The notes beneath the pieces were generated by a model. It was not told where the DNA came from. It did not search any database and was given only the letters and a program-made list of their open reading frames with translations. From Minisyncoccota bacterium (GTDB taxonomy: Bacteria > Patescibacteriota > Minisyncoccia > Phycocordibacterales > CAIZLB01), in contig JAGOSK010000001.1 of NCBI GenBank assembly GCA_018062305.1, positions 19,005 to 83,004 of the forward strand: 64,000 nt of DNA, in the 5' to 3' direction. This document shows, piece by piece, positions 1 to 64,000 of the stretch. A program made the position numbers and the translations under genes. Positions within the stretch are counted from its first letter, which is position 1; each line of letters starts with the position of its first letter.

Positions 1-848
1 GACCCATCAGAAAGTGGTCCACCAACAATCACATCATCAGGAATAATCAGTTTTGGATTTGAGACAATAGGAGTAAAGTCTATTTTCGCACCAGATGCAT
101 CGATACCACTTGAAACGAGAGACTTGCCGACATTGTATCCCTTGGCTTTTAGAATATCGTTAAGCAACGCACCGCCGAGCAAAATAGAATCAGCCTGTGC
201 AAATTTCTGGATGAGAGGAAGTTTTGTTTCAAACTTTGCACCGCCGAGAATAAATACAAATGGATGAGGTGCATTAAAGGCGACCTTGAGATGATCTAAT
301 TCGTTCATCAATTGAATCCCTGCATATCGAGCATTTGGGAATAGTGCAGGTAGACCAACCACTGAAGCATGCGCTCTATGTGATACAGCAAAAGCATCGT
401 TTACATACACTTCGGCATATGATGCGAGAAGTTTTGCAAACTCCGGGTCATTTGATTTTTCTCGCGAGTCGATGCGTAGATTTTCAAACAGAACGACATC
501 TCCATCTTTCATTTTAGCTATAATAATAGGCGTATTTTCTAATCGAAAATCTTCGACAAAGGCAACCAATCCACACTCCGCACTATATGTTTGGTTTATA
601 TATTCGCATACAGGACGAAGACCTGTGCCATCTTTACTCTCTATGTGTGAAATGAGAACGACTTTTGCACCGGCTGCACGCAAAAAAGAAATAGTCGGTA
701 AAGTTTTTCTCACTCGCAAATCATCCATAATCTTTCCTTCAAACACCTGTACATTAAAATCGCACCTTACAATTACTCTTTTTCCCTTCAACTCCGATGT
801 AGGTACACTTGTGATTGATTTGATTTCGCCAGTATTTTTTTCGTCCAT
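1..848 (-). CDS. pgk: Phosphoglycerate kinase, N-terminal ~280 aa; runs off the window edge
   Basis: Manual reverse-strand translation from the ATG at 848-846 gives MDEKNTGEIKSITS...VRCDFNV...YVNDAFAVSHRAHAS...ILGGAKFETKL, the PGK hallmark motifs. Not in the ORF track because there is no stop within the window. Confidence 0.85.
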   Translation of the reverse strand, partial: MDEKNTGEIKSITSVPTSELKGKRVIVRCDFNVQVFEGKIMDDLRVRKTLPTISFLRAAGAKVVLISHIESKDGTGLRPVCEYINQTYSAECGLVAFVEDFRLENTPIIIAKMKDGDVVLFENLRIDSREKSNDPEFAKLLASYAEVYVNDAFAVSHRAHASVVGLPALFPNARYAGIQLMNELDHLKVAFNAPHPFVFILGGAKFETKLPLIQKFAQADSILLGGALLNDILKAKGYNVGKSLVSSGIDASGAKIDFTPIVSNPKLIIPDDVIVGGPLSDG

Positions 849-852
849 ATAT

Positions 853-1785
853 TTATTTTCCTCGAATAGTTCGAGTGTTCTTACTTTCTTTAGCTTTTTT
901 TAATGTTTTCTTGAGCTCCTTTGTGTTATGTGTCTTCTCTGCTTTATCGATAGCATAGAAAATATCTTTGAAGGTTGAAGCTTCCCAACTAGCTCTGCCT
1001 ATAAGTAGGCCATCTACTTGCCCATTTATCAAAATATCCTCAGCGTTTTCGCTTGTAACAGATCCTCCGTACAATACCTTTGTCATAGAAGAAATAGTAT
1101 CGCCCCAAGTTTCTTTTAGAAACTTCTTTATATACACAACCATTTGATGTAAGTCATGTGAAGTAATAGCGATATTATTCTTATTTCCAATTGCCCATAC
1201 TGGTTCATAGGCAATAATAACCTTATGAAAATCTGATCTAGAAACGTGGACGAGGGCTTCTTTGAGCTGTGCCTTTATGATTTCGAGATATCCCGCATCA
1301 TCGTCTCTCTCTTTTTCACCTATACATACAATAACCTGAGCATGTGTTTTCAAGACTTGCTGAATCTTTTGAGCAATAGTCTGTCCTGTATCCCCGAGGG
1401 CTCTTCTCTCAGAATGCCCCACAATGATGTACTCAGCCCCACAACTCCCAAGCATTTTTGCTCCTACTTCACCGGTTTTTGATCCACCTTCTTCATATAC
1501 TGAGACATCTTGTGCCCCAACACTAACTAATCCTGCTTTTTTTGGCTTCTGCCCTGCAGTGAGAGAAAGCGCGCCCATCGCTCGTGCACCTGTAAGAAAT
1601 GATTTTCCAAAGGCAATCTCCGCGAGTGGAGCAATAAATGGAAATGGGGGACAAACAACAACATCCAAATCCTTATATGCAAAAGCAGCTTTTTTGATTT
1701 CTGAAAACTTTTTTCGTGCTTCCCCTAGCGTGCCGGGTGTCATCTTCCAATTTCCAACGAGCAACGGTTTTTTATTTTTCTTCAT
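853..1785 (-). CDS. tpiA: Triosephosphate isomerase with a lysine-rich C-terminal tail
   Basis: GNWKM, IAYEPVWAIG and YGGSV motifs. The likely start is the internal Met (MKKNKKPLLVGNWKM) at 1785, not the track start at 1827. It lies 4 nt upstream of pgk. Confidence 0.85.
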   Translation of the reverse strand: MKKNKKPLLVGNWKMTPGTLGEARKKFSEIKKAAFAYKDLDVVVCPPFPFIAPLAEIAFGKSFLTGARAMGALSLTAGQKPKKAGLVSVGAQDVSVYEEGGSKTGEVGAKMLGSCGAEYIIVGHSERRALGDTGQTIAQKIQQVLKTHAQVIVCIGEKERDDDAGYLEIIKAQLKEALVHVSRSDFHKVIIAYEPVWAIGNKNNIAITSHDLHQMVVYIKKFLKETWGDTISSMTKVLYGGSVTSENAEDILINGQVDGLLIGRASWEASTFKDIFYAIDKAEKTHNTKELKKTLKKAKESKNTRTIRGK

Positions 1786-1876
1786 ATGATTGAGTATATC
1801 AAAAATCACACAAACGCACCCATTCACAAACTGAAAAACATATTCTTAAAATCGTTGTTTTCAAACCTACGTCGGC

Positions 1877-3634
1877 CTACTGATATATTTCCTTCCAGGA
1901 ATCAGTTACCCATGAACCCGATGGTCCACTGTTAAATTCTATGTCAGCCAGTCCACTTTCATAGTTTAGTCTTGTAGCACCCACTAAAGACATCTTATAG
2001 GCTACTACCGCTTTGGCAGAAGCACTACCAGTGAATGCTACTTGGCCATTTGGTGCAAGCAAAACCACAGCTCCAGCAGCACCCCCAAGCGATACAGCTG
2101 ATGTACCCGAACACGAAGTTAAACCTCCACAACTACTTGTAGTTACTATCATCATATAGCTCCCAGCGGTACCACTTCCACTTACATTTGCAGCATTACC
2201 TATATTCACTGTTCCATCTACCACTATTACAACAGAATTTGCTCCAACAGAAGAATTCAAAACAAGATCGGTATCCCCTTGAACACTTAGGTTTCCAGTA
2301 ATATACAATGTCCCACTAATAGTCATACGGGCAGCATCAGTTATAGTTAGATTTCCATTGATTTTGAGAGCGCCTGTTGATGTCGCATCAATATTATCCA
2401 AAGTAATGTTTCCAGTATATACACCCCCTGCAGTAGCATCAGCTTTCCATTCGGCAATATTACTTTCTGAAAAAGGAAATGTTGTGGTTGTTGGTGTTGA
2501 AGATGATGTGTTACACACTTTATTGTTACCAGTACCACTTTGACATGAGAGAGTTCCTGAGACAGTTGAATTATTAACTGTATATGCTGTAGCGTTGCCA
2601 TTCACTACCATACCACTGATACTACTCACACCTCCTAGATAGAGCTGAAAAAAAGCATCATTGTTTGCAGAAGCTGCTGTCCAACTACTACCGTTACTAT
2701 ATCTTCCTGTTTTTACAGACCCAGCCGTATACGAGTTTGTGTTACTCACTCCCATGACATAGGTGTTTGTGGTTGAGTTTGAAGAAACATCTACCATAAG
2801 CCAGTATGTTGTACCAGGGACGAGGGCTACATTTGATGTAAAGTTTACAGGAACCCATCCATAAGAAGTTGTTACTTGAGTAGCACTGAGTGTACCTGAC
2901 ATAAGTGTTGTGTTTGTTGGATTTCCACCTGAAGTTGTTGTAATTCTCACAGTCGCATTCGCAGGTGTACCGGTCTTTTTTATATACAACATCACTCGCG
3001 CTACTGGTGTAGTAGTCGATACAGTAAAACTCTGAGCAAAATCTTGAGTTGCATTAGCATTACCAAATGTAGTGTTTACTGCTGGAACTCCAGAACCATT
3101 TGATTGATCTGTTGTCTGAACTGATGCGGTTGATGCAATAGCAGATCCAGTGATAGTAGAAACTCCTGAACCGCTGATATTACCATTTGAGATAACGTTT
3201 CCTGTGATTGTTGGACTTCCAGACATTGTTAGCCCACCATCACCGACTTGTAAACCATAGTTTATAGAAATACCCTCACCCTGACTGAATATACTTTTTG
3301 AAAGTCTTGTAAACGCCCCTGAAATACCCGTTGCAATGACTTGTTTTGCACCGCCGACGTCAGTAATCAAGGCGGTTGACGTTGCATCATTAAAAGATAG
3401 GACTAGCGTACTTGGCAATGTTCGCCCCTGATTTAATCTATATAAAGCCTCTTCATTAAGCACATCTGCTGAAATGTAGCCCTGCTTTGATTGAAGAAAA
3501 TCTGCTGCTGTTCGCACTTGTATAGCAACCGGAGTCGCTATACCTACGAGTACCGTAATTGAAATAGTCAAAAAGAGAAGCAGTGCACCAATTATGACTT
3601 GTCCGTTTTGAGAATTTTTTGATGGAGATTTCAT
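1877..3634 (-). CDS. Large N-terminally membrane-anchored Thr/Ser/Gly/Asn-rich surface protein at the end of the pilus operon; putative pilus-associated or tip protein
   Basis: 585 aa. One N-terminal hydrophobic helix (VIIGALLLFLTISITVLVGIA) is followed by a long low-complexity beta-rich region. The position directly after three pseudopilin genes suggests a pilus-associated role. Confidence 0.55.
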   Translation of the reverse strand: MKSPSKNSQNGQVIIGALLLFLTISITVLVGIATPVAIQVRTAADFLQSKQGYISADVLNEEALYRLNQGRTLPSTLVLSFNDATSTALITDVGGAKQVIATGISGAFTRLSKSIFSQGEGISINYGLQVGDGGLTMSGSPTITGNVISNGNISGSGVSTITGSAIASTASVQTTDQSNGSGVPAVNTTFGNANATQDFAQSFTVSTTTPVARVMLYIKKTGTPANATVRITTTSGGNPTNTTLMSGTLSATQVTTSYGWVPVNFTSNVALVPGTTYWLMVDVSSNSTTNTYVMGVSNTNSYTAGSVKTGRYSNGSSWTAASANNDAFFQLYLGGVSSISGMVVNGNATAYTVNNSTVSGTLSCQSGTGNNKVCNTSSSTPTTTTFPFSESNIAEWKADATAGGVYTGNITLDNIDATSTGALKINGNLTITDAARMTISGTLYITGNLSVQGDTDLVLNSSVGANSVVIVVDGTVNIGNAANVSGSGTAGSYMMIVTTSSCGGLTSCSGTSAVSLGGAAGAVVLLAPNGQVAFTGSASAKAVVAYKMSLVGATRLNYESGLADIEFNSGPSGSWVTDSWKEIYQ

Positions 3635-3688
3635 ATGTATAATTTTTTATGTTTTAAAATCGAAACGGCACTAAAACTACTATTATTG

Positions 3689-4276
3689 CTATGGTCGGAA
3701 ATCATATGATCCGCGTAAAATCGCTGAACCATAAAAGTTTCGTGATGTGATCGCATGTGAACTTGATCCACTAGTGAGTGTAAAATCAACTTTGAGTAGC
3801 ACAGAACTTGTGGCAAATTGCACATTATATAAAGGGTATCTGCTGAAGACCATTGACTCGACTACAACATCAGAATCAGTCAACGGCGAAGTATCCCCAT
3901 CTTCTGTAACCATTGCTCTGCCATTTACCAATGCAAACGTAATGTACGGCGAAGTTGAACTTCCCGCTTCGAGCGTCACACTTCCTGCTGGGACATCAAA
4001 TGATCCAGCGTTGATACCAGGAGATCTTCTTGCTTCACGCATAATTCTATCCATCAAAGTTATGGCTGATCGTTCTATCTTACGAGCACTACTTACAGTT
4101 CTATATGCGTCTGTCAAAATAAGCATTGAGTTTACTATTCCTACAAGTAAAAAAGCGCAGAGGCCGACATATACAAGTAACTCGACCAAAGTAAAACCTT
4201 TCGTGTGAATATTCACGGAACCCCTCACTCGAATATTTTTTTGTTTACTGTTTGTTAATGAATTTTTCATATACAT
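3689..4276 (-). CDS. Type IV pilin-like protein (minor pilin/pseudopilin)
   Basis: Class III signal peptide ...HTKG|FTLVELLVYVGL with Glu at +5 and a hydrophobic N-terminal helix. Confidence 0.7.
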   Translation of the reverse strand: MYMKNSLTNSKQKNIRVRGSVNIHTKGFTLVELLVYVGLCAFLLVGIVNSMLILTDAYRTVSSARKIERSAITLMDRIMREARRSPGINAGSFDVPAGSVTLEAGSSTSPYITFALVNGRAMVTEDGDTSPLTDSDVVVESMVFSRYPLYNVQFATSSVLLKVDFTLTSGSSSHAITSRNFYGSAILRGSYDFRP

Positions 4277-4306
4277 TTTATTTGTGTGTGCGTCTTATGC
4301 TAGGTC

Positions 4307-4825
4307 TTACCTATTATACGTATTATACAAATACATGATTATTGATTTTGAAGTTGTAGCTACTCCGTCGTACCAACTTACTGTCACCGTCGCTTTTCTA
4401 GTACCCGTATCAAGAGTTCCACCAGTATTCACAATATCGTAACTCGTCGCATCTCTATTTACCGCTGACAATACAAACGTCCTATCAAACTGATCATCAA
4501 TAAGGTCACGAGTCGTCGTAGCTTTCCACCCATAGTTTGCAACACTATAGTCCCAGTACAATGTATAGGTAGTTCCGTTCACGAGCGGGTTAATATTTGA
4601 AGCCCAGCTAACATCTCTCATAAAACGTAACGCCTCGGCGCCTTCATCAAGCAACATCCCAGCTTGAACTTTTGCAGTGTTTCGTATAGCCATAGAAGTA
4701 AGCCCACTATACACGCCCATGATAGCAACGACTGAAGTCATAATGATGGCAGACGCAATCAAAACCTCCACAATACTCACTCCCCGATTTTTGATATCTT
4801 TATTCATAGTTGAAAAGATTTTCAC
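4307..4825 (-). CDS. Type IV pilin-like protein (minor pilin/pseudopilin)
   Basis: MNKDIKNRG|VSIVEVLIASAIIM prepilin motif with Glu at +5. The likely start is the internal Met at about 4807. Confidence 0.7.
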   Translation of the reverse strand: MKIFSTMNKDIKNRGVSIVEVLIASAIIMTSVVAIMGVYSGLTSMAIRNTAKVQAGMLLDEGAEALRFMRDVSWASNINPLVNGTTYTLYWDYSVANYGWKATTTRDLIDDQFDRTFVLSAVNRDATSYDIVNTGGTLDTGTRKATVTVSWYDGVATTSKSIIMYLYNTYNR

Positions 4826-4845
4826 AGATGTAATTGTACACCGAA

Positions 4846-5331
4846 CTACTGTGTTTCAACTAGACCAGTTTTGTACAAGATGACTGTAGTAGATGCATTT
4901 GTATTTGTTTTTAATCTAAATTTAATCGTACCTGTTGCATTCGATTTGCCTGTAATCTTTTCGAATGAAACACTTTGGCTATTTCCCGTAAGATTGATGG
5001 ATGAAATTTCTACTTTAGGTGAAAAAGTAAACGTAGTATTTGTTGGCGAACTCGTACTGTATGTTGCCCCTTGGTATAGCACCACTGATGAGGAAGCGAA
5101 CCTAACACTAAACTGTGCGTTTTCCTTTGCATTTACCGTTTGCAGACGTGCTTTCTCGACGAGAGCAATGGCGTAGTTTACATCCTTTTCTAATGACTGA
5201 TTTTCTGAAACACTAAAAAATGTAGTCAATGAGATCGCCCCTAAAATCATAGCAATACTTATAACAATGATGAGTTCTAGGAGGCTAAAACCTTTGCATT
5301 GAATAAATCTGTCGGAGTTAGATACGTTCAT
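4846..5331 (-). CDS. Type IV pilin-like protein (GspH/FimT-like pseudopilin)
   Basis: Leader ...QCKG|FSLLELIIVISIAMILGAI, the canonical prepilin peptidase site and N-terminal helix. Confidence 0.75.
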   Translation of the reverse strand: MNVSNSDRFIQCKGFSLLELIIVISIAMILGAISLTTFFSVSENQSLEKDVNYAIALVEKARLQTVNAKENAQFSVRFASSSVVLYQGATYSTSSPTNTTFTFSPKVEISSINLTGNSQSVSFEKITGKSNATGTIKFRLKTNTNASTTVILYKTGLVETQ

Positions 5332-5343
5332 AATGTGCCAATA

Positions 5344-6555
5344 TTATACATTATTCATAATCGAATAAATCGGCTTGATCATCGAAATAGCAAAGAAACC
5401 TACAGATGCACCAATAAATACCATGAGCACAGGCTCAATAATAGTCGAGAGGTCTTTTGTCTTTTGTTCGACTTCATTTTCATAAAATGTTGCAACTCCA
5501 GCAAGCATTGGTGCCATTCGTCCAGTTTCTTCCCCTACACTCATCATTTCACCTACAAACAGCGGAAAGAGTTTTTCTTCTTTAACAAAAACTGTTGATA
5601 GTGGTTCTCCTTTTTCTATAATTGACTGACTGTGTTGCATTACCTCTTTATAGTATGAATTTTGAAGCACATCACTTGTTATTTTCACAGCGAGCAAGAG
5701 GTCTACACCAGATGTAAGTAGTGATGAAAGGGTTCGAGCCATTTGTGCAGAGTTACCTTCTTTTACGATAGTGCCGATTACAGGCAGATGCAGTGATATA
5801 AAATCAAATATTCGTGAGCCAATCTTTGTTTTGCCAGCCATAAGTAGACCTATAACAGTAGCAACAAATCCCCCGAGTGTAATAATATAATGTGCAGAAA
5901 CAAAATCACTTATAGCAATAATGACTTTAGTAGAGGTTGGTAGAGGCACTTTCAATTCTTTAAATGTATTAGTTAGACCTGGCACCACATAAATCATCAT
6001 CAAAATTGCTATCGTAATCATCACAAATATAATAATGGATGGATACATCATGGCACCCTTAATCTTTTTAGTGAGCATGTAGCTTTTTTCCATCTGAGTT
6101 CCAACCTGTCGCAGTGTCTCTGCCAAGTTTCCACCCTCTTCCCCTACTTTTACCATTGCCACAAATAGGGGTGGAAATATTTTGGGATACAGCATGAGTG
6201 CTTCGTGAAAGCTTTTTCCTGATGAAATTGCATCATTCAAACCTTTGTATGCACTTTTTAGTTTGATTCCCTTCGTCTGTCTTTCCATTACACTAATAGC
6301 TCGAGAAAGCGACAGTCCAGCTTCAAGCATATTTCCCAAGTTTCGGGCAAAAATAATCTTGTCCATTATCTTTATACGTTCTAAAAATGTGATATTTGTA
6401 TTGATGCTCAATTTCCTTCCACTCTGTTCTTTTACGGTTACAAGCGTGTCCCCTGTTTTTTTAAATTCATTATAAAAATCAGCCTTGTTTTGTGACTCAA
6501 GGTTTCCTGTATATTTTTGTCCATCTTTATTTATAGCTGTGTATGAAAATTTCAT
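5344..6555 (-). CDS. pilC: Type IV pilus assembly platform protein PilC/GspF
   Basis: 403 aa polytopic protein with the duplicated GspF domains typical of PilC. Confidence 0.9.
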   Translation of the reverse strand: MKFSYTAINKDGQKYTGNLESQNKADFYNEFKKTGDTLVTVKEQSGRKLSINTNITFLERIKIMDKIIFARNLGNMLEAGLSLSRAISVMERQTKGIKLKSAYKGLNDAISSGKSFHEALMLYPKIFPPLFVAMVKVGEEGGNLAETLRQVGTQMEKSYMLTKKIKGAMMYPSIIIFVMITIAILMMIYVVPGLTNTFKELKVPLPTSTKVIIAISDFVSAHYIITLGGFVATVIGLLMAGKTKIGSRIFDFISLHLPVIGTIVKEGNSAQMARTLSSLLTSGVDLLLAVKITSDVLQNSYYKEVMQHSQSIIEKGEPLSTVFVKEEKLFPLFVGEMMSVGEETGRMAPMLAGVATFYENEVEQKTKDLSTIIEPVLMVFIGASVGFFAISMIKPIYSIMNNV

Positions 6556-6665
6556 ATTTTTTTGATGGCGATCTTATGCGTCGAAAGTTTCGAAAAATTT
6601 CAGCGTGTGTATCATGTATCTAAAGTGTATACTTTGGATACATGATACACAGCGTTTCCAGCTTC

Positions 6666-8441
6666 CTATTCCGAAACTACTCGCAGGATTTCCTCAACAC
6701 TAGTCAAACCTTGTACCGCTTTAAAAATCCCATCTTCGATCATGGTCATCATCCCCTCTTTTCGAGCTTGTATTTCTATAGCATCACTCGTGGCATCTTT
6801 CATAACCAAATCTTTGATAGTCGGCGAAAACCGGAGCACTTCGTGAATACCAACTCGTCCATGATATCCATCGTCTGTTTCAGAAGTTTCCTTTGGCTTA
6901 TAAAAAGGGATCTTTGACCAATCATCTTTTGGGCCGACTATTTTTTCTTCTTTGAGAATTCGAAGTACATTTTCCATATCTATTTTTTTGGAAATAGAAG
7001 CAAGCTCCTCTTTAGTGAGAATATATTTTTCTTTTGATTCGGCCAGTCTTCGCACAAGTCTTTGAGCGATAATAATTTTCAACGTCGAAACAAGAAGGAA
7101 CGGCTCACATTTCATATCAATAAGTCGTGGAATAGCGCCCGCTGCTGAATTGGTGTGTAGTGTTGAAAATACCAAGTGACCAGTAAGTGCGGCATTGATA
7201 CCGAGTGACGCTGTCTCATTATCTCGGATTTCTCCCACCATAATGATGTCTGGGTCTTGTCGAAGAAGCGAACGAAGACCAGAAGCAAACGTTAGCCCAA
7301 TTTCAGATTTAATCTGAGTTTGATTTACGCGCTTCATTTGATATTCCACAGGATCTTCTACGGTTGAAATATTCACATCGGGCTGATTCACAATGTCCAA
7401 AAGTGTATACAAAGTCGTCGTCTTTCCAGAACCAGTAGGCCCTGTTGTGAGCACGAGGCCCTCTGACATTTTTGTAGCTTCGTGCAGTATTTCGAGGTCG
7501 CGTCCGTGAAAACCAAGTTTTTCCAAAGTAAATCCAGAAACCGTTTCCCGCAAGAGTCGCATCACAATCTTTTCACCAAAGTACGTTGGCAAAATAGAAA
7601 CACGAAATGAAATCTTTTCACCATTGAGTTCAATACGAAATCGTCCGTCTTGTGGCAGACGTTTTTCATCAAGTTTCAAGTTAGACAACACTTTGAGACG
7701 CGCGATGATACTTGCGCCAGCAGATTTTGGAAGGATCATGGCATCGTGCAACATACCGTCGATTCGATATCGTACTATCACTTCAAACTCTGTTTGCTCA
7801 ATATGAATATCAGAAGCATCTTGAATCGCAGCATGTTTCAAAAGTGTGTCGACAATACGCACCACCGGTAGATCTTCAGCAAGTTTTTTGAGATCGTCAC
7901 CTGACACTTCCCCATTCTCACCATTCTCTGTTGTTACTTTGAGTGATGCAGCTTCTTGCTGAATAATATCTCCAAAATCTGCTTGCAAACTTTTTTGATA
8001 TTGAATAAGCGCAGACTTCATCGACTCAGTATTTGTAAGTCGTGGAAGAATTTTGAAACCAGTTTTCTTTTTTATAAAATCAATAGCACCGAGATCATCA
8101 GTATCGAGCATCGCCACTTCGAGTGATGCCTCTTCCCCTTGATTATTTCCCATCACTTTATTGAACGCAATAATATTATGATTTCGAGCAATAGGTTCTG
8201 GAATAAGTGAAAGAACTGCAAACTCAAGTTTTTGTTTTTTGAGATCCACGAAGGGAATACCAAGTATGTGAGCCTGCATTCTTCGGAAATCATCTTCTGA
8301 AATCTTACCTTCCGAAACCAACACATCACCAATATCTTTTTTAGTTTTCTCTGCTTCTTTTTCAGCTGACTGAAGATCAGCAAGAGAAAGGAGCTTGGCA
8401 TCAAGAATATATTTTTTTAATTGGTCCGGTGCAATGTACAT
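6666..8441 (-). CDS. pilB: Type IV pilus assembly ATPase PilB/GspE
   Basis: Walker A TGPTGSGKTTTLY, Asp box, Walker B DPDIIMVGEIRD and the His box STLHTNSAAG. An N-terminal GspE_N-like domain is present. Confidence 0.9.
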   Translation of the reverse strand: MYIAPDQLKKYILDAKLLSLADLQSAEKEAEKTKKDIGDVLVSEGKISEDDFRRMQAHILGIPFVDLKKQKLEFAVLSLIPEPIARNHNIIAFNKVMGNNQGEEASLEVAMLDTDDLGAIDFIKKKTGFKILPRLTNTESMKSALIQYQKSLQADFGDIIQQEAASLKVTTENGENGEVSGDDLKKLAEDLPVVRIVDTLLKHAAIQDASDIHIEQTEFEVIVRYRIDGMLHDAMILPKSAGASIIARLKVLSNLKLDEKRLPQDGRFRIELNGEKISFRVSILPTYFGEKIVMRLLRETVSGFTLEKLGFHGRDLEILHEATKMSEGLVLTTGPTGSGKTTTLYTLLDIVNQPDVNISTVEDPVEYQMKRVNQTQIKSEIGLTFASGLRSLLRQDPDIIMVGEIRDNETASLGINAALTGHLVFSTLHTNSAAGAIPRLIDMKCEPFLLVSTLKIIIAQRLVRRLAESKEKYILTKEELASISKKIDMENVLRILKEEKIVGPKDDWSKIPFYKPKETSETDDGYHGRVGIHEVLRFSPTIKDLVMKDATSDAIEIQARKEGMMTMIEDGIFKAVQGLTSVEEILRVVSE

Positions 8442-8578
8442 AGATATGTAAAAACATGTAGTGCGCGTTTGTGCATGCGCAATATTTTGTACGTAAATTA
8501 TATCATGTATTTATTTAAAAAATATATTTTATACATCGAGAATTGTGCACAGAAAAATATATTAAAGGTAAATATGTT

Positions 8579-8594
8579 TTGCAATGCATTGCAA
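8579..8594. promoter_or_regulatory. Perfect 16-bp palindrome TTGCAATGCATTGCAA in the pilus operon upstream region; candidate operator
   Basis: Read directly. It lies in the AT-rich region upstream of pilB. The TGTGCACA palindrome is nearby. Confidence 0.3.
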
Positions 8595-8628
8595 TATAAA
8601 AACCGGCGACCCAACAAGGGGCCACCGG
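8592..8628 (-). terminator. Intrinsic terminator after the small membrane protein gene
   Basis: The minus-strand RNA folds as CCGGUGGCCC/GGGUCGCCGG (10 bp with two G-U pairs) followed by UUUUUUAUAUU. Confidence 0.5.
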
Positions 8629-8664
8629 TGTGTTTTTGAGATTGAAGTGAAGCAGCCAATCGGG

Positions 8665-9051
8665 TTAATTTGAAGACCCAATAAGAATGTTCCATCGCCA
8701 CTCTCGAAAAACCTCTTTTCTCAACCTGCGTACCTTTACTGTCAGCCGTTTGGTGACAGTTTCAGCACGAACAGATTGAACAAAGAGAACAAAAAGCATG
8801 AAGTACTTTCTTGCGACGTATTTGATGTCAGGTGTGAGCCTAACCAAAATCACCAGAGCAGGAAGACTGAAAGCCAAGGTTCCAGCTCCAGTATGGAGCC
8901 CGCCGAGACACAAGCTGATTGTCCAGAAGACAATCGTCATGATTAATACCACGACTGCCAACCACCAGAGGTAGTCGGCTTTCTTGAAGTTTGGGAGAGT
9001 AGATCCTCCCACATGCACCAGTTGTGCACGTGTATTTTTTTTAGATGTCAT
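8665..9051 (-). CDS. Small hypothetical membrane protein (two predicted TM helices) in a GC-rich islet
   Basis: 128-aa ORF with two hydrophobic helices and its own downstream terminator. Local GC is about 47% against about 38% around it. Confidence 0.45.
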   Translation of the reverse strand: MTSKKNTRAQLVHVGGSTLPNFKKADYLWWLAVVVLIMTIVFWTISLCLGGLHTGAGTLAFSLPALVILVRLTPDIKYVARKYFMLFVLFVQSVRAETVTKRLTVKVRRLRKEVFREWRWNILIGSSN

Positions 9052-9225
9052 AGGACGTATAGGTTTCTGAGTTGTTGGTTGCCTGAATATAGGAGAAAGG
9101 ATTGATGTTTTTTGATCACCCTTTTAACCCCTAACTACGACAGTTTACAACATATATAGTATATGTCAATGGTTTGCCTAGGGAATTCCATTACAAGACC
9201 TCTATTCGGGTCAGAAGTCAATGAG

Positions 9226-9253
9226 TTGCCAATACCCTATATATATGTATAAT
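9226..9253 (+). promoter_or_regulatory. Sigma70-like promoter (TTGCCA-16-TATAAT) for the nusA leader
   Basis: Hexamers read directly. The leader carries a short GC hairpin plus a T-run at about 9270-9300 before nusA. Confidence 0.3.
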
Positions 9254-9391
9254 ATGACCATCTGAAACAGCGCGCCCACAAGGCGGGCTTGTTTTATTGA
9301 TAAGATGCACATTTTTGACTCAAATTACGGTATAAAAACCTTAATTTAAGCCATTTTGTGCTAAATCTAACAATTTAATACAAAAATCAAT

Positions 9392-10633
9392 ATGTTTGAC
9401 CTAAAAGTAATTCACTCAGTATTAGACCAACTCGAAGAAGAGCGTGGTATTCCGAAAGCAAAAATTATAGAAGCCATTGAAATGGCTCTTGCAACAGCGT
9501 ACAAGAAAGAATTTGGCCGAAAAGACCAATTCATCCGTGCGCATTTTGACATTGCAACAGGAAAAACTGAATTTTCTCAAATAAAAGTAGTAGTCGGTCC
9601 TGACCAAATCGTTCTCACAAAGGAAGAACTCCCTGAAAACCCAGTAGAAGGTGAAGAAAAAGTCCTATTTAATGATGAACGACATATCCTTATCGATACA
9701 GCTCGACTTATCAAGAAAGGCGTGCAAGTAGGAGAAGAAGTAGTATTTGACCTTGAATATAAAGACGATTTCGGACGAATTGCTGCGCAGACTGCTAAAC
9801 AAGTTATTATCCAGAAGATCCGAGAAGCTGAAAAAACATCAGTACTTGCAGAATATGGAAAGAAAGAAGGAGAAATTATCTCTGGAACTGTTCAGCGAAC
9901 AGAAAGAGGAAATGTATTCATCGATATGGGGCGAGCTGTTGGTATGCTTCCATATGAAGAGCAGATCCCTGGTGAACACTACAAGCAAGGTGAACGACTT
10001 CGAATGGTACTTCTCCGAGTTGAAGAAACTCCACGAGGTATTTTTGTTCGGCTTTCACGATCACACCCACGATTCCTTTCAGAACTTTTCAAAGTTGAAG
10101 TGCCTGAAATAGTTGCAGGTACAGTTGAAATCAAAGCAATTGCACGAGAAGCGGGTCAGCGATCAAAGGTTGCCGTTCATTCAACGGATTCACACATCGA
10201 TCCAATCGGTTCAATGGTAGGTCAGCGTGGAGTTCGAGTTATGACTGTTATGAGTGAACTAGGAGGAAATGAAAAAATAGATATCATCGAATGGTCAGAG
10301 AATCCTGCTGATTTTATCAAAGACTCTCTATCCCCTGCTGAAGTTGCAAGTGTAACTGTTGACGAAGTAAACAAAACTGCAAAAGTAATGGTTACAGAAG
10401 ATCAGCAATCACTCGCTATTGGTAAAGGAGGACAAAACGTTCGACTTGCTGCAAAACTTACTGGTTGGAGAATTGATATTCAATCAACTGGAACAAAAAG
10501 TGCTGATGAGAATGCCGTTTCAAGTGATGGTGAAAAACTAGAAGGAAACACATCAAAAGGAAAGGAAGCAGAAACTATGGCTGGTATTACTGAACCAACT
10601 ATTGCAGACGCAACAGATATTACTAACGCTTAA
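9392..10633 (+). CDS. nusA: Transcription termination/antitermination factor NusA
   Basis: N-terminal domain plus S1 and two KH regions (GQRGVRV..., IGKGGQNVRLAAKLTGWRIDI). Confidence 0.9.
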   Translation: MFDLKVIHSVLDQLEEERGIPKAKIIEAIEMALATAYKKEFGRKDQFIRAHFDIATGKTEFSQIKVVVGPDQIVLTKEELPENPVEGEEKVLFNDERHILIDTARLIKKGVQVGEEVVFDLEYKDDFGRIAAQTAKQVIIQKIREAEKTSVLAEYGKKEGEIISGTVQRTERGNVFIDMGRAVGMLPYEEQIPGEHYKQGERLRMVLLRVEETPRGIFVRLSRSHPRFLSELFKVEVPEIVAGTVEIKAIAREAGQRSKVAVHSTDSHIDPIGSMVGQRGVRVMTVMSELGGNEKIDIIEWSENPADFIKDSLSPAEVASVTVDEVNKTAKVMVTEDQQSLAIGKGGQNVRLAAKLTGWRIDIQSTGTKSADENAVSSDGEKLEGNTSKGKEAETMAGITEPTIADATDITNA

Positions 10634-10647
10634 TTTCACTAAATCGC

Positions 10648-11712
10648 ATGCCATTTAAAATCATAAAACAAGCAACGCTTCCAGATAGTGAATATGAAAT
10701 AGAAGGAGAAATTCATGCAAATGTTGTAAAGGAGTTTCGAGATAAAGCGGTAAAAGAACTTTCTCTTGAAACTCGAGTAGCAGGATTTCGACCAGGACAC
10801 GCCCCAGAAAAATTTGTTGTGGAACGATTCGGTGAAGTTGCTATTACTGAAGAAGCTGGACGAATGGCACTCGAAAAACATTATGGAGAAATAGTTAAAA
10901 AAGCTATTGATGATAAAAAAATAAAAGTTCTTGGTTCTCCTGCTGTAACAATTACTAAAGTTGCACCTGGTGAAGCTTTTGGTTTTAAAATCAAGACTGC
11001 ACTTATGCCTGAAGTAAAAGTGAAAGGATACAAGGCTACTGCTAAAAAGGTAATGTCGGAAAAGGCTGAAGTAAAGGTTACTGACAAAGAAATTGACGAT
11101 GCAATTGTAGATTTGCAAAAGCAAGTTGCTCACACCGATCATCATAAAAATAATCCTGATGATCACGGACATGATCATGGTGACCTAGCTCTTCCGGAAG
11201 TGGACGCAGAATTTATTAAAAAGTTCGGTCCGTTTGAAACAGTAGAGACTTTCAAAGGAAAGGTAAAGGAAGGAATTACTGTTGAGAAAAATCGAAAAGA
11301 GAAAGACAAAAAACGACTTTCTCTTATGGATACTCTTATTGAGGACTCTGAAATTACAATGCCAAAAATGCTTGTAGAGTCAGAACTCAGTAGAATGGTT
11401 CATGAACTTGGTGCAAATATTTCTCAAATGGGACTCAATGTTGAAACATACTTGAAACACATTGGAAAAACTATTGATGAACTCAAGAAAGAATGGGTTC
11501 CAGATGCAGAGAAACGAGCAAAAACTCAGCTTATCCTAAATCAAATTGCACTTGATGAAAAAATCACAGTAAGTGAAGACGATATTAAGAAAGAAGTTGA
11601 ACAGATCATGCAGGTATACAAAGATGCAGACAAGACACGTGCTGAAATCTACGTAGAAACCGTACTGATTAACGAAAAGGTTTGGGCTTGGTTGGAGGAA
11701 CAGGGGAAGTAA
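10648..11712 (+). CDS. tig: Trigger factor; short form that appears to lack the FKBP PPIase domain and carries a His/Asp-rich linker
   Basis: The GFRPGHAPEK ribosome-binding signature is present, as is a C-terminal chaperone arm. At 354 aa it is short. An HTDHHKNNPDDHGHDHGD linker sits where the PPIase domain normally is. Confidence 0.8.
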   Translation: MPFKIIKQATLPDSEYEIEGEIHANVVKEFRDKAVKELSLETRVAGFRPGHAPEKFVVERFGEVAITEEAGRMALEKHYGEIVKKAIDDKKIKVLGSPAVTITKVAPGEAFGFKIKTALMPEVKVKGYKATAKKVMSEKAEVKVTDKEIDDAIVDLQKQVAHTDHHKNNPDDHGHDHGDLALPEVDAEFIKKFGPFETVETFKGKVKEGITVEKNRKEKDKKRLSLMDTLIEDSEITMPKMLVESELSRMVHELGANISQMGLNVETYLKHIGKTIDELKKEWVPDAEKRAKTQLILNQIALDEKITVSEDDIKKEVEQIMQVYKDADKTRAEIYVETVLINEKVWAWLEEQGK

Positions 11713-11731
11713 AAATAAAAACTCTTACAAT

Positions 11732-11813
11732 AAAAAGCGTATGTATCCGGGATTCGATTCAGCAGAATCGGGTCGAGCCAATCATCTTTAGGCTCAATAT
11801 ACATACGCTTTTT
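11732..11813. terminator. Bidirectional terminator between the convergent tig and rsmE genes
   Basis: Perfect 12-bp arms AAGCGTATGTAT/ATACATACGCTT with flanking A/T runs. An inner CGATTC-AGCA-GAATCG hairpin sits in the loop. Confidence 0.5.
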
Positions 11814-11844
11814 ATGTACTCGATTTTAAATAATTTCATTCACT

Positions 11845-12654
11845 CTACCCAACCTTCACCAACGTCACCACTCCAATCGCAGCGGTCTCCGCACGTAATA
11901 CATTTTCTGAAAATTTAATTTTTCGGAGCGCCATCTTTTCAAAATAATTTTCTTCTTTTTCCGACCATCCCCCTTCAGGACCAACAAGAAATCCTAGTGG
12001 GTATTTTTTCAAAAGCTTTTTCCCCTCTTCCCATAAATCTCCTCTTTGATGACAAATCACCATGTCTCCGTCCATTGCAAGGAAATCTTCAATAGCCTTT
12101 TTCAAAATCACAGGTTCATGGACCTTCAATACCGAAGTTCTACCGGACTGTTCGGAAGCTTCTATTGCAATCTTTTCTGCTCGTTTCTGATTAATATTTT
12201 TCTTAATAGTTCTATCGCAAAGCACAGGAATAACATGATCCGCCCCGAGTTCTGTCACTTTCTGCACAACGAGGTCAAAATTCTCGCCCTTGAGAATTGA
12301 AACAAAAAGCCAAATTTCATCTTTTTTGGCAGATTTGAGGTGCGCCGTAGTACCCCCTCCTTTGTCTTCACTTTTATCTTCGCCCTTGTTTTCATCTTTT
12401 TCTAAAATAATCAGTTCCGTCTTAAAAGACCCTGGCGCGCCGTAGGATTCAATCATACACAGACATTCAGTCTTTGAATCATCAAAAAGCACCACCCTGC
12501 TCCCTGGCATGTATCGAAACACATCCTTCCACTGATGAACCAAACCGGCAAAGTTCTCATTCTGCATAGAGTCTAAAATAAACCGATTTCCAATAGATAA
12601 ATCAGCCAAATTCACCCCGTTTGTACCGCCAATATAAAATCTGTGCAATCTCAT
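11845..12654 (-). CDS. rsmE: 16S rRNA (uracil1498-N3)-methyltransferase RsmE with a lysine/glutamate-rich insertion
   Basis: C-terminal GPEGGWSEKE...LRAETAA motif of the RsmE/SPOUT family. Confidence 0.8.
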   Translation of the reverse strand: MRLHRFYIGGTNGVNLADLSIGNRFILDSMQNENFAGLVHQWKDVFRYMPGSRVVLFDDSKTECLCMIESYGAPGSFKTELIILEKDENKGEDKSEDKGGGTTAHLKSAKKDEIWLFVSILKGENFDLVVQKVTELGADHVIPVLCDRTIKKNINQKRAEKIAIEASEQSGRTSVLKVHEPVILKKAIEDFLAMDGDMVICHQRGDLWEEGKKLLKKYPLGFLVGPEGGWSEKEENYFEKMALRKIKFSENVLRAETAAIGVVTLVKVG

Positions 12655-12795
12655 AAAATATGTAGTATAGTGTGCTTGAAAGGCTACCAGAATCAGAGCA
12701 AAATCACAATACGATTACCAGCATCCAGGAGAGTTTCCCGCACCAAACTGACAGACCCGCACTAAGCTACATTACACATTTTAAATTTTGAAATT

Positions 12796-13365
12796 ATGTT
12801 AATTCCAACAGTTATCGAAAAATCACAATTTGGCGAGAGGGCATATGACATTTATTCACGACTTCTGAAAGAAAACATTATTTTTCTAGGTGGTCCTATT
12901 GATGACAATATCGCAAACATAGTCATTGCTCAAATGCTCTTTCTAGAGTCTGAAAATCCTAAAAAGGATATTGTTCTCTATGTAAATTCCCCTGGTGGTC
13001 ACGTAAAGGATGGTCTAGCGATTATAGACACGATGAATCATATTAAAAATGATGTTTCTACTGTGTGTGTAGGTATGGCAGCTTCAATGGGAGCAATGAT
13101 TCTTTCAGCTGGAGCAAAAGGTAAAAGATATATTTTACCAAACGCAGAAGTAATGATTCACCAGCCATTAGGAGGCGCGGAAGGACAAGCTACAGATATC
13201 GAGATCACTGCCCGACATATCCTAAAGACAAAAGAGAATTTAGCCAAAATGCTTGCTAAAAACTGTGCTCAACCACTTACTAAAATAGAAAAAGATATGG
13301 ATCGAGATTTCTACATGTCAGCCGATGAAGCTAAAAAGTACGGAATTGTTGATAAAGTACTCTAA
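12796..13365 (+). CDS. clpP: ATP-dependent Clp protease proteolytic subunit
   Basis: [14 protein letters not shown], catalytic Ser in MAASMGA and His in MIHQPLGG. Confidence 0.9.
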
Positions 13366-13370
13366 AAAAT

Positions 13371-14903
13371 ATGATTACGTTACAAACCGCCATTCTCCTC
13401 ACCATTCTCGGTGTGGGTATTGGCTTCTCGGTTGGATATCTCATTCGTATCCTCGTAGCACTCAGTAAAAAGAATTCGATTGAGTTGGATATAAAAAAGA
13501 TGATGATAGACGCTCGTGAGAGAGCAGAAAAAGTAACGCTTGATGCTGAGAAGAAGGCGTCCGAAACATTGAAGTCTGCTCGTGAACAAGTGCGTGAGCG
13601 TGAGGACAATATCATCAAAGGTGAAGAACGTCTTGCAAAAAAGGATGAGCTTTTGGAAATGAAAGAAGTTGAACTACAAAGCGAGGCTGAGGCTCTCAAA
13701 ATACGTGTTACTGAAATAAAAGCCATAAAAGATAGAGTTGACAGCAGCAAAGCTGAAATAGAAGCAGAAATACAAAAAGTTGCAGGGCTTTCAAAGGAGC
13801 AAGCTGAACAAAAACTACTGCAGCAAATTGAAGCTGAAGCGGAAAAAACACTTTCTTCCCGTCTATATAAATTAGAAAACTTTGCAACAGAATCTTTAGA
13901 ACAAAAAGCTAAAGAAATTCTCGCAGTATCGATTCAAAGACTTGCCGTGTCTGTTCCAGCAGATCTTTTCTCTACATGTGTACCTATAGTTTCAGAAGAC
14001 GATAAAGGTAAAATTATTGGTAAAGAAGGTAGAAACATCAAAGCGTTTGAGAAAGCAACAGGTGTTGAAGTCTTGGTTGATGATCAACCTGATGCAATCA
14101 TGCTTTCATCTTTTGATCCGATACGGAGACAGATTGCGCGAATTGCACTCGAGAGACTACTACAAGACGGAAGAATTCAACCAGCAAAAATAGAAAAAGA
14201 AGTTGAGCTCGCGCAAGAAGCAATAAATAAAGTAATAAAAGATGAGGGAGAACGAGCAATTTACGAAACAGGTATCACCCCTCTCGATCCGAGAATCACA
14301 GCGATACTCGGACGACTACATTTTCGAACTAGTTATGGACAAAATGTTCTCCAACATTCTATTGAATGTGCTCACATTGCAGGAATGATTGCTGAAGAAC
14401 TTGGTGCAAATGTAAATACTGCAAAAACAGGAGCGCTTGTTCATGATATTGGAAAAGCTCTTGATCATGAAGTACAAGGAACGCATGTAGAAATTGGTAG
14501 AAAAATTTTACAGAAGTTTGGAGCGAGCGAAGAAATTGTAAAATCAATGGAAGCTCACCATGAAGAATATCCGTATGAGACCGTAGAATCACGCATTGTA
14601 CAGACAGCTGATGCAATTTCAGGAGGACGACCAGGAGCACGAAAAGACAATGCTGAAAATTATATAAAACGCCTCACAGAGCTCGAACAAATTGCCAAAA
14701 AAGAGAAAGGGGTTGAAAAAGTATATGCATTACAGGCAGGGCGTGAAATCAGAGTATTTGTACACCCTGATGTTGTCTCAGATATGGATGCTAAAAATAT
14801 GGCTATAAATATAGCTAAAAACATTGAGGAGGAACTCAAGTACCCTGGTGAAATAAAGGTTCATATCATTCGTGAGACTCGAGTTGTGGAGTATGCGAGA
14901 TAG
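13371..14903 (+). CDS. rny: Ribonuclease Y
   Basis: N-terminal TM helix, coiled coil, KH domain (GKIIGKEGRNIKAFE) and HD domain (HSIECAHIAG...VHDIGK). Confidence 0.9.
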   Translation: MITLQTAILLTILGVGIGFSVGYLIRILVALSKKNSIELDIKKMMIDARERAEKVTLDAEKKASETLKSAREQVREREDNIIKGEERLAKKDELLEMKEVELQSEAEALKIRVTEIKAIKDRVDSSKAEIEAEIQKVAGLSKEQAEQKLLQQIEAEAEKTLSSRLYKLENFATESLEQKAKEILAVSIQRLAVSVPADLFSTCVPIVSEDDKGKIIGKEGRNIKAFEKATGVEVLVDDQPDAIMLSSFDPIRRQIARIALERLLQDGRIQPAKIEKEVELAQEAINKVIKDEGERAIYETGITPLDPRITAILGRLHFRTSYGQNVLQHSIECAHIAGMIAEELGANVNTAKTGALVHDIGKALDHEVQGTHVEIGRKILQKFGASEEIVKSMEAHHEEYPYETVESRIVQTADAISGGRPGARKDNAENYIKRLTELEQIAKKEKGVEKVYALQAGREIRVFVHPDVVSDMDAKNMAINIAKNIEEELKYPGEIKVHIIRETRVVEYAR

Positions 14904-15038
14904 TCTAAACAGACGCACACTAGTCTCATGTATGACGAACGGGTACGACCCCTTGCCCAAAATATGGCTTGATATATAATTGGAATCACGGAACCAGACA
15001 AGGTCGACTAATTAATAGTATATAAAAGCAAAATCAAA

Positions 15039-15314
15039 ATGAACAAAGCCGCATTAGTTGAAAAAGTTCACGGAGTTCTCGGAAGTACAAAAGTACAAGC
15101 TGAGCAAATCGTAGATACAGTTTTCGACAACATCGTCGCAACTTTAAAGAAAGGAGACGAAGTTTCAGTAGCAGGATTTGGTATCTTTTCTGCAAAGACT
15201 CGAGCAGCACGAACAGCGCGAAACCCACGAACAGGTGAAATGGTAAAGGTTGCCGCTATGAAAGTTGCAAAGTTCCGAGCAGCGAAAGCACTCAAAGAAG
15301 CAATCAATAAGTAA
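15039..15314 (+). CDS. hup: DNA-binding protein HU
   Basis: 91 aa with GFGIFSAKTRAARTARNPRTGEMVKV, the HU/IHF arm. Confidence 0.9.
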   Translation: MNKAALVEKVHGVLGSTKVQAEQIVDTVFDNIVATLKKGDEVSVAGFGIFSAKTRAARTARNPRTGEMVKVAAMKVAKFRAAKALKEAINK

Positions 15315-15403
15315 TTTGTTGATACGCTGTTGCGACGCACCATTGCAGTGCGAAGCAAAAAAGTTAATTAGATTCATGACCAATCAATTTGGTCCCACTT
15401 ATT

Positions 15404-15438
15404 AAAATCCCCTCTCAGAAATGAGAGGGGATTTTAAT
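15404..15438. terminator. Bidirectional intrinsic terminator
   Basis: Perfect hairpin AAAATCCCCTCTCA-gaaa-TGAGAGGGGATTTT between the convergent hup and 15468..15797 genes. Confidence 0.7.
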
Positions 15439-15467
15439 TTGGGAATTTATCTTGGATATGACGTATA

Positions 15468-15797
15468 TTAATTGGGTTTAAATTCAGTCCCAGCTCTCTC
15501 AATCACCACACGATCCATTTTCCTATCTTGTATTACTTTGTCTATATTATCAGAATGCGAATTCTTTAACTCGCGATATCTCTCTCCTGCTTTCTCAATT
15601 CTCAAAAGGAGATCGTTAAGTTCAGGAGAATCAACTTTCCCTTCATGGTACAAATCCTGATACAAACCCATGGCCTTATACTGCAAATTCATAACGGTCT
15701 CACTCACATCATTCATTTGCATTTCCAGAAGTGATGACTCAAATTTTAGGAAGTCTTCATCTGCTTGGTTTCTTGGTTTAATAAGTTCGTAATTCAT
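15468..15797 (-). CDS. Hypothetical protein
   Basis: 109-aa ORF with a terminator downstream. No recognisable motif. Confidence 0.4.
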   Translation of the reverse strand: MNYELIKPRNQADEDFLKFESSLLEMQMNDVSETVMNLQYKAMGLYQDLYHEGKVDSPELNDLLLRIEKAGERYRELKNSHSDNIDKVIQDRKMDRVVIERAGTEFKPN

Positions 15798-15827
15798 ATT
15801 TTATTTTATTTTTTATTTGCTAAATGT

Positions 15828-16337
15828 TTATATTAAATCCTTCTCCATAACTATTACGTCTATCTTGGTACCATCATTTTTCTGAGAGTTTCCTTTTAAA
15901 GTTTCCACGATGTAATAGCCATTCTTTTTTGAAAATTCTATTGTCTTCTCTCTGTCCACCACTACATAAAGTCTGATTTTCTTTGCACCTTCTGATACGG
16001 CCCATTTCTCTCTTGCCTCAACGAGCTTTCTTGCAATACCTTTTCCCCTGTATTCTGGTAAAACGCCAAGCTTATGAAGTACTGGAACGCCTGGAAGCTC
16101 ATCATAGAAATTAATGCGGCCCATACCAACAAACCTTTCACCTTCGACAGCGACAAAAGTCTTTCCTTTTTTCTGTAAGCTCTTTCTCCACTCCTCTTCA
16201 GTTCTGGATACTATTTCTGAATATTCATCTACAAACGCTCCAGGATCAGTCTTCAAGAGACTGAGATATAGTTCACGAAGCTCTCTCCATTCTTCCTGTT
16301 TTATCTCTTTAATTTCCATAGAAAAATTATAGCTCAC
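15828..16337 (-). CDS. GNAT-family N-acetyltransferase
   Basis: Acetyl-CoA binding motif LGVLPEYRGKGIARKLV. The start is possibly the internal MEIKEIK. Confidence 0.75.
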   Translation of the reverse strand: MSYNFSMEIKEIKQEEWRELRELYLSLLKTDPGAFVDEYSEIVSRTEEEWRKSLQKKGKTFVAVEGERFVGMGRINFYDELPGVPVLHKLGVLPEYRGKGIARKLVEAREKWAVSEGAKKIRLYVVVDREKTIEFSKKNGYYIVETLKGNSQKNDGTKIDVIVMEKDLI

Positions 16338-16394
16338 TTACAAACTTTGATGCAATGATATAGATAAGGGAATAAGGAGAGTTTATAAAGGGAA

Positions 16395-16440
16395 GGTAAA
16401 GTAAAGTAAAAACACCCAGAGCTCCGAGGAGATGGGTGTT
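16395..16440 (-). terminator. Intrinsic terminator after the 16531..16983 gene
   Basis: Minus-strand hairpin AACACCCA-14nt-TGGGTGTT followed by UUUUACUUUACUUUAC. Confidence 0.5.
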
Positions 16441-16530
16441 GGTTGATTTGCTACACTTTTTACGAACAGTAGCCCTGTTCGGTTTTTGATTCTGTTGACA
16501 AGATGGTTTACTCCACCTCCGTAGCCAATG

Positions 16531-16983
16531 CTACAGTTCGATCAAGACTCGGTCGTCGCTTACCCATACGTAAACTTTTGGATCAGTGAGAGGTCTGCCG
16601 ACTTTGGGGTCGACATCAACAACCATGCAATCCATAACGTTTATGTCGCCTTTGGGAACCGCCCTTCCATGTCTTTCAAGCTTCCAGCTGTCATCCAGAG
16701 CTCCGCGCTTTGGGAGCCATAGAAAACCGAGGAAGTCCTGACGATCAAAGAGGGGTGATTCGCCGCGTGCAATAAGTGAGTAGCATACAAGAGCTCCACT
16801 TTTGCTTTCACGGGGTTCCCAATGGGCTGGAGCGGTGAAGTTCCCATCAGGCCGATCAAACGACCTGATGTATTCCACCACTTCAGGGCCAGCAAGCTTC
16901 ACGCCTTCCAATTGCTCGCCAACCGTCTTACCAGCGACCAGCTTGAGAAGTCCAACACGATTCAGATCAATGTTTGTGCTCAT
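16531..16983 (-). CDS. Hypothetical protein in a GC-rich islet
   Basis: 150-aa ORF at about 50% GC with a terminator downstream. No recognisable family. Confidence 0.45.
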   Translation of the reverse strand: MSTNIDLNRVGLLKLVAGKTVGEQLEGVKLAGPEVVEYIRSFDRPDGNFTAPAHWEPRESKSGALVCYSLIARGESPLFDRQDFLGFLWLPKRGALDDSWKLERHGRAVPKGDINVMDCMVVDVDPKVGRPLTDPKVYVWVSDDRVLIEL

Positions 16984-17040
16984 AGTAAAGATTCCTCACC
17001 TTGGCATACAGTGTCTCCCGAATGGGAGCTTATCAGTTGC

Positions 17041-17091
17041 GTTGGTTGTGGAAATAGAGAAATGGTTAACGTCCCTATTTCCACAACCAAC
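17041..17091. repeat. Perfect 17-bp inverted repeat (hairpin) with a 17-nt loop
   Basis: GTTGGTTGTGGAAATAG ... CTATTTCCACAACCAAC read directly. It is followed by ATTTTATTTT on the plus strand. Confidence 0.5.
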
Positions 17092-17198
17092 ATTTTATTT
17101 TAAAGATCTTCTGTTTCGTCCTTTTGGACTCATCAGTCGGAATTACATTCCGAGACAGAGAGATTTTACGGGTAATCTCGAACCGAGTGGGTTTACCA

Positions 17199-17471
17199 CT
17201 ATTTTGAGGTTTTAGTCTCAAATCCAATTCTCTGCATCCATCGCAGAAGTGCCAAAACCTTGACACGTCCAGCGAAACCTAAGTCGCGGTCTGAGATTCG
17301 GTAAATTTTTCCCGTATCATCGATTTGAAGCTGCCTATCACAAATTGAATCAATGAAATACATACCCTCTTCGCCCAGTCCTTCACGGAGAACTCTTTCA
17401 TAGACGCAACGGCCGCCTTCTGGTATATCCAATCCTTCGATTTCGGAAATGATTTCTGCGATTTTTTTCAT
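17199..17471 (-). CDS. Hypothetical small protein in a GC-rich islet
   Basis: 90-aa ORF. No recognisable motif. Confidence 0.4.
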   Translation of the reverse strand: MKKIAEIISEIEGLDIPEGGRCVYERVLREGLGEEGMYFIDSICDRQLQIDDTGKIYRISDRDLGFAGRVKVLALLRWMQRIGFETKTSK

Positions 17472-17706
17472 AGTATTTGATAGTTGAGTTTGGTTTGTGA
17501 TCCCGCAATCCGCATGACGATATGTCAGCAGGTCAATTGTGGTCTCACTTCCAGACTCAACCCCATACTCTCGATGGCTCGATTTTGAATGAACTCAATC
17601 TGGCAATAGTATAGTGACTATGTCAATACTAGTCCAATCTTAATCAAATATTGTTATTTATTATGATATGTATATCTTTATTTGAAGCCATATTTCTACT
17701 ATTTAT

Positions 17707-17734
17707 ATATTGTTGTCACAAATATTGACAATAT
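17707..17734. promoter_or_regulatory. Palindrome ATATTGTTGTCA-N7-TGACAATAT about 30 bp upstream of the TrmB-family regulator gene; candidate autoregulatory operator
   Basis: The TTGTCA...TGACAA inverted repeat is read directly. Confidence 0.35.
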
Positions 17735-17759
17735 TAGCTATAAGCCGTAGACTACAGTT

Positions 17760-18524
17760 ATGAATGAAATCATCGCCTCTTTAGGTCATATAGGTCTTTC
17801 TGATAAGGAAGCTAAGATATATCTGGCTCTCCTTAAGTTTGGTGAGGCTTCTGTTAGTGATATTGCCGATGAAGCGGGTATAAAGCGCCCTACTGCATAC
17901 ATCATTTTGGATGAGCTGCGTAAAAAAGGCCTCGTGATGAAAATTCCACATGCCAAAAAAGCCCTTTTCCAAGCAAAGACACCAGACGAACTCTATGAGC
18001 AGACAGTCTCCAATATCAATCGCTTTGAGAAAGTTCTACCAAAGCTTCGATCAATGAACCCATCTAAGAAAAATATTAAAACTCTTTATTATGAAGGACT
18101 GGACGGTATGAAAGAAGCCCTATACTACAGACTTGATGATCTCAAAGGTACAACCGATGATGGCTTCTGGGCAAAGGACGATGGCACAGTAACTAAGCCA
18201 GTGATGGACCTCTTCCACAAATGGAATGCTTCTCGGGAGAAAAACAACATACTTATAAGTGGTGTTACACCAGAACATGATTCCACCTTGGAGTTTTTTG
18301 AGAAATATAAGCAATCGCATCAAATCATGAGAGTTCCCCAGACAGACTACAACTCTGATATCTCGATTGAAGTGACAGACAAGTTTGTTAGAATCATCGA
18401 TCCGCACGAATTGAAAGCAATCATCATTGAAAACGATCGTCTTTCAGAAGCACTGAAACAAATATTTAGTTTAGCTAAACGAAACTTTATTAAAAAAGAA
18501 AAAGTAGAAGATCTTTTAGGGTAA
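17760..18524 (+). CDS. TrmB-family transcriptional regulator
   Basis: N-terminal winged helix IGLSDKEAKIYLALLKFGEASVSDIADEAGIKRPTAYIILDELRKKGLV. Confidence 0.75.
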   Translation: MNEIIASLGHIGLSDKEAKIYLALLKFGEASVSDIADEAGIKRPTAYIILDELRKKGLVMKIPHAKKALFQAKTPDELYEQTVSNINRFEKVLPKLRSMNPSKKNIKTLYYEGLDGMKEALYYRLDDLKGTTDDGFWAKDDGTVTKPVMDLFHKWNASREKNNILISGVTPEHDSTLEFFEKYKQSHQIMRVPQTDYNSDISIEVTDKFVRIIDPHELKAIIIENDRLSEALKQIFSLAKRNFIKKEKVEDLLG

Positions 18525-18680
18525 GAGAATCGGTCACGCGTTAAAATTGCGGCACAATTTTCCGCGCGACCCCGCCTCCCTCGTTGCGCTTCGCCGATTA
18601 ACCCTTTATGAGATGCGTAAAAGTACCGACTCACTGCGCAACTTCAGTCCGGCTTTCGATTCTCGCTTATCCAATAGCAA
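18524..18680 (+). repeat. Copy A of a conserved structured ~155-nt element (candidate ncRNA) adjacent to tRNA-Gly
   Basis: Two conserved blocks are shared with copy B at 21606..21760: a block of about 75 nt beginning GAGAATCGGTCACGCG and a block of about 44 nt ending CCGGCTTTCGATTC. It starts on the trmB stop codon and is followed by a terminator. Confidence 0.6.
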
Positions 18681-18691
18681 TAAAAACAAAA

Positions 18692-18719
18692 CACCGCTTA
18701 CGCGGTGCCCTGTTTTTAT
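18692..18719. terminator. Bidirectional intrinsic terminator (CACCGC-TTAC-GCGGTG + T-run)
   Basis: Hairpin with CCCTGTTTTTATT on the plus strand and an A-run on the other side. It separates element A from tRNA-Gly. Confidence 0.65.
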
Positions 18720-18721
18720 TG

Positions 18722-18792
18722 TGCGGGGTAAGAGAATCGAACTCTTGCCAACAGTTTGGAAAACTGTAGTTCTACCATTAAACTAACCCCGC
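18722..18792 (-). tRNA. tRNA-Gly (anticodon UCC); no encoded CCA
   Basis: Cloverleaf folded by hand: acceptor GCGGGGT/ACCCCGC, anticodon arm ACAGT-TTTCCAA-ACTGT, T arm AAGAG-TTCGATT-CTCTT. Confidence 0.8.
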
Positions 18793-18813
18793 GTTGTTTC
18801 ATCCGCTATCCGG

Positions 18814-20160
18814 ATGAATATTGAGTACTATACCAAAGCATTCATTCTAAAACAACTTCCTGCTATACTTACCCCAATCAAACTTCAATCAAACATGAAA
18901 GACTACATACAAAAGGGTTCCATCGTATTTTTAGTAATCGCAACTGGACTAGCTTCGTTTTATGTTCCCCTCAAGACAAACTCGATCAATCCTAGTGTAG
19001 CCATCAATTCAGCTATTGAACAATCGCTTGAACTCTCCAGCGAATTTATGACCGCAGCAGTGGGGGGAGCAGTTGCCTCACTCAAAAAGAACCCTTTAAA
19101 CGTTTTTAACCTCAAACCCCTGCAATACTTGCACATTACTGCACCTTTTTTTAAGATTATCCCTACTACCCCACCAACATCATCAGTAAAACCCACAATA
19201 GACAACAGCAGTCCCAGCATCATTTCCCCAGCAAATCCTAAGAGTTCGAGTTCCGATTTAAAAAATTCTCTCGACCAGACAAGTACCCCTTCCCCGACTA
19301 TACTTCCTACAATATTAAAGACTGCGTCTATTCCAGAACAAGCCCTCGTCAATATTTTTTGTTCTCAAAAAATTGTAGTAAATGGAAAAGTAACCAACCA
19401 AAGAAGAATCATCACAGGAAGTGGCATTCTTATAAACCAAGACGGAACAGTATTGACGAATGCACACGTTGGGCAATTCCCTCTTTTATCTGAAAAGAAT
19501 CCCAACATTGTTTGCCTTGCCCGACATGGAAATCCTGCGAGCGGTGCTACTGGTATGAAAGTAGCCTTTATCTCTCCAGAATGGGTAAAAGATTATGGAA
19601 AATATATAAACACTGAAGGGGCGGCTCAAACAGGAAAGTCTGATTTTGCATTGCTCAAATTGAATTTGGATAATCTCACCAAATCACAAAAAGCCCTTCT
19701 TTCCTCTATTACAATTCAAAGAAACCTGCCAAGTCTAGGTGAGACTATCTATTCACTTTCCTATCCCGCAGATATTTTAGGTACAAAGGGTGTAAATTCA
19801 GCTTTATCACAACAAAAAGAAACTTTGAACGTTAATAGACTCTACTCTGTAGATGTGACACCAAACGACGTCATTGAGACGACAGCGAGTACGGCAGGAC
19901 AAAGGGGTTCCTCAGGAGGGGGTATTCTCAATAAGGATGGGCATCTCATCGGGACTATCACAACCATCGTAAACAGCAACATTCCATCTAAGACACTTAT
20001 CCGCGCTATGACCCTTGATCATACCGACTTCGAGCTAACAAGACTTAGCAATGTCAGCCTCGCAAAAGTAGTGACCTACGGAAGTACTGAGGTCACCCAA
20101 GTATTTGACACAAAGTACAGAGAATACCTTACTTCCCTTTTGAATAACTATTTAAAGTAG
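18814..20160 (+). CDS. Membrane-anchored trypsin-like (S1 family) serine protease
   Basis: Catalytic triad contexts TNAHV, DFALLKL and GQRGSSGGG. N-terminal TM helix. The real start is probably the internal MKDYIQKG at about 18895. Confidence 0.7.
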   Translation: MNIEYYTKAFILKQLPAILTPIKLQSNMKDYIQKGSIVFLVIATGLASFYVPLKTNSINPSVAINSAIEQSLELSSEFMTAAVGGAVASLKKNPLNVFNLKPLQYLHITAPFFKIIPTTPPTSSVKPTIDNSSPSIISPANPKSSSSDLKNSLDQTSTPSPTILPTILKTASIPEQALVNIFCSQKIVVNGKVTNQRRIITGSGILINQDGTVLTNAHVGQFPLLSEKNPNIVCLARHGNPASGATGMKVAFISPEWVKDYGKYINTEGAAQTGKSDFALLKLNLDNLTKSQKALLSSITIQRNLPSLGETIYSLSYPADILGTKGVNSALSQQKETLNVNRLYSVDVTPNDVIETTASTAGQRGSSGGGILNKDGHLIGTITTIVNSNIPSKTLIRAMTLDHTDFELTRLSNVSLAKVVTYGSTEVTQVFDTKYREYLTSLLNNYLK

Positions 20161-20557
20161 TTGCTGAATTCTCTTTAATTATAGCGACAAGTGCCTCTAT
20201 ACTGTCTTCAGGGGCTACTTTATTTATCTTCTCGTATCTACAAGCCATGCATCTATGAATCACTCTGTATTCCTTTTCTGTGCCTTCGACTCGAATTGGT
20301 TTCATGAGTCCGCCACAGTTCGCTAGACGGTCACCAGGTTTGACATCTACGTGCTTGCTAAACAAACAATATGGACAATGATTAGTAAATCCACTCCCCT
20401 TTACGGCAGAACCGCATTTTTCACAGACAAAATCTTCTTTCTTTTTAGTAAATCTTTTGCTGAATGGTTTCAGACGCTTATTTTCTGCGCTTATGGCAGC
20501 TTTCTCTTTAGAATACTCTGTTATTGCAGATATACCTGACTTTTTTGTATCTGTCAT
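20129..20557 (-). CDS. RNHCP-domain zinc-ribbon protein
   Basis: CEKCG...FTNHCPYCL...CMAC cysteine pattern matching the RNHCP domain. Its 3' end overlaps the 3' end of the convergent protease gene by 32 nt. Confidence 0.55.
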   Translation of the reverse strand: MTDTKKSGISAITEYSKEKAAISAENKRLKPFSKRFTKKKEDFVCEKCGSAVKGSGFTNHCPYCLFSKHVDVKPGDRLANCGGLMKPIRVEGTEKEYRVIHRCMACRYEKINKVAPEDSIEALVAIIKENSATTLNSYSKGK

Positions 20558-20593
20558 AGCTTAATATACTTATATAATTTGGCTTAATCTTTG

Positions 20594-20666
20594 TCGGAGC
20601 GCCGGGATTCGAACCCGGAGTCACCTGTTCCCAAAACAGGAATGTTAACCGTTACACCACGCTCCG
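20594..20666 (-). tRNA. tRNA-Pro (anticodon UGG); no encoded CCA
   Basis: C1-G72 acceptor CGGAGCG/CGCTCCG, anticodon arm CCTGT-TTTGGGA-ACAGG, T arm CCGGG-TTCGAAT-CCCGG. Confidence 0.85.
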
Positions 20667-20705
20667 AATGAGAAGCAATATAGCATAGAACTTACCCAAC
20701 AACAA

Positions 20706-21233
20706 TCATAAATATGGAAAATATTTCACTTTTATGGCTTTTATATCAGTTTTTGTACTCGCTGAGGGACATTTTTCTACCCCTTCGAGGTAAGGCTCAG
20801 AATTGTTATGCTCATTCCCATGTAGGTAAACCACAACTCCCCCAATCTCAATATCCATTTCAGACACACTAAGATCAGGACGCAGATTCAAACCAAGATC
20901 CAAAATTCCCCTATCGAGTCCAATACCCATTTCTAGCCTATTCATCAATTCCTCACGAAGCCTATATAGTTTCCGTAGCTTAGTGGAAGAGAGGTTGTCC
21001 TCAGGAAGAAAGATATCGGATTCTGCCAAAGAGCTAAAGGACGTTGCAAAATAGGTAGTCTTAACCTCTATAATATGGATCACGCCGTTCTTGTACGTAA
21101 GTATGTCTATCTCCCCTTGCTTGAGTCGTAGGTTCTTGGCTAATACCCTGTGACCTTTTAAAGTCAGAAAATGGGCAGCGACTCTCTCTCCATACGTACC
21201 TATGTCCTTTTTGTTTTTGAATATGTATTCCAT
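20706..21233 (-). CDS. YraN/UPF0102-family predicted endonuclease with a C-terminal extension
   Basis: N-terminal GERVAAHFLTLKGHRVLAKNLR...GEIDILTY...IHIIEVKT, a PD-(D/E)xK-like YraN signature. Confidence 0.65.
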   Translation of the reverse strand: MEYIFKNKKDIGTYGERVAAHFLTLKGHRVLAKNLRLKQGEIDILTYKNGVIHIIEVKTTYFATSFSSLAESDIFLPEDNLSSTKLRKLYRLREELMNRLEMGIGLDRGILDLGLNLRPDLSVSEMDIEIGGVVVYLHGNEHNNSEPYLEGVEKCPSASTKTDIKAIKVKYFPYL

Positions 21234-21556
21234 TTGAATGTTTCAAGTGTAACAATTACTGTTAAAATCCCGCTCAAAAAGATATGAAGACCTCTCCAAA
21301 AGGGCTTTCTGTTACATGTGTAACCTAAATTAGATATTTTAGGGGAGTTTTTTGATATTTATAGCTGTAAAGTTGAAATATCAATATGTGGCACGTGAAA
21401 CATATACTGAACATTATAAAGACATAAAAGCCATGGCTTTGTGTAGCTAAAATGCTATTACAACCTTATAATAAGCCATATTCTGTCGTGAATAGCCTAA
21501 AATATGATTATTTTATAAGACAGCAATAAATGTCTTTTATACACATATCCACCTAG

Positions 21557-21565
21557 TTATCCACA
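21557..21565 (+). promoter_or_regulatory. Perfect DnaA box TTATCCACA (an 8/9 box TATCCACC sits 7 bp upstream)
   Basis: Read directly. It lies in the AT-rich region upstream of element copy B. Confidence 0.4.
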
Positions 21566-21605
21566 GTTTTGTCGATATCTGTACACAGTGGGTGGGGTAG
21601 TAAGG

Positions 21606-21760
21606 GGAGAGAATCGGTCACGCGTTAAAATTGCTCCACAATTTTCCGCGCGACCCCGCCTCCCTCGTTGCACTTCGCCGATTGGGACACCGCAATAAAA
21701 TACAAAAGTACCGGCTCACTGCGCAACTTCAGTCCGGCTTTCGATTCCTACTTGTCCCAC
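21606..21760 (+). repeat. Copy B of the conserved structured ~155-nt element (candidate ncRNA) adjacent to tRNA-Gly
   Basis: Block 1 and block 2 are near-identical to copy A, with different intervening segments. It is followed by a perfect hairpin terminator. Confidence 0.6.
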
Positions 21761-21769
21761 TGTAAATAC

Positions 21770-21806
21770 AAAAGAGCGCATGTAATATGCGCTCTTTTGT
21801 ATTTAT
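21770..21806. terminator. Bidirectional intrinsic terminator (AAAAGAGCGCAT-gtaata-ATGCGCTCTTTT)
   Basis: Perfect 12-bp stem flanked by A and T runs. Confidence 0.7.
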
Positions 21807-21807
21807 G

Positions 21808-21878
21808 TGCGGGGTAAGAGAATCGAACTCTTGTCCCGTCCTTGGCAAGGACGTATTCTACCACTAAACCAACCCCGC
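21808..21878 (-). tRNA. tRNA-Gly (anticodon GCC); no encoded CCA
   Basis: Same body as the UCC isoacceptor. Anticodon arm CGTCC-TTGCCAA-GGACG. Confidence 0.9.
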
Positions 21879-21901
21879 ATTTATATTATCCACTAACCGT
21901 G

Positions 21902-21973
21902 TGCACCCACCAGGATTCGAACCTAGAATAACGGTTCCGAAGACCGTTGTGATATCCATTTCACCATAGGTGC
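21902..21973 (-). tRNA. tRNA-Arg (anticodon UCG, tentative); no encoded CCA
   Basis: Acceptor GCACCTA/TGGGTGC, anticodon arm ACGGT-CTTCGGA-ACCGT, T arm CTAGG-TTCGAAT-CCTGG. Confidence 0.7.
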
Positions 21974-22066
21974 ATATGTATTTTCAAAATACATGACAAT
22001 ACTACATGAAAATAGCAAAAAATCAAAGGTTGTATTACTATTTAAAGCACCATAAGGGCATTTTAA

Positions 22067-23617
22067 ATGAAACAGACTTCAAACAACTCAAATACGGCTA
22101 TGGATATGAAGATTTCAGATATTAATGCTGACGCTCTTACTGTTGTGCAAAAACTCCAAGAAGCAGGATATCAAGCATATCTTGTAGGGGGTTGTGTGCG
22201 AGACCTAATCATGCGAAGGACACCGAAAGATTGGGATGTCACGACTGATGCAACTCCAGATCAGATTATAGCTACATTTGAAAAGACTTTTTATGAAAAT
22301 ACGTTCGGGACGGTTGGTGTGGTTATATTAAACTCTACTGCACCAGATAGTCTAATCGACAATGGTAAAGACAGTAGGGAATCGGTCTCTAATCAGGTCA
22401 TTGAGGTTACTCCATTTAGAATTGAGTCAGAATATAAAGATGGCAGACATCCAGAGAAGGTGTCCTTTAGTACAAAACTTGAAGATGACCTTAAAAGACG
22501 GGACTTTACTATCAACGCACTTGCGTACGATCCTATAAAAGACAATTTGGTAGATCTTTTTGGTGGTATAAAAGACATTCAAGACAAAGTTATACGAGCA
22601 GTAGGGGATCCAACAGAGAGATTCAATGAAGACGGTTTGCGAGTGCTTCGAGCAGTCCGCTTCAGTGCTGAATTAGGTTTCACGATTAACAAAGAGACTC
22701 AAACAGCCCTACATGATTCATGTGAAACACTTGGAAAGATAGCCAAGGAGCGTATTCGGGATGAATTTGTAAAAATAATAATGTCAGACAGCCCAATGGT
22801 TAGTATTTTTATGTGTCAAAAGCTAGGTATACTCAAATATATAGTGCCCGAGCTCGAAGAAGGGGTGAGTACTGAGCAAAACCAGGCTCATTCATATACT
22901 GTCTTTGAACATCTCCTTCGAAGCCTACAATGTGCTGCTGATAAGAAATACCCGTTTGAAATACGAATCTCGGCATTGTTACACGATATTGGTAAGCCAG
23001 CTTCAAGACGATTTTCTACAGAGAAAAAGGACTATACCTTCTATGGTCACGAGGTGATGGGAGCAAATATGGCTAAGAAGATACTCGAACGTCTGAATTT
23101 TCCAAGAAAAACTATAGATCTAGTATACAAATTTGTCAGATGGCATATGTTTTTCTCAGATACTGAGCAAATAAGCCTCTCTGCTGTAAGAAGAATGATA
23201 GCTAATGTCGGAAGGGAAAACATCTGGGACCTTATGAATCTCCGGATTTGTGACCGTGTTGGTACAGGCAGACCAAAGGAAAACCCTTATCGACTTCGTA
23301 AGTACACGGCCATGATAGATCAGGTATTGATGGATCCAATATCAGTTTCAATGCTTAAAATTGATGGTAAACAACTTATGGAAGTGTTACACGTGGAACC
23401 TGGACCTAAAATAGGGCTTATTTTGAATGCTATTTTAGAGGAAGTGATCGAGGATCCAACCAAAAACAATACCGAAACACTAAGCATAATGGCTAAAGAG
23501 CTTTATTCTTTGGATATAGTTGAACTTAAAAACAGGGCTGACCAAGGAAAGAAACTTAGAGATAGCAAGGAAAAAGAGGTCTTGGATAGTATATTAAAGA
23601 AACATCACGTTTCATAA
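22067..23617 (+). CDS. cca: CCA-adding tRNA nucleotidyltransferase with an HD domain
   Basis: LVGGCVRDLIM...DWDV...RDFTINALAY polymerase-beta-like head, plus LLHDIGKP in the HD domain. Confidence 0.85.
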   Translation: MKQTSNNSNTAMDMKISDINADALTVVQKLQEAGYQAYLVGGCVRDLIMRRTPKDWDVTTDATPDQIIATFEKTFYENTFGTVGVVILNSTAPDSLIDNGKDSRESVSNQVIEVTPFRIESEYKDGRHPEKVSFSTKLEDDLKRRDFTINALAYDPIKDNLVDLFGGIKDIQDKVIRAVGDPTERFNEDGLRVLRAVRFSAELGFTINKETQTALHDSCETLGKIAKERIRDEFVKIIMSDSPMVSIFMCQKLGILKYIVPELEEGVSTEQNQAHSYTVFEHLLRSLQCAADKKYPFEIRISALLHDIGKPASRRFSTEKKDYTFYGHEVMGANMAKKILERLNFPRKTIDLVYKFVRWHMFFSDTEQISLSAVRRMIANVGRENIWDLMNLRICDRVGTGRPKENPYRLRKYTAMIDQVLMDPISVSMLKIDGKQLMEVLHVEPGPKIGLILNAILEEVIEDPTKNNTETLSIMAKELYSLDIVELKNRADQGKKLRDSKEKEVLDSILKKHHVS

Positions 23618-24290
23618 GAAACATAGACAGGTTGTTATAAATTTGGAGTAAAAGTACTTTTGAGTATCGATTGATGTTATTCATGAAACAGTTCCACGTG
23701 AAACAAAAAATTTTGTAACAAAAAAGACCGGCTAGATGACGACGGAACTAACAAATAGAGGAACAAGAAACCAAAGAACAATTAACATACTTAACAATTT
23801 AAAAAATTTAGCGTCAGCTAAGCCGATCTTTATGACCGGAAACCTTTTTGACAACTTATAGCTATGATTAAGGGAATAGTGGGAAGTCGAAATTCAGGCG
23901 AATTTCAAAAAAATATAAGTAGATTGGGAAATTTCCCTTCATTCTACTTCTTACTAAACCTTATCAACCTATACTGTGTCGATGTAACGAACTGGTGCCA
24001 TATCCTGCAATGCCCTGACCTGTCCTTTATTATATGTCCTTTACAATAAATGTAAATACTCTGATGTCTTTTTTATTTTGATATCATCATTTATAAAAGA
24101 CATTATCCTCGTTTTGTTTTTATGTTGAATATAAAGGACATAATGCATAAAACTCGATTGTCTTTTACAAAAAATAAATTCATAAGATTTTGAGTTATCC
24201 ACAGGCTAAAAGATTTTATTCAAAAATTGCGAAAATTGAGAGTCCATCAACATACATATGCATGCACACGCATGACCTTTATACTTATTT
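23618..24290. promoter_or_regulatory. Unusually long (673 bp) AT-rich convergent intergenic region with iterated TGTCYTTTA 9-mers and a perfect DnaA box at 24195..24203
   Basis: Read directly: at least six copies of TGTCCTTTA/TGTCTTTTA or their reverse complement, plus TTATCCACA. Confidence 0.3.
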
Positions 24291-25124
24291 TTAGATATTT
24301 ATCTCGAGCGAAATAGGGCAATGGTCTGAACCATATATCTCATGGTGTATTTGAGCATTCAAAATATTTGTCTCTTGAGTTTGATCAACAAGAAAATAAT
24401 CGATTCTCCACCCAATGTTCCTATCTCGAGCTCTACTTTTTACATCCCACCAACTATATACATCTCGGGCGTCAGGATTTTTGAATCTAAATGTATCTAT
24501 AAACCCCTCTTCGATTACACCAGTAAGCCAAGCTCTCTCTACAGGTAAAAAACCTACGTGGTTGGCATTTTCTTTAGGACGTGCGATATCAATTTCTGTA
24601 TGAGCTACATTCAAATCACCACAAAATATGACTTTTTTACCCTCGTCTTTGAGTTTTGTTACATATTTTTGAAACGCTTTATAGAACCTGAGCTTATATT
24701 CAAGGCGACTAACATCTCCTCCTCCGTTAGGAAAGTAGCAGTTTATAAGAACAAAATCCTTGAAATATAGGGCTATAAATCTACCTTCTTGGTCAATCTG
24801 TTTCGTTGTAGCCTGTTTCGTAGCAACTTGTGCTGCATCACCCTCTGCAGTTTCTGCCATTTCCACCCATAAATCAGTATCTACACGTAATGGCTGTTCT
24901 TTTGTATATACAGCAACGCCACTATATCCTTTTTTGAGTTTTGAATGGTCAAAATAACTTGTGTAACCCTCAATATTGAGCAACGCCGAATCCAATTGCT
25001 CTCTGTGGGCTTTTGTCTCTTGAAAGCAAAATATATCTGGATTTTGTGATAAAACCCAGTCGAGGCAACCCTTTTTACTCCAAGCTCTGATACCGTTTAC
25101 GTTCCAACAGATGATTTTCTTCAT
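24291..25124 (-). CDS. xth: Exodeoxyribonuclease III
   Basis: MKKIICWNVNGIRA...FCFQETK...GDLNVAH...SDHCPI, the EEP-family motifs. Confidence 0.9.
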   Translation of the reverse strand: MKKIICWNVNGIRAWSKKGCLDWVLSQNPDIFCFQETKAHREQLDSALLNIEGYTSYFDHSKLKKGYSGVAVYTKEQPLRVDTDLWVEMAETAEGDAAQVATKQATTKQIDQEGRFIALYFKDFVLINCYFPNGGGDVSRLEYKLRFYKAFQKYVTKLKDEGKKVIFCGDLNVAHTEIDIARPKENANHVGFLPVERAWLTGVIEEGFIDTFRFKNPDARDVYSWWDVKSRARDRNIGWRIDYFLVDQTQETNILNAQIHHEIYGSDHCPISLEINI

Positions 25125-25180
25125 AATTTGATTTATATTTTATACTAAATTGTATACCCTTATTTCCAGCGCACTATCTA

Positions 25181-26242
25181 TTACTTATTTCCACCACTCT
25201 GTCTACTATGAAAAGCCTTGTGGATCTCCTTGAGGTGCTTATCGGTGACATGTGTATAGATTTGGGTGGTAGAGATGTTGGCATGACCGAGAAGTGCCTG
25301 TACAGATCGGAGGTCAGCACCGTTTTGTAGTAGGTCTGTAGCAAAACTGTGTCGGATAACGTGCGGAGTTACTTTTTTAGAAATTCCCGCCTTAATTGCA
25401 TAGTATTTTACCAACCGCTCTATAGTCCTAGGGGTCAAATCAAACAATCTAGAGCTCGTCAAACTCTTATTTTTAGCCAGATATTCTTTTATACTTTCTT
25501 TAGCCATGTCAGTTAAAAACACAACACGCACTTTTTCACCTTTTCCTCTCACTGAAAACTCATTTTTCGACATATCGAGGTCGCGAGGTAGGGAACACAA
25601 CTCAGAAACACGAAGACCTGTTGAGTAGAAAAGCTCTAAAATGGCCTTATCTCTAAGTTTCTTTTGCTCATCCTTCTCTTGGCTTGGACCGCTAAGGAAA
25701 CGCTCGAGCTCTTCAGAACTGATCAAATCAAGTGATCTCTCAGGGACTTTGGCAAGCTCTATATTGTCTGCGGGAAGTGATTTTATAGAACGTCTAGTCA
25801 GGTATTTGAGAAAAGACCGTAAGGCAATCAGATAGTAATTTTGCGTTCTTTTCTTGAGAGTTTCACCATTTATGCTTGTTTTCGACTTTCGACTATGGCT
25901 TATTTCCGAGGTATTTGAAGTTATTCCTAGAGGTTTTCTATTTAGCCAAAGGCGATATTCTCGAAGTAGATCAGGGTTTAATTCTTCAGGATAGACCTCC
26001 GGAACACCCTTATTTTTTGATACAAAGTCTAGAAAAGTGCTCAAATACCTGTCGTAGTTTTCAACAGTCTTAAGCGAACGGCCCTTCTCGATTTCGATAT
26101 ATTCGAGAAAGTGACGCTTGAGCACAAGGAGAGTAAGATTTAAAGTAGAAGAAGGTGCTGAGGTTGATGCCGATGGTGTTGAAGTAGGAAGTTTGTTTTG
26201 CGACATATCGATATAAGTATACCAGACCTCTTGAACAAGCAA
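25181..26242 (-). CDS. Tyrosine recombinase, XerC/XerD family
   Basis: C-terminal HVIRHSFATDLL...LLGHANISTTQIYTHV catalytic region (R-H-R-Y). The N-terminal ~40 aa are low complexity and the start may be internal. Confidence 0.8.
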   Translation of the reverse strand: MLVQEVWYTYIDMSQNKLPTSTPSASTSAPSSTLNLTLLVLKRHFLEYIEIEKGRSLKTVENYDRYLSTFLDFVSKNKGVPEVYPEELNPDLLREYRLWLNRKPLGITSNTSEISHSRKSKTSINGETLKKRTQNYYLIALRSFLKYLTRRSIKSLPADNIELAKVPERSLDLISSEELERFLSGPSQEKDEQKKLRDKAILELFYSTGLRVSELCSLPRDLDMSKNEFSVRGKGEKVRVVFLTDMAKESIKEYLAKNKSLTSSRLFDLTPRTIERLVKYYAIKAGISKKVTPHVIRHSFATDLLQNGADLRSVQALLGHANISTTQIYTHVTDKHLKEIHKAFHSRQSGGNK

Positions 26243-26298
26243 ATAGGCAGTATTTAGGGGTTGTTTTGTTTGGACTTGTGTGCTAGTATCTTGCCATC

Positions 26299-26577
26299 AT
26301 GCTTACAAAGTCAAAGAAGCAAAAAGTTATCAAAGACACAGCAATTCACAAGGAGGACACAGGTTCTGCTGCTGTTCAGATAGGTTTGCTTAGTAAAAAA
26401 ATCGAGGAACTTGCAAAACACCTCAAAAAACACGCCAAAGACAATCACTCTCGACGTGGATTACTACAGATGGTTGCCGACAGACAAAAACATATGAAGT
26501 ATCTTTCAAAGAAGGATCCAAAAACATATGATTCTGTTATGAAGAAGCTCGACCTCAAAAAGAAGCTATCCAATTAA
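26299..26577 (+). CDS. rpsO: 30S ribosomal protein S15
   Basis: HLKKHAKDNHSRRGLLQMV motif. Confidence 0.9.
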   Translation: MLTKSKKQKVIKDTAIHKEDTGSAAVQIGLLSKKIEELAKHLKKHAKDNHSRRGLLQMVADRQKHMKYLSKKDPKTYDSVMKKLDLKKKLSN

Positions 26578-26611
26578 AGAGACCAAAGTATCCAGCATTG
26601 GGTATTAAAAG

Positions 26612-26644
26612 AAAATCCGCCATCGAAGCGGATTTTCTTTTAAT
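26612..26644 (+). terminator. Intrinsic terminator after rpsO
   Basis: GAAAATCCGC-catcgaa-GCGGATTTTC followed by TTTTAAT. Confidence 0.7.
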
Positions 26645-26763
26645 CTGATATAATATATTGGACGAATATCGTGGCAACTTACATGAATACTCGAGCTACT
26701 TGAGTGTTCACCTCCACGATATGGTCACAATTTTCATAATTTAGTTATTTAACTTTTATATAT

Positions 26764-27429
26764 ATGACAGTAATAAAACATAGTGAACAGCGAGTTGGAG
26801 TTTTTATAGATACACAGAACCTCTACCACAGCGCAAAAAACCTTTACAATGGTGCGCGAGTGAATTTTGGAGCTATTATGAAAGAGGCAATTGGTAATCG
26901 AGCCCTTATTCGAGCAATTGCATACGTGATTAGCACTGAGAGTGGGGAAGAAAAAAACTTTTTTGATGCATTAGAAAAATTGGGAATAGAGGCCAAAACA
27001 AAAAACATACAAATTTTTAGTAGTGGCGCAAAGAAAGCGGACTGGGATGTAGGGCTTGCAGTAGATGCAATCAAAATGGCACCAAAGCTTGATACTATCA
27101 TCATAGTATCTGGAGACGGTGACTTTGCTCCACTTGTCGAATATCTACAAGTGAACGAAGGTTGTCAGGTTGAAGTTATTGCTTTCGGAAAATCTTCATC
27201 AAGCATGTTGCGGGAAATGGCAGATGACTTTATCGACATGTGTCTGAATCCAAAAAAATATGTAATCCAAGGGAACGCTCCGATGAATTTTGGATCACGA
27301 CAAATAGGAAACAGAATTCCTCAAGGTAGAATTGCCCGAAAAAGGGGACCATTGCACAAAGAGTTACCTCCATTGAATTCAGATCATACTCATGCCTTTG
27401 ATGATGTTGCACCTGAAGATTTGGAATAA
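26764..27429 (+). CDS. NYN-domain (LabA-like, PIN-related) protein
   Basis: VGVFIDTQNLY...DWDVGLAVDAI...IIVSGDGDFAPLV. Confidence 0.75.
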   Translation: MTVIKHSEQRVGVFIDTQNLYHSAKNLYNGARVNFGAIMKEAIGNRALIRAIAYVISTESGEEKNFFDALEKLGIEAKTKNIQIFSSGAKKADWDVGLAVDAIKMAPKLDTIIIVSGDGDFAPLVEYLQVNEGCQVEVIAFGKSSSSMLREMADDFIDMCLNPKKYVIQGNAPMNFGSRQIGNRIPQGRIARKRGPLHKELPPLNSDHTHAFDDVAPEDLE

Positions 27430-27437
27430 TATTTATT

Positions 27438-28523
27438 GTGTATAATAGTAGGAACGTGGATCCTAAACTAAAAAAAACATTTTCATTTCCGAATTCTGAT
27501 CAATATACTGAGCAGGCTATTTCGGAGCAATCTACTGAGTCGTCTACTGCAAACAATTTCTCCGAGATTAATCCAAAGAAAACAGTGTCACTCATGGATG
27601 CATTGGCTATGGAGAGAAAGAACGAAGGGGAAGTACACAATATCCGAACATATCAATCTGACATCGCTGATACAATCAGAAACGACAATGTTTCGATGAT
27701 AAAAGTTGCACTTTCTGAAAAGAAGCGACAAGAACGACAGGGAACACTAGACACTGCACTTGAGGATAGTAAAAAAAACTTATACATAGTGATTGGTGCT
27801 ATTGTTGGTTTTGTAGTCATTGCAGGGTTTGTTGCAGGATATATCTTTTTACAATCACAAAATGTGGAGCCCATAGAAGGTGAGGTCCAACAAAAAGTAC
27901 AACCACTTCTGTATACAGAGACCACTTCTGTTTTGAACATTGATCAAATCAATATAAGCGATTTATCTAGAATAATAGAAAAAGACAAAGAGGCAGTAAT
28001 GGAATTAGGAGATATGAAAGCCATAGTACTTACGACAGGGAGCAGTACCCAAGAAAGACAACTAACAAGTACTGAGTTCTTTCAAGCATTAAACGCTCGA
28101 ATCCCCGACAGTCTAGGACGTGCTTTTGGATCAAATTTTTTACTTGGAGTATATGCTTTCACTCCGAGAGAAATGTTTGCTGTATTTCAGATAAGTTCTT
28201 ACGATGCTGCCTTTGCTGGAATGCTCGAGTGGGAACCAAATATTGAATCTGATATAGGAGATATTTTTATGAATAAAAAAGACAGAATCAAAAGGGATTT
28301 AAACACTATTTCACAAGAAAACAGTCCTTTTGGAATATTGAGCCAAAGAAAATTTGTCGACAGACTACTAAGCAACAAAGACGCTCGAGTTTTGATTGAT
28401 GCAGACAATAAGGACTTTATGCTGTATACCTTTCTGGATAAGGAGACATTGGTTATAGCCACTTCAGAGAAATCACTCAAGGAGGTTATTTTTAGACTTA
28501 CAACAGGTAGAATTGTCCGATAA
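27438..28523 (+). CDS. Hypothetical single-pass membrane protein
   Basis: 361 aa with one central TM helix (LYIVIGAIVGFVVIAGFVAGYIFL). Confidence 0.5.
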   Translation: MYNSRNVDPKLKKTFSFPNSDQYTEQAISEQSTESSTANNFSEINPKKTVSLMDALAMERKNEGEVHNIRTYQSDIADTIRNDNVSMIKVALSEKKRQERQGTLDTALEDSKKNLYIVIGAIVGFVVIAGFVAGYIFLQSQNVEPIEGEVQQKVQPLLYTETTSVLNIDQINISDLSRIIEKDKEAVMELGDMKAIVLTTGSSTQERQLTSTEFFQALNARIPDSLGRAFGSNFLLGVYAFTPREMFAVFQISSYDAAFAGMLEWEPNIESDIGDIFMNKKDRIKRDLNTISQENSPFGILSQRKFVDRLLSNKDARVLIDADNKDFMLYTFLDKETLVIATSEKSLKEVIFRLTTGRIVR

Positions 28524-28584
28524 ATCCATTAAATTTGATTATTTTTTGATTTGAACTTCAGTATCACTCTGATACAATACCTAT

Positions 28585-28938
28585 ATGAACTTAGATATCC
28601 AACACTTTAAAACCTTATTAGAAAATGAAAAAGTAACCCTCGAAAAAGACCTTCGCAGTCTTGGGAGAAAGATCGATACATCAGGTGTAGTATGGGAAGC
28701 TGTATCTCATGAAGATGAAGACACGGCAGATCGTGAAGACGTAGCTAGTGCTATAGAGTCTTTTGACAATGATGAAAGTTCTATTCTCGTCCTCGAAACA
28801 CAACTCCATGAGGTACAACATGCTCTCGACAAGATAGAGCGGGGCACATACGGTATTTGTGAAGTTTCAGGTGAAGAGATCGAGCTGGACCGACTCGAAG
28901 CAAATCCGTCAGCACGTACATCCAAAAAACATCTTTAG
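28585..28938 (+). CDS. DksA/TraR-family protein lacking the full Cys4 zinc finger
   Basis: Coiled-coil N-terminus and C-terminal GTYGICEVSGEEIELDRLEANPSARTS resembling the DksA C-terminus. Only one Cys is present. Confidence 0.55.
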   Translation: MNLDIQHFKTLLENEKVTLEKDLRSLGRKIDTSGVVWEAVSHEDEDTADREDVASAIESFDNDESSILVLETQLHEVQHALDKIERGTYGICEVSGEEIELDRLEANPSARTSKKHL

Positions 28939-29003
28939 TTTTGATTTTTCGTAATGGATTAGATACAGGATATTAGAGGGTTACAACAGAATAGAAAAAG
29001 AGA

Positions 29004-30761
29004 ATGGAAAAAGAAAATATTGTACTAACAGTTGGATATCAAAATCCAAATGCTTTTATAGTGTCAGTAGAAACAGTAGTTCGTAGAGGTATCTTTCAAT
29101 TTGATATTATCGGCTTAGCAAACAAGACGATATCAGAATCAAAACAACGAATACTTTCAGCTATTACTTCCGCACGGAATGAGAGACGACATTACATAAA
29201 TAAAAAAATTACCACGCTTCTCAGTCCGGCAGATTCAAAAAAGGAAGGGTCTCACTTCGATTTACCGATAGCGATTTCATACCTTATCTCGAGCAATGCA
29301 TTAAGTGATATATCTACTGGTGGGTCGACGAGTAGACGAACTAATGGACTAGTTGATAAAACAGTTGGCAAAAACTTATTCTCCAGAATTATCATACTTG
29401 GTGAACTTACACTGACTGGGTCTGTTCTCCCTATCAAACACATCTCTGTTCTCATACGCACTGGTCTACAAAATGGAATATCCCACTTCGTGATACCAGA
29501 AGGTAATAGAATCGAAGCAACTCAGGTTGATGGTATTTCAATTTGGTCAGTTACTCACATCTCTGAAATAATTGACGTATTACACGCGACGAGTTCGACC
29601 GAAAGAGTCTTTGATAAATTTATAAAGACATCTATAAACGGTGATGAAAGTGTCTACAAAGATGCAGATACACGCAAAGCGGACGAATGTGGTGTGTCCG
29701 AGAAAACATATAGTATTGATTCGATACAAGGAAACGAAACAGCCAAAAGAGCCCTAGAAATATCATTGGCAGGGGAACACCATCTATTACTCATAGGAAC
29801 GCCCGGCAGTGGAAAAAGTCTTTTAGCTAAAGCCGCGAGAGAGCTACTACCTGAGATGACGAGTGAGTCTGGCAATATATTTCAATTACAAAATTTTGCA
29901 GTGAATAATAATGGGCAGAATGATTCACTAAGAAGACCATTTAGAGAACCTCATCACACCGCAAGTTATTCTGAAATTATAGGAGGAGGGATACATCCAG
30001 GGGAGATAGTGCTTGCACATGGCGGTATACTTTTTTTGGATGAATTAGCAGAATTTAATAGGAGAGTTTTGGAAAGTCTTAGACAGCCACTTGAAAATAA
30101 ATACATTCAAAGAGGACTTGGTGATCCTATACCTGCGAACTTTATACTCATTGCATGCATGAATCCCTGTGACTGCGGATTTTATCGGTTGCAAGGTTCA
30201 AGAGAATCAAAAGGTAAACAGTGTCTTTGCGTGAGAAGTCAGATAGATAAGTATCAAAGAAAAATGCGTAGCCCACTTTTTCAGCGTTTTGAATTGTGTA
30301 TATATTTTCGAGGTACAGTTGGGAGTGGTGACTCCAGTGCCAAGACAGAAAATAATGAACGTATCATGGGTAAAACCATTGCAAAAAATGTATTGGGTGT
30401 GCGAGTAATCAGACGCAAAAGAATGCGACAGCTTACAGAAAAACAATATGGTAAAAATCACAGTGCTTCTGAACATCAACTCAGCATGAAAGCTATTACT
30501 CTACTTATGGATTTGCAAAACCTAAAGAGTCTTCGCAAAAAAGAAAAGGAAACTTTTGATGAAATGTGTATACGATTTGGTTTCTCAAAAAGGGAAGAGA
30601 TGTCGCTCCTAAGGGTTGCAAGGACAATTGCAGATTTAGAATCATTAAAAGATTCGACGGAAAAAGATCAGTGCGATGTAAAGATTGATATTGCTATTAA
30701 TAAACCTATTTTAGAGAAACATCTGTTTGAAGCCTGCTCATATCGGAGTAGAAACAATTAA
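29004..30761 (+). CDS. comM: YifB/ComM-family Mg-chelatase-like AAA+ ATPase with a C-terminal extension
   Basis: N-terminal Lon-like domain; Walker A LLLIGTPGSGKS; Walker B ILFLDELAEF; the CMNPCDCG motif. Confidence 0.8.
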   Translation: MEKENIVLTVGYQNPNAFIVSVETVVRRGIFQFDIIGLANKTISESKQRILSAITSARNERRHYINKKITTLLSPADSKKEGSHFDLPIAISYLISSNALSDISTGGSTSRRTNGLVDKTVGKNLFSRIIILGELTLTGSVLPIKHISVLIRTGLQNGISHFVIPEGNRIEATQVDGISIWSVTHISEIIDVLHATSSTERVFDKFIKTSINGDESVYKDADTRKADECGVSEKTYSIDSIQGNETAKRALEISLAGEHHLLLIGTPGSGKSLLAKAARELLPEMTSESGNIFQLQNFAVNNNGQNDSLRRPFREPHHTASYSEIIGGGIHPGEIVLAHGGILFLDELAEFNRRVLESLRQPLENKYIQRGLGDPIPANFILIACMNPCDCGFYRLQGSRESKGKQCLCVRSQIDKYQRKMRSPLFQRFELCIYFRGTVGSGDSSAKTENNERIMGKTIAKNVLGVRVIRRKRMRQLTEKQYGKNHSASEHQLSMKAITLLMDLQNLKSLRKKEKETFDEMCIRFGFSKREEMSLLRVARTIADLESLKDSTEKDQCDVKIDIAINKPILEKHLFEACSYRSRNN

Positions 30762-30802
30762 ATTAGGAAATTAGTCCGCGGTGATAGGTCACTAAGTTTA
30801 AA

Positions 30803-31918
30803 TTAGAATGGATTTTTACCTCCTCGAACTTCGAAATGCAAGTGAACACCTGATGACTGACCTGTATTACCCATCTTTCCGATTTGCTGACCCTTAGTTA
30901 CTGATTGACCTGCGGACACCGAAGTCTGACTCATGTGTCCATACAATGTTTGTGTACCGTTTGGATGTTTGATAACTACATAAGTACCGTATCCTCCACC
31001 CCAACCACCAGAACGACTGATAAGCACCTGACCAGAAGCGGCAGCGAGAATCGGTGTACCGTGCGATGCGGCGATATCAATTCCATTGTGACCATGGAGA
31101 CCTTGCGTTCGAGTACCTCCAATAACAGGTCTTGCAAAGTAACCAGTCGTGTCGGTACGTGATGATCCCGCACCTATATTTGCTGAACCTTTCTTATTTG
31201 TTTTTTTCTTCTTTTCATTATCCTCTGCTTTCTTATTCTCCGCAGCAAGCAATGCTCCATCAGCATCAGGAATCATGATTTCAGAGCCAACCTCAAGCTT
31301 CTCACCTTCTTCTAGGTTGTTAAATTGGGCTATTTCGCCTGCATCACCATTAAACTTCTTTGCCAGACTCTGTAATGTATCTCCTTTCTGCACGGCATAT
31401 TTGATACTCGAGATAGGGAGGATTACCAACACCTGATCAGGCTGTAGAGCAGTACCCTTTTTGAGATCGTTGGCCCAGAGGATAGTGTTTGGAGTTACTC
31501 CATACATCCGTGCAATCTGTTCTAGAGTGTCGTTTTTACGTACTGTATATAGACTAATACGGTCACCATTGCCGTGTATGTCTTTAGGGTATCCAACAAA
31601 AGAACCCTCAGAAACTGAACTATTCTCATTTGTAAAAGCTTTACCCTCTACGACGGAGGCGTTTGTCTTGAGCTCCTTAATTATCTCAATAGTTGAGGTT
31701 CCTTCTAGTGGGTTTGCTGTCGCTGTCAAAATAGGCATAGTCTGAAGGTTTTTAACCTGAATCTGTTGTATTTCTTGTAATTCGCCGACACTTGCATTAC
31801 GAAAAACCGAAGAAAGGATAGAAACAACATCCGCAGAGGAAGAGGAAGGGGCAAAAGCGACACCTAAAGTCGCCACAGCCAATAGACTAAAGTAAAAGGA
31901 AGAGGGGTTAATACGCAC
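30803..31918 (-). CDS. Secreted M23 family metallopeptidase with two LysM domains
   Basis: Signal peptide; LysM repeats (YTVRKNDTLEQIARMYGV, YAVQKGDTLQSLAKKF); M23 HxxxD and HLH motifs (GIDIAASHGTP...GVHLHFEV). Confidence 0.85.
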   Translation of the reverse strand: MRINPSSFYFSLLAVATLGVAFAPSSSSADVVSILSSVFRNASVGELQEIQQIQVKNLQTMPILTATANPLEGTSTIEIIKELKTNASVVEGKAFTNENSSVSEGSFVGYPKDIHGNGDRISLYTVRKNDTLEQIARMYGVTPNTILWANDLKKGTALQPDQVLVILPISSIKYAVQKGDTLQSLAKKFNGDAGEIAQFNNLEEGEKLEVGSEIMIPDADGALLAAENKKAEDNEKKKKTNKKGSANIGAGSSRTDTTGYFARPVIGGTRTQGLHGHNGIDIAASHGTPILAAASGQVLISRSGGWGGGYGTYVVIKHPNGTQTLYGHMSQTSVSAGQSVTKGQQIGKMGNTGQSSGVHLHFEVRGGKNPF

Positions 31919-32032
31919 TGGTTAAATTGTAGCAAGTAGGGCTTTTACGTCAATATACACCCCCTAGGGGAAAAATAGGGCAACAAAAATAGCTGAAAGT
32001 AAAATTTTGGAGTTTTGTGTTATATTTTTTGA

Positions 32033-34123
32033 ATGTTAGACCAAAACCTTGAGGAATTTAATACACCACTGAGCAAGCCGACATCTGAAGCTCCGCAAAA
32101 AGCAGACTTTTCAGCAATTTCTCACGGTCGACCTGAATATCTCAAAGACCTCAATCCTCCTCAACTTGAAGCTGCTCTCCATACCGAAGGTCCTCTACTT
32201 ATTTTGGCTGGGGCTGGGGCGGGCAAGACAAAGACCGTCACTTTTAGAATCCTCCACCTCATAAAGACGGGCGTTTTACCTCGAAACATTCTAGCTATCA
32301 CTTTTACAAACAAAGCTGCCAGAGAAATGCGTGAGCGAGTGATGCATTTACTCAACTCAGACTCAAATTTCAATTTACCAATACACGCTTCACACGACGC
32401 GTCGGACAGGCCGTTCGTTTCAACCTTTCACTCACTCGGCGTAAGCATTCTCAAAGAAAGTGGGCACAAACTTGGAATTCCAAGACATTTTGTTATATAC
32501 GACAGAGGGGATTCAAAGAGTACAGTGAAAGATGCTCTCGTCGAACTCGGGCACGATCCGAAACAAATCGACCCAAACAAGATTCTTGGAATAATTTCAC
32601 GAGAAAAAGGCAACTTCACTTCAAGAGAAGAGTTTGAAGCTAAAAGTGGAGATGACTATATGGGAAGCATTGCAGCTGAGGTGTGGAGAAAATACGATGC
32701 AAAGCTCGATAAAGATAAAGCACTCGACTTCGATGATTTACTTTTTAAAACAGCTCATCTACTTTCTACACATGAAGATATTCGTGAGTACTATCAAAAT
32801 AAATGGAAGTATGTGCACGTAGATGAATATCAAGATACAAACCAAGTGCAATATCGAATTGTCCAACTGCTTGTTCATAAACACAGAAACTTGGCGGTTG
32901 TGGGGGATGGGGATCAATCAATTTATGGTTTTCGTGGGGCAGACATAAAAAATATTCTAAAATTTGAAGAAGATTATTCTGACGCAAAAATTGTACTCCT
33001 CGAACAAAACTATCGCTCAACACAAACTATCCTTACTGCAGCAAATAAGGTTATTGAAAAAAACATTTATAGAAAGAAGAAAAATCTTTTTACAAAAAAT
33101 GAAGAAGGAGAGAAAATAAAAATATATACAGCATACGACGAAACCGATGAAGCAAATTTCATCGCGAATACTGTGCGTGAGATGCTTGATAAGGGAGAAC
33201 TCGGAGTAGACGGAGTTAGAAAACAAATAAAACCAGATGACATCGCAGTACTCTATCGTGCAAACTTTCAATCCCGTGCAATGGAAGATTCATTTCTACG
33301 AAAAAATATTGCTTACACACTTTTGGGCACAAAATTCTTCGAAAGAAAAGAAGTTAAAGATGTCATTTCATATATACGATTAGCCCTCAATCCAGATTCT
33401 ATGGTTGATGTAAAACGTGTAATCAACTCGCCAGTTCGAGGTATAGGGAAGACAACATTGCTAAAAGTTTTGGAAGGAAAAGAAGATGAGCTACCAAATG
33501 CAGCTCGTGAAAAAGTCCGATCATTTAGATCTCTTCTTGCGGCTATTGAACAAAAAACAAGAACCGACAAAGCTTCAGAGGTAATAAAATATGTGATCAC
33601 TATGTCGGGAATGGAAAAATCTTTTAAAGAAGAAGACGAGCAAGAAAGACTTGAGAACGTACGAGAGCTTGTAACGCTTGGACTCAAATACGATTCATAT
33701 ATTCAACCTGAAGGTATTGAAAAACTCCTCGAAGAAGCAGCACTTGCGAGCGATCAGGATACGCTTGATGAAGAAAAAGACAAAGATAAAAAACCTGGGG
33801 TGAAACTTATGACAGTTCACTCATCAAAAGGTCTTGAGTTTGATCATGTATTTATTACAGGTCTTGAACAAGGTTTATTTCCACACGAGAGAATGGGGGA
33901 GTCTAATGGCAGTCCGGAATCGAGTGAGGAAGAACGACGACTTTTTTATGTTGCGCTTACTCGAGCTCGAAAAAGATTGTTTCTATCACATGCAAACGTG
34001 CGAACTATTTTTGGAAATAAACAAGTAACACTTCCATCAGAATTTTTAGCAGATATTGATGATGATTTGATTGAGGAAGAAAAACCAGTCACTGGAATTA
34101 AATCTATTTTTATTGATTTTTAA
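32033..34123 (+). CDS. uvrD: ATP-dependent DNA helicase UvrD/PcrA family
   Basis: AGAGAGKT (motif I), the DEYQDTN box, VGDGDQSIYGFRGA, and the C-terminal TVHSSKGLEFDHVFI... Confidence 0.9.
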   Translation: MLDQNLEEFNTPLSKPTSEAPQKADFSAISHGRPEYLKDLNPPQLEAALHTEGPLLILAGAGAGKTKTVTFRILHLIKTGVLPRNILAITFTNKAAREMRERVMHLLNSDSNFNLPIHASHDASDRPFVSTFHSLGVSILKESGHKLGIPRHFVIYDRGDSKSTVKDALVELGHDPKQIDPNKILGIISREKGNFTSREEFEAKSGDDYMGSIAAEVWRKYDAKLDKDKALDFDDLLFKTAHLLSTHEDIREYYQNKWKYVHVDEYQDTNQVQYRIVQLLVHKHRNLAVVGDGDQSIYGFRGADIKNILKFEEDYSDAKIVLLEQNYRSTQTILTAANKVIEKNIYRKKKNLFTKNEEGEKIKIYTAYDETDEANFIANTVREMLDKGELGVDGVRKQIKPDDIAVLYRANFQSRAMEDSFLRKNIAYTLLGTKFFERKEVKDVISYIRLALNPDSMVDVKRVINSPVRGIGKTTLLKVLEGKEDELPNAAREKVRSFRSLLAAIEQKTRTDKASEVIKYVITMSGMEKSFKEEDEQERLENVRELVTLGLKYDSYIQPEGIEKLLEEAALASDQDTLDEEKDKDKKPGVKLMTVHSSKGLEFDHVFITGLEQGLFPHERMGESNGSPESSEEERRLFYVALTRARKRLFLSHANVRTIFGNKQVTLPSEFLADIDDDLIEEEKPVTGIKSIFIDF

Positions 34124-34217
34124 TTGAGCGAGTGGTGCAGAGTATAAATCTATTGGTTGGTGAGAGTTCGACAGATAATAGATTGCTCTATCTATGCTGG
34201 TGGTATAAGATTCGCAT

Positions 34218-35237
34218 ATGTTACACGACGCGTCGAATTCACTTCAACAAGAAGGTTCACAACCACTAACTCATTTTGCCAAAAAGTCTCTGGGTCAGAA
34301 TTTTCTGAAATCAGAACGTGCACTGTCAGATATGGTAGAAGCGGGGGATATTCAGGCGGGCGAGACTATTATTGAAATTGGACCAGGGAAAGGGGCACTT
34401 ACGACAAAGCTACTAGCAAAAATCAGTGAAATTAACGAAATAGACTCAAAAAGTAAGTCGCCGAGCGGAACCAAGCTAGTTTGCATTGAAAAGGATGACA
34501 GGCTTATTCCATTTCTTGAAGAAGAGTACAAAGATGCCATAGATAAAGGGGTTTTAGAGATAATTCACGGAGATATTATAGAAATTCTCAATAATAAGGA
34601 GCAGATCGGGGGTATTATTGCGGGCGCCGGGGTCACCAGGAAATCTGCTGAGAAGCAAAATAAGCCTTATAAAATTATTGCGAACATCCCGTATTACATA
34701 ACCGGCCTTATTTTTAGGGGTATTTTTGAGCTTGAGCATCTTCCAAGTAAAATCGTCATGCTTGTACAAAAGGAAGTGGCAAATCGAATCATGGCTTATG
34801 GTGATAACGGGGAACAGAGCGGAAAAGAAAGCATTCTTTCAATAAGCATCAAATTGTATGGCGAACCTCGACGAGTTTCCATTGTTCCGCGTGGTGCTTT
34901 TGTACCAATGCCAGCAGTGGACTCCGCTATTATCGCTGTTGAAAATATTCAACGTAAGATTCCAAAAGCTCAAGATTCTCTATTTTTTGACATGATTCAC
35001 AACGCTTTTTCACATAAACGAAAACGATTAGCTAAAAATCTTGAGAGCTTCCTAGTAAAATCTTCGACCGACAATTCAGGTGACAATTTGAGCGACAATA
35101 TAGGTAAAAAACAAATCAAAAATCGCACCTCTGCAGACTATGAGAAAGTATTTACTGAGCTCGGTCTAGATAAAAATGTAAGAGCTGAAGATATTTCAAT
35201 AGAAACATATATACAACTATTTAAACGATTGATATAA
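34218..35237 (+). CDS. rsmA: 16S rRNA adenine dimethyltransferase RsmA/KsgA with insertions
   Basis: LGQNFL, IIEIGPGKGALT and ANIPYYIT motifs. Confidence 0.8.
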   Translation: MLHDASNSLQQEGSQPLTHFAKKSLGQNFLKSERALSDMVEAGDIQAGETIIEIGPGKGALTTKLLAKISEINEIDSKSKSPSGTKLVCIEKDDRLIPFLEEEYKDAIDKGVLEIIHGDIIEILNNKEQIGGIIAGAGVTRKSAEKQNKPYKIIANIPYYITGLIFRGIFELEHLPSKIVMLVQKEVANRIMAYGDNGEQSGKESILSISIKLYGEPRRVSIVPRGAFVPMPAVDSAIIAVENIQRKIPKAQDSLFFDMIHNAFSHKRKRLAKNLESFLVKSSTDNSGDNLSDNIGKKQIKNRTSADYEKVFTELGLDKNVRAEDISIETYIQLFKRLI

Positions 35238-35265
35238 TAGGTGGAGCATCTTTATATATCACTCT

Positions 35266-36141
35266 ATGTATCCTGAATCAAAAAATCGTAACATCCTTCC
35301 TCATACAAAAATTTTAGCACTGGGTGCGATATGTATTTCTATCATTGGTATTATACTAACATCCAAAATTTCTACAGAGCGAAGATTGCTTTTGGAAAAT
35401 CAATCAAACCTATCTGTGACAGCAGGAAAATCTGAAGAACAAATATTGGCAGACAAGAAGGTAATTGAGGCTCTAAATAAGGCTAAAGTAGATAGTTTGG
35501 GAGCGCTTGCTAGTTCTACAAACCCGTTTGATCCATCACCAAAAGATAGTGTGAGTGATAGATTTACCAAAGATATATTTTCAGCGTATTTAAAATATGA
35601 GAAGGATGGTGTTTTACCTGACGGTGATTCATTGATTCAAAATTTAGAATATCTTGATGTGAATGATATTACTAAAAATAAATATAGTTTGTCATACTTA
35701 AATATTTTTGCACCAACAAACAAAGAGCAAGTGAAAGCGTATGGAAACGAATATGCTCGTGTGTTTTTACAAATAGTTGATCCAGTGGCAAAAAACACAT
35801 TCAAATATCAAAGCGATATAAACAATATGGTGCCAATATACAGAAGTTTGGGTGAAAATCTTCTCAAAATAAAAGTTCCAAGTGCTGTTGCAAATGAACA
35901 CCTCGAGCTGGTAAATCAATATCTCAAACAAGCAGATGCATTCATCCTCGTCGGTGGGGAAGTAAAAGATCCTGTCAAAGCATTGCTTGGGCTTCAGGTT
36001 ATCCGAGAGGGAATGCCAACACAGGTGCAGATGTATACAAGGATTAAAACCTATTTTAGCCAAAATGATATACTATTTGAGAAAACAGAACCTGGCTTTT
36101 TTTGGAATGTAGGAACAACAACAGTTTCACTTATACAATAA
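35266..36141 (+). CDS. Hypothetical N-terminally anchored protein; first gene of the T4SS-like cluster
   Basis: One N-terminal TM helix (ILALGAICISIIGIILT). Confidence 0.45.
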   Translation: MYPESKNRNILPHTKILALGAICISIIGIILTSKISTERRLLLENQSNLSVTAGKSEEQILADKKVIEALNKAKVDSLGALASSTNPFDPSPKDSVSDRFTKDIFSAYLKYEKDGVLPDGDSLIQNLEYLDVNDITKNKYSLSYLNIFAPTNKEQVKAYGNEYARVFLQIVDPVAKNTFKYQSDINNMVPIYRSLGENLLKIKVPSAVANEHLELVNQYLKQADAFILVGGEVKDPVKALLGLQVIREGMPTQVQMYTRIKTYFSQNDILFEKTEPGFFWNVGTTTVSLIQ

Positions 36142-36145
36142 TTTT

Positions 36146-37330
36146 ATGAACAAACGCTTCTTTAAAATAAACCAATTCGTCACAGTTTTAGTGTCTATCA
36201 GTGTTTTTATGTTTAGTGTCCCTAGTATTTCTAATGCTCAAGTACAGGCTATCCCATTAAATGAGCAGGGATACGTGCAAGCCGTAGCGGTACCCGACGG
36301 ACAAGCGGACGCATACAACTCTGACACATCAAATGCAACTGGAGCATCAGGATCTGCAAGTGGGGCAGTATCAGACGCTCTTGGGTGTTCTGCATCTGGA
36401 CTTCTTGGACAAGCAGTTTCTATGGGTCTCAAGTCGATGGTGGGAAGTGCAGCAACAGGTGCCCTCTCGTCTGTAACTAGTGATGCTGTTCCTATTACAT
36501 CCAATTCTTCAATGGATAACCTCGCAAACATAAAATCTTCTTCCGACGCAAACGCCTCAGTGAATGCCATCCAACAGATTTTTGGGGTCTCATTTGGGGC
36601 AAGTTTTAACGGTATTGCATTCTGTATTGTAAATGGACTCATAACATACATCGCAAACTCCACTATCGCATGGGCAAACTCTGGTTTCCAGGGAAATCCT
36701 GCTTTTCTCGAGAACCCTGAGAACTTTTTTCAAACTCTAGCTGACAGAACCGCCAGTGGATTCATCTCAAATCTCGCCTACAACACTACAGGTATCAACG
36801 TCTGTGAACCATTTCGAGTAGACTTAGCCATAGCCCTTTCAGAATCATATGCTGGCGGACAAGGCACAGCTGGTCAAAATCGACTTAGTTGTAGTATGGA
36901 CCAAATGGGATCAAACTTTCAAAACTTTGCAAACGGAGGGGGTATAGGGGGTGGAAATGTCCAAGGATACTGGAGTAATTGGAATCAGCTTCGACAAGAT
37001 GAAAATAATCCAGCGGGTAACTATCTAAAAGCAGGCGAGTACCTCCGTGCTCAAATAGCTGTAAAGGAAAATACTGCCAAGTTCGAGCTAGGGCTCAACA
37101 ACGGCTTCCTCAACTTCAAAAAGTGTGAGGATCCTGTAGCGGCTAAAAAAGGAGACTTGAGTAGTTGTAAATCAACAACTCCCGGCTCTATTATCCAATC
37201 TTCTCTCCAAGACACCCTCAATCTTGGCAAACAAAGACTTGTTTCAGCTGACAAGATTGACCAGGTTATCACCGCACTCGCAAACGCTCTTATAAAGAAG
37301 GCTTTGAACAAAGTACTCGAGCAAAACTAG
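36146..37330 (+). CDS. Hypothetical secreted Gly/Ser/Ala-rich protein
   Basis: Signal peptide ...FMFSVPSISNA|QVQA. Confidence 0.5.
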   Translation: MNKRFFKINQFVTVLVSISVFMFSVPSISNAQVQAIPLNEQGYVQAVAVPDGQADAYNSDTSNATGASGSASGAVSDALGCSASGLLGQAVSMGLKSMVGSAATGALSSVTSDAVPITSNSSMDNLANIKSSSDANASVNAIQQIFGVSFGASFNGIAFCIVNGLITYIANSTIAWANSGFQGNPAFLENPENFFQTLADRTASGFISNLAYNTTGINVCEPFRVDLAIALSESYAGGQGTAGQNRLSCSMDQMGSNFQNFANGGGIGGGNVQGYWSNWNQLRQDENNPAGNYLKAGEYLRAQIAVKENTAKFELGLNNGFLNFKKCEDPVAAKKGDLSSCKSTTPGSIIQSSLQDTLNLGKQRLVSADKIDQVITALANALIKKALNKVLEQN

Positions 37331-37393
37331 AGAAAAATAAGTGGAGAATAAGTGGAGATTTTTTACTTTCTTTTTTAAAATGATGTATAATTC

Positions 37394-39460
37394 ATGAGTA
37401 TATACATGACTGGAAGTTATTTTCACAAAAAAATAATTCTTATTGTTGCACTTGCGTCTTTTTTGATTGTTGGGTTTTTTCCATCAACCACACAAAGCGC
37501 CGTTACTGCGACAGACCTTTTAAAATTAACTAATCCTACTACAGCTGCCATCGGAGCTGTAAATATAGCCACGGATACATTCGGTAATGGTAAGGCTACA
37601 CAAAATGACCAAATTTACTGCCTTAAAACAACCGGAGTCACTGATGGTTATGTACCCGATATTAGTATCCCCGGCTGTGCTGCCTATGTTTCTTTTACTA
37701 TCCTCCAGGTCGCTTCTTGGGTACTTTGGGTAGCAGCCATTCTTTTCAACAAAACCCTTGGCTACACACTGAACATGGCAGGGTTCATAAAAGATATACC
37801 AATAGTCGCAGTTGGTTGGACAACCTTCAGAGATGTAACCAACTTGATGTTTGTCTTTATTATCCTCTATATTGCGATCAATACTATTATAGGAAACGAA
37901 GGTTATGGTATTAAAAAACTTCTTGGAAAAGTAATTGTAGGAGCGATGCTTATAAATTTCAGTTTGTTTTTTACCCAAATAGCGATTGATGCTTCAAATA
38001 TATTTGCATTACAGTTTTACAACAAAATAACAGTATCGGCTCAAGGTCAAAATATATCTTCAGGAAAAGATGGGAGTAACACCGACTGGGATGCGGGTAT
38101 TTCTGCGGCATTTGTAAATGCTATGGGTCTCCAACAGATCTATTTCTGGGGGAAGGGGGCACAGTCTTCTGGAACTGGAGAGGGTGCAGACTTGAACGAC
38201 GTAAATGGTTCGACCAAACTTGGCCTAAATCCAGGAAACATGATACTTGTAGGATTAGGAGGAACCGTACTTGTACTCATCACTGCATTTGTATTTTTTG
38301 CGGCAACATTTATGTTTTTTATGCGAACTATTACATTAATGTTTTTGATGATTTTATCACCAGTAGCATTTATGGGAAACATTCTCCCTGCTCTAGGAAA
38401 GCACACAGGAAAATGGTGGAGTAAACTCACAGATAATCTATTATTTGCTCCTACATACATGATGCTTTTGTATCTCGTAATGAGCATGCTCACCAGTGGT
38501 GCTTTCAAAGGAATAAACGGTAAGGGGAGTAATTTTGCAGATATGTTCGCAGGTGGTACAAGTTGGACTGGTGCAGTGATGACTTTCATTGTATTAGTTT
38601 CACTCATGTTTGGTTGTCTAATCATTGCGGTCTCGTTTGGTGCTAGTGGTGCAAAATGGGCTGAGAAATTTGCTAAAGACGGGTCACTTTCTTTTGGAAA
38701 GTGGGCTGGAGGGGGTATTGCAAGAGGTGGAGCTGGTCGGCTGGGAGACTTTGCATCAAGTAGTAAATATTTGGCGAATATTAGTGCGAGGAGCCCGAAC
38801 TCCTTTGTTGGTAGATCTGCTGCTGCACTTATGCAGAGGGGTGACAAGCTAAAAGATGTAAAGATTGCAGGTAAAAGCTTTAATGAACGAGTGAAAGAAA
38901 AGCAAAAAGATTATACAAAGAGAGGAAATCTAATTGAGAAGGCATTACTTGATGTTGGTGATGCACCAATAAACCCTGGGGCAGGTGCTTCTCTGGCAGC
39001 ACAAACAGCATATAACACAGAAAAGACTGCATATGACACAAGAGTGGCACAAGCAAAAACAGCTGCGGCAAAAGCAGAAAAAGACTATCTTGGAGGAAAA
39101 AGATTTTCATATGCGAGTACAGCAGCTATGAAAAAGGCAGCAAAAGCAGCACAGGGTACAGATAACAAAGAGGCTTTGGAAAACCTCATATCCAAAACAG
39201 GTAAGTGGTCTCAAGATGAACATAATAGAGCCAAGGATACAATCGAAAAAGATGAAGTTGATGCAAATGGTAATGTAATAACCCAGTCTTTGAATAATCA
39301 AATTAAGGAATTAAGACTCCAATCTAAAATACCTGGAGCAGACCTTGGAAGAATAAACCAACAATTATCTATTATAATGGGAGAAAAGAAGGAACTAGAA
39401 GTTATTATCAAGGGCCACCTTGATACAGTTGGTAAATTAAGTAACCTCGAATCAAAATAA
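37394..39460 (+). CDS. Polytopic membrane protein, VirB6/TrbL-like candidate, with a C-terminal Lys/Ala-rich coiled-coil tail
   Basis: At least six hydrophobic helices after a signal sequence, then a hydrophilic tail of about 270 aa. The position and topology match the VirB6 class. Confidence 0.5.
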   Translation: MSIYMTGSYFHKKIILIVALASFLIVGFFPSTTQSAVTATDLLKLTNPTTAAIGAVNIATDTFGNGKATQNDQIYCLKTTGVTDGYVPDISIPGCAAYVSFTILQVASWVLWVAAILFNKTLGYTLNMAGFIKDIPIVAVGWTTFRDVTNLMFVFIILYIAINTIIGNEGYGIKKLLGKVIVGAMLINFSLFFTQIAIDASNIFALQFYNKITVSAQGQNISSGKDGSNTDWDAGISAAFVNAMGLQQIYFWGKGAQSSGTGEGADLNDVNGSTKLGLNPGNMILVGLGGTVLVLITAFVFFAATFMFFMRTITLMFLMILSPVAFMGNILPALGKHTGKWWSKLTDNLLFAPTYMMLLYLVMSMLTSGAFKGINGKGSNFADMFAGGTSWTGAVMTFIVLVSLMFGCLIIAVSFGASGAKWAEKFAKDGSLSFGKWAGGGIARGGAGRLGDFASSSKYLANISARSPNSFVGRSAAALMQRGDKLKDVKIAGKSFNERVKEKQKDYTKRGNLIEKALLDVGDAPINPGAGASLAAQTAYNTEKTAYDTRVAQAKTAAAKAEKDYLGGKRFSYASTAAMKKAAKAAQGTDNKEALENLISKTGKWSQDEHNRAKDTIEKDEVDANGNVITQSLNNQIKELRLQSKIPGADLGRINQQLSIIMGEKKELEVIIKGHLDTVGKLSNLESK

Positions 39461-39461
39461 T

Positions 39462-40145
39462 ATGAGCAATATAAACCAAAAAATTTATTTGCAAAAGATG
39501 GAAGATAGTCCAGAAGCTATCAAAAAATATGTTTCGGGTATATTTTTAGATAATTCTTATTTAACTTTTTTGGAAAAATATCGAAACACACTACCAAATA
39601 AACAAGATGTGGCTGACATATTACAAAATGAGGTTTTACTTTTTCTTATAAAAATAAATAGTATTGAAGCTTTTATTGAAAACTTTGTTGAAATATTGGA
39701 TGTCAAACCATTAGATGCCGAAAAAATCCTGGAAGATTTTTTTACTATTTGTATTCCTAAAGAAGTTCAGAATTTAATAAAAGAACTCAATCCGATGCAG
39801 AATGGAGGAAACAAAATCGAAGAAGCAAAACTCACCGATCCAGAACACATCTCACACCACGATCTCCTTAGTGAAATAGAGAATCCAACTCCATCAATCA
39901 GCACGACGACCGATTTTCAAAATCAAAACTTTGTTAAAAGTTCTCAACCGCAAGCAAATACTCCAGTAGTAAAAACATCAGCAAACAAAGGGATAAATAC
40001 AGCCACTACAAACACATATACAAATCCAGCCTTAAACATAGCCACAAAATTAGATCAGAAACTCTCAACACCCTCTGCTTCCATTCCAAAAGATATATAT
40101 GTATCGAAGAAACCAGATCCATATCACGAACCGGTAGACTTATAG
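39462..40145 (+). CDS. Hypothetical protein
   Basis: 227-aa ORF coupled to the upstream stop codon. No motif recognised. Confidence 0.45.
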   Translation: MSNINQKIYLQKMEDSPEAIKKYVSGIFLDNSYLTFLEKYRNTLPNKQDVADILQNEVLLFLIKINSIEAFIENFVEILDVKPLDAEKILEDFFTICIPKEVQNLIKELNPMQNGGNKIEEAKLTDPEHISHHDLLSEIENPTPSISTTTDFQNQNFVKSSQPQANTPVVKTSANKGINTATTNTYTNPALNIATKLDQKLSTPSASIPKDIYVSKKPDPYHEPVDL

Positions 40146-40188
40146 TAGACCTATAGACCAGCCCTGCAATTAATGTAAAATACAAGAA

Positions 40189-40524
40189 ATGACCAACCCC
40201 CAGCAAAACTCCATAGAACTCGCAAAAGAAAAATTTGAACTACTACCAGAGGACGCTCAGTCTGCAATCAGAGATTTTGAGTACGACAAAGCACTCAGAG
40301 AGATTCACGAAATGTACAAACTACATATCGACCAAGCTTCATCACTCGAAAAAGCTGTGGCTGATGTTATTTTTGGTGAAATAGAAACAACACAACTCAT
40401 TCCTATCTTGCAAAACGAATTGCGGATAAGCCCTGAGATGGCACTCAAACTCAGTATCGATGTTGATGCAAAAATACTTCGACCACTCCAAGAAAAAATG
40501 AAAGTGATTCAAGCGCAGGTATAA
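40189..40524 (+). CDS. Hypothetical small protein
   Basis: 111-aa ORF. Confidence 0.4.
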   Translation: MTNPQQNSIELAKEKFELLPEDAQSAIRDFEYDKALREIHEMYKLHIDQASSLEKAVADVIFGEIETTQLIPILQNELRISPEMALKLSIDVDAKILRPLQEKMKVIQAQV

Positions 40525-40628
40525 ACATCAGCGGAGGCACAAACACATCACGCGCGCATAGTAATAAGCGCAAGAAATATTATCAAAATATCAATGGTGA
40601 TATATTTTAGTGATATACTTGTAACATA

Positions 40629-41096
40629 ATGCGTTATCAGGTACCACAATTTATTGAGGTAGAAGACAAAATATTCGGGCCTTTTACATTCAAACAATTC
40701 GTATACATGGCAGGAGGGGCTGGTATTTGTTTTATCGCCTACCGAGCAGTCCCACTTTTTTGGGCAATTCTCATTATGCTACCAGCCGGGGGTTTTGCTG
40801 CGGCATTGGCATTCTACAGACCGAACAATAGACCGTTTATCAACACCATAGAATCTGCGTTCAACTATCTCATTACCCAAAAACTCTATATATGGAGGAA
40901 AATAGATAAAAAAGTAGAACAAAAAAGCGCCGTAGAAATACTCGAGGCGGTCAAATCTTCTATCTCAGTTCCAAAACTCTCAGAAAGTAGACTCAAAGAT
41001 CTCGCATGGAGTCTCGACATCAACGAAACGGTGTATTCAAGACAATCCGGTAAACTTCAAGGGAGAACTGATGCGCAAAGTAAAAAGACATTTTAA
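40629..41096 (+). CDS. Small two-TM membrane protein, VirB3/PrgI-like candidate
   Basis: Two adjacent hydrophobic helices (FVYMAGGAGICFIAYRAVPLFWAILIMLPAGGFAAALAF). It sits upstream of the VirB4-like ATPase, as in Gram-positive T4SS loci. Confidence 0.4.
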   Translation: MRYQVPQFIEVEDKIFGPFTFKQFVYMAGGAGICFIAYRAVPLFWAILIMLPAGGFAAALAFYRPNNRPFINTIESAFNYLITQKLYIWRKIDKKVEQKSAVEILEAVKSSISVPKLSESRLKDLAWSLDINETVYSRQSGKLQGRTDAQSKKTF

Positions 41097-41157
41097 AACA
41101 GTCTAAAGAAATATCTTATAGTTTCCAAAACAACACTTCTTACTATATAATTGCACT

Positions 41158-41808
41158 ATGGCTACAGAAGCAAACAATGCAAAACCAACACAGTCATTTG
41201 TTCCTATAAAAGAGATTCGCGATGGTATCATTGTGCTCAAAGATGGTTCACTTCGTTCTATTCTCCTTGCTTCTTCACTCAACTTTGCTCTCAAATCTTC
41301 TGAAGAACAACAATCAATTATTTTTCAATTTCAAAACTTTCTAAACTCAATTAACTTTTCCATTCAGATTTACACTCAGTCTCGAAGGCTCGATATACGC
41401 CCATACATAGCCCTCCTAGAGGAACGACTTAAGGAGCAGGTAGGGGATTTGATGAAAATGCAAACTCGAGAATATATAGAGTTTATCAAAAGTTTCACCG
41501 AGTCTACCAGTATTATGACCAAAAGCTTTTTTATAGTTGTTTCGTACTCTGCCCCAGCACTCGGAGGTACGACAGCTATAAAAAAGTCATTTTTTGGAGG
41601 GGGTGGTACAAAGAAAGAACAGGAAAAAACAACATTTGAAGAAAGTAGGAGTCAGCTCCAACAGCGAGTCGAGGTAGTGGAGCAAGGGCTCGTTCGATGT
41701 GGTATCCGTATTGCAAGCCTTGGAACAGAGGAGCTTATTGAATTGTTTTACAAAACATTCAATCCAGGGGATATAGAAAAGCCAATTCACTTAACGCAAA
41801 ATAAATAA
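41158..41808 (+). CDS. Hypothetical protein immediately upstream of the VirB4-like ATPase
   Basis: 216-aa ORF. Its stop lies 5 nt before the next start. Confidence 0.45.
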   Translation: MATEANNAKPTQSFVPIKEIRDGIIVLKDGSLRSILLASSLNFALKSSEEQQSIIFQFQNFLNSINFSIQIYTQSRRLDIRPYIALLEERLKEQVGDLMKMQTREYIEFIKSFTESTSIMTKSFFIVVSYSAPALGGTTAIKKSFFGGGGTKKEQEKTTFEESRSQLQQRVEVVEQGLVRCGIRIASLGTEELIELFYKTFNPGDIEKPIHLTQNK

Positions 41809-41813
41809 CATAT

Positions 41814-43742
41814 ATGGCATTCCTCGATTTTTTAAAACCTAAACAAACAAAGAGCAATCCTATTGCGTCAGTTCTTCCACAAGAAATCTACCAAAGTGGT
41901 GTATTGGAACTTCAAGACATCATCGCTCCATCTGCTCTAAAGGTTACACCGCGTGCTCTAAACCTCGGCGACAAGCTCGTGCGAACATTCTTTGTTATTT
42001 CATATCCTCGATTTCTTTCAGAGAGTTGGTTTGCTCCGGTTATCAACCTCGACAAGATTTTTGATATTTCTATTTTCATTCATCCTATCGACACAGCTTC
42101 AGTACTACGAACATTCCAGAAAAAAGTAGCTGAAGTACAAAGTCAGATACACATGAGAGAGGAGAAAGGGCTCGTGCGTGATCCAATGCTCGACACTGCC
42201 TACCAAGACCTCGAATCACTTCGAGACAATCTTCAGCAAGCTCAGGAAAAAATCTTTGATGTAGGGCTCTACATATCAATCTACGGAGACAGTGAGCAAG
42301 ACCTAGACAAAATCGAGTCAGAAGTGAAGTCTATTCTTGAATCAAGTCTCGTATACCTCAAGCCTGCTCTTTTCCAACAGGAACAAGGTTTCAAAAGTGT
42401 GCTTCCGATCGCTGACGACCAGCTCAACATTCACTCAAAACTTAATTCTGCGCCACTTTCGAGTGTGTTTCCATTTATTTCATTCGACCTTACTTCAGAC
42501 AAGGGTATTTTGTATGGTATCAACAGACACAACTCTTCACTTATCCTCTTTGATCGATTCTCACTTGAAAACTACAACTCTATTACTTTTGCTAAGTCTG
42601 GTTCTGGAAAATCATATACAACCAAGCTCGAAATCCTTCGATCTATGATGTTTGATACAGACGTGATAGTACTCGACCCTGAGCGAGAATATGAATATCT
42701 TGCTGAAGCTACAGGAGGACGATTCTTCAACATCTCTTTGAGTTCTGAGCACCACATCAACCCCTTTGACCTTCCTACTCCACGTGAAGACGAGGCAAGT
42801 GCCGACGTACTTCGATCAAACATTATCAACCTTGTAGGACTTTTCCGAATCATGCTTGGAGGACTTACACCTGAAGAAGATGCTATCGTAGACCGAGCTA
42901 TTACAGAAACATATGCCCTCAAAGATATCACTCCTGAGTCCAACTTTGCAGCGGTAGAACCACCACTTATGTCAGACTTCGAACTCGTACTCGCAGGTAT
43001 GGAAGGAGGGGAATCACTCGTACAACGACTCACAAAGTATACAAAGGGTACTTGGGCAGGATTTATCAACCGTCCTTCAAACGTAGACATCAACAAGAAG
43101 TTCGTGGTGTTCTCAATGCGAGACATGGAAGACGAACTCAAGCCAGTAGCGATGTATATCGTAATGCACTTCATTTGGAACCAGATTCGAAAAGAGCTCA
43201 AGCGACGACTTATGGTTATTGATGAGGCATGGTGGATGATGAAATCAGAAGATACCGCTTCTTTCCTCTATGGACTTGCAAAACGAGGACGAAAATACTA
43301 TCTAGGACTCGCTACAATCACTCAGGACGTGGAGGACTTCCTCAAGTCACCTTATGGACTACCTATTATTACAAACTCGTCTATTCAGCTTCTACTCAAG
43401 CAGTCGCCATCATCTATTGATATTGTGCAAAAGACTTTTAACCTTACCGACGAAGAAAAGTATCTACTCCTCGAGTCTGATGTGGGAGAGGGAATCTTCT
43501 TTGCTGGACTTAAACACGTTGCTATCAAGGTTATTTCTTCATATACAGAAGATCAAATCATCACATCTTCTCCATCACAGGTTTTGGATATGAAAAAGGC
43601 TAGAGCGGACCTCGCAACGAAAGGACTGGTAACAGAAGATCAGGTGAGTGGAAATATCAGCGCAAGTAATACATTTATGGATAATATGGAAGCTGAAGGA
43701 AAGAGAAACATAGCAGATATAAAAGCGGAGCAAAATCTGTAA
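41814..43742 (+). CDS. VirB4/TrbE/PrgJ-family type IV secretion ATPase
   Basis: Walker A FAKSGSGKSYT, the VirB4-typical Walker B LMVIDEAWWMM and the LGLATITQ motif. The N-terminal region resembles the Gram-positive VirB4 N-domain. Confidence 0.75.
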   Translation: MAFLDFLKPKQTKSNPIASVLPQEIYQSGVLELQDIIAPSALKVTPRALNLGDKLVRTFFVISYPRFLSESWFAPVINLDKIFDISIFIHPIDTASVLRTFQKKVAEVQSQIHMREEKGLVRDPMLDTAYQDLESLRDNLQQAQEKIFDVGLYISIYGDSEQDLDKIESEVKSILESSLVYLKPALFQQEQGFKSVLPIADDQLNIHSKLNSAPLSSVFPFISFDLTSDKGILYGINRHNSSLILFDRFSLENYNSITFAKSGSGKSYTTKLEILRSMMFDTDVIVLDPEREYEYLAEATGGRFFNISLSSEHHINPFDLPTPREDEASADVLRSNIINLVGLFRIMLGGLTPEEDAIVDRAITETYALKDITPESNFAAVEPPLMSDFELVLAGMEGGESLVQRLTKYTKGTWAGFINRPSNVDINKKFVVFSMRDMEDELKPVAMYIVMHFIWNQIRKELKRRLMVIDEAWWMMKSEDTASFLYGLAKRGRKYYLGLATITQDVEDFLKSPYGLPIITNSSIQLLLKQSPSSIDIVQKTFNLTDEEKYLLLESDVGEGIFFAGLKHVAIKVISSYTEDQIITSSPSQVLDMKKARADLATKGLVTEDQVSGNISASNTFMDNMEAEGKRNIADIKAEQNL

Positions 43743-43845
43743 AATTTATAATCTGCAAAAACTATAAAATCCCGAGTGTGTGCTCGGGATTTTATGTTAA
43801 TTAATCACACATTTGCAGGTGGGGTAATAAAATGATGTACAATAA

Positions 43846-44475
43846 GTGCATATGATAGTATTCGATCCAGATAGTCCTAGTAATTTACAATCAGATAACC
43901 TACGCACAGGCAGTAGGACTGGTTCTGCTTCAGGAGATATGCTTGCAGAGCAAGGCGATCAAGCTGAAAACGAGCTCGCGGGGCGAGGTGAACGTGGTGA
44001 ACAGTACAAACAACAAACTCGTCAGCAACGATTCATGACACAGAGAATGCGAGAGTTATCTGAAAAGGACACAACAAACGGAAACTCACAAGTTCGAAGA
44101 CCACGAAACGAGAGATTTAAAAACCAAAAGGAAGACCAGCCAACCAAATTTGGTAGATCAGATGTTGTGATCATGTCGGTTGTGGCACTTATGTTTGACG
44201 GAGTAGGGGGAATCATCAGTCTGCTTGATTTTATTATTCCTCCAACTGGTGAGTTTATAAACAGTGTCACCGTTTTTCCTTTAGCTACACTTACCTTGTA
44301 TACGATGTATAAACATCGGGGGGTTGAATTTAAAGATACAAAGGTACTTGTTCGATTTTGGGGAAGTCTATTGATCGGCTTTATACCTATAGTGGCAATA
44401 CTTCCTGAATATTTTTTAAATGTAATCTTGGTTTCAACAGTAATGAAAGCTGAGGAAAAGATAAAGAATTTATAA
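43846..44475 (+). CDS. Hypothetical membrane protein (charged N-terminus, three C-terminal TM helices)
   Basis: ORF with hydrophobic helices in the C-terminal half. Confidence 0.4.
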   Translation: MHMIVFDPDSPSNLQSDNLRTGSRTGSASGDMLAEQGDQAENELAGRGERGEQYKQQTRQQRFMTQRMRELSEKDTTNGNSQVRRPRNERFKNQKEDQPTKFGRSDVVIMSVVALMFDGVGGIISLLDFIIPPTGEFINSVTVFPLATLTLYTMYKHRGVEFKDTKVLVRFWGSLLIGFIPIVAILPEYFLNVILVSTVMKAEEKIKNL

Positions 44476-44509
44476 TTGTTTGATATAATAAGAAAGATCA
44501 CCTTACTAT

Positions 44510-45694
44510 ATGAATAAGAATTTTACTGAATTAAACAAATCAAATATTAGAAAAGGTCATGCAGCCCAGGTTGGCATAGCTTTTGTTCTCATTATATTTT
44601 CTTTATCATTTTTTAATATTCACTCTGATACTCAAAAAGCGCAAGCTCAGGAAACGCCAAATTTCGGTAGTTCTAATTTTATGGAATCTAATCTAGCACA
44701 GACAACAGGTGAACCAGGCACAGGCGACCCAAGTATCCCATTTACATCAAAATTTCCTCAAATAAAAGAGCAATTAGTCGTTGAAGTTAGCCCTGAAATA
44801 CCGAAACCTGGCGACACTGTGACTATTTCAGCAGAACTGTATGGAGATATTGATTTAAATTCAACCCTCATATCATGGAAAAAAAATGGGGTTGTAGAAC
44901 TCAAAGGAATTGGTAAGAAAGAATTCAGTTTTGTAATGGATGCTACTGGAAAACTCACAACGATAGATTTTGAGGCAACTCCAACAAATGCGCCAGCTAT
45001 TACAAAAACCTGGAGCTTTGCACCCGTAGATGTAGACATACTCTGGCAAGCAAACACATACACACCACCTTTCTACAAAGGTAAGGCTCTTTTTACACCC
45101 GAATCAAATGTCACTTTTATAGCCCTACCAAACATACTCATAGGAGGAAAGCGTGTGGACTCATCAGATGTAGTATACAAATGGAAAGTAGACAGAACTG
45201 TAGATGGAGCAAACTCTGGTTTTGGAAAAAGTTCGTATGACTTTACTGGCTCTATTATTCTAAAGCCGACTCTCATACAAGCTGAGGTCTATGCCGCGGC
45301 AAACAGTGCCTACAAAGGTATAAATGGATTTCAAATTTCCCATGTGTTTCCACAAGCACTTGTTTATGAAGATAGTCCACTATATGGCATCTTATTCAAT
45401 AAAGCTCTTCGTAATCAATATACTATCAAGAGTGATGAGGTTGAATTGTCAGTAATTCCATATTTCTTTAGTACAGAAGGAAAAAACAGTGCGGTCACAT
45501 ACAAGTGGGACCTCAACACTTCATCACTCTCTCTACCAGAATTTCAAAATTCTGCAGTATTTCGAAGAAAGGACAACAAAAAAGGTTCTGCAAATGTGTC
45601 TATCACAATCGGCAATCCTTCAAAAATATTGCAAAAATCAAGCGCTGTCTTGGGTTTAATTTTCAATGAAAAGAATAGTGGTTTTGGGCAGTAG
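44510..45694 (+). CDS. Hypothetical secreted protein
   Basis: N-terminal signal/anchor (VGIAFVLIIFSLSFF) followed by a beta-rich domain. Confidence 0.5.
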   Translation: MNKNFTELNKSNIRKGHAAQVGIAFVLIIFSLSFFNIHSDTQKAQAQETPNFGSSNFMESNLAQTTGEPGTGDPSIPFTSKFPQIKEQLVVEVSPEIPKPGDTVTISAELYGDIDLNSTLISWKKNGVVELKGIGKKEFSFVMDATGKLTTIDFEATPTNAPAITKTWSFAPVDVDILWQANTYTPPFYKGKALFTPESNVTFIALPNILIGGKRVDSSDVVYKWKVDRTVDGANSGFGKSSYDFTGSIILKPTLIQAEVYAAANSAYKGINGFQISHVFPQALVYEDSPLYGILFNKALRNQYTIKSDEVELSVIPYFFSTEGKNSAVTYKWDLNTSSLSLPEFQNSAVFRRKDNKKGSANVSITIGNPSKILQKSSAVLGLIFNEKNSGFGQ

Positions 45695-45787
45695 TATACG
45701 GGTTAAATAAGAGTATAAATAGGCAAACAAACTTTTTTGCTTATTTATAACTTATAGAGATTAACTTATTTTGATATACTTATCTTT

Positions 45788-47152
45788 GTGAAGCACAAAC
45801 TAATCCATAAAATAGCTTATATATTTTTTATATTGGTTTGCTTTTTAAATTCATTCCTGACTGTTTTTGCAGCAGGGGCTTATTCCGATCTTGAAGCAGG
45901 GACATATACAGCAACTATCGAAAACTTTGCAAACAGCGGAAAAACGCAAACCTTCCAGATGGTTCTTATTCCTGATATAAACGGATATCTATATTTAGAT
46001 CGTGAAAAAACCAACATTCCAATCAAAGACTATTCGGGGGATAAGGATTACTTACCCGACGAACTTACCTATAAAAACGCAAACGGAAAAGAGGTTACAT
46101 TTGATCTCAGATCCACATCAAGAATCGATAATACGAGTGGGGCTATAAAAGTTGATGGTAAAGGAAATCTCACTTCACCAACAATTACTCAGACCGAAAC
46201 AAAACCAGTGGTGACTCTCGGAGCCACCACCCCTCCCCCAAACTCAAACGCTGGCTCATACACATTCCTTGCACCACTACCGTTCTTTGGGGGTCCATCA
46301 ATAAATATTGCAGAGGGAGGACTTGCTGGGTATTTAGATGGATTGTACAAAGCCGGTATTGCTGTAGCTACCGGGTTAGCACTCATTATGATTGTTGCAG
46401 GAGGTCTTGAGTATGCATCAGCTGGTTCTGTAGGAGGGAAAGATGGGGGAAAGAGTAAGATTAAAAATGCACTCATTGGATTACTACTTGCTTTGACTTC
46501 ATTCATCATATTGCAACAGATTAATCCTGGTCTCATTCGAAATGATTTGGCAGTAGATGCCACCAAGGCAGTAGGGGGTATTACCGGGCAGACGGTGGAT
46601 TTGGTTGATTATACCAACACAACATTAGGAAATCTGTATACACAGGGTATAATTGATGGATCGTTAGGAAACAATCCTGGGTCATTTCCAGGAAGTGGCG
46701 TCTTATCTACATCTGCGGTCGCGGCACGAATAGTGCAATCTGCTAGAGCAAATCTAAATGAATCAACTTGTTTCCCTGTTACAGAATACGGAAGAAGAGG
46801 CTGTGGCTATGCTTTTGGAAAGATAATGAGCGACGCTGGTGTTAATTTTACTAACCTAAACTCAAGTTCGGTCTTATCTACATCAAACATATATAGTGTT
46901 TTAGCAACCGACCAAAGGTTTACACTTGTTTCTATAAACGATACACGAAACGCCCTTCCGGGAGATATTATTATTTCACCAACAACATCTGTGGCAACTG
47001 GTCACGTAGGAATTATTGAACAAGCTGGTGCTGGAAAAATAATATCAAACAGTAGTAATGCTGGTTCAATTCAAGATTATTTTACTGGTCAAAAATGGTT
47101 AAATTATTACGGAGGAAAAGGATTAAAAACTTATATTTTTAGATATCGATAA
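45788..47152 (+). CDS. Secreted protein with a VirB2/pilin-like double-helix segment and a C-terminal CHAP/NlpC-P60-like hydrolase domain
   Basis: Signal peptide. Central segment AGIAVATGLALIMIVAGGLEYASAG...ALIGLLLALTSFIILQQ, two hydrophobic helices split by a charged loop. C-terminus has Cys in RRGCGYAF and His in TGHVGII. Confidence 0.5.
   Translation: MKHKLIHKIAYIFFILVCFLNSFLTVFAAGAYSDLEAGTYTATIENFANSGKTQTFQMVLIPDINGYLYLDREKTNIPIKDYSGDKDYLPDELTYKNANGKEVTFDLRSTSRIDNTSGAIKVDGKGNLTSPTITQTETKPVVTLGATTPPPNSNAGSYTFLAPLPFFGGPSINIAEGGLAGYLDGLYKAGIAVATGLALIMIVAGGLEYASAGSVGGKDGGKSKIKNALIGLLLALTSFIILQQINPGLIRNDLAVDATKAVGGITGQTVDLVDYTNTTLGNLYTQGIIDGSLGNNPGSFPGSGVLSTSAVAARIVQSARANLNESTCFPVTEYGRRGCGYAFGKIMSDAGVNFTNLNSSSVLSTSNIYSVLATDQRFTLVSINDTRNALPGDIIISPTTSVATGHVGIIEQAGAGKIISNSSNAGSIQDYFTGQKWLNYYGGKGLKTYIFRYR
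46225..46607. repeat. 383-bp segment 100% identical to 47720..48102 (copy 1)
   Basis: Compared base by base. It encodes the pilin-like segment in both genes. Confidence 0.9.
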
Positions 47153-47174
47153 AAAGAATGTATAATATATTGGT

Positions 47175-48617
47175 ATGTATATACGAAATCTACTTTTAGT
47201 TTTTATACTAGTATTTAATTTTTTATTGCCTTCTTTTACGTATTCTGCAGTAGCAGTAGGAAATCTGGTTAAATTGCAAAGTGCGAACGAGGTGTCTGAG
47301 GTTTCTATTGAAAAAAGCTACTACACCCCCGGGGCAGACCAGAGCAAAGCTACAAACTTCCAATTTATATATCAAAAGACTGCAGCTGATAACTATCAAC
47401 TTTCACAGGTCTTCGTACAAGATAGTAAGACTGGAGCGTTTGTAGACTCGACGTCTAAGTTCACAGAACAAATTCAGCGACAACCTCAATTTGAAGTTGT
47501 ATCAAAACAGGATATGTATCAGTACAAAATAGGTGCTCGAGATTTTCAGGAGGAAATTGCCCAAAAACAACTAAACACAACAGCATCTGTTAATAGTAAT
47601 ACAAACCCCGAGTTAGGTTTTAGGGATGGAACGAACCCAGATGATATTTTTAGAACCACAATGAATAATCTTCCGGGTAATACAGTAGGAAACCCTGTAG
47701 CAGTAGTACCTTCAACAAGCACCACCCCTCCCCCAAACTCAAACGCTGGCTCATACACATTCCTTGCACCACTACCGTTCTTTGGGGGTCCATCAATAAA
47801 TATTGCAGAGGGAGGACTTGCTGGGTATTTAGATGGATTGTACAAAGCCGGTATTGCTGTAGCTACCGGGTTAGCACTCATTATGATTGTTGCAGGAGGT
47901 CTTGAGTATGCATCAGCTGGTTCTGTAGGAGGGAAAGATGGGGGAAAGAGTAAGATTAAAAATGCACTCATTGGATTACTACTTGCTTTGACTTCATTCA
48001 TCATATTGCAACAGATTAATCCTGGTCTCATTCGAAATGATTTGGCAGTAGATGCCACCAAGGCAGTAGGGGGTATTACCGGGCAGACGGTGGATTTGGT
48101 TGCTGGAGGGGGTACAATAAATCAAATAATCCCTCCGGGACAACCAGGTAGTTATGTCTTAGCAAACAATGAAAACCCTTCAACAGGAACAGTTTTTAGT
48201 AATTATTCAAGTTTAAAACAATTATTAAATAGCCTTCCAAGTGGACCGAGATCTACAGATGGAAGTCTTATTTTTACAAATTATTGGAACGGAGATACAA
48301 ATACAAATCAACAGCGAGGAAACAACTGCAACCTTTTGGTATCTGGCTCAGTAGCACTCTCACCAGACCTTATATCTAGATATAATCCAAAAAAAGGGGC
48401 AGCAGTATATGTAAATGGTTTATTGGTTGGCTACTTTGACGACACAACAGGTGCAACAACACTGGGATATGTTGGAGGAACTCTTATTAGAAATACTATA
48501 GATATATATGATCCCAACCGAACTCTTGGATCAGTTCTTAAAAAAATGCCTCCAAATAGTTGGTATTTAGTATTTGGAACACAAAGAGCTCAAACACCAA
48601 ACCCTTGTCCTCGATAA
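47175..48617 (+). CDS. Secreted protein with the same VirB2/pilin-like segment and unrelated N- and C-terminal domains
   Basis: Signal peptide and the identical 127-aa cassette. The C-terminal domain is of unknown function. Confidence 0.5.
   Translation: MYIRNLLLVFILVFNFLLPSFTYSAVAVGNLVKLQSANEVSEVSIEKSYYTPGADQSKATNFQFIYQKTAADNYQLSQVFVQDSKTGAFVDSTSKFTEQIQRQPQFEVVSKQDMYQYKIGARDFQEEIAQKQLNTTASVNSNTNPELGFRDGTNPDDIFRTTMNNLPGNTVGNPVAVVPSTSTTPPPNSNAGSYTFLAPLPFFGGPSINIAEGGLAGYLDGLYKAGIAVATGLALIMIVAGGLEYASAGSVGGKDGGKSKIKNALIGLLLALTSFIILQQINPGLIRNDLAVDATKAVGGITGQTVDLVAGGGTINQIIPPGQPGSYVLANNENPSTGTVFSNYSSLKQLLNSLPSGPRSTDGSLIFTNYWNGDTNTNQQRGNNCNLLVSGSVALSPDLISRYNPKKGAAVYVNGLLVGYFDDTTGATTLGYVGGTLIRNTIDIYDPNRTLGSVLKKMPPNSWYLVFGTQRAQTPNPCPR
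47720..48102. repeat. 383-bp segment 100% identical to 46225..46607 (copy 2)
   Basis: Compared base by base. Confidence 0.9.
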
Positions 48618-48722
48618 GCTCTCACACCTACAAATTCCAACAAAACGATTTTTTGTATTCACACATGTAATACAAAACAATCACTAGCTCTCAATTATAT
48701 ATAACTGTATAATTAAACAAAC

Positions 48723-50180
48723 ATGATATCGAGAAGAACTTCTTTTATAATAATTATTGTAGTTTTAAGTTTGCTTGTGGGTGGGCTCATTGGTTTCTAT
48801 TTTTATACAAAGAATAAAAATCCCGGATCAACTATTTTAGGTAATCGAATAGGGGGGAGAACTAATTTTGGAGGATATGACCCGGACAATCAAACTGCGA
48901 CATCGAGTACAAATACCAATACGAGCACCACAACACCTATCACTAACGACATTGTGCCAGTCAATACAAAAGTTCCGAAGCTTCGTAAAATAAGTGACGT
49001 TCCTACTGCTGGTGTAGATTTTGTCACGATACCCATATATGAAGACACAAATAAGAATGTCGAACCAGCTGACCTTTCTGTTTCAAAAACAAAAGTTCCA
49101 GTAAAAAAACCGCTTAAATTTATTGGAAACAAAACGGTAGTTCGATATATAGAAAGAGCGACAGGACATATCTATGAAACAGCAACTAGCTCACTCGAAA
49201 AAGTTAGAATTTCCAATACAACGGAACCAAAAATATATGAAGCTTATTTTACCAATAGAGGAGATAACCTTATTTTAAGGGGTCTCATTGGTAGTTCGGA
49301 TATTATCAGTACACGATATGCATCACTAGTGCTCGCATCCACAACTGATACAGAGAGTGAATTTTCTAAAATATTAACAACCAAAGATCTGCCAATCCAG
49401 ATTTCACAGGTTGCCATTTCACCTAGTAAAACTCAGCTATTTTCGATTTCACCATCAGGAGTCAGAGGAATATTATCAAAAATTGATGGCGGTTCTACTG
49501 TTGGTATCTTTGATACACCATACAGAGAATGGATTCCATCATGGCCAGAAGAAAAAAACATTGTTCTCACCACTAGAGCATCTGGATTTGCGCCTGGTTT
49601 TGCATATATATTAAATACACCAACAAGACAAATCACTCGAATCCTCGGAAATATCTATGGACTAACAACTCTCACTTCACCAGATCTATCAAAAGTACTA
49701 TTTAGTTCAAGTGAACGAGGTACTTTTACTCTCAATTATTTAAATAGAAAAGACTCATCTATCTCAAACCTCTCATTTAAAACTCTTCCTGAAAAATGTA
49801 TCTGGTCTAAAAAAGATAGGAATGTTCTGTTTTGTGCTGTTCCAGAAAACATCGCATTTAGTACATATCCTGATGTTTGGTACCAGGGTCTTATAAACTT
49901 CTCAGACTCTATTTGGAGAATAGATATAAACACAGGTGAAACAAGACTTATTATGAACATCCAGAACGAATCTGGTGAAGTTATAGACGCTACAAACCTT
50001 TATGTGAGTGCCGGTGACGACTATCTCGTCTTTACAAACAAAGTAGACCTCACACTTTGGGGACTACAACTCGTTCCACCCGTCGAAGACACCACCGCCA
50101 ACCCACTAGATACTATCAACTCAATAAATAAAGCCTCAACAACATCTTCTTCGACAGCCCCAACAACACCTACAAACTAG
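48723..50180 (+). CDS. Hypothetical N-terminally anchored protein with a probable beta-propeller-like ectodomain
   Basis: N-terminal TM helix (FIIIIVVLSLLVGGLIGFYFY), a Thr/Ser-rich linker, then a long beta-rich domain. Confidence 0.45.
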   Translation: MISRRTSFIIIIVVLSLLVGGLIGFYFYTKNKNPGSTILGNRIGGRTNFGGYDPDNQTATSSTNTNTSTTTPITNDIVPVNTKVPKLRKISDVPTAGVDFVTIPIYEDTNKNVEPADLSVSKTKVPVKKPLKFIGNKTVVRYIERATGHIYETATSSLEKVRISNTTEPKIYEAYFTNRGDNLILRGLIGSSDIISTRYASLVLASTTDTESEFSKILTTKDLPIQISQVAISPSKTQLFSISPSGVRGILSKIDGGSTVGIFDTPYREWIPSWPEEKNIVLTTRASGFAPGFAYILNTPTRQITRILGNIYGLTTLTSPDLSKVLFSSSERGTFTLNYLNRKDSSISNLSFKTLPEKCIWSKKDRNVLFCAVPENIAFSTYPDVWYQGLINFSDSIWRIDINTGETRLIMNIQNESGEVIDATNLYVSAGDDYLVFTNKVDLTLWGLQLVPPVEDTTANPLDTINSINKASTTSSSTAPTTPTN

Positions 50181-50920
50181 GCTTTCTTCTCTTCTTTCTT
50201 AATATTTTTTCTAAAATAAAGTTCCTGACCAATTGTAAATATACTTCCAGTAATCCAATAGAGAGCAACGGCACCCGAAACAGACAAACACACAAAGAAC
50301 ATAATCACAGGCATTACATATCTCATCTGAACATTCATACTTTTTGCTAAATCATCACTAAAAGAAGGGTTTTTTGAGGGGTTAGCTGGGGGAGTATAAG
50401 CAGGAACAGACAATCGAATCTGTACAAACTGGGCGAGACCGGCAAAAATACTCAAAATAATACTTCTACCACCAACATCCACCAAACCAAGAAACAAGGT
50501 TGTAACAACAGCTGGTATCTGCACAAATGAGTACAATAAATCAGTCTTGATAGTTGGCAAACCTCCACTTATAAAGATATATGCCAAAGCAATGATAACA
50601 GGGAGTTGGAGGAGTATGAGGAAAAAACTAGCAAACGGGTTTAGGTTGTTTTTTCTATAAAACTCGAGGGTTTTTCGTCCAAATTCCTCTCTATTACTTC
50701 CATATTGCTCCTTTATCTTAGCCAATTCAGGCTCTAACACTTTCATTTTTAACTGTGTTTTTGTTGCCTGTTTTGATAATGGAAAAAGTACCAACTTTAC
50801 CAAACAAGTAACAATAATAGTCGCTAAACCAACATCTCCACCAGGAACGTGATTAATAACAAAAACCAAGAGGTTATATAAAGGATCATAAAAAGCACTG
50901 TGAAATAGTGATGAAATCAT
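50177..50920 (-). CDS. yidC: Membrane protein insertase YidC (short form)
   Basis: Five TM helices with the conserved YidC/Oxa1 core. It lies in the rpmH-rnpA-yidC context. Confidence 0.85.
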   Translation of the reverse strand: MISSLFHSAFYDPLYNLLVFVINHVPGGDVGLATIIVTCLVKLVLFPLSKQATKTQLKMKVLEPELAKIKEQYGSNREEFGRKTLEFYRKNNLNPFASFFLILLQLPVIIALAYIFISGGLPTIKTDLLYSFVQIPAVVTTLFLGLVDVGGRSIILSIFAGLAQFVQIRLSVPAYTPPANPSKNPSFSDDLAKSMNVQMRYVMPVIMFFVCLSVSGAVALYWITGSIFTIGQELYFRKNIKKEEKKA

Positions 50921-50923
50921 GCT

Positions 50924-51292
50924 TTATATAATACCATTTTTAAGCAAACTTTGTTCAATCTCAGCTACCAAACTACTAAATAATACACTATCTACACCCT
51001 TTTTAAGGCTAAAAATAAGGTTATATTCATTATTTTTTTTTCTCAAAGGCATACCTTCACCACCTCTATCTAAAATAACCTTTTGTATAGCACCTCTAAT
51101 ACGTCTTCGAACCTTATTTCGAAGTACCGCTGTCTTAAAATTCTTCTTTGAAGCTAAAATAGCTATATTATTAGGCTTTTTAATAGAATCTTGGTCTTTT
51201 AAGGCTCCATTCTTAGAGGAACGCAACAAAAAAGAGCTTGAATTATAAGCTCTTCCTTGACCAATAAGTACACTTATCTCTTGGTTTTTCAT
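50924..51292 (-). CDS. rnpA: RNase P protein component
   Basis: Basic motif FKTAVLRNKVRRRIRGAIQ. It lies immediately downstream of rpmH. Confidence 0.75.
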   Translation of the reverse strand: MKNQEISVLIGQGRAYNSSSFLLRSSKNGALKDQDSIKKPNNIAILASKKNFKTAVLRNKVRRRIRGAIQKVILDRGGEGMPLRKKNNEYNLIFSLKKGVDSVLFSSLVAEIEQSLLKNGII

Positions 51293-51347
51293 TTTAATCT
51301 TAAAATAAAAGTCTATAGGAAAGTAAAAGGTTCTAAACAGAGACTAC

Positions 51348-51490
51348 TTAGCCTTTTTGACAGTAAGCTGGGCTCGGCCTTTTCGTCGTCGAGCTTGGAG
51401 AGTTCTCTTTCCACCATGTGTTTTTGATCTAACCAAAAAACCATGTGTTTTTGCTCTTTTTCTTTTTTTAGGTTGGTATGTTCGTGACAT
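51348..51490 (-). CDS. rpmH: 50S ribosomal protein L34
   Basis: Manual translation gives [47 protein letters not shown]. It is below the track threshold. Coordinates are within ±2 nt. Confidence 0.85.
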
Positions 51491-51646
51491 AGAGGAGATA
51501 TTATACTATTTATTGACTTATTTCAAGTTTTTTACCTATTTGACTATGTGTTTTTACTAGAACATAAGTTGTGAAGATATCCACACCTTATCAACATAAC
51601 AATCAAAATAATTCAAGTTCTCTTAAAAAAAGTTACCTATATAATA

Positions 51647-52993
51647 TTGTTCATTATGGATAGCAAAACTTTATGGGATTCTGTTTTAGTAAAGATTGAG
51701 ATTGATGTTACTAAAGCTACGTTTTCTACTTGGTTTAAAGATATCTACATCTCTAAGATTGATTCAGGTACAGTATATCTCGCTGTTCCAAACACTTTCG
51801 TCAAAGACTGGCTTACAAAAAGATTTCACAAGCAGATTCTAGAGAATCTAAGGACACTCCTTGAGTCTGTTCGATCTATTGAATATATTATTGCCCCTAT
51901 CAACAAAAAGAAAGAGGATTTTGTGACAGAAATACCTAGTCCAAACAAAGAATTACCACTAAATTCACTTTATATTGATCCAAGTGACAACCTTAACCCT
52001 CGATATACATTCGAAACTTTTGTTGTAGGACCCTTCAACGAGCTTGCATACGCTGCTTCACAAGCAATTATTAAAAAACCTGTTGCTTACAACCCACTTT
52101 TCTTTTATGGAAACACAGGACTCGGTAAAACACACCTCATGCAAGCAGTAGGAAACCACATTAAAAATCACCACAAAGAGAAGCGTATTCATTATGTAAC
52201 TTCTGAGCGTTTTACTATCGACTACATCAACTCAGTTCAATCAAACAAGGTAAATAATTTCAAAGAGAAGTACCGTAAGTATGATGTGTTTATTATGGAC
52301 GACATACAATTTCTTTCAAACAAGGAGAAGACGCAGGAGGAACTTTTTCACCTCTTCAACTACATGTACGACAGCAACAAGCAGATTATCTTTTCATCAG
52401 ATGTACACCCAAACTATCTGCAAAACCTAGAAGATCGCCTAAAATCAAGGTTTTTAGCGGGTATGATCATTGATATTTCACCACTTGATACCGAATCAAA
52501 GATTGCTATCCTCCAGACAAAATCTCAGATGAACAACTTCAACCTCCTACCAGAGGCGGCTTACTATATAGCTTCTATCGTCCATGGGAGTATCAGAGAA
52601 CTTGAAGGAACTCTCAATGCTGTTATTTGCCAATCACAACTCAAAGGGAGAGATCTTTCATTAAATGAAATCAAACAACTAACAAAAGATTCTACCAAAC
52701 CGCAAAAAACAATCTCAGTAAAAGATGTTGTGAAAGCTGTATCAGCTTTTTATAATATTGAAGAAGACAGTATCTACAATAAAACAAGGAGGCAAGAGGT
52801 TGTGAAGCCAAGACAACTCACGATGTATATATTAAGAGAGGATTATAATATTTCTTTTCCCTCTATAGGACAAAAACTTGGTAATAGAGATCACACAACA
52901 GTAATGCACTCATGCGATAAAATTAAAAACGAAATAAAAACAAACCCAGAACTTATAAATGAAATAAATCAAATAAGAGCCCTTATACAATAA
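51647..52993 (+). CDS. dnaA: Chromosomal replication initiator protein DnaA
   Basis: AAA+ Walker A GNTGLGKTHL, Walker B IMDDIQF, and the C-terminal DNA-binding domain (GQKLGNRDHTTVMHSC). Confidence 0.9.
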   Translation: MFIMDSKTLWDSVLVKIEIDVTKATFSTWFKDIYISKIDSGTVYLAVPNTFVKDWLTKRFHKQILENLRTLLESVRSIEYIIAPINKKKEDFVTEIPSPNKELPLNSLYIDPSDNLNPRYTFETFVVGPFNELAYAASQAIIKKPVAYNPLFFYGNTGLGKTHLMQAVGNHIKNHHKEKRIHYVTSERFTIDYINSVQSNKVNNFKEKYRKYDVFIMDDIQFLSNKEKTQEELFHLFNYMYDSNKQIIFSSDVHPNYLQNLEDRLKSRFLAGMIIDISPLDTESKIAILQTKSQMNNFNLLPEAAYYIASIVHGSIRELEGTLNAVICQSQLKGRDLSLNEIKQLTKDSTKPQKTISVKDVVKAVSAFYNIEEDSIYNKTRRQEVVKPRQLTMYILREDYNISFPSIGQKLGNRDHTTVMHSCDKIKNEIKTNPELINEINQIRALIQ

Positions 52994-53274
52994 AGGACAT
53001 TTTTATTTGTGGATAAGTCTGTGGATAGTGTGTATATATCGTTAAAATTTCTGTGAATAAGTCTGTTTATAAAAATGTATAATTTGGGAATAAAAGGTGT
53101 AAAAATCACTTATTCAAAAAGTTATTAAAAGTTATTAAAAAACAATCCACAATTTAACTTCAAAAAATATTTTATTTTGAGTCTATTTTTATCCAAATTT
53201 TAGAGTTATCCACTTTTCCACCACCCTAATAGTAGTAATAGTTTTTAATTTAAAAATAAGATAAGATACATACA
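52994..53274. promoter_or_regulatory. oriC-type region between dnaA and dnaN
   Basis: DnaA boxes TGTGGATAA (53029), TGTGGATAG (53041), TGTGAATAA (53074) and TTATCCAC (53226). The AAGTTATTAAA 11-mer occurs twice in tandem. Very AT-rich. Confidence 0.6.
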
Positions 53275-54381
53275 ATGAAACTAGAAACAATCAGAGAACG
53301 TCTAGTCGACGCAATACAGAAAGCTGAAAAGGTCACTAGTAAGAACGCAACCTTACCTGTCCTTAAGTGTGTCCTTTTGGAAGCAAAGGACAATAGTCTA
53401 CTAATAAGGTCAACAAACCTCGATATAGGACTAGAGATAAAAATACCCGTGAAGGTTCAAGAAGAGGGGTCTACGGCTATACCTGGAAATATCCTTTCAA
53501 ACTTCATTTCCCAGTTGGGTGGAGAAAAGTCTATTACCCTTGAGTCAAAGGATGGTACCTTATCTGTAAATTCATCTAAAAACAGTACAACTATTAAATC
53601 CTTTGCTACTGACGATTATCCGACTATTCCAAAAGTTAATGAAGATACCTCTAAAAGCTTCAAAATTAGCGCTACAAGCTTGATTTCTGGTTTAAAGGCG
53701 GTTTGGTACAGTTCAGCTACTTCGACTATTAAACCGGAGCTTTCTAGTGTTCGGATGTATCCTCTTGATGGAAACCTAGTTTTTGTAGCAACTGATGGTT
53801 TTCGTCTTGCTGAAAAGCAGATCCCGGCTAAAAACCTCCCTGATTTTGTTCATGTCTTGATTCCAGTTCGTAATGCTGCTGAGATAATACGTATTTTTGA
53901 TGGAATTGATGAGGAAATCACTGTTTTTATTGATGATAATCAAATTGCTGTGGTTTCAAGTGATATTTATCTCATTTCTCGTACTATAGAGGGTAATTTT
54001 CCTGATTATAAGGCGATTATTCCTAAAGAGTTTGTGACAGAAGCAGTGATACTAAAGCAAGATCTCTCAAATGCACTTAAAATAAGTACTATTTTTAGTG
54101 ATGCATTCTTCCATGTGAAGTTTTTGGTTAATCCTGGTGAAAAAAAACTGCAAATTACTACTAAAAACAATGAGATTGGAGAGAGTTCAACAAGTATAGT
54201 AGCAACTCTTTCTGGTCAAGATATAGATATTAACTTCAATTATCGATATATAAACGATGCTATGGTTACCTTGAACTCAGATAGTCTTAGTTTTTCATTT
54301 AGTGGAAGTAATAAACCTCTCGTTATAAAATCAGTAGGAGATTCTAGTTTTACATATCTTGTGATGCCTATGAATCGATAA
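53275..54381 (+). CDS. dnaN: DNA polymerase III beta sliding clamp
   Basis: 368 aa. The N-terminus MKLETIRERLVDAIQKAEKV...LPVLKCVLLEA is typical of DnaN. Confidence 0.9.
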   Translation: MKLETIRERLVDAIQKAEKVTSKNATLPVLKCVLLEAKDNSLLIRSTNLDIGLEIKIPVKVQEEGSTAIPGNILSNFISQLGGEKSITLESKDGTLSVNSSKNSTTIKSFATDDYPTIPKVNEDTSKSFKISATSLISGLKAVWYSSATSTIKPELSSVRMYPLDGNLVFVATDGFRLAEKQIPAKNLPDFVHVLIPVRNAAEIIRIFDGIDEEITVFIDDNQIAVVSSDIYLISRTIEGNFPDYKAIIPKEFVTEAVILKQDLSNALKISTIFSDAFFHVKFLVNPGEKKLQITTKNNEIGESSTSIVATLSGQDIDINFNYRYINDAMVTLNSDSLSFSFSGSNKPLVIKSVGDSSFTYLVMPMNR

Positions 54382-54443
54382 TTGGAATCGTTAGTTGAAA
54401 TAAAGGAGAACAGATTAAGGTGGATAATTTATTTATATAATAT

Positions 54444-54701
54444 ATGAAAGGAATATCTGATTTTTTAGCTAAATTTAAAGTTATACCTGACCCAAGGAAT
54501 GAAAAAAAGATTATTATTGAAATTATTAGTACTGAGATTAAACAAGAATTACCTGAAAGTTGTGTAGAAGTTAAAGGTTCTATTATTCAAATAGATGTTC
54601 ATCCAGCTATAAAAAACCTTATTTTTCAACGTAGAATAGAAATTTTAGAAAAACTCAATAAAAGATTTAATGGAGAAAAAACCTTCAGTCATATTTATTG
54701 A
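54444..54701 (+). CDS. DUF721/DciA-like small protein
   Basis: About 85 aa with the MKxISDxL...IVxV.sS.W..EL pattern. It lies downstream of dnaN. Confidence 0.5.
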   Translation: MKGISDFLAKFKVIPDPRNEKKIIIEIISTEIKQELPESCVEVKGSIIQIDVHPAIKNLIFQRRIEILEKLNKRFNGEKTFSHIY

Positions 54702-54729
54702 CTCCTTTTATTGAGTTAATTTAGAACTA

Positions 54730-57210
54730 CTAATTTATAGTAAAAATACTTTGAGCCTCAAGGAATTTACCTAAACGCTCTGTTGCTATAGCTTTAATTT
54801 CATTTTCTGGTTCGATGTTTGATATTGAAGAGGGTATAAAAGAGAAACTATAAGGAGATTCTGTTGATTTACCTATTATTTTTCCATTTATATAATATTC
54901 AACTTGTGTTGTTTGATCTCCAAAGCCACTAACTTGTATTGTTACTCGAGCATCTTTACTGAAACTACTTCCGTTTATTGGAGAATTTATATTAAACCCT
55001 GCAATACCATTTGTTGTGCTTGATGAAATAGGATTCAGTACAAAAGAATTTTGACTGAGTGACCAATTTGTAACACCTATTTCAAATAAACTAAACAAAG
55101 AATCTCGTGAACCATACCCAGGTGCAGCACCTTGTATATCATTTTTATTAAGCCAATACAATTCAGAGTGAATTTCATTTTGAGGACCTCTCCATACACC
55201 CGCGAGAAATGGCTTTGTACTACTTGAGATAGGTTCAGGTTCTTCAAAGACTTCATCAGGTACTTTTGTAAGTACATAATCCATGAATTCCTTCCACATA
55301 GGACCAATAATACGAGCAGAAGCTTGTTGAACCATTGGTGTATTGTTGTTGTTACCCATCCATGAACCCACAGATATGCTTGGTGTATAACCTAAAACCC
55401 ACGCATCACGAGAGCTGTTTGTTGTACCTGATTTTATGGCAACCTGTCTTTCTCCAAAATATCTAGATCCGAAAATAGATGCTCGAGCATATGGGTCAGA
55501 AAGGATATCGTTCATAAGTAATGCACTCTGTCTTGGAATAACTTGTATAGTTGAGGTTGAAAATTCTTCCACTACTACCTGATCGTTTGTTTCAATTTTG
55601 AGAATAGGGGTTGTTTTAGCTTTTTCACCACCGTTTGCAAATACTCCATATGCGCTGGTCATATCGAGTACAGAAACCTCACCACCTCCAAGAGCGAGTG
55701 AGAGACCGTATTGAGATGCGGATGCTAGGTTTTGTATCCCCATAGCTTCTGCTGTTTTGATCGCGTCGTTTACACCTACTATGTGGAGTGTTCGCACGGC
55801 AGGGACGTTTCTAGACTCTGCTAGTGCTGTTCTGATACTCATTAAACCTTTAAATCCACCCTCATAGTTTTGAGGATTGTAACAATCAGCTCCAGATGAA
55901 ATGGGAATATTTTGTGCATTACACGAAGCATTAAACTGAGTAGGAACATCATATACTGGTGTACTTGGTGTCATACCTTTATTGAATCCTGTGGCGTAGA
56001 CAAAGGGTTTAAAAGCAGATCCTGGTTGTCGGCGTGCTATAGCTACATTAAAATTACCCTCTATTTCCTTATCAAAATAATCTCGTGAACCAACCATAAC
56101 AAGTATTTGCCCAGTTCTAGGGTCAGTTGCTACAAGTGAACCATTTGATGCTTTGAATTTACTTTCGTTCGTTTTAACATATCGGCTGACGATTTCCTCA
56201 GCTTTTTGCTGTAAGGTCCAATCTAAACTTGTTATGATTTTGAAACCTCCTTTTTCAAGCATTTCAACCCCGTATTTTTGCTCCAAATACTCTTTAACAA
56301 ACATTACAAAGTGAGGGGCTTTTATACCACCTACAGTTTTTGGTTGGAATACCACCTCCTCTTTGAGAGCGTTTGTGTATTGTTCTTCTGTAATAAAGTT
56401 ATTTTCATACATTTTTTTAAGAACAAGATTTTTTCGTTCTACTAGTAGATTTTTATTTTGACCATATGGGGAATATAAAGAAGGTGCCTGTGGAAGGGCG
56501 GCTATATATGCTGACTCAGCAAGAGTAAGATCGCTGGCTTTTTTATTAAAATAAGCTTGCGTAGCCTCTTCAACACCATAAATGTTACCACCATATGGTG
56601 TTTCATTAAGATATAAATTGAGAATAGTATCTTTGTCCGTTGTTCTTTCGAGTTTTATAGCCAACACCCACTCTTTCATTTTTCTAGAAATATCCTTGTT
56701 TTTAGTAAGAAGTGAGTTTTTTACTACCTGCTGAGTTATAGTTGATCCACCTTGGCTGTATTCGAGAGCAAAAATATTTGCAAGTACTGCTCTTAATATG
56801 GATGTAGCCTTTATTCCACCATGATTGTAGAAGTCTATATCTTCAATAGCTATAGTTGCTTGTTTGATATATGGAGAAATTGAGTTAAAAGGAACCACTG
56901 TCCTTCGAACTTTTTGACTTAGGTCATATAAAAGTACTTCTCCAGTACGATCATAAATTTTTGCAGATTGACCAAGTAGTCGGTCGTCAAAAGTACTCAA
57001 ATCAGGAGTTCTAAGACTAGAAGCCCAAAGGAGGAAGACTGTCGCTGATAATACACCAAGGATGAGTAAGACGAGGATAATATCCCGTACTAGGTAGCTT
57101 ATTTTTTTAGGGCCGTGACCTTTTTTATAGAAAAGCCGCTGAAATCTCCATTGAATAATTGATATAACTCGGTCAACCATGCTTATTATGGCTTTTATTG
57201 TTTTTTTCAT
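54730..57210 (-). CDS. Class A penicillin-binding protein (PBP1A; transglycosylase and transpeptidase)
   Basis: GT51 motifs EDIDFYNHGGI and GGSTITQQVVKN. Transpeptidase SxxK, SxN and KTGT-like (KSGTT) motifs. N-terminal TM anchor. Confidence 0.9.
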   Translation of the reverse strand: MKKTIKAIISMVDRVISIIQWRFQRLFYKKGHGPKKISYLVRDIILVLLILGVLSATVFLLWASSLRTPDLSTFDDRLLGQSAKIYDRTGEVLLYDLSQKVRRTVVPFNSISPYIKQATIAIEDIDFYNHGGIKATSILRAVLANIFALEYSQGGSTITQQVVKNSLLTKNKDISRKMKEWVLAIKLERTTDKDTILNLYLNETPYGGNIYGVEEATQAYFNKKASDLTLAESAYIAALPQAPSLYSPYGQNKNLLVERKNLVLKKMYENNFITEEQYTNALKEEVVFQPKTVGGIKAPHFVMFVKEYLEQKYGVEMLEKGGFKIITSLDWTLQQKAEEIVSRYVKTNESKFKASNGSLVATDPRTGQILVMVGSRDYFDKEIEGNFNVAIARRQPGSAFKPFVYATGFNKGMTPSTPVYDVPTQFNASCNAQNIPISSGADCYNPQNYEGGFKGLMSIRTALAESRNVPAVRTLHIVGVNDAIKTAEAMGIQNLASASQYGLSLALGGGEVSVLDMTSAYGVFANGGEKAKTTPILKIETNDQVVVEEFSTSTIQVIPRQSALLMNDILSDPYARASIFGSRYFGERQVAIKSGTTNSSRDAWVLGYTPSISVGSWMGNNNNTPMVQQASARIIGPMWKEFMDYVLTKVPDEVFEEPEPISSSTKPFLAGVWRGPQNEIHSELYWLNKNDIQGAAPGYGSRDSLFSLFEIGVTNWSLSQNSFVLNPISSSTTNGIAGFNINSPINGSSFSKDARVTIQVSGFGDQTTQVEYYINGKIIGKSTESPYSFSFIPSSISNIEPENEIKAIATERLGKFLEAQSIFTIN

Positions 57211-57259
57211 GCTGTTTGTACTAAAATTGGGTTAAATTTCATTATAAGGATACCAAAGG

Positions 57260-58528
57260 TTGTTAAAATATGCTAGATTATTTGAGATGAAAAATATTTT
57301 CTCAGGTAGTCAAAAACCTCTTATTTTAGAAGAATCTAAGAAAGAAGAATTGTATAGGGGTGTTCAAGAATTTTTACCCTCAAAAGATTTTCTATTTAAA
57401 CAATTAAGTGAAGGAAAAAGACTCAGGGTATATACTGGTATTGATCCAACAGGACCCACTCTACATCTCGGTCATATGATCGTCTTAAAGAAATTGAAGG
57501 AGTTTCAGGAAATGGGACACGAGGTTATATTGCTAATGGGTGATTTTACAGCGATGATAGGTGACCCAACAGACAAAATGGCAGTACGAAAAGTACTCAC
57601 AGAAAAAGAAATTAAAAATAATCTCAAATTATATAAAAAACAAGCTGAATTTTTTTTAAAGTTTAATGGTAAGAATCCTGCAAAATTTTTATATAACTCT
57701 AGTTGGCTAAAAAAATTAAATCTAAAAGATATTCTCGATATAACTTCGCTCATGACAGTTGATCAGATGTTGAAGAGAGATATGTTTTCTCGACGTATCG
57801 ATGAAAACAAACCTATTTATATGCATGAATTTATGTACCCCTTACTACAAGGGTATGACAGTGTTGCTATGGATGTTGATATTGAAATTGGTGGTAACGA
57901 TCAGATGTTTAACATGATGGTAGGTAGAGATTTCCAAAAAAAGTTGAAAAATAAGGAAAAAACATGCATCACAATGAAACTGTTAGCTGATACTTCTGGT
58001 AAAAAAATGGGCAAAACAGAGGGGAATATGGTTTCTCTACTTGATTCAAATATAGATATGTTTGGAAAAATAATGAGTTGGACTGATGATATGATTTTAA
58101 ATGGTTTTGAATTGTGTACAAATATTAGTGAATTAAGATTATTAGAAATAAAAAAACAGTTTAATGAGGGATTAGTAAATGTTAATCCGCGAGATTTTAA
58201 ATTAATGCTTGCAAAAGAAATCGTAAAGATATATCACGGTGAAGAAAAGGCTCAACTCGCTGAAGAAAACTTTATAAATACTTTTTCAAAAGGGGAGATA
58301 CCAGAAAATATCCAGGAAATTGGTGTGCCTGCTGGAACTCCACTCGGTCTCATTCTCCAAAATGAAAAAATGGTTGCATCTGCAGGAGAGTTTAAGAGAC
58401 TTGTAAAAGAAGGGGCAGTCAATACAACTGAAGGTGAGGAGATAACAGATTTTAATTATGTTGTTTCAAAACCTATTATTGTAAAAGTTGGTAAGCGACG
58501 ATTTTTGGATATTAAGGTTATTGGTTAA
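57260..58528 (+). CDS. tyrS: Tyrosyl-tRNA synthetase
   Basis: HIGH-type motif TLHLGHM, KMSKS-type KMGKT, and a C-terminal S4-like domain. Confidence 0.9.
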   Translation: MLKYARLFEMKNIFSGSQKPLILEESKKEELYRGVQEFLPSKDFLFKQLSEGKRLRVYTGIDPTGPTLHLGHMIVLKKLKEFQEMGHEVILLMGDFTAMIGDPTDKMAVRKVLTEKEIKNNLKLYKKQAEFFLKFNGKNPAKFLYNSSWLKKLNLKDILDITSLMTVDQMLKRDMFSRRIDENKPIYMHEFMYPLLQGYDSVAMDVDIEIGGNDQMFNMMVGRDFQKKLKNKEKTCITMKLLADTSGKKMGKTEGNMVSLLDSNIDMFGKIMSWTDDMILNGFELCTNISELRLLEIKKQFNEGLVNVNPRDFKLMLAKEIVKIYHGEEKAQLAEENFINTFSKGEIPENIQEIGVPAGTPLGLILQNEKMVASAGEFKRLVKEGAVNTTEGEEITDFNYVVSKPIIVKVGKRRFLDIKVIG

Positions 58529-58587
58529 ATTAAAATATTGTGCCCTTTTGTGGTGGTGTGTATTCTCTGGGTAAATAAACATATAAA

Positions 58588-58636
58588 ATAAAATCAGTGT
58601 GTATGGATGTAATCCCGGATACACACTGATTTTATT
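58588..58636. terminator. Bidirectional terminator
   Basis: AAAATCAGTGTGTAT-14nt-ATACACACTGATTTT, 15-bp perfect arms with flanking A and T runs. Confidence 0.7.
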
Positions 58637-58651
58637 TTATATGTTTATATC

Positions 58652-58969
58652 TTAGTAGGAATTAGAATCACCATCGTAACTATCCTCCTCATCTTCTTCG
58701 TCATCATCTTCACCTGGAACACCGCCGTCACCATAAATATCTATACCATGTGGATCTTCTGCTTCCACAGGAGTATCAAACGCTGAATGTGGGTCTGCTT
58801 CAAGATCATCCTCTTCATCTACTGCTGGAGCTGCGGTAGTGGGTGCAAAGTCAGGCTCTTCACTCCCTGCTTCGAGGTCAATTTCTGGGTTTTCAATATC
58901 AATTTCTTTTTCATCACCAATATCACCTTTGTTTTTTGTTTTAATTTTATCGTCTTTAGCGTCTGACAT
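58652..58969 (-). CDS. Highly acidic, predicted disordered small protein
   Basis: 105-aa ORF with over 40% Asp/Glu. A terminator lies downstream. Confidence 0.4.
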   Translation of the reverse strand: MSDAKDDKIKTKNKGDIGDEKEIDIENPEIDLEAGSEEPDFAPTTAAPAVDEEDDLEADPHSAFDTPVEAEDPHGIDIYGDGGVPGEDDDEEDEEDSYDGDSNSY

Positions 58970-59080
58970 ATGTTGTGTATATTCAATTAATAACTTAACG
59001 TATCTATGGACATATATGTAACATACATAAAAAAATATGCAACCTCTCTCAAAAACGGTGGGTGTTGATAAGTTGTTAAA

Positions 59081-59557
59081 TTATACAAACCTAGAGTATG
59101 CAAAATAAGCAAGTCCTACTGCAACAGCATCATACTCATCATCCAAAGCTTTCGCCTTTACATTTTTTACCAAAAGTTTAACCATTTTAATAACCTGATC
59201 TTTGGAACTTTTTCCGTCTCCAGTAACCGATAGTTTTACTTGTAATGGTGTAAATTCCTTAATTGAAAGTTTGTTTTTTCTACAAATATATATAAGCATT
59301 CCTCGAACTTCCGCGACTCGCATAGCTGTCTTTTGATTGTTTGAAATAAAAAGATTCTCAATAGAAAGGGCCTCGGGTTTATATTCATCAATCAAATTCT
59401 CAACCTGTATACCAATAGTTGTGAGTCTGTCTTCAAAAAGTTCTTTTGCATCAGTTTTGAAACAATCAGAAAAAATCAGAGTTTCTTTTTGACCCTTTTC
59501 CTTATCTAGTATTGCTACACCAAGTCTTTCATATCCAGGATCGATTGCTAAAATTCT
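59081..59557 (-). CDS. ruvC: Holliday junction resolvase RuvC
   Basis: MRILAIDPGYERLGVAIL, with catalytic Asp/Glu residues and the DAVAVGLAY motif. The start is taken at the internal Met and overlaps the ruvB stop. Confidence 0.85.
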   Translation of the reverse strand, partial: RILAIDPGYERLGVAILDKEKGQKETLIFSDCFKTDAKELFEDRLTTIGIQVENLIDEYKPEALSIENLFISNNQKTAMRVAEVRGMLIYICRKNKLSIKEFTPLQVKLSVTGDGKSSKDQVIKMVKLLVKNVKAKALDDEYDAVAVGLAYFAYSRFV

Positions 59558-59564
59558 CATAAGA

Positions 59565-60599
59565 TTAGTTAAACAACATCTTTTTCTCATCAGGGTATTG
59601 GAGTTCGAGATGTTTGTATCCGAGTTCTGTAACTGTTCTACCTCTAGGTGTTCGCTCTATAAACCCAAGTTGTATGAGGTATGGTTCATTAAACTCTTCG
59701 ATGGTTGCCTGGTCTTCAGATAATGAGGCTGCTATGGTGTTTAGACCAACGGGTCCACCGTTGTATTTATTTATAATAGTCTCGAGAATGGTTCTATCAG
59801 AATGAGTTAATCCTTTTTGATCAATACCTATTAAAACCAAAGCTTCGTCCACAACTTTTTTTGAAAGAATCATATTTTTTACTTGTGCAAAATCACGACA
59901 CCGTTTGAGAAGGTAGTTGGCTGTTCTCGGAGTACTTCTACTCCGGACAGCTATTTCCTGTATTGCTGAATCTTCAGTTTCAATTGATAAAATTTTTGCA
60001 GATCTTTGAACTATTTTTTCTATTTCTTGATGAGTGTAAAATTCGAGTCGGAACACACCACCTGAAAATCTAGAGCGAAGAGGTGAGGAAACCATAGCTA
60101 TACGGGTCGTGGCGGCTATAAGGGTGAATGGAGGTAAATCCAATTGAATACTACGAGCAGAAGGTCCTTTGCCTATAATAATATCTATTTGGCCTGACTC
60201 CATCGCAGGATATAAAACCTCTTCTACAGTTTTGTTCAGTCGGTGAATTTCATCTATAAACAAAATATCTCCTGGCGAAAGGTTTGTAAGTACCGATGCG
60301 AGGTCTCCTACACGCTCTATGGCGGGCCCTGAGGTTATTTTCATCTGTACACCTATCTCTTTAGCGATAAGGTGGGCAAGGGTGGTTTTACCGAGTCCTG
60401 GAGGTCCATAAAAAAGAAGGTGTTCTGGTGGGTGATTTCGCTGTTTTGCTGCCTCGAGTAGGATTTTGAGGTTATCTTTGATATTTTGTTGTCCAATATA
60501 ATCATCAAAACGGCTAGGTCGCAGAGTTTGGTCTAAAACACCATCTTCAATAGTCATTGGTTCTTCTATTTGTGAGTTTTCGATAGGGTGGTCTGTCAT
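59565..60599 (-). CDS. ruvB: Holliday junction branch-migration helicase RuvB
   Basis: Walker A GPPGLGKTTLA, Walker B LFIDEIHRL, sensor motifs. Confidence 0.9.
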   Translation of the reverse strand: MTDHPIENSQIEEPMTIEDGVLDQTLRPSRFDDYIGQQNIKDNLKILLEAAKQRNHPPEHLLFYGPPGLGKTTLAHLIAKEIGVQMKITSGPAIERVGDLASVLTNLSPGDILFIDEIHRLNKTVEEVLYPAMESGQIDIIIGKGPSARSIQLDLPPFTLIAATTRIAMVSSPLRSRFSGGVFRLEFYTHQEIEKIVQRSAKILSIETEDSAIQEIAVRSRSTPRTANYLLKRCRDFAQVKNMILSKKVVDEALVLIGIDQKGLTHSDRTILETIINKYNGGPVGLNTIAASLSEDQATIEEFNEPYLIQLGFIERTPRGRTVTELGYKHLELQYPDEKKMLFN

Positions 60600-60622
60600 A
60601 AAAGTGAGTCATGCCGAAAAGC

Positions 60623-60650
60623 TTGACAAGGAATTAAAGTATGCTATGAT
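60623..60650 (+). promoter_or_regulatory. Sigma70-like promoter TTGACA-16-TATGAT
   Basis: The -35 hexamer is a perfect consensus and the -10 is 5/6 consensus. It would drive the candidate ncRNA. Confidence 0.45.
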
Positions 60651-60656
60651 GTTTGC

Positions 60657-60897
60657 AGAGTCGCTGACCTTAAAAAGGTCGCGATTATCTCTTTTAAAAG
60701 AGAGATAAACAAGGGAATAAACAGCTTCTTAAATCTCTAAGCAATAGAAACCTCGTAGTTTCAATCGGTTTTTCTTAAAGGACGGTCTGGTGCAAGTCTT
60801 CGCGGGCGAGTTCCTGGACCTATCCTCAAAGGACTATCGGGCTTCTGATCTCCGGATTGAAAGCATTGCTTAGAGATTTAAACAGCTGTTTTTTTAT
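60657..60897 (+). ncRNA. Candidate structured small RNA of about 240 nt; family not identified
   Basis: Nested perfect stems TTAAATCTCTAAGCAAT/ATTGCTTAGAGATTTAA (17 bp), TTTCAATCGG/CCGGATTGAAA and TATCTCTTTT/AAAAGAGAGATA. It ends in CAGCTG-TTTTTTT. No ORF. Confidence 0.4.
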
Positions 60898-60986
60898 TAC
60901 CTATTTTTACCAATAATCTGGTATACAGGTGGACGAAAGAACTTCCTAATAAGAGTATATTTATCAGCTATAAAGTCAATCTAGTT

Positions 60987-62795
60987 TTACACTGATTTTG
61001 TGTCAAAAGTTTCACTTGAAAAAGTGTCGGTTGTGTCTAAGGGAATGTCTGTGTTGGATGTTATTTCAGGTTGAATATTAGAATTTATTTCAGGCTTAAT
61101 AGCTATGAGCTCCTCTGCCATATCTACCACTCTTTCAAGTTCGTCAAAAGATGTTACACCTTTGAGTATTTTTATAAGACCATCTTGTTTCATGTTGAGA
61201 ATTTTCTGAGGAAGAGCTGCTGTTTTGATTTCTCGTTCAGATGGGTTTTCTCGAACGATGTTTTCAATATTTTTATCCGCAAGGATAGCTTCATATACAC
61301 CGATTCGTCCTTTGTATCCTGTCTTGTTACAAAGATCACACCCAACAGCTTCATATACTTCATTTGGAATGGTAGGGAATTCTGCCATTTCCTCATATCC
61401 AACAATAGAGGCAAAGAGCTCGTCGATATATGGTTGTTTTTCTTTTGAAATAGGTACTTTCTTTTTACATTCTTTACAAAGAGTACGAATAAGTCGCTGT
61501 GCCATAGCTACTCGAATAGATGAGGTGAGTACTTTTGGATCGACACCAAGGTCTACAAGACGAGTGAATGTACCTGCGGCGTTGTTGGTGTGCAGTGTTG
61601 AGAATACAAGGTGACCAGTAAGGGCCGCTTGAATAGCAGTGGTAGCAGTTTCTCCGTCTCGAATTTCTCCAACCATAATAATGTCAGGGTCTTGTCGAAG
61701 AGCTGCTCGAAGTCCTGATTCAAATGTATAGCCCTTCTTTTCTTCTACTTGTGTTTGAACTACTCCCTCAAGGTGGTATTCAATAGGATCTTCGATTGTG
61801 ATAATCTTCATTTCAGGACTCTGAGTTTTTCGAAGAAACGAATAGAGGGTTGTTGTTTTACCAGAACCAGTTGGACCTGTTGTGAGAATGAGTCCGTTTG
61901 GTCGAGCGATTTCAGTCATGAGAATCTTGAGAAGGCGAGGTGGAAAGCCGAGATCTTCGATAGGAACAGAAATGCTTTTTGGATTCAAAATACGCATTAC
62001 AACCGCTTCTCCATATGAGCCAGGTACTGTTGAAGTACGAATTTCAATGTCGTTCATATAAATTTTTACAGTAAAACGTCCGTCCTGGGCAGATTCTTTT
62101 AGGTTGAGTTTTAGACCAGAGAGAAGCTTAAGTCGAGAAAGCATAAGTCTGAATGTTTCAATATCAAATTTTACAACCTCAACAAGTACACCATCGAGTC
62201 GATATCGAAGTCGTGCGTATTCTGCTTCAGGCTCAATGTGAATATCGGAAGACTTTGTCGCAAGTCCTCCGGCCATGATAATAGCCATCAATCGAGAAAC
62301 TTTATGACTCTTTTTAATAGTAAGAGCTTCGTTTATAAGAACTGAAATATCAGGGAGCTTTTTTGCTTTATCAATAAGGGTTTCAATTTCTTCATTTGAA
62401 ATATCAAGGGACCCTGCTTCTGTTTCAAAGGCGAAAGAAAGATCTTTGTATCGATCCCATGCTTTCTCAATACTGTGCATTGAAGCCATATATATAATTG
62501 TTTCATAGCCTTTTGCTTGAAGAGCTCGAATTGATGCAATAGTATTTTGATCTTGAGGAGAGTGTATAGCAATAGAAATCCTCTTTCCTAGAATATCAAA
62601 CACTGCAACTTTGTTTTGTCTCGCTTCAGCTTCGACAATCAGTCGAAGTCCATCAGTATTAATAGGCACCCGAGTGAGGTCAATATATGAAAGACCATAT
62701 TTTTCAGAAAGCATTTGCACAGCTTTTTCCTCTTCGTCGCTGAGAAGAGTTTTTATTCGCTGATTTTGTTTGTCTTCGTCAAAGTGTATGGTCAT
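60987..62795 (-). CDS. Second GspE/PilB-family secretion/pilus ATPase with a tetracysteine motif
   Basis: Walker A TGPTGSGKTTTLY, Walker B DPDIIMVGEIRD, His box, and CKEC...CDLC. Confidence 0.85.
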   Translation of the reverse strand: MTIHFDEDKQNQRIKTLLSDEEEKAVQMLSEKYGLSYIDLTRVPINTDGLRLIVEAEARQNKVAVFDILGKRISIAIHSPQDQNTIASIRALQAKGYETIIYMASMHSIEKAWDRYKDLSFAFETEAGSLDISNEEIETLIDKAKKLPDISVLINEALTIKKSHKVSRLMAIIMAGGLATKSSDIHIEPEAEYARLRYRLDGVLVEVVKFDIETFRLMLSRLKLLSGLKLNLKESAQDGRFTVKIYMNDIEIRTSTVPGSYGEAVVMRILNPKSISVPIEDLGFPPRLLKILMTEIARPNGLILTTGPTGSGKTTTLYSFLRKTQSPEMKIITIEDPIEYHLEGVVQTQVEEKKGYTFESGLRAALRQDPDIIMVGEIRDGETATTAIQAALTGHLVFSTLHTNNAAGTFTRLVDLGVDPKVLTSSIRVAMAQRLIRTLCKECKKKVPISKEKQPYIDELFASIVGYEEMAEFPTIPNEVYEAVGCDLCNKTGYKGRIGVYEAILADKNIENIVRENPSEREIKTAALPQKILNMKQDGLIKILKGVTSFDELERVVDMAEELIAIKPEINSNIQPEITSNTDIPLDTTDTFSSETFDTKSV

Positions 62796-62935
62796 AAGGT
62801 GTAGGTATTTTCTACGAGTATTTATGTAAATGCGCGCGTTAATACTATTTTATACTTTTTTTTAATCTATTGCACGAGGTGTTGGAATATTGTGTTTAAT
62901 ATTGTATAAAAATTAAAGTTAAATTGTTTTTGTGT

Positions 62936-62979
62936 CTCTATCAACTATCTAAGGTATATACTTTAGATAGTTGATAGAG
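62936..62979. promoter_or_regulatory. 44-bp near-perfect palindrome in a divergent promoter region; candidate operator
   Basis: CTCTATCAACTATCTAAGGTATATACTTTAGATAGTTGATAGAG, with 19-bp arms and one G-T position. Confidence 0.45.
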
Positions 62980-63025
62980 TAAGAGGGTTGCGAGGATCTC
63001 TCTGTTTATATATAGTTCAGGTATT

Positions 63026-63514
63026 GTGAACGAATCTAAGAATATTTTCAAAGAAGGTGTGACTGTAAAAAACCTAGACGAGTTGGGTGTTTTTGCTGGG
63101 ATTTTTCTAAAAAAACTAGAAGATTTGGTACTGAGTGCGGATGATTCGTCTAGGTCTAAGTTGGTAGGTCTTTCAGGAGATCTGGGTGCGGGTAAGACTA
63201 CTTTTTCAAAGGCTGTGGCTAAGGAACTTGGTATACAAGAAGTTGTGACCAGCCCTACTTTTGGTATTCAAAAGCAATACAAGGTTTTAAGTCCTAAATA
63301 TTCTGAAATTTTCAATGAATTTGTGCACATAGACGCATATAGAATAGAAGATATTAAAGAGACAGAGAGTCTGCGTTTTTCTGAATTATTCCAAAAACCC
63401 AACACCCTTATCTTCATAGAATGGCCAGAGAAAATAGCTGAAATATTGCCAAAGGATACTATTGTGTTGTCTTTTGAATCTATTGATGAGAACACAAGAA
63501 AAATATCGTATTAG
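63026..63514 (+). CDS. tsaE: tRNA threonylcarbamoyladenosine biosynthesis ATPase TsaE
   Basis: P-loop GDLGAGKTTFSKAV and the conserved SPTF motif. Confidence 0.8.
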   Translation: MNESKNIFKEGVTVKNLDELGVFAGIFLKKLEDLVLSADDSSRSKLVGLSGDLGAGKTTFSKAVAKELGIQEVVTSPTFGIQKQYKVLSPKYSEIFNEFVHIDAYRIEDIKETESLRFSELFQKPNTLIFIEWPEKIAEILPKDTIVLSFESIDENTRKISY

Positions 63515-63532
63515 GGTGTAATATAGTGGTGT

Positions 63533-64000
63533 ATGAGGGAATCTAAAGAAACACCTAAAACAGACCCTGTGAATAAGTCTGTGGATAAACTGGGTAAAAA
63601 AGGAGACAAGGGTGATATCAAGAAAGGGGACAAAAAAACCCTTGTTTTACTTGATTCCCACGCTATTATTCACCGCGCATATCACGCTCTACCTGACTTT
63701 GCTTCTAGTACGGGTGCCCCAACGGGAGCTTTGTATGGGCTTTCAACTATGTTGATGGGAATTTTAGAAAAATTTAAGCCAAATTATATAGTTGCATGTT
63801 ATGACCTACCTCAGCCTACCTATCGGCACGAAGCATATAAGGACTATAAAGGTGGCAGAAAAAAGACTGATGATGCTCTTGTTGAACAATTGAAATCTTC
63901 ACGAAAGATATTTGAAGCTTTTAATATTCCAATGGTTGATAGGGTTGGCTTTGAAGCTGACGACATGCTTGGAACTATTGTCCATGAGGTCTTGGATAGA
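63533..64000 (+). CDS. polA: DNA polymerase I, 5'-3' exonuclease domain; N-terminal part, runs off the window
   Basis: Manual translation gives ...KKTLVLLDSHAIIHRAYHALPDF...GAPTGALYGL...EADDMLGT, the FEN-like 5'-nuclease motifs. The start may be a downstream in-frame GTG. Confidence 0.7.
   Translation, partial: MRESKETPKTDPVNKSVDKLGKKGDKGDIKKGDKKTLVLLDSHAIIHRAYHALPDFASSTGAPTGALYGLSTMLMGILEKFKPNYIVACYDLPQPTYRHEAYKDYKGGRKKTDDALVEQLKSSRKIFEAFNIPMVDRVGFEADDMLGTIVHEVLDR

Follow-up and report, generated by a model that had tools for sequence, protein, structure and literature searches.

Each of two loci in the window, by which we mean the whole 64-kb stretch of DNA analysed here, adjoins a minus-strand tRNA-Gly gene, and the two share a pair of near-identical blocks separated by differing spacers, raising the question of what kind of element recurs at such sites and on which strand it should be read. 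A preliminary description of this DNA had proposed a conserved, structured plus-strand RNA, with a miniature mobile element or the duplication of a tRNA locus as a fallback. The evidence assembled below describes an apparently uncatalogued structured element that occurs phylum-wide on the tRNA and tmRNA genes of Patescibacteria, and which behaves like a tiny, protein-less passenger of these genes, not like a plus-strand small RNA.

The covariance model R1 identifies exactly two copies in the window, both on the strand of the tRNAs (Table 1), and its scores place the likeness between them far beyond chance. The blocks were present as originally described: the first (18517-18599 in copy A, 21601-21683 in copy B) is 93% identical and the second (18619-18672 and 21704-21757) 91% identical, with an overall identity of 82%, and the spacer, the apical loop and the tRNA-side hairpin are unalignable. 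A role of the variable loops as guides was rejected, since the loop sequences of copies A and B match nothing else in the window. The last 28 nt of tRNA-Gly(GCC) and tRNA-Gly(UCC) are identical, which, taken together with the near-identical blocks, would fit spread or conversion between sites sharing a target.

Table 1. Features of the two element copies and their host tRNA genes in the 64-kb window.
Feature	Position	Strand	Evidence or remarks
Copy A	18507-18683	-	Model R1, 79.8 bits, E 3e-18 to ~1e-17; aligns with copy B
Copy A, folded part (P1 to P1)	18519-18672	-	
Copy A, distal copy of the tRNA-Gly 3' end	18519-18532	-	RNA sense CGAUUCUCUUACCC; 14-nt exact repeat of the adjacent tRNA
Copy A, P3 hairpin	18532-18571	-	RNA GGUCGCGCGG…CGCGUGACC; G·U pair, variable tip
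Copy A, P2 arm of the long subtype	18574-18653	-	GCC/GGC base, then tandem G·A pairs
Copy A, AAA junction	18654-18656	-	Direct sequence reading
Copy A, P1 5' strand	18657-18672	-	RNA GGAUAAGCGAGAAUCG; direct sequence reading
Hairpin between tRNA-Gly(UCC) and copy A	18681-18719 (stem-loop 18692-18707)		A and T runs on both flanks; terminator-like site
tRNA-Gly(UCC), host gene of copy A	18721-18792	-	ARAGORN and Rfam tRNA, 72.1 bits
Copy B	21589-21768	-	Model R1, 72.4 bits, E 2.5e-16 to ~1e-15
Copy B, folded part	~21604-21761	-	
Copy B, degenerate repeat of the tRNA 3' end	21604-21616	-	
Copy B, P1 5' strand	21742-21761	-	
Hairpin between tRNA-Gly(GCC) and copy B	21770-21798		Sequence unrelated to the copy A hairpin
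tRNA-Gly(GCC), host gene of copy B	21807-21878	-	ARAGORN and Rfam tRNA

The element folds as a three-way junction of the helices P1, P2 and P3. P1, the closing stem, is composed of GAAUC/GAUUC and T-stem-like pairs, and joins the copied tRNA 3' end to its complement; P2 starts from a G-N-C/G-N'-C base whose middle pair takes all four Watson-Crick forms by covariation (CG 29, AU 19, GC 17, UA 3) and continues into tandem G·A pairs; P3 has the form GGUCG.G…C.CGUGACC and includes a G·U pair. The stems named in the preliminary description proved to be helices of this family-wide structure, GAGAAUCG/CGAUUCUC corresponding to P1, GGUCACGCG/CGCGCGACC with AAAAUUG/CAAUUUU to P3, and GUUGCGC/GCGCAAC to an extension of P2, and the stems, said to be kept while the apical loop varies, indeed covary throughout the family. 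The long P2 subtype of copy A, also present in loci L001 and L024, holds in addition to this extension a UGAG/CGAA module and a variable tip. The CCUCCC stretch formerly likened to an anti-Shine-Dalgarno sequence corresponds to GGGAGG in an internal loop of this subtype and is unconserved in the family; the anti-Shine-Dalgarno idea is unsupported, CCUCCC being on the strand opposite to the fold and confined to one subtype.

Over the whole fold, 83.6% of cells were paired in an alignment of 69 sequences, compared with 67.2% after shuffling (0 of 500 shuffles as high), and the covariation score of the same sequences was 0.441, compared with 0.149 for shuffles and at most 0.144 with the partners slid. 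In alignment A2, P3 (columns 122-136/163-178) had 93% of its cells paired and eight pairs changed on both sides, and P1 (columns 12-26/179-193) 70% and ten pairs, respectively. RNAalifold independently recovered P2 and P3, with compensatory change in 13 of 19 pairs. The element is a conserved structured one and not decay debris, as had been maintained from the two copies. The strand is another matter: the tRNA-sense strand gave the better fold in 68 of the 69 members (mean -50.8 versus -41.5 kcal/mol), and on the plus strand the G·U of P3, like several of the substitutions separating copies A and B, would turn into an A·C mismatch. Since the folded strand is the minus strand, the element does not represent a plus-strand transcript of ~190 nt ending at the terminator. 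Tandem G·A pairs, the A-rich (AAA) junction, the bulged A and the G·U pair are all RNA-type motifs.

A covariance-model search for further instances returned 143 matches in 98 Patescibacteria loci, with element lengths of ~90-180 nt; an 8-kb locus contains between one and three copies. The core is conserved in both sequence and structure over many candidate phyla and classes of Patescibacteria. Of the 143 copies, 106 immediately follow a tRNA or tmRNA gene on its strand (median gap 39.5 nt), the host genes comprising 17 tRNA species and tmRNA. In the sampled loci, 103 of 194 tRNA/tmRNA genes were occupied, a figure biased upward because locus collection relied on a pattern derived from the element. 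Two pattern matches in viral contigs and all GC-rich pattern matches outside Patescibacteria failed the model, and are for that reason regarded as chance. Compared with the preliminary description, whose link to tRNA-Gly proved meaningful, the phylum-wide distribution, the association with many tRNA species and with tmRNA, and an end that co-varies with the upstream tRNA are new.

Read on the tRNA strand, the layout proceeds from an intact tRNA through a short trailer, often containing a terminator-like hairpin, to an arm complementary to the 3' strand of the tRNA T-stem (sometimes also to that of the acceptor) followed by GAAUCG, then to the junction, and finally to CGAUUC and a second tRNA 3' end extending from T-loop C56 to the discriminator. 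A terminator-like site separates tRNA and element in 59 of 134 members (44%), the other 75 having none. The strong plus-strand terminator thought to end each copy in the window is a hairpin in this same position, between tRNA and element; it was scored as a terminator for copy A, and the scan gave no terminator for that of copy B.

The second tRNA 3' end is a direct repeat of ~18-21 nt beside a complete upstream tRNA. It begins at C56, and in 34 of the 49 intact cases its end falls between -1 and +2 nt of that of the tRNA; the usual repeat-to-repeat spacing is 125-200 nt. The repeat follows whichever tRNA neighbours it, reading GGGTAAGAGAATCG in the window and GGATAAGGGAATCG in L001 and L005, where the distal repeat is CGAUUCCCUUAUCC, that of their own tRNA-Gly(UCC). 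In copy A, where it reaches from C56 into the acceptor strand, it provides the 3' side of P1 and covers the stop codon (18522-18524) of the TrmB-family gene, in agreement with the preliminary description. The 14-nt tRNA match reported there is exact for copy A; in copy B the longest unbroken run is 9 nt, and ~13 of 15 positions match when one base is skipped (aligned by eye). It had further been taken as antisense to the tRNA 3' end, whereas the folded strand carries the same sequence as that end. Some duplications are far longer, at 52-75 nt, which speaks for homologous recombination of the ordinary kind, or for tandem duplication, and not for one precise site-specific reaction, and in a few loci the 5' part of a tRNA is fused directly to the junction. 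A retro-copy of mature tRNA was rejected as the source of the repeat, as CCA is not consistently found 3' of the distal copy, and so was an intron in the T-loop of a working tRNA, the upstream tRNA being complete and the joined flanks giving a 5-nt loop.

Within the inverted ends, GAAUCG/CGAUUC is the only fixed part, and the outer arms follow the tRNA. At tRNA sites with a G·U pair or a mismatch, the two readings of the 5' arm, as a copy of the tRNA's own 5' strands or as the complement of its 3' end, scored 8 against 4, with no clear preference. An acceptor-like 5' arm with a hairpin in the place of the D and anticodon arms is confined to a subset of members, and a universal acceptor-like stem was rejected; the longest complementary run was 7 nt or more in 26% of members and averaged 5.9 nt, compared with 5.2 in shuffled controls (p = 0.0008).

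Closely related loci differ in their complement of elements. L001 is without copy B, leaving by eye an apparent deletion remnant, and L003 is without copy A, in a rearranged context. At the site of copy B, L003 has an orthologous copy of another subtype (68% identical to that of the window), one of the cases in which different subtypes occupy orthologous sites; copy A is 77% identical between the window and L001, and L001 and L005 share flanks of 78% and 92% identity around an interior of 63%. Distal repeats have decayed in many loci, some copies are orphans with no tRNA, others are arranged in tandem, nested or inverted, and genomes differ in both element number and host tRNAs. The tRNA-Ala of L079 is separated from the junction by 5.2 kb that include a large serine recombinase, and in L080 2.4 kb lie between two copies, whereas more than 100 copies are free of cargo and have one compact layout in common.

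When the 804 reading frames lying up to 3 kb from the elements were clustered, no recombinase, reverse transcriptase or transposase recurred, nor did a Ro or Rsr gene; the recurrent neighbours were housekeeping genes syntenic with the tRNAs only (LepA, SmpB, YraN, FtsH, MurF and others). The window itself contains a Xer-like tyrosine recombinase gene at 25181-26242, with no link to the element seen.

Comparison with catalogued families agreed with the preliminary description, which had matched the element to no RNA family. Rfam 15 gave no credible match on the element, whether the window was searched at the gathering threshold or copy A and the minimal member L053 permissively; above threshold, the window contained tRNAs and one hammerhead only. 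No self-cleaving ribozyme family (hammerhead, twister, pistol, hatchet and others) matched the element at E values up to 10, and no intron family in Rfam did. ARAGORN and the Rfam tRNA model call the neighbouring genes only, so that the element is neither tRNA nor tmRNA and shares with them the 3' end sequence alone. Searches of the literature, literal sequence strings among them, found no published description.

Known systems resemble the element in part. A tRNA or tmRNA 3' end present as a direct repeat is the classical mark of tRNA-targeting integration, exemplified by the phage P4 integrase. The element shares with such integrative elements (the P4 integrase family and the integrase-less CIMEs, cis-mobilisable elements) an insertion point in the 3' portion of the tRNA or tmRNA gene, a directly repeated stretch of ~18-21 nt from the T-loop to the gene end, and a restored tRNA. 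It differs in its length of only 120-200 nt, in the near-universal lack of an integrase or cargo between the repeats (L079 and L080 being the exceptions), in a conserved, covarying and strand-specific interior fold, and in having 17 tRNA species as hosts. Integron attC sites and the attP of the filamentous phage CTXphi, the latter used by the host XerCD recombinase, recombine as folded single strands. The parallel is with the proposed mechanism alone, in which one strand folds, its stem rebuilds the duplex that recombines and no recombinase of its own is needed; the element does fold strand-specifically, and its stem reproduces the duplex proposed to recombine. Its target is the tRNA T-loop and not attI or dif, any role of IntI or Xer would be hypothetical, and a junction is conserved inside the stem, whereas attC conserves mainly stem features.

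With MITEs the element has in common small size, absence of coding capacity, multiple copies, inverted ends (GAAUCG…CGAUUC with the T-stem arms) and folding potential. Its outer inverted repeats, however, change with the target tRNA instead of being fixed, its flanking duplication is at least 18 nt and stops at the tRNA end, and no autonomous partner or transposase was found within 3 kb. tRNA-like non-coding RNAs (YrlA, mascRNA and viral tRNA-like structures) and 3'ETS-leuZ are likewise encoded beside or after a tRNA and imitate acceptor and T stems in part, and the base of P3 (GGUC/GACC, then G·U) presumably resembles the Ro-binding helix of Y RNAs. The element nevertheless replaces the T-loop and does not imitate it, has its end copied from whichever tRNA is adjacent, and matches no Rfam 15 family, any Y RNA model included, nor does an rsr neighbour recur as would be expected of YrlA, in which the two ends of the RNA pair into a Ro/Rsr-binding stem and a tRNA-like module is present. 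Archaeal non-canonical tRNA introns, split tRNAs and the group I introns of Patescibacteria, an intron-rich lineage, also involve insertion in a tRNA-shaped unit; the published tRNA introns of Patescibacteria are of group I and located at anticodon-loop position 35/36 (PMC13011429), whereas here the upstream tRNA is complete without splicing and the junction falls far short of the size of a group I intron.

Our preferred explanation, advanced tentatively, is a selfish and non-autonomous insertion element, specific for the T-loop, that gives the tRNA its 3' end back and needs a folded single strand. Structure, strand, position, duplication, multi-copy state and the lack of a linked protein are observed directly; the recombination mechanism, transcription and any function are inferred. 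The unit consisting of tRNA 3' end, trailer, arm and junction would recombine with the gene inside the shared ~18-21 nt; the element's own copy of the 3' end would then complete the tRNA, and the original 3' end would be displaced to the far side, beside the junction. Because the tRNA would stay functional, insertion could be tolerated and high occupancy reached. The junction may act as a folded single strand of tRNA polarity, either RNA made with or after the tRNA or transient single-stranded DNA, with P1 rebuilding as a duplex the tRNA-gene segment being recombined, and a recombinase or processing enzyme would have to be supplied in trans, as the element encodes none. An excised circle would carry the junction …CNCGUGAC|CGAUUC-tRNA 3' end-trailer….

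The multi-copy state and occupancy, decayed repeats, orphans, tandem, nested and inverted copies, the loss or absence of copies in relatives, subtype replacement and the cargo of L079 and L080 all count in favour of a mobile or selfish element, and the fallback of the preliminary description came close to this reading in its mobile-element and duplication aspects. Counting against an insertion element, the surroundings of the elements yielded no enzyme for it, integrative elements as small as this 120-200-bp unit are not known, no clean pair of filled and empty alleles was found (the sole 'empty' site examined, that of copy B in L001, resembles a deletion remnant), and the arm must match each tRNA, a match whose origin the model leaves unexplained. 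The conservation of the core over very distant classes and the RNA-type motifs also fit an RNA of benefit to the host, and roughly half of the members lack a terminator-like site, as would suit the gene of a co-transcribed RNA. Such a tRNA-like non-coding RNA, kept for host benefit and transcribed with or just after the tRNA, is the main rival, possible and on balance unlikely. P1, with the acceptor-like stem in a subset, would mimic an acceptor/T minihelix and be trimmed by RNase P, by RNase Z or a comparable enzyme of 3' end processing, and by the CCA-adding enzyme; the junction in place of the T-loop would bind a conserved partner, and the match to the tRNA would be kept by selection or local gene conversion. 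The preference for the tRNA-sense strand, the end of identity at the tRNA's own 3' end and, in the subset, the acceptor-like arm and hairpin are consistent with it. Patchiness among close relatives, replacement of subtypes at the same site, the many decayed, orphaned or rearranged copies, varying copy number and host tRNAs, the terminator-like hairpin ahead of 44% of members and the lack of an evident promoter argue against it.

Improbable in our judgement is a scar of prophage or genomic-island integration, in which the repeats would be attL and attR and the conserved block an island end left after deletion. The direct repeats, the island with its serine recombinase in L079 and the copies flanking 2.4 kb in L080 are what it would predict, but the cargo-less copies of one compact layout, the absence of integrase enrichment nearby and the failure of the only two viral-contig matches speak against it, and compensatory changes with a strand-specific G·U would be unexpected in a duplex protein-binding arm. 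A plus-strand sRNA of ~190 nt ending at the terminator, with a 5' end antisense to the tRNA-Gly 3' end and an anti-Shine-Dalgarno stretch, is hardly credible: a terminator-like plus-strand site does follow copy A and plus-strand complementarity to the tRNA 3' end does co-vary between genomes, but the plus strand folds less stably in all but one of the members and acquires A·C mismatches, copy B has no called terminator, CCUCCC is not conserved, and the RNA of copy A would have to start within the TrmB-family stop codon. The boldest reading is protein-less 'T-loop homing', in which the conserved three-way junction of ~70 nt, as RNA or single-stranded DNA, would itself direct or catalyse insertion beside the T-loop of any tRNA or tmRNA gene and copy the 3' end of that gene, or else a new class of tRNA-derived RNA that hijacks tRNA processing; we consider this speculative, possible and on balance unlikely.

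Patescibacteria have minimal genomes, yet about half of the tRNA and tmRNA genes in the sampled loci, a proportion biased upward, carry the element. An element so common and so conserved is a highly successful tRNA-gene parasite or else a component of tRNA biology that has gone unrecognised in a major bacterial branch. If the insertion reading is true, it would provide a testable non-coding element that targets the universal T-loop while keeping the host gene intact, with a bearing on how integrases and other systems acquired their preference for tRNA genes and on possible protein-light insertion mechanisms; if either form of the boldest reading is true, it would represent a mobile or selfish nucleic acid of a new kind, one that has spread to a large share of the phylum's tRNA genes. 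Saccharibacteria have been brought into co-culture; RNA mapping and deletion could be carried out should a cultivated strain turn out to carry the element. Adding it to Rfam would directly improve annotation. Gene callers place spurious reading frames over the element.

The two copies of the element in the window, 82% identical overall, share two blocks of 93% and 91% identity as aligned between the loci, in agreement with the preliminary description, and are unalignable over the spacer, the tRNA-adjacent hairpin and the tip of one hairpin, the latter confirming the reported loop difference (Table). A search of the window with R1, a covariance model of the element built from 69 non-redundant members, returned exactly two matches, both on the minus strand, whereas Rfam contained no family matching the element, either at the gathering threshold or in permissive scans. 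The two tRNA-Gly genes of the window are identical over the 28 nt of their 3' ends (repeat D8). A 95-residue open reading frame overlaps copy A, and a called 97-residue gene overlaps copy B, of another subtype, in the relative L003; both are probably artefacts of GC-rich structured sequence. On the strand of copy B, a YraN/UPF0102 (NERD-like nuclease) family gene follows shortly downstream, and the family recurs within 3 kb of elements in seven loci, most likely reflecting conserved synteny with tRNA clusters.

Table. Positions of the element copies and other features in the window and in compared Patescibacteria loci.
Feature	Locus	Position	Strand
Copy A	window	18507-18683	-
Block 1, copy A	window	18517-18599	
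Block 2, copy A	window	18619-18672	
95-residue open reading frame	window	18347-18634	-
tRNA-Gly(UCC)	window	18721-18792	-
tRNA-Pro	window	20593-20666	-
YraN/UPF0102 family gene	window	20706-21233	-
Copy B	window	21589-21768	-
Block 1, copy B	window	21601-21683	
Block 2, copy B	window	21704-21757	
tRNA-Gly(GCC)	window	21807-21878	-
tRNA-Arg	window	21901-21973	-
Xer-like recombinase gene	window	25181-26242	-
Small reading frame	window	16531-16983	-
Hammerhead match	window	17108-17161	-
Small reading frame	window	17199-17471	-
Gene with 300-nt repeat	window	45788-47152	+
300-nt repeat, first unit	window	46225-46524	
Gene with 300-nt repeat	window	47175-48617	+
300-nt repeat, second unit	window	47720-48019	
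97-residue called gene	L003	11844-12137	+
Pseudo-tRNA-Glu/junction fusion	L112	1207-1359	
Pseudo-tRNA-Glu/junction fusion	L118	276-440	
Pseudo-tRNA-Glu/junction fusion	L058	~2385-2760	-
Insert beside tRNA-Ala(UGC)	L079	1937-7179	

When one genome of each species was scanned with a pattern derived from the left end that the copies share, at least 119 loci were obtained; among the loci listed, R1 recognised at least 143 copies in at least 98 sources, labelled Saccharibacteria, Nomura-, Kaiser-, Taylor-, Wolfe-, Yonath-, Yanofsky-, Lloyd-, Moranii-, Berkel-, Peregrini- and Peribacteria, Paceibacterota and others. The covariance-model search of related genomes that had been proposed revealed further copies, with covarying base pairs. 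Because the sample was gathered with an element-derived pattern, occupancy figures are biased and part of the observed conservation is enforced. The GC-rich loci from outside Patescibacteria (every such locus run) and two viral contigs were all rejected by R1 and are regarded as chance matches.

Among the loci listed, 106 of the 143 copies directly follow a tRNA or tmRNA gene encoded on the same strand, with a median gap of 39.5 nt (interquartile range 30-62 nt). Host genes comprise 17 tRNA species (Gly 20, Arg 20, Glu 12, Pro 8, Leu 7, and others) and tmRNA (4); 34 sources carry two or three copies, and an element occupies 103 of the 194 tRNA/tmRNA genes in this set of loci, chosen for having one. 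The duplicated tRNA segment begins at T-loop C56; of 49 intact cases, 34 have its end within -1 to +2 nt of that of the tRNA. A few loci contain longer duplications (52-75 nt, including the trailer) or a tandem array of one and a half units. Between tRNA and element, 59/134 cases show a terminator-like hairpin with a U run; after the element one is present in 29/134, against a background rate of 8.5%.

In the sense of the tRNA strand, the element folds into a three-way junction. The closing stem P1 consists of GAAUC/GAUUC and pairs of the 5' arm with the copied T-stem 3' strand, and is joined through AAA to P2, whose base, G-N-C/G-N'-C (middle pair CG in 29, AU in 19, GC in 17 and UA in 3 sequences), is followed by tandem G·A pairs and a variable hairpin; a GG junction leads on to P3, GGUCG(C/A)G…C.CGUGACC, which contains a G·U and a bulged A and varies at its tip. 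Since the search pattern specified the P3 base together with its G·U, the invariance of this base in the sample is in part built in, but the base was already common to the four copies used in pattern design. Paired cells reached 83.6%, compared with 67.2% in shuffles (0/500 as high), and the covariation score was 0.441, compared with 0.149 for shuffles and at most 0.144 for slid partners; RNAalifold, the check suggested earlier, recovered P2 and P3 unguided. A small hairpin with tandem G·A (GAGC-GAA/GACG-GCGAG, UGAGC…GCGAA) recurs family-wide in P2/P3 tips and some tRNA trailers (e.g., loci L016, L108, L120, L097 and L114), and another optional hairpin, on the 5' side of P1, ends in a conserved (G)AA-CUGC-UU(C) tip.

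When each member was folded both ways, mean energy was -50.8 kcal/mol for the tRNA-sense strand and -41.5 kcal/mol for the antisense, with the former giving the more stable fold for 68 of the 69. Leaving aside the pair fixed by the pattern, P2 and P3 contain 16 G·U pairs vs 4 A·C mismatches, and P1 98 vs 61. Where copies A and B of the window differ within the P2 helices, the substitutions produce G·U pairs in minus-strand sense and A·C in plus-strand sense. The minus strand is therefore the folded one in the window, and the plus-strand structured RNA initially proposed is unlikely.

The flanking TrmB-family protein has homologues in Patescibacteria only, and syntenic contigs from relatives were fetched for comparison of both sites. 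In L001 (protein 94% identical) copy A is present beside tRNA-Gly(UCC) and copy B is absent, seemingly lost through deletion; at the site of copy A, the interior in L005 (88%) is very different; L003 (69%) has no copy A, and its copy B sits at the orthologous site. The outer end reads GGGTAAGAGAATCG in the window and GGATAAGGGAATCG in L001 and L005, following the neighbouring tRNA: each is the reverse complement of that genome's own tRNA-Gly(UCC) 3' end, so the complementarity noticed in the window extends to both relatives. L001 and L005 share 78% and 92% identity in the two flanks and 63% in the interior. Different subtypes at orthologous sites (68% identity between the B copies of window and L003, 77% between the A copies of window and L001), set against the 82% identity of the window's own copies, suggest replacement or conversion among sites with the same tRNA 3' end.

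The layout of the element is that of T-loop integration with restoration of the tRNA, and is reminiscent of the short attachment-site core used at a tRNA 3' end by the phage P4 integrase family. It differs in being only 120-200 nt long, in lacking a recombinase and in its conserved interior, which folds on one strand. Given this integration-like layout combined with small scale, no recombinase and a one-strand conserved fold, we favour a selfish, non-autonomous, T-loop-specific element; a plain integration scar is unlikely. A tRNA-like RNA that benefits the host and is trimmed by tRNA-processing enzymes is a serious rival. In about a quarter of members an additional 5' arm pairs with the copied acceptor strand; together with a hairpin whose loop is CUGC or CUUC, this arm gives a cloverleaf-like outline with the junction in the T-loop's place. 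There are also signs of turnover: distal repeats are decayed in many loci, and some copies have no nearby tRNA.

If the element is selfish, its working part would be the folded strand, as RNA or as transiently single-stranded DNA, and P1 would, in analogy to the attC sites of integrons or attP of phage CTXphi, re-form in duplex state the segment that recombines. Where a gene is co-oriented with replication, its sense strand serves as the lagging-strand template, a position that, on general grounds, would suit a single-stranded-DNA mechanism. The nearest conceptual relatives are tRNA-targeting integrative elements, MITEs, folded single-strand recombination sites and tRNA-like RNAs, although the element fails defining features of each; a limited literature search found no paper describing it.

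Clustering of 804 reading frames within 3 kb of elements revealed housekeeping neighbours only and no linked protein. In locus L079, a 5.2-kb insert separates tRNA-Ala(UGC) from a reduced junction without P2. A 20-nt repeat of the tRNA 3' end delimits this insert, in which the gene for a large serine recombinase adjoins the tRNA; the insert may be an autonomous relative, or else an island of unrelated origin in the same site. In L080 two copies flank 2.4 kb. The window encodes, 3.4 kb from copy B, an Xer-like tyrosine recombinase (Phage_integrase and SAM-like N-terminal domains), the type of host enzyme that a protein-less element could borrow, though nothing ties the two. Inverted junction cores also occur, as do 5' parts of pseudo-tRNA-Glu fused directly to the junction core in three loci (L112, L118 and the Kaiserbacteria locus L058). 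In L058, the D- and anticodon-loop regions of the pseudo-tRNA are interrupted by several small GC-rich hairpins, and the ~260-nt pseudo-tRNA/junction unit as a whole is tandemly duplicated.

Elsewhere in the window, a type III hammerhead ribozyme match scored 50.0 bits, just above the Rfam gathering threshold of 48.5, within a GC-richer stretch (~16450-17650; 45-54% GC vs ~38% around). The small reading frames on either side had no Pfam match, and this stretch, located between the HU and TrmB-family genes, may be a separate insert of mobile or phage origin. Two consecutive plus-strand genes each contain one unit of a perfect 300-nt direct repeat (spacing 1495 nt), an arrangement that suggests a recent tandem paralogue or gene conversion.

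Follow-up and report, generated by a model that had tools for sequence, protein, structure and literature searches.

Patescibacteria have tiny genomes and are thought to be poor in mobile DNA. CIMEs are att-flanked elements without an integrase that lie at the 3' end of tRNA genes and for which an enzyme must presumably be provided in trans; they are deletion derivatives of several kilobases, and we know of no structural constraint acting on them. PATEs of the IS200/IS605 type have subterminal hairpins, generate no duplication and insert 3' of a short motif at many sites. Elements that have integrated into tRNA genes are marked by a regenerated tRNA gene together with a displaced 3' fragment; T-stem sites are frequent in this group, as are tandem arrays (PMC4383910). 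In the CTX-phage attP(+) site used by XerCD and in integron attC sites, structure rather than sequence is conserved, pairing is strand-specific, and the target site is re-created in duplex form by an imperfect hairpin (PMC3442271, PMC4246890, PMC5027507). The group I introns of patescibacterial tRNA genes interrupt the anticodon loop, need splicing and match the Rfam group I models.

Here we describe a folded element that occurs twice, as copies A and B, in the 64-kb window, by which we mean the whole stretch of DNA that was analysed. We consider it probable that both are miniature, protein-less folded elements which insert in the T-loop of tRNA genes of Patescibacteria, between nt 55 and 56, and regenerate the tRNA. 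We document their anatomy, the covariation of their structure, their presence, absence and decay states at syntenic sites, their occurrence at five tRNA species and a tandem double insertion.

Like the islands and prophages that use tyrosine integrases (Islander), the element regenerates the split tRNA gene and carries the displaced 3' fragment as a direct repeat at its far end; the crossover would lie in the T-arm, occupied and empty sites as well as a tandem are present, and its distribution among relatives is patchy. Unlike these elements, which measure kilobases and encode an integrase, it spans only ~200 bp without an integrase or any other gene, its core is conserved and folded, with covariation, and the attachment segment is present in it as an inverted copy, which we call the near strand. 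The ~200 bp scale, the lack of genes, the conserved strand-specific fold and the inverted attachment-segment copy are what is new here, and we found no description of such elements in the literature. With CIMEs and other non-autonomous integrative elements it shares attL/attR-type boundaries at the tRNA 3' end and the lack of recombination genes, but here several compact families have one architecture.

The likeness to attP(+) and attC is an analogy only: a hypothetical circular form is predicted to adopt a three-armed fold in which the near strand pairs with the repeat; what is targeted here is a tRNA T-loop and not dif or attI, and the integron core motif GTTRRRY is unmatched by the T-loop sequence GTTCGAT. 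Like MITEs, Correia and RPE elements and the IS200/IS605-derived PATEs, the element is small, non-coding, hairpin-forming and sporadic, and would depend on an enzyme in trans. The constant terminal inverted repeats and the fixed short target duplication of MITEs were not found in it: its terminal inverted sequences vary with the host tRNA (Gly, Gln, Trp, Ser), its flanking repeat consists of 8-20 nt of tRNA, and, unlike MITEs and small palindromic repeats, it occupies one position in tRNA genes only, with two copies in the window. With regard to PATEs, hairpins (H1 and P5) lie near both ends of the element, and its pairing is strand-biased; copies occur only in tRNA T-loops, at two per 64 kb, and no TnpA or TnpB was present in the ORFs scanned. 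With the patescibacterial group I introns it has in common the phylum, tRNA genes as hosts and a small, structured, sporadic and selfish character (PMC13011429), but it leaves the tRNA uninterrupted and matches no Rfam family.

Anatomy of the two copies

The two copies and the four tRNA genes of the window, which all lie on the minus strand, are arranged as follows:

18519-18676, minus: copy A, with the tRNA repeat DR2 (18519-18532), hairpin P5 (18532-18571), the P2-P4 arm (18574-18653) and the near strand (18657-18676)
18678-18721: H1 hairpin of copy A, unrelated to that of copy B
18721-18792, minus: tRNA-Gly(UCC), host gene of copy A
20593-20666, minus: tRNA-Pro
21604-21616, minus: DR2 of copy B, a decayed direct repeat of the tRNA-Gly 3' part from T-loop C56
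21616-21655, minus: P5 hairpin of copy B, 16 pairs, with an invariant G-U
21658-21738, minus: P2-P2b-P3-P4 arm of copy B, with the conserved purine-rich internal loops GAAAGCCGGACUGAAG and CGAGGGAGGC
21742-21762, minus: near strand of copy B (CAGUGGGACAAGUAGGAAUCG), able to pair with the 3' part of the tRNA
21763-21805: H1 hairpin of copy B, A-tract, GC stem and T-tract with perfect 19-nt arms
21807-21878, minus: tRNA-Gly(GCC), whose nt 56-76 (21808-21825) are DR1, the regenerated 3' end
21901-21973, minus: tRNA-Arg

The ~160-nt element thus occupies 18519-18676 (A) and 21604-21762 (B), and the cores are 96% identical. Compared as repeats (18517-18672 and ~21601-21757), the copies share 91-93% identity in two blocks with a variable stretch between them. 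This similarity far exceeds chance and upholds the original prediction of two related copies beside tRNA-Gly(GCC) and tRNA-Gly(UCC). A covariance model built from an alignment of seven full copies scored 165 and 174 bits for copies A and B and gave zero further matches in the 64-kb window. Each copy adjoins one tRNA-Gly gene, with a perfect or near-perfect A-tract/T-tract hairpin in between, and the tRNAs beside elements are complete (62-72 bits) in uninterrupted genes. The hairpin of copy B is perfect, as had been noted, although its arms measure 19 nt and not 12, and it is terminator-like in either direction. H1 travels with the element, because the same type of hairpin is found in two related copies (L045 and L050) at the other tRNA-Gly site. 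The copy A hairpin is nearly identical to that of L058, though the core of L058 differs and belongs to a second, R2 type.

On the tRNA strand, every copy ends in an invariant GUGAC, followed by DR2, which repeats the neighbouring tRNA from T-loop C56 on and is identical to it over 8-20 nt. All 14 of 14 nt match in copy A, where DR2 overlaps the stop codon of a TrmB-like ORF. In copy B, the 3' strand of P5 terminates in the invariant GUGAC|C and abuts DR2, which reads CGAUUCUCU-CCCC against CGAUUCUCUUACCCC in the tRNA, i.e., 9 nt, an indel and CCCC. The repeat extends over 15 nt in L050 and in the copy at the GCC site of L049, and over 7 + 8 nt in L042. DR2 tracks the tRNA of each host, both in the T-stem (CUCUU vs CCCUU) and in the acceptor ends of tRNA-Gly, -Gln, -Trp and -Ser. 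We interpret DR2 of copy B as the original tRNA 3' fragment, displaced. A second A/T-tract hairpin after DR2 in L042 and at the GCC site of L049 is read as the old tRNA terminator.

[quoted passage not shown] The same holds in 9 of 9 copies: the near strand fits the true tRNA 3' end better than DR2, which indicates that DR2 is decaying while the near strand is kept. The idea that the near strand tracks DR2 was rejected on this account. Changes away from the tRNA sequence are common to the near strand and DR2 in L034 and L042, a hint that the in-place helix P1 may matter too. In copy A, GGGTAAGAGAATCG (18519-18532) pairs with CGATTCTCGCTTATCC (18657-18672), which is the pairing of the 3' spacer with the 5' end of the element that had been described for this copy.

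The two tRNA-Gly genes had been called near-identical outside the anticodon arm. They are identical from position 47 through the 3' end, and of the 17 differences among 71 positions, 13 fall in the anticodon arm and variable region, leaving 4 in the D arm. The identical 3' thirds may reflect element-linked homogenisation, the sample being small. We rejected the proposal that a unit of tRNA plus element was duplicated as a whole: both isoacceptors keep their syntenic positions in all relatives, whether the element is there or not, the hairpins of A and B are unrelated, and the genes differ at these 17 positions. The tRNA-Gly genes are old syntenic isoacceptors.

Fold, strand and coding potential

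Related copies were gathered from other genomes, and the seven full ones were aligned and folded with RNAalifold. The consensus consists of the closing helix P1, the arm P2-P2b-P3-P4 with its purine-rich internal loops, and the long hairpin P5. Standard pairs make up 95.9% of the cells, and both sides have changed at 15 pairs among the 7 copies; P5 has compensatory changes at 7 pairs. None of 500 shuffles reached the observed values, and slid controls were 32-55% paired. Covariation in the seven copies supports the predicted fold. The tip of P4 (~21683-21709 in copy B) is variable and almost missing in L034.

On the tRNA (minus) strand, 26 cells are G-U and 4 are A-C, a strand bias that is modest when independent positions are counted (10 vs 3). 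Folding energies are -58/-61 kcal/mol for the minus strand and -47/-44 kcal/mol for the plus strand, so that the minus-strand fold is 11-17 kcal/mol better in each copy. The excess of G-U over A-C identifies the tRNA strand as the folding strand. On that strand, the hairpin follows the tRNA and precedes the element, and it is therefore not a 3' terminator of the element.

Both results speak against the original prediction of an independent plus-strand RNA of ~190 nt, which would run from the AT-rich, DnaA-box-containing region to a terminator at 21770-21806. It is true that the hairpin has a T-run on both strands and that no plus-strand gene lies upstream of copy B, where, as had been stated, there is no ORF of ≥50 aa. 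Yet transcription of the plus strand would forfeit the energy difference given above and turn G-U pairs into A-C mismatches, copy A begins inside the stop codon of a plus-strand gene, no promoter-like site was seen on the plus strand, and the DnaA-box motif is independent of the element. We therefore give this model almost no credence, and the hairpin that it took for a terminator of the element sits between tRNA and element on their shared strand. The broader claim of a conserved, structurally constrained element tied to a tRNA gene was borne out, and Rfam contains no family for it. As to the variable spacers, TGGGACA (21683-21689) does pair with TGTCCCA in the lowest-energy fold of copy B, the latter lying at 21753-21759 and not at ~21744. 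This fold is just 2.3 kcal/mol better than the consensus fold, and the pairing is absent from the closest relatives, L050 (98% core identity) and L045, whose lowest-energy folds have the consensus architecture; covariation of the spacers could thus not be upheld.

No family of Rfam 15 covers the element at gathering scores or with E up to 10. No match overlaps 18517-18677, and those in 21601-21762 are weak, chance-level matches (E up to 10) that clip the hairpin-side ends; the real matches in the region are the tRNAs alone. Intron_gpI gave no match at the element with E up to 10. Promoter-like sites were not seen beside the element on either strand, and the sole T-run hairpin sits 5' of the element on the folding strand. 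A promoter and terminator of its own, bracketing a conserved RNA as in a stand-alone small RNA gene, were thus not found.

These data bear on two further readings at the RNA level. According to the first, the element would be a functional tRNA-linked RNA: transcripts reading through from the tRNA promoter would yield a stable ~160-nt RNA that serves the cell. P1 would imitate the acceptor/T-stem minihelix of the adjacent tRNA, so that RNase P and RNase Z could release this RNA. The strong covariation, the invariant unpaired purine-rich segments and the position on the tRNA strand, always downstream of the tRNA, fit this model, as do the ~12 pairs of P1, the resemblance of the near strand to tRNA positions 44-53 and the changes on both strands of P1 in L034 and L042. 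Against it stand the terminator-like hairpin between tRNA and element, the absence of a promoter-like site, and the decay of DR2, the supposed 3' strand of P1, while the real tRNA end is in every copy the better match for the near strand. Together with the distribution described below, this makes a functional RNA rather unlikely in our view, although the model is compatible with mobility.

According to the second, a new ribozyme- or intron-like RNA would once have resided in the T-loop, with the ancestral order tRNA 44-53, core, tRNA 56-76, and would spread selfishly through copying of RNA into DNA. Together, the near strand and DR2 have the appearance of a partial tRNA copy broken at T-loop 54/55, the core is highly conserved, and tRNA genes of Patescibacteria often contain group I introns (PMC13011429). 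No interruption is present in the tRNA gene, however, no Rfam ribozyme or intron matches with E up to 10, and no reverse transcriptase is linked to the element. Group II introns are the usual bacterial carriers of reverse transcriptase. A cited survey detected none of them in Patescibacteria. We judge spread of this kind to be highly unlikely.

No integrase gene and no consistent reading frame is contained in the ~200-bp element. An open frame runs through it opposite the tRNA strand in all copies (window 18547-18786, plus strand), encodes the motif DPASLVALRR and is occasionally called as a gene, e.g., P0050. It loses register across the indels of P4, and the conserved blocks have no third-codon-position variation between copies; a coding function was therefore rejected. 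Used as bait in a protein database, the frame retrieved one spurious ORF, which led to locus L057.

Occurrence at syntenic sites and at other tRNA genes

Syntenic loci were obtained via homologues of the flanking protease. The shared order is ClpP, RNase Y, HU, a variable block, tRNA-Gly-UCC, protease, RNHCP, tRNA-Pro, UPF0102, tRNA-Gly-GCC, tRNA-Arg and CCA enzyme. Within this framework, the two tRNA-Gly sites differ in occupancy:

UCC site, full element: window, L045, L050 (R1 type); L049, L058 (divergent R2 type)
UCC site, miniature: L044
UCC site, relic: L054
UCC site, empty: L046, L048, L055
GCC site, full element: window, L049
GCC site, miniature: none
GCC site, relic: L055 (hairpin + 7 nt)
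GCC site, empty: L046-48, L050, L052, L058

Locus L056 was too short to be informative. The expectation that the element always accompanies tRNA-Gly is contradicted by these syntenic close relatives, in which it is absent or a relic. For a functional RNA, the empty, relic and miniature states would have to be put down to frequent loss. The R2 core family, at L058 3126-3267 and L049 2629-2772 (both minus strand), is divergent and scores 36-53 bits with the R1 model. The miniature at L044 2671-2780 (minus strand) comprises ~60 nt and is reduced to the near strand, a single hairpin and GUGAC with the repeat.

Outside the syntenic set, the core follows tRNA-Gln in a metagenome-assembled Parcubacteria genome (L034) and tRNA-Trp in a soil metagenome contig (L042). 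At L057, a tRNA-Ser is followed by a hairpin, an element that we call X, a perfect 20-nt tRNA-Ser 3' end, a second hairpin, an R1-family element and a decayed repeat. This layout would be the product expected of successive insertions at one T-loop position. Element X (L057 2318-2452, minus strand) has ~115 nt, is non-coding and unrelated in sequence, and has a similar architecture (z = -6.4): its closing helix copies the acceptor and T stems of tRNA-Ser, two arms follow, and a terminal hairpin abuts C56. In total, this compact architecture was found at five tRNA species, and the elements that have it fall into at least three sequence families. The model of a functional RNA offers no role for the tandem double insertion or for the second A/T-tract hairpin after DR2.

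The searches recovered about a dozen independent copies. Both large scans relied on exact patterns, and the family is therefore certainly under-counted: the genome scan returned 33 matches, of which one was real (L034), and the metagenome scan 3, again with one real match (L042). Three scans of viral contigs yielded nothing, a phage search gave just one chance A/T-tract match and a plasmid search zero. None of the dozen or so copies is an autonomous relative that carries genes, and no extra repeats bounding a larger island were found.

The same distribution weighs on the possibility that the copies are leftover attP arms between attL and attR of prophages or islands that have lost their interior, their conserved sequence being protein-binding DNA. 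Such remnants would match the signature of integration in tRNA genes (PMC4383910) and the size of a typical attP, and the block of genes between HU and tRNA-Gly(UCC) does vary among relatives. Independent deletions would not repeat one exact architecture at five tRNA species and in at least three families, however, and neither compensatory changes nor a strand-specific G-U excess is expected of duplex protein-binding sites. We regard this origin as unlikely.

The similarity of the elements does not match the relatedness of their hosts. The core of copy B is 98% identical to L050, at the other Gly site, and 66% identical to the copy at the same GCC site in L049; RNase Y, by contrast, is 90% identical between the window organism and the host of L049 and 86.5% identical for the host of L050. 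The whole copy B unit, including hairpin and loops, is 92% identical to that of L050, whereas fourfold-degenerate sites of RNase Y are at 51%. Judged from these identities, the divergence of the element is much younger than that of its hosts, which points to movement between genomes. The disagreement also speaks against a functional RNA. The G+C content of the elements is 46-59% and that of the hosts 36-53%.

Copy A has a hairpin and near strand in common with the R2 elements of L058 and L049 but a core 96% identical to that of copy B; intragenomic gene conversion is the simplest explanation. At L005 (1595-1873), a TrmB gene and the start of an A-type element are joined to a B-type remainder and tRNA-Gly(GCC), and the contig is either a recombinant or an assembly chimera across a 35-nt identical block. 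Of the Logan contigs shown, the others with TrmB (L001-L004, L006, L007) terminate within the element. At the UCC locus of L047 (1676-1747), a tRNA has the anticodon GCC and a mismatched anticodon stem, and it represents either a variant allele or a chimeric assembly.

A possible route of insertion, and the genomic surroundings

The tRNA-integration signature, the fold and the inverted attachment copy lead us to propose a non-autonomous T-loop element that is mobilised in trans, possibly as a folded single strand. Since the element has no enzyme of its own, we infer the mobilisation step. Entry would take place by Campbell-type site-specific recombination (or recombination at short homology) within nt 56-76, via a circular form of ~207 nt and with a recombinase supplied in trans. 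The inserted unit, ~190-215 bp including the hairpin, would displace the old tRNA 3' end, giving the following layout on the tRNA strand: tRNA nt 1-55; the element's own nt 56-76; the A/T-tract hairpin H1 as terminator; the near strand, complementary to nt 56-72; the P2-P4 arm; P5, ending in GUGAC; and DR2 as the displaced fragment. Because the element would supply its own nt 56-76, the host tRNA would stay intact and DR2 would be free to decay.

The hypothetical excised circle, from C56 through GUGAC (207-209 nt), is predicted to fold into three arms, one of which is the tRNA-like segment paired with the near strand and capped by the hairpin. At the junction of such a circle or of a tandem, ...AACGCGTGAC would be joined to CGATTCTCTTACCCCGCAC and the hairpin (GTGAC to the full CGATTC...GCAC). 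We favour a folded single-stranded intermediate because of the strand bias of the pairing and because complementarity to the tRNA 3' part persists in the near strand while DR2 decays. Paired with the repeat and stacked on P5, the near strand would then rebuild a duplex attachment site, speculatively in the manner of CTX-phage attP(+) or integron attC. As a point against the proposed T-loop insertion element, a double-stranded DNA circle of ~200 bp would be unusually small. Neither an excised form nor a polymorphism of empty and filled sites in a single species was seen.

Going one step further, the copies might represent a new class of protein-less minimal mobile elements that target tRNA genes by their own nucleic-acid fold, an idea that we put forward only tentatively and consider improbable as it stands. 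A circular single strand of ~207 nt, its near strand paired with the tRNA-like segment and this helix stacked on P5, would present a mimic of the T-arm duplex to a host recombinase of the Xer type; alternatively, the near strand would guide the element by pairing with the target. For the invariant purine-rich core, a role as a novel catalytic or protein-recruiting RNA is equally conceivable.

If the proposed T-loop insertion element is real, it would be among the smallest site-specific mobile elements known, riding harmlessly in essential tRNA genes. Its spread between genomes with saturated synonymous sites would make it a marker of recent gene flow in uncultured lineages, and it may explain how the 3' thirds of tRNA genes become identical within one genome. 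For annotation, it is a warning that structured and conserved "RNA genes" next to tRNAs may be scars of insertion. Should the fold direct targeting, the element could be a compact, reprogrammable insertion module.

No recombinase linked to the element was seen in the material searched. The window contains one Xer-type tyrosine recombinase gene (25181-26239, minus strand; ~225-245 bits with the XerC/XerD/XerA models), which lies beside exonuclease III, 3.4 kb from the element, and is the sole recombinase among the ORFs scanned. It is probably a housekeeping gene.

The perfect DnaA box noted upstream of copy B, TTATCCACA, is present at 21557-21565. Given the minus-strand fold, the AT-rich region around it is not the element's promoter region. 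The box is part of an intergenic motif, AAAACTGTGGATAACTnAGTGGATATGTGTATAAAAGACA (window 21535-21575), which is conserved in all relatives, with or without the element, and could be a DnaA-regulated site. Further along the window, dnaA (51647-52993) and dnaN (53275-54381) flank a cluster of DnaA boxes (53008-53214) that is likely to be oriC. A link between the element and DnaA or the origin was rejected, as the motif is kept where the element is absent and the likely oriC lies at dnaA-dnaN near 53 kb.

Between HU and tRNA-Gly(UCC) lies a block (window 15300-18520 and its equivalents in L044-L058) whose gene content differs in every syntenic relative: a NUDIX gene; genes for a beta-lactamase, a response regulator and TrmB; RhuM; CBU_0592; or nothing. 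It is a hot spot at the 3' side of the tRNA. A type III hammerhead ribozyme (17108-17161, minus strand) is located in this variable block, downstream of tRNA-Gly(UCC) and flanked by two small unknown ORFs; it has a full catalytic core and scores 50 bits against a gathering score of 48.5.

Follow-up and report, generated by a model that had tools for sequence, protein, structure and literature searches.

A candidate structured RNA behind a DnaA-box promoter in the cca-xth spacer of Paceibacteria

DnaA regulates a number of bacterial promoters, including those of sda and dnaA in Bacillus subtilis and of mioC, dnaA and nrdAB in Escherichia coli. Pho-box promoters (E. coli CTGTCATAAAACTGTCAT) are controlled by response regulators of the OmpR/PhoB family, and related regulators, such as CtrA, MtrA, ArcA and Spo0A, bind next to DnaA boxes. 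Outside oriC, the E. coli datA and DARS loci and the DnaA-box clusters of B. subtilis combine conserved origin-proximal boxes with a motif for an accessory protein. The CPR, or Patescibacteria, are ultra-small bacteria that represent a large share of bacterial diversity and have genomes of approximately 0.5-1 Mb with very little non-coding DNA; to our knowledge, almost nothing is known about their regulation. Our literature search found no described CPR non-coding RNA at the locus considered here.

We analyzed a 64-kb stretch of DNA from a Minisyncoccota bacterium (the window), in which a cca-like ORF (22067-23617, plus strand) with PolyA_pol head, HD and tRNA_NucTran2_2 domains converges on an xth-like ORF (24291-25124, minus strand) with an Exo_endo_phos domain. 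Between them lies the following region:

23618..24290, no strand assigned: the whole cca-xth intergenic spacer, 673 bp, bounded by the two ORFs

A sequence-only reading had described this spacer as lacking any credible ORF, and our ORF calls agree. The longest internal ORFs are 61, 53 and 41 aa; none is kept in relatives, and ORF inventories of 62 gaps revealed no recurrent ORF family. Some cca-xth gaps contain no ORF of 30 aa or more. That reading would have been undermined had the region been absent or unconserved in relatives, but the convergent gap is retained in approximately 70 of 80 Paceibacteria loci (about 70 species), mostly at 260-750 bp. A xerC-like tyrosine recombinase gene (25181-26242), 1 kb from the spacer, remains syntenic with the gap across the whole class.

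The explanation that best accounts for the spacer as a whole is an independent transcription unit, predicted to yield an unannotated structured non-coding RNA of approximately 300 nt from the minus strand. We assign this reading a probability of roughly 0.7. The region combines a promoter, a block of about 300 nt with compensatory changes and no conserved ORF, and a stem followed by a U-run. An unannotated sRNA locus had been among the possibilities raised from the sequence, and the promoter, the covarying RNA and its terminator-like end now favor it. The relevant features are as follows:

24029..24056, minus strand: sigma-70-type promoter, with -35 TTTACA at 24051-24056, a 16-nt spacer and -10 TATAAT at 24029-24034
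23720..24021, minus strand: candidate non-coding RNA gene, approximately 301 nt, with a predicted 5' end at about 24021/24020 and a predicted 3' end at the U-run 23720-23725
23980..23994, minus strand: first pyrimidine box, CAGUUCGUUACAUCG, unpaired in the MFE and centroid folds
23850..23980, minus strand: central long hairpin domain, GAUAAGG...CCUUAAUC, with the conserved apical loop CUACUUAUAUUUUUU
23726..23828, minus strand: 3' domain, in which stems A and B enclose a U-rich loop, followed by the U6 run 23720-23725

The promoter (TTTACA-N16-TATAAT) matches the consensus at 11 of 12 positions, and both hexamers are invariant in the closest relatives, giving the candidate the promoter of its own that is expected of an independent non-coding RNA gene. 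A strict -35/-10 architecture occurs in 46 of 70 gaps. Across the class, the elements follow a set order: a DnaA box, N4 or N13, TGTCCTTTACA, whose TTTACA is the -35 element, and then the -10 element, with a second copy of the 9-mer TGTCYTTTA in the promoter spacer. The consensus across gaps reads TTATCCACA-N-aaTGTCCTTTACATGTCTTTTA...TAtAAT...CAGA. In at least eight species the promoter and RNA unit is oppositely oriented; the promoter module flips together with the unit, which supports the strand assignment of the RNA.

The RNA block is conserved at the DNA level with relatives whose cca is 66-82% identical, and a DNA alignment of the spacer is possible with loci at 76-82% cca identity. As expected of a non-coding RNA gene, it contains no conserved reading frame, either across 62 gaps or in the alignment of relatives. 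Using nhmmer and a covariance model, we recovered the element of about 300 nt in 10 species, and extension of the family by nhmmer iteration and by the covariance model stopped at these same 10. RNAalifold, run on a structure-blind MAFFT alignment of seven sequences, predicts 52 pairs, 12 of them with compensatory change. Of the pair cells in the 10-sequence alignment, 92.5% are paired, compared to 83.7% in shuffled alignments and 34-58% with slid partners. Compensatory double changes occur at 21 of the 52 pairs, compared to 11.2 ± 2.0 after shuffling (0/500), although covariation counts among related sequences may exceed those of shuffles without structure. Together, these data point to the conserved secondary structure expected of a non-coding RNA gene. 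Most compensatory changes fall in helices 1-6, which form the central hairpin, and the MFE and centroid folds concur there. The excess of G-U over A-C cells (36 versus 14) and the U-run that follows the terminal stem on the minus strand only are both consistent with a minus-strand RNA. The MFE of this RNA is no better than that of shuffles (z = 0.10; plus strand, z = -2.76).

In the 3' domain, stem A pairs GAUCGGC (23822-23828) with GCCGGUC (23726-23732), and stem B pairs UAGCUGACG (23812-23820) with CGUCGUCAUCUA (23733-23744). The U-rich loop that they enclose holds an invariant UUGUUCUUUGGUU (23769-23781). This fold was predicted independently in all 10 species, and stem A covaries: it reads GACUGGCGC/GCGCCAGUC in locus L093 and GCCGACC/GGUCGGC in L010, and extends to 13 bp in L011. 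A simple terminator scan of the RNA end found no canonical hairpin. Each of the 10 species has, at this end, a covarying stem of 7-13 bp followed by U5-7, with an insert of approximately 60-100 nt (longer in L011); the window's terminal stem encloses about 90 nt, which is atypical for an intrinsic terminator.

Beyond these 10 species, homology of the RNA in the other approximately 60 gaps is suggested by position, promoter architecture and short motifs rather than by a single alignment. The class-wide RNA starts with CAGAYYAG and continues with a covarying hairpin and a single-stranded GYUCUUU box. Both the 5' hairpin and the box are present in 44 gaps, with the box 25-110 nt from the predicted start. 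The window's CAGUUCGUUACAUCG is the counterpart of this class-wide box, GYUCUUU(N)ACAUCG, which follows the 5' hairpin.

Upstream of and overlapping the promoter, the spacer contains two kinds of sites that could link the RNA to other factors:

24195..24203, plus strand: perfect DnaA box TTATCCACA, inside the conserved block AGTTATCCACAGGCTAAA
24065..24167: upstream 9-mers, at 24065-24073 (TGTCTTTTT, plus), 24094-24102 (minus), 24132-24140 (minus) and 24159-24167 (plus)
24021-24029 and 24035-24043, plus strand: two direct TGTCCTTTA copies that straddle the -10 hexamer and the predicted start, invariant in the four closest relatives

The 64-kb window has just four perfect DnaA boxes, among them the one noted from the sequence at 24195. 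Each of the 10 species has a perfect box, or more than one, upstream of the RNA, and the 70 gaps together contain 52, a density of 1.42/kb compared to 0.078/kb outside the gaps (70 loci, 741 kb). Class-wide, the box sits 3-4 or 13-15 bp upstream of TGTCCTTTACA. Among 120 metagenome matches to TTATCCACA-N2-20-TGTCCTTTA, at least 74 adjoin cca, xth or xer, and their box-to-9-mer spacing peaks at the same two distances, one helical turn apart. These properties resemble those of described DnaA-regulated promoters, in which a consensus box also lies at a fixed distance upstream of an origin-proximal sigma-70-type promoter, with spacing classes one helical turn apart. The locus differs from them in that its predicted product is a structured non-coding RNA rather than a protein, in its additional and unrelated 9-mer array, and in the position of the window's own box, approximately 170 bp before the predicted start instead of at about -50.

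The 9-mers had been described from the sequence as at least six copies in both orientations between 24041 and 24170. Iterated copies in both orientations are indeed present, but exact matches to TGTCYTTTA number five, at 24021(+), 24035(+), 24094(-), 24132(-) and 24159(+), with one additional near-copy (TGTCTTTTT, one mismatch), and they span 24021-24167. The motif also exceeds its background in the sequences covered here: the window contains 10 copies, compared to 2.15 ± 1.42 expected (0 of 100 shuffles reach 10), and its density across the 70 related loci (741 kb) is 5.1/kb within cca-xth gaps and 0.26/kb outside, an approximately 19-fold difference. Across gaps, the spacing peaks are 11-12 bp for direct repeats and 9 and 19 bp for inverted pairs. 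The last two 9-mers form TAAAGGACA-N7-TGTCCTTTA in relatives L092, L095 and L097; in the window they are 18 nt apart, 11 more than this N7.

Enriched, conserved across the class and helically phased at 11-12 bp, the 9-mers behave as protein sites would, in general agreement with the sequence-only reading. We infer that they are recognized by a sequence-specific DNA-binding protein whose position overlaps the core promoter. Many 9-mer matches at fixed positions inside cca correspond to the conserved codons ATA-AAG-GAC-AAA. We considered and rejected two other roles for the motif. It is not a general promoter element, as it is rare outside the gap and a module at 21531 described below, and it is not an origin-associated motif, as the dnaA-dnaN gaps of four relatives have not kept exact copies; those of the two closest relatives contain it in degenerate versions only.

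Among described arrangements, the 9-mers may be compared with the Pho box. In many relatives, two TGTC-containing direct repeats with a spacing of 11 bp take the place of the -35 element or overlap it, ending approximately 7-10 bp before the -10 element, with the consensus TGTCCTTTACATGTCTTTTA-N7-TAtAAT and a direct-repeat peak at 11-12 bp. The similarity has limits: the repeat is TGTCCTT rather than CTGTCAT, inverted copies are common, and in the window the direct copies lie on either side of the -10 element with a spacing of 14 bp. A link to the Pho regulon was rejected, since other 9-mer clusters (L032, L025) adjoin a YraN/NERD gene and no Pho-regulon or phosphate gene. No cognate response regulator was found among the window ORFs scanned.

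The spacer also contains a third kind of site, close to the cca stop:

23690..23705, no strand assigned: parS-like 16-bp palindrome AGTTCCACGTGAAACA, one mismatch from TGTTNCACGTGAAACA

Five parS-like sites fall within 2.5 kb (21239-23705), compared to 0.25 expected for the window. Counted over approximately 80 loci, such sites number 219 and concentrate between -3000 and +300 relative to the cca stop; those of relatives also occur in the first 300 bp or so past it. The palindrome close to TGTTNCACGTGAAACA and the tight, origin-proximal cluster conserved across species are both features of parS/ParB sites, and the spacer's cca-proximal site appears to belong to a centromere-like cluster around cca, approximately 29 kb from oriC. 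A partition or chromosome-organization site, one of the roles first proposed for the region, is therefore partly supported, through the palindrome within its five-site cluster; the palindrome is a small part of the spacer, and its motif is unrelated to the 9-mers for which that role had been suggested. In a strain variant, 36 bp are inserted between this site and the RNA terminator, suggesting that a non-functional linker joins the two. No ParB domain was found among 30 window ORFs scanned. Coding constraints may account for some intragenic parS-like "sites" in cca, which fall on conserved codons (LHVEP).

Could the spacer instead handle DnaA at the level of DNA, as a second or relic origin or a datA/DARS-like locus, with the 9-mers as accessory sites and the RNA conservation incidental? 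We consider this unlikely. The idea draws on the perfect DnaA box conserved in nearly every species' gap, on the co-occurrence of 9-mers and DnaA boxes at 21531-21565 and beside the oriC boxes at 52991-53028, and on the position of the locus in the parS cluster, approximately 25-29 kb from dnaA in two species. Raw cumulative GC skew also has its minimum at 21-25 kb, where gene strands switch as well (mostly minus left of about 21 kb, mostly plus at 26.7-54 kb). A change-point model of third codon positions, which removes the effect of gene orientation, places the switch at 53 kb, where RSS falls from 205.7 to 136.8 (GC3) and from 112.9 to 73.6 (AT3); a switch at 22-26 kb yields no gain (196.8-200.6 and 112.6-112.9, respectively). 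This position is the dnaA-dnaN gap, and the relic or second origin envisaged by the sequence-only reading finds no support. The dnaA-dnaN gap contains 5-6 boxes, one perfect and four with one mismatch within 200 bp, and an origin core (53203-53270) of the form TTATCCACT-TTTCCACCACCC-TAATAGTAGTAATAG-AT-rich, in which a box, a GC-rich cluster, TAGTAGTAATAG and an AT-rich stretch follow each other, as in the dnaA-dnaN gaps of four relatives. In the spacer there is one perfect box and none with one mismatch, and no GC-rich cluster, DnaA-trio or AT-rich unwinding element follows 24203. Likewise, datA/DARS-type clusters have at least three closely spaced boxes; the spacer resembles these loci and those of B. 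subtilis in pairing a conserved origin-proximal box with a second motif, but its one box is embedded in a promoter. Titration or reactivation of DnaA, also proposed earlier, thus fits the spacer poorly: a lone box, phased class-wide to the -35 element, is more suggestive of promoter control than of a titration cluster. A better candidate for a datA/DARS-like role may be the upstream module at 21531-21565, where the pairing of 9-mer and DnaA box recurs, as had been noticed (TGTCTTTTA at 21531, TTATCCACA at 21557). It contains three tandem box-like sites, TTATACACA, ATATCCACC and TTATCCACA (21537-21565), that resemble the box pair in the oriC core of relatives. DNA sites do not explain 300 nt of conservation with compensatory changes. 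The 9-mers might also be arm or core sites of the neighboring recombinase, which would make the promoter and RNA unit invertible and phase-variable or the locus dif-like. The synteny of its gene with the gap, the recombinase-core-like geometry of TAAAGGACA-N7-TGTCCTTTA in some species and the reversal of the whole unit in at least eight all fit such a role. Yet the spacing of inverted pairs varies (0, 7, 9, 10 and 23 nt), and in many lineages direct repeats at 11-12 bp take their place. All nine near-identical strain contigs are colinear, without inversion polymorphism. In the window, the promoter hexamers are not both flanked by 9-mers; other loci also have this motif next to DnaA boxes, and a dif site about 29 kb from oriC would be misplaced. 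We regard a recombinase site as very improbable.

If the product is indeed an RNA, it could be a known one, such as RNase P RNA, 6S RNA, SRP RNA or tmRNA, so diverged in the CPR that Rfam misses it. Size (approximately 300 nt), a strong, constitutive-looking promoter, clade-wide conservation and a fixed neighborhood are all shared with housekeeping RNAs. The presence of rnpA in the window implies that the genome encodes an RNase P RNA at some locus, and CPR RNase P RNAs are diverged enough to be detectable only at very low RF00010 scores (PMC8172020). Rfam searches at the gathering threshold (the window and 13 loci) and at E ≤ 5-10 (21000-25000, the spacer, six whole relatives' loci and the gap of L046) identified only tRNAs and a hammerhead elsewhere. 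No family matched the 673-nt spacer or the gap of L046, a GC-richer relative, at E ≤ 10, and none matched in 19 whole relatives' loci. ARAGORN found nothing in the window and no tmRNA in the 70 gaps. None of the 70 gaps contains the RNase P CR-I motif GAAAGTC[CT], CR-I-like and CR-V-like motifs never occur together, and the hallmarks of SRP RNA (GGAAGCAG) and tmRNA (...CCACCA) are at background level in these gaps. Moreover, the 5' and 3' ends of the RNA are unpaired, unlike what 6S or RNase P RNA requires, and its architecture is different: a 5' hairpin, a single-stranded GYUCUUU box, a long central hairpin and a closed U-rich 3' domain. We regard a diverged housekeeping RNA as about equally improbable. 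Least credible of all is a small protein, such as the 41-aa ORF at 23736-23861, or a decayed pseudogene. Prodigal-type calls do give this ORF in the window and its sister contigs, and ATGACGACGG is conserved. Among close relatives, though, the ORF ranges over 15-41 aa with differing frames and stops, the invariant AAAGAACAA is read in different frames between species, no ORF family recurs in 62 gaps, and ATGACGACGG is the complement of RNA stem B.

Returning to the RNA gene, we propose that its transcription is probably wired to DnaA and to a 9-mer-binding factor. In the window, the 9-mer-binding protein would occupy the two copies that straddle the -10 element and start site, and DnaA, through its consensus box, would modulate the RNA promoter. 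RNA output could thereby be tied to the state of replication and the cell cycle. The exposed GYUCUUU boxes are the likely working surface and may bind a protein or purine-rich AAAGARC targets. More tentatively, and at less than even odds in our judgment, the locus may represent an undescribed Paceibacteria-wide RNA family of approximately 250-400 nt, its promoter hard-wired to DnaA and the phased-9-mer factor within the parS region, and would serve as a riboregulator, reporting the status of replication and segregation or controlling it.

Its class-wide place between cca and xth, together with the promoter, phased box and 9-mer array, strongly recommends this RNA as a candidate for a core role, regulatory or housekeeping, that annotation and Rfam at present miss. 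Even if the RNA were not expressed, few non-coding DNA modules in these genomes would match the conservation of the locus. The code formed by the DnaA box and TGTCYTTTA, the parS cluster and the oriC core would each provide an entry point for studying how the cell cycle is controlled in organisms that are difficult to grow in the laboratory.

Judged by the proteins flanking the spacer, the window comes from the class Paceibacteria (CPR/Patescibacteria). Identical copies of the xth protein occur on GCA_017993115.1 and eight metagenome contigs, and the best-matching cca homologues carry Pacebacteria, Taylorbacteria or Paceibacterota annotations. The cca-like ORF runs to 23617 and, on the opposite strand, the xth-like one to 24291. 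As the sequence-only reading had claimed, the 673 bp between them contain no credible ORF, the longest being 61 aa. Both genes are convergent neighbors in 72 of 80 species-level Paceibacteria loci, with xerC, rpsO and an NYN-domain gene beyond them. Across these loci the gap nearly always measures 260-750 bp and is missing from a single one; no recurrent ORF family occurs among the gaps, and some lack any ORF of at least 30 aa. Such persistence in genomes of ~0.7 Mb implies a function. Literature searches found no published description of the cca-xth locus.

Elements of the cca-xth region and the dnaA-dnaN gap (window coordinates)
21239-21254, 21387-21402, 22714-22729, 23385-23400 and 23690-23705: parS-like palindromes, a 2.5-kb cluster around cca
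24021 to 23720, minus strand: candidate RNA
24021 (+), 24035 (+), 24094 (-), 24132 (-) and 24159 (+): exact TGTCYTTTA 9-mers
24065: 9-mer copy with one mismatch
24195-24203: perfect DnaA box, as first read
52994-53274: probable oriC, 5-6 DnaA boxes followed by a core, TTATCCACT / CCACCACCC / TAATAGTAGTAATAG (DnaA-trio-like) / AT-rich stretch

In relatives whose cca is 76-82% identical, the spacer can be aligned to the window at the DNA level and shows long invariant blocks at 23720-24045, plus motifs further right. Searches with nhmmer and a covariance model found a ~270-380-nt element in ten species. Before the conserved block lies a minus-strand promoter, TTTACA-N16-TATAAT, which matches the consensus at 11 of 12 positions and keeps both hexamers unchanged in the closest relatives. 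Read on the minus strand, the block starts ~7 nt past the -10, at AGGUCAGGG, and its 3' end is GCCGGUCUUUUUU.

From a structure-blind alignment of seven sequences, RNAalifold predicted 52 pairs, 12 with compensatory changes. In the ten-sequence alignment, 92.5% of pair cells were paired, compared to 83.7% in shuffles and 34-58% with slid partners; 21 pairs had changed on both sides, against 11.2 ± 2.0, a count equaled in 0 of 500 shuffles. Covariation is found mostly in a long central hairpin (23850-23980). The 3' domain (23726-23828) is predicted to adopt the same fold in every species, each folded singly. Its stem A (GAYYGGC/GCCGGUC) covaries among related loci, reading GACUGGCGC/GCGCCAGUC in L093 and GCCGACC/GGUCGGC in L010 and extending to 13 bp in L011. 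Stems A and B close a U-rich loop with an invariant UUGUUCUUUGGUU, and a U-run comes next. A simple terminator scan was negative, owing to the large insert within the terminal stem. The minus strand is favored since G-U cells exceed A-C cells (36 versus 14), the U-run follows the terminal stem on this strand only, and the other side lacks a conserved promoter. By minimum free energy, the minus strand folds no better than shuffles (z = 0.10); the plus strand gives z = -2.76. The suggestion of an unannotated sRNA locus is supported by a promoter and a covarying ~300-nt element in ten species, from which we predict a transcript.

Even at E <= 10, neither the spacer nor the gaps of relatives gave a hit to any Rfam model; ARAGORN was negative on both, and hallmark motifs of RNase P, SRP and tmRNA are absent from the gaps or at background level. 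The candidate's 5' and 3' ends are unpaired, unlike those of 6S or RNase P. Because diverged RNase P RNAs are known from CPR genomes (PMC8172020), we retain a diverged RNase P RNA as an explanation of low probability.

The candidate gene belongs to a unit found across the class. In most other species, the xth-proximal gap end carries TTATCCACA, then 3-4 or 13-15 nt, then TGTCCTTTACA, whose TTTACA lies 16-18 nt ahead of a TAnnnT hexamer. The two spacing classes (DnaA box to 9-mer) are one helical turn apart. A strict DnaA box/9-mer/-35/-10 pattern occurs in 46 of 70 gaps. Predicted RNAs of these species start with CAGAYYAG and a hairpin, whose stems differ in sequence between lineages with pairing preserved; a single-stranded GYUCUUU box follows, often with ACAUCG next, and the RNAs end ...CAAACCGC...GCGGUUUU. 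The window's counterpart of the box is CAGUUCGUUACAUCG (23980-23994). At least eight species (loci L046, L047, L048, L069, L074, L024, L061 and L044) carry promoter and RNA inverted at the cca-proximal end, still between cca and xth, with transcription predicted in the cca direction. Inversion of the entire unit shows it to be a self-contained module. A metagenome-wide scan with TTATCCACA-N2-20-TGTCCTTTA yielded 120 loci, at least 74 of them adjacent to cca, xth or xerC; in seven, all of one lineage, the neighbor is dnaA, and most of the remainder fall in coding DNA and plainly match by chance.

The 9-mer array described as at least six copies at 24041-24170 exists, with five exact copies and one mismatched, over a slightly different span. 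The window holds 10 9-mers, compared to 2.15 ± 1.42 in shuffles, and their over-representation holds across loci, at a density 19-fold higher in gaps than in flanks. The numerous matches inside cca are artefacts of coding sequence, falling on conserved codons (ATA-AAG-GAC-AAA). Pair spacings peak at 11-12 bp in the same orientation and at 9 and 19 bp when inverted. In many lineages, two direct 9-mers lie across the -35 and spacer (TGTCCTTTACATGTCTTTTA), and an inverted 9-mer frequently abuts the DnaA box; in the window, two copies bracket the -10 and start site, with three more upstream. Enrichment, phasing and promoter placement fit the proposed protein-binding sites: the 9-mers behave like sites through which a DNA-binding protein, specific for their sequence, would act on the promoter. 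The direct repeats are similar in form to Pho-box or OmpR-family sites, which is no more than a lead; the window ORFs scanned include no cognate regulator, and other 9-mer clusters do not adjoin phosphate genes. The adjacent XerC-like protein raises the alternative of recombinase sites, which is unlikely given the variable 9-mer geometry and the lack of inversion in nine strain-level contigs.

A partition site had also been proposed for the spacer. One parS-like site does lie there (23690-23705); its motif is the palindrome TGTTNCACGTGAAACA, not the 9-mers. Allowing up to two mismatches, the window contains five matches, all within 21239-23705, versus 0.25 expected in 64 kb. Across ~80 Paceibacteria loci there are 219 such sites, clustered between -3000 and +300 of the cca stop; conserved codons may account for those whose intragenic position is fixed. 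In a strain variant >99% identical elsewhere, a 36-bp insertion (L002:3464-3500 in the variant; window ~23705-23706) falls exactly between the parS-like site and the U-run, delimiting the two elements. The five-site cluster, which lies ~29 kb away from oriC, probably marks the centromere region of the chromosome.

Raw cumulative skew reaches its minimum at 21-25 kb, where gene strands also switch, so we used third codon positions to separate gene orientation from replication bias. GC3 and AT3 both place the change-point at 53 kb (residual sum of squares 205.7 to 136.8 and 112.9 to 73.6, respectively), and a switch at 22-26 kb brought no gain in this model, which does not support a second or relic origin at the spacer. 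The window includes rpmH-rnpA-yidC (minus strand), then dnaA (51647-52993) and dnaN (53275-54381). Between the last two lie 5-6 DnaA boxes and a core (box / GC-rich / TAGTAGTAATAG / AT-rich) conserved in four relatives; this region looks like the true oriC. The change-point and the oriC-like core together make the spacer an unlikely origin. In two species, 25-29 kb separate the cca locus from dnaA. Left of the inferred origin, ~25 consecutive plus-strand genes (26764-50180) would be transcribed head-on to the leftward fork, which is unusual for a small genome.

The pairing of 9-mer and DnaA box does recur at 21531/21557. Here a second deeply conserved module (21531-21565, TGTCTTTTATACACATATCCACCTAGTTATCCACAG) has three DnaA-box-like sites in tandem, overlapped by a 9-mer; in >20 species it occurs with the same 26-nt start-to-start spacing beside the tRNA-Gly/Arg cluster, on the upstream side of cca. 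The module's box pair (TTATACACA-t-ATCCAC) is similar to that of relatives' oriC cores. The module is a candidate DnaA-titration or regulatory site. Two GC-rich copies of a ~155-nt element (18517-18672 and 21601-21757), each beside a tRNA-Gly gene, are ~83% identical over 177 nt (two blocks 91-93%); the element has no Rfam match and is essentially missing from relatives, save a weak match in locus L014. The window also contains a bidirectional terminator hairpin (21765-21800), a type III hammerhead ribozyme match (17108-17161, minus strand; 50.0 bits, Rfam gathering score 48.5), PrgI-family and TraG/VirB4-like P-loop genes that resemble a gene cluster for type IV secretion or a conjugation-like system (40629-43742), and an exact 300-nt direct repeat (46225-46524 and 47720-48019) in adjacent ORFs (45788-47152 and 47175-48617), a likely sign of recent tandem gene duplication or of gene conversion.

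Overall, the spacer forms a compact, functional module made up of a parS-like site, a probable new gene for a structured ncRNA read from the minus strand, and that gene's promoter region. That region combines the DnaA box with putative, phased 9-mer protein sites, through which DnaA and a 9-mer-binding protein may control transcription of an RNA that would serve a function of its own.
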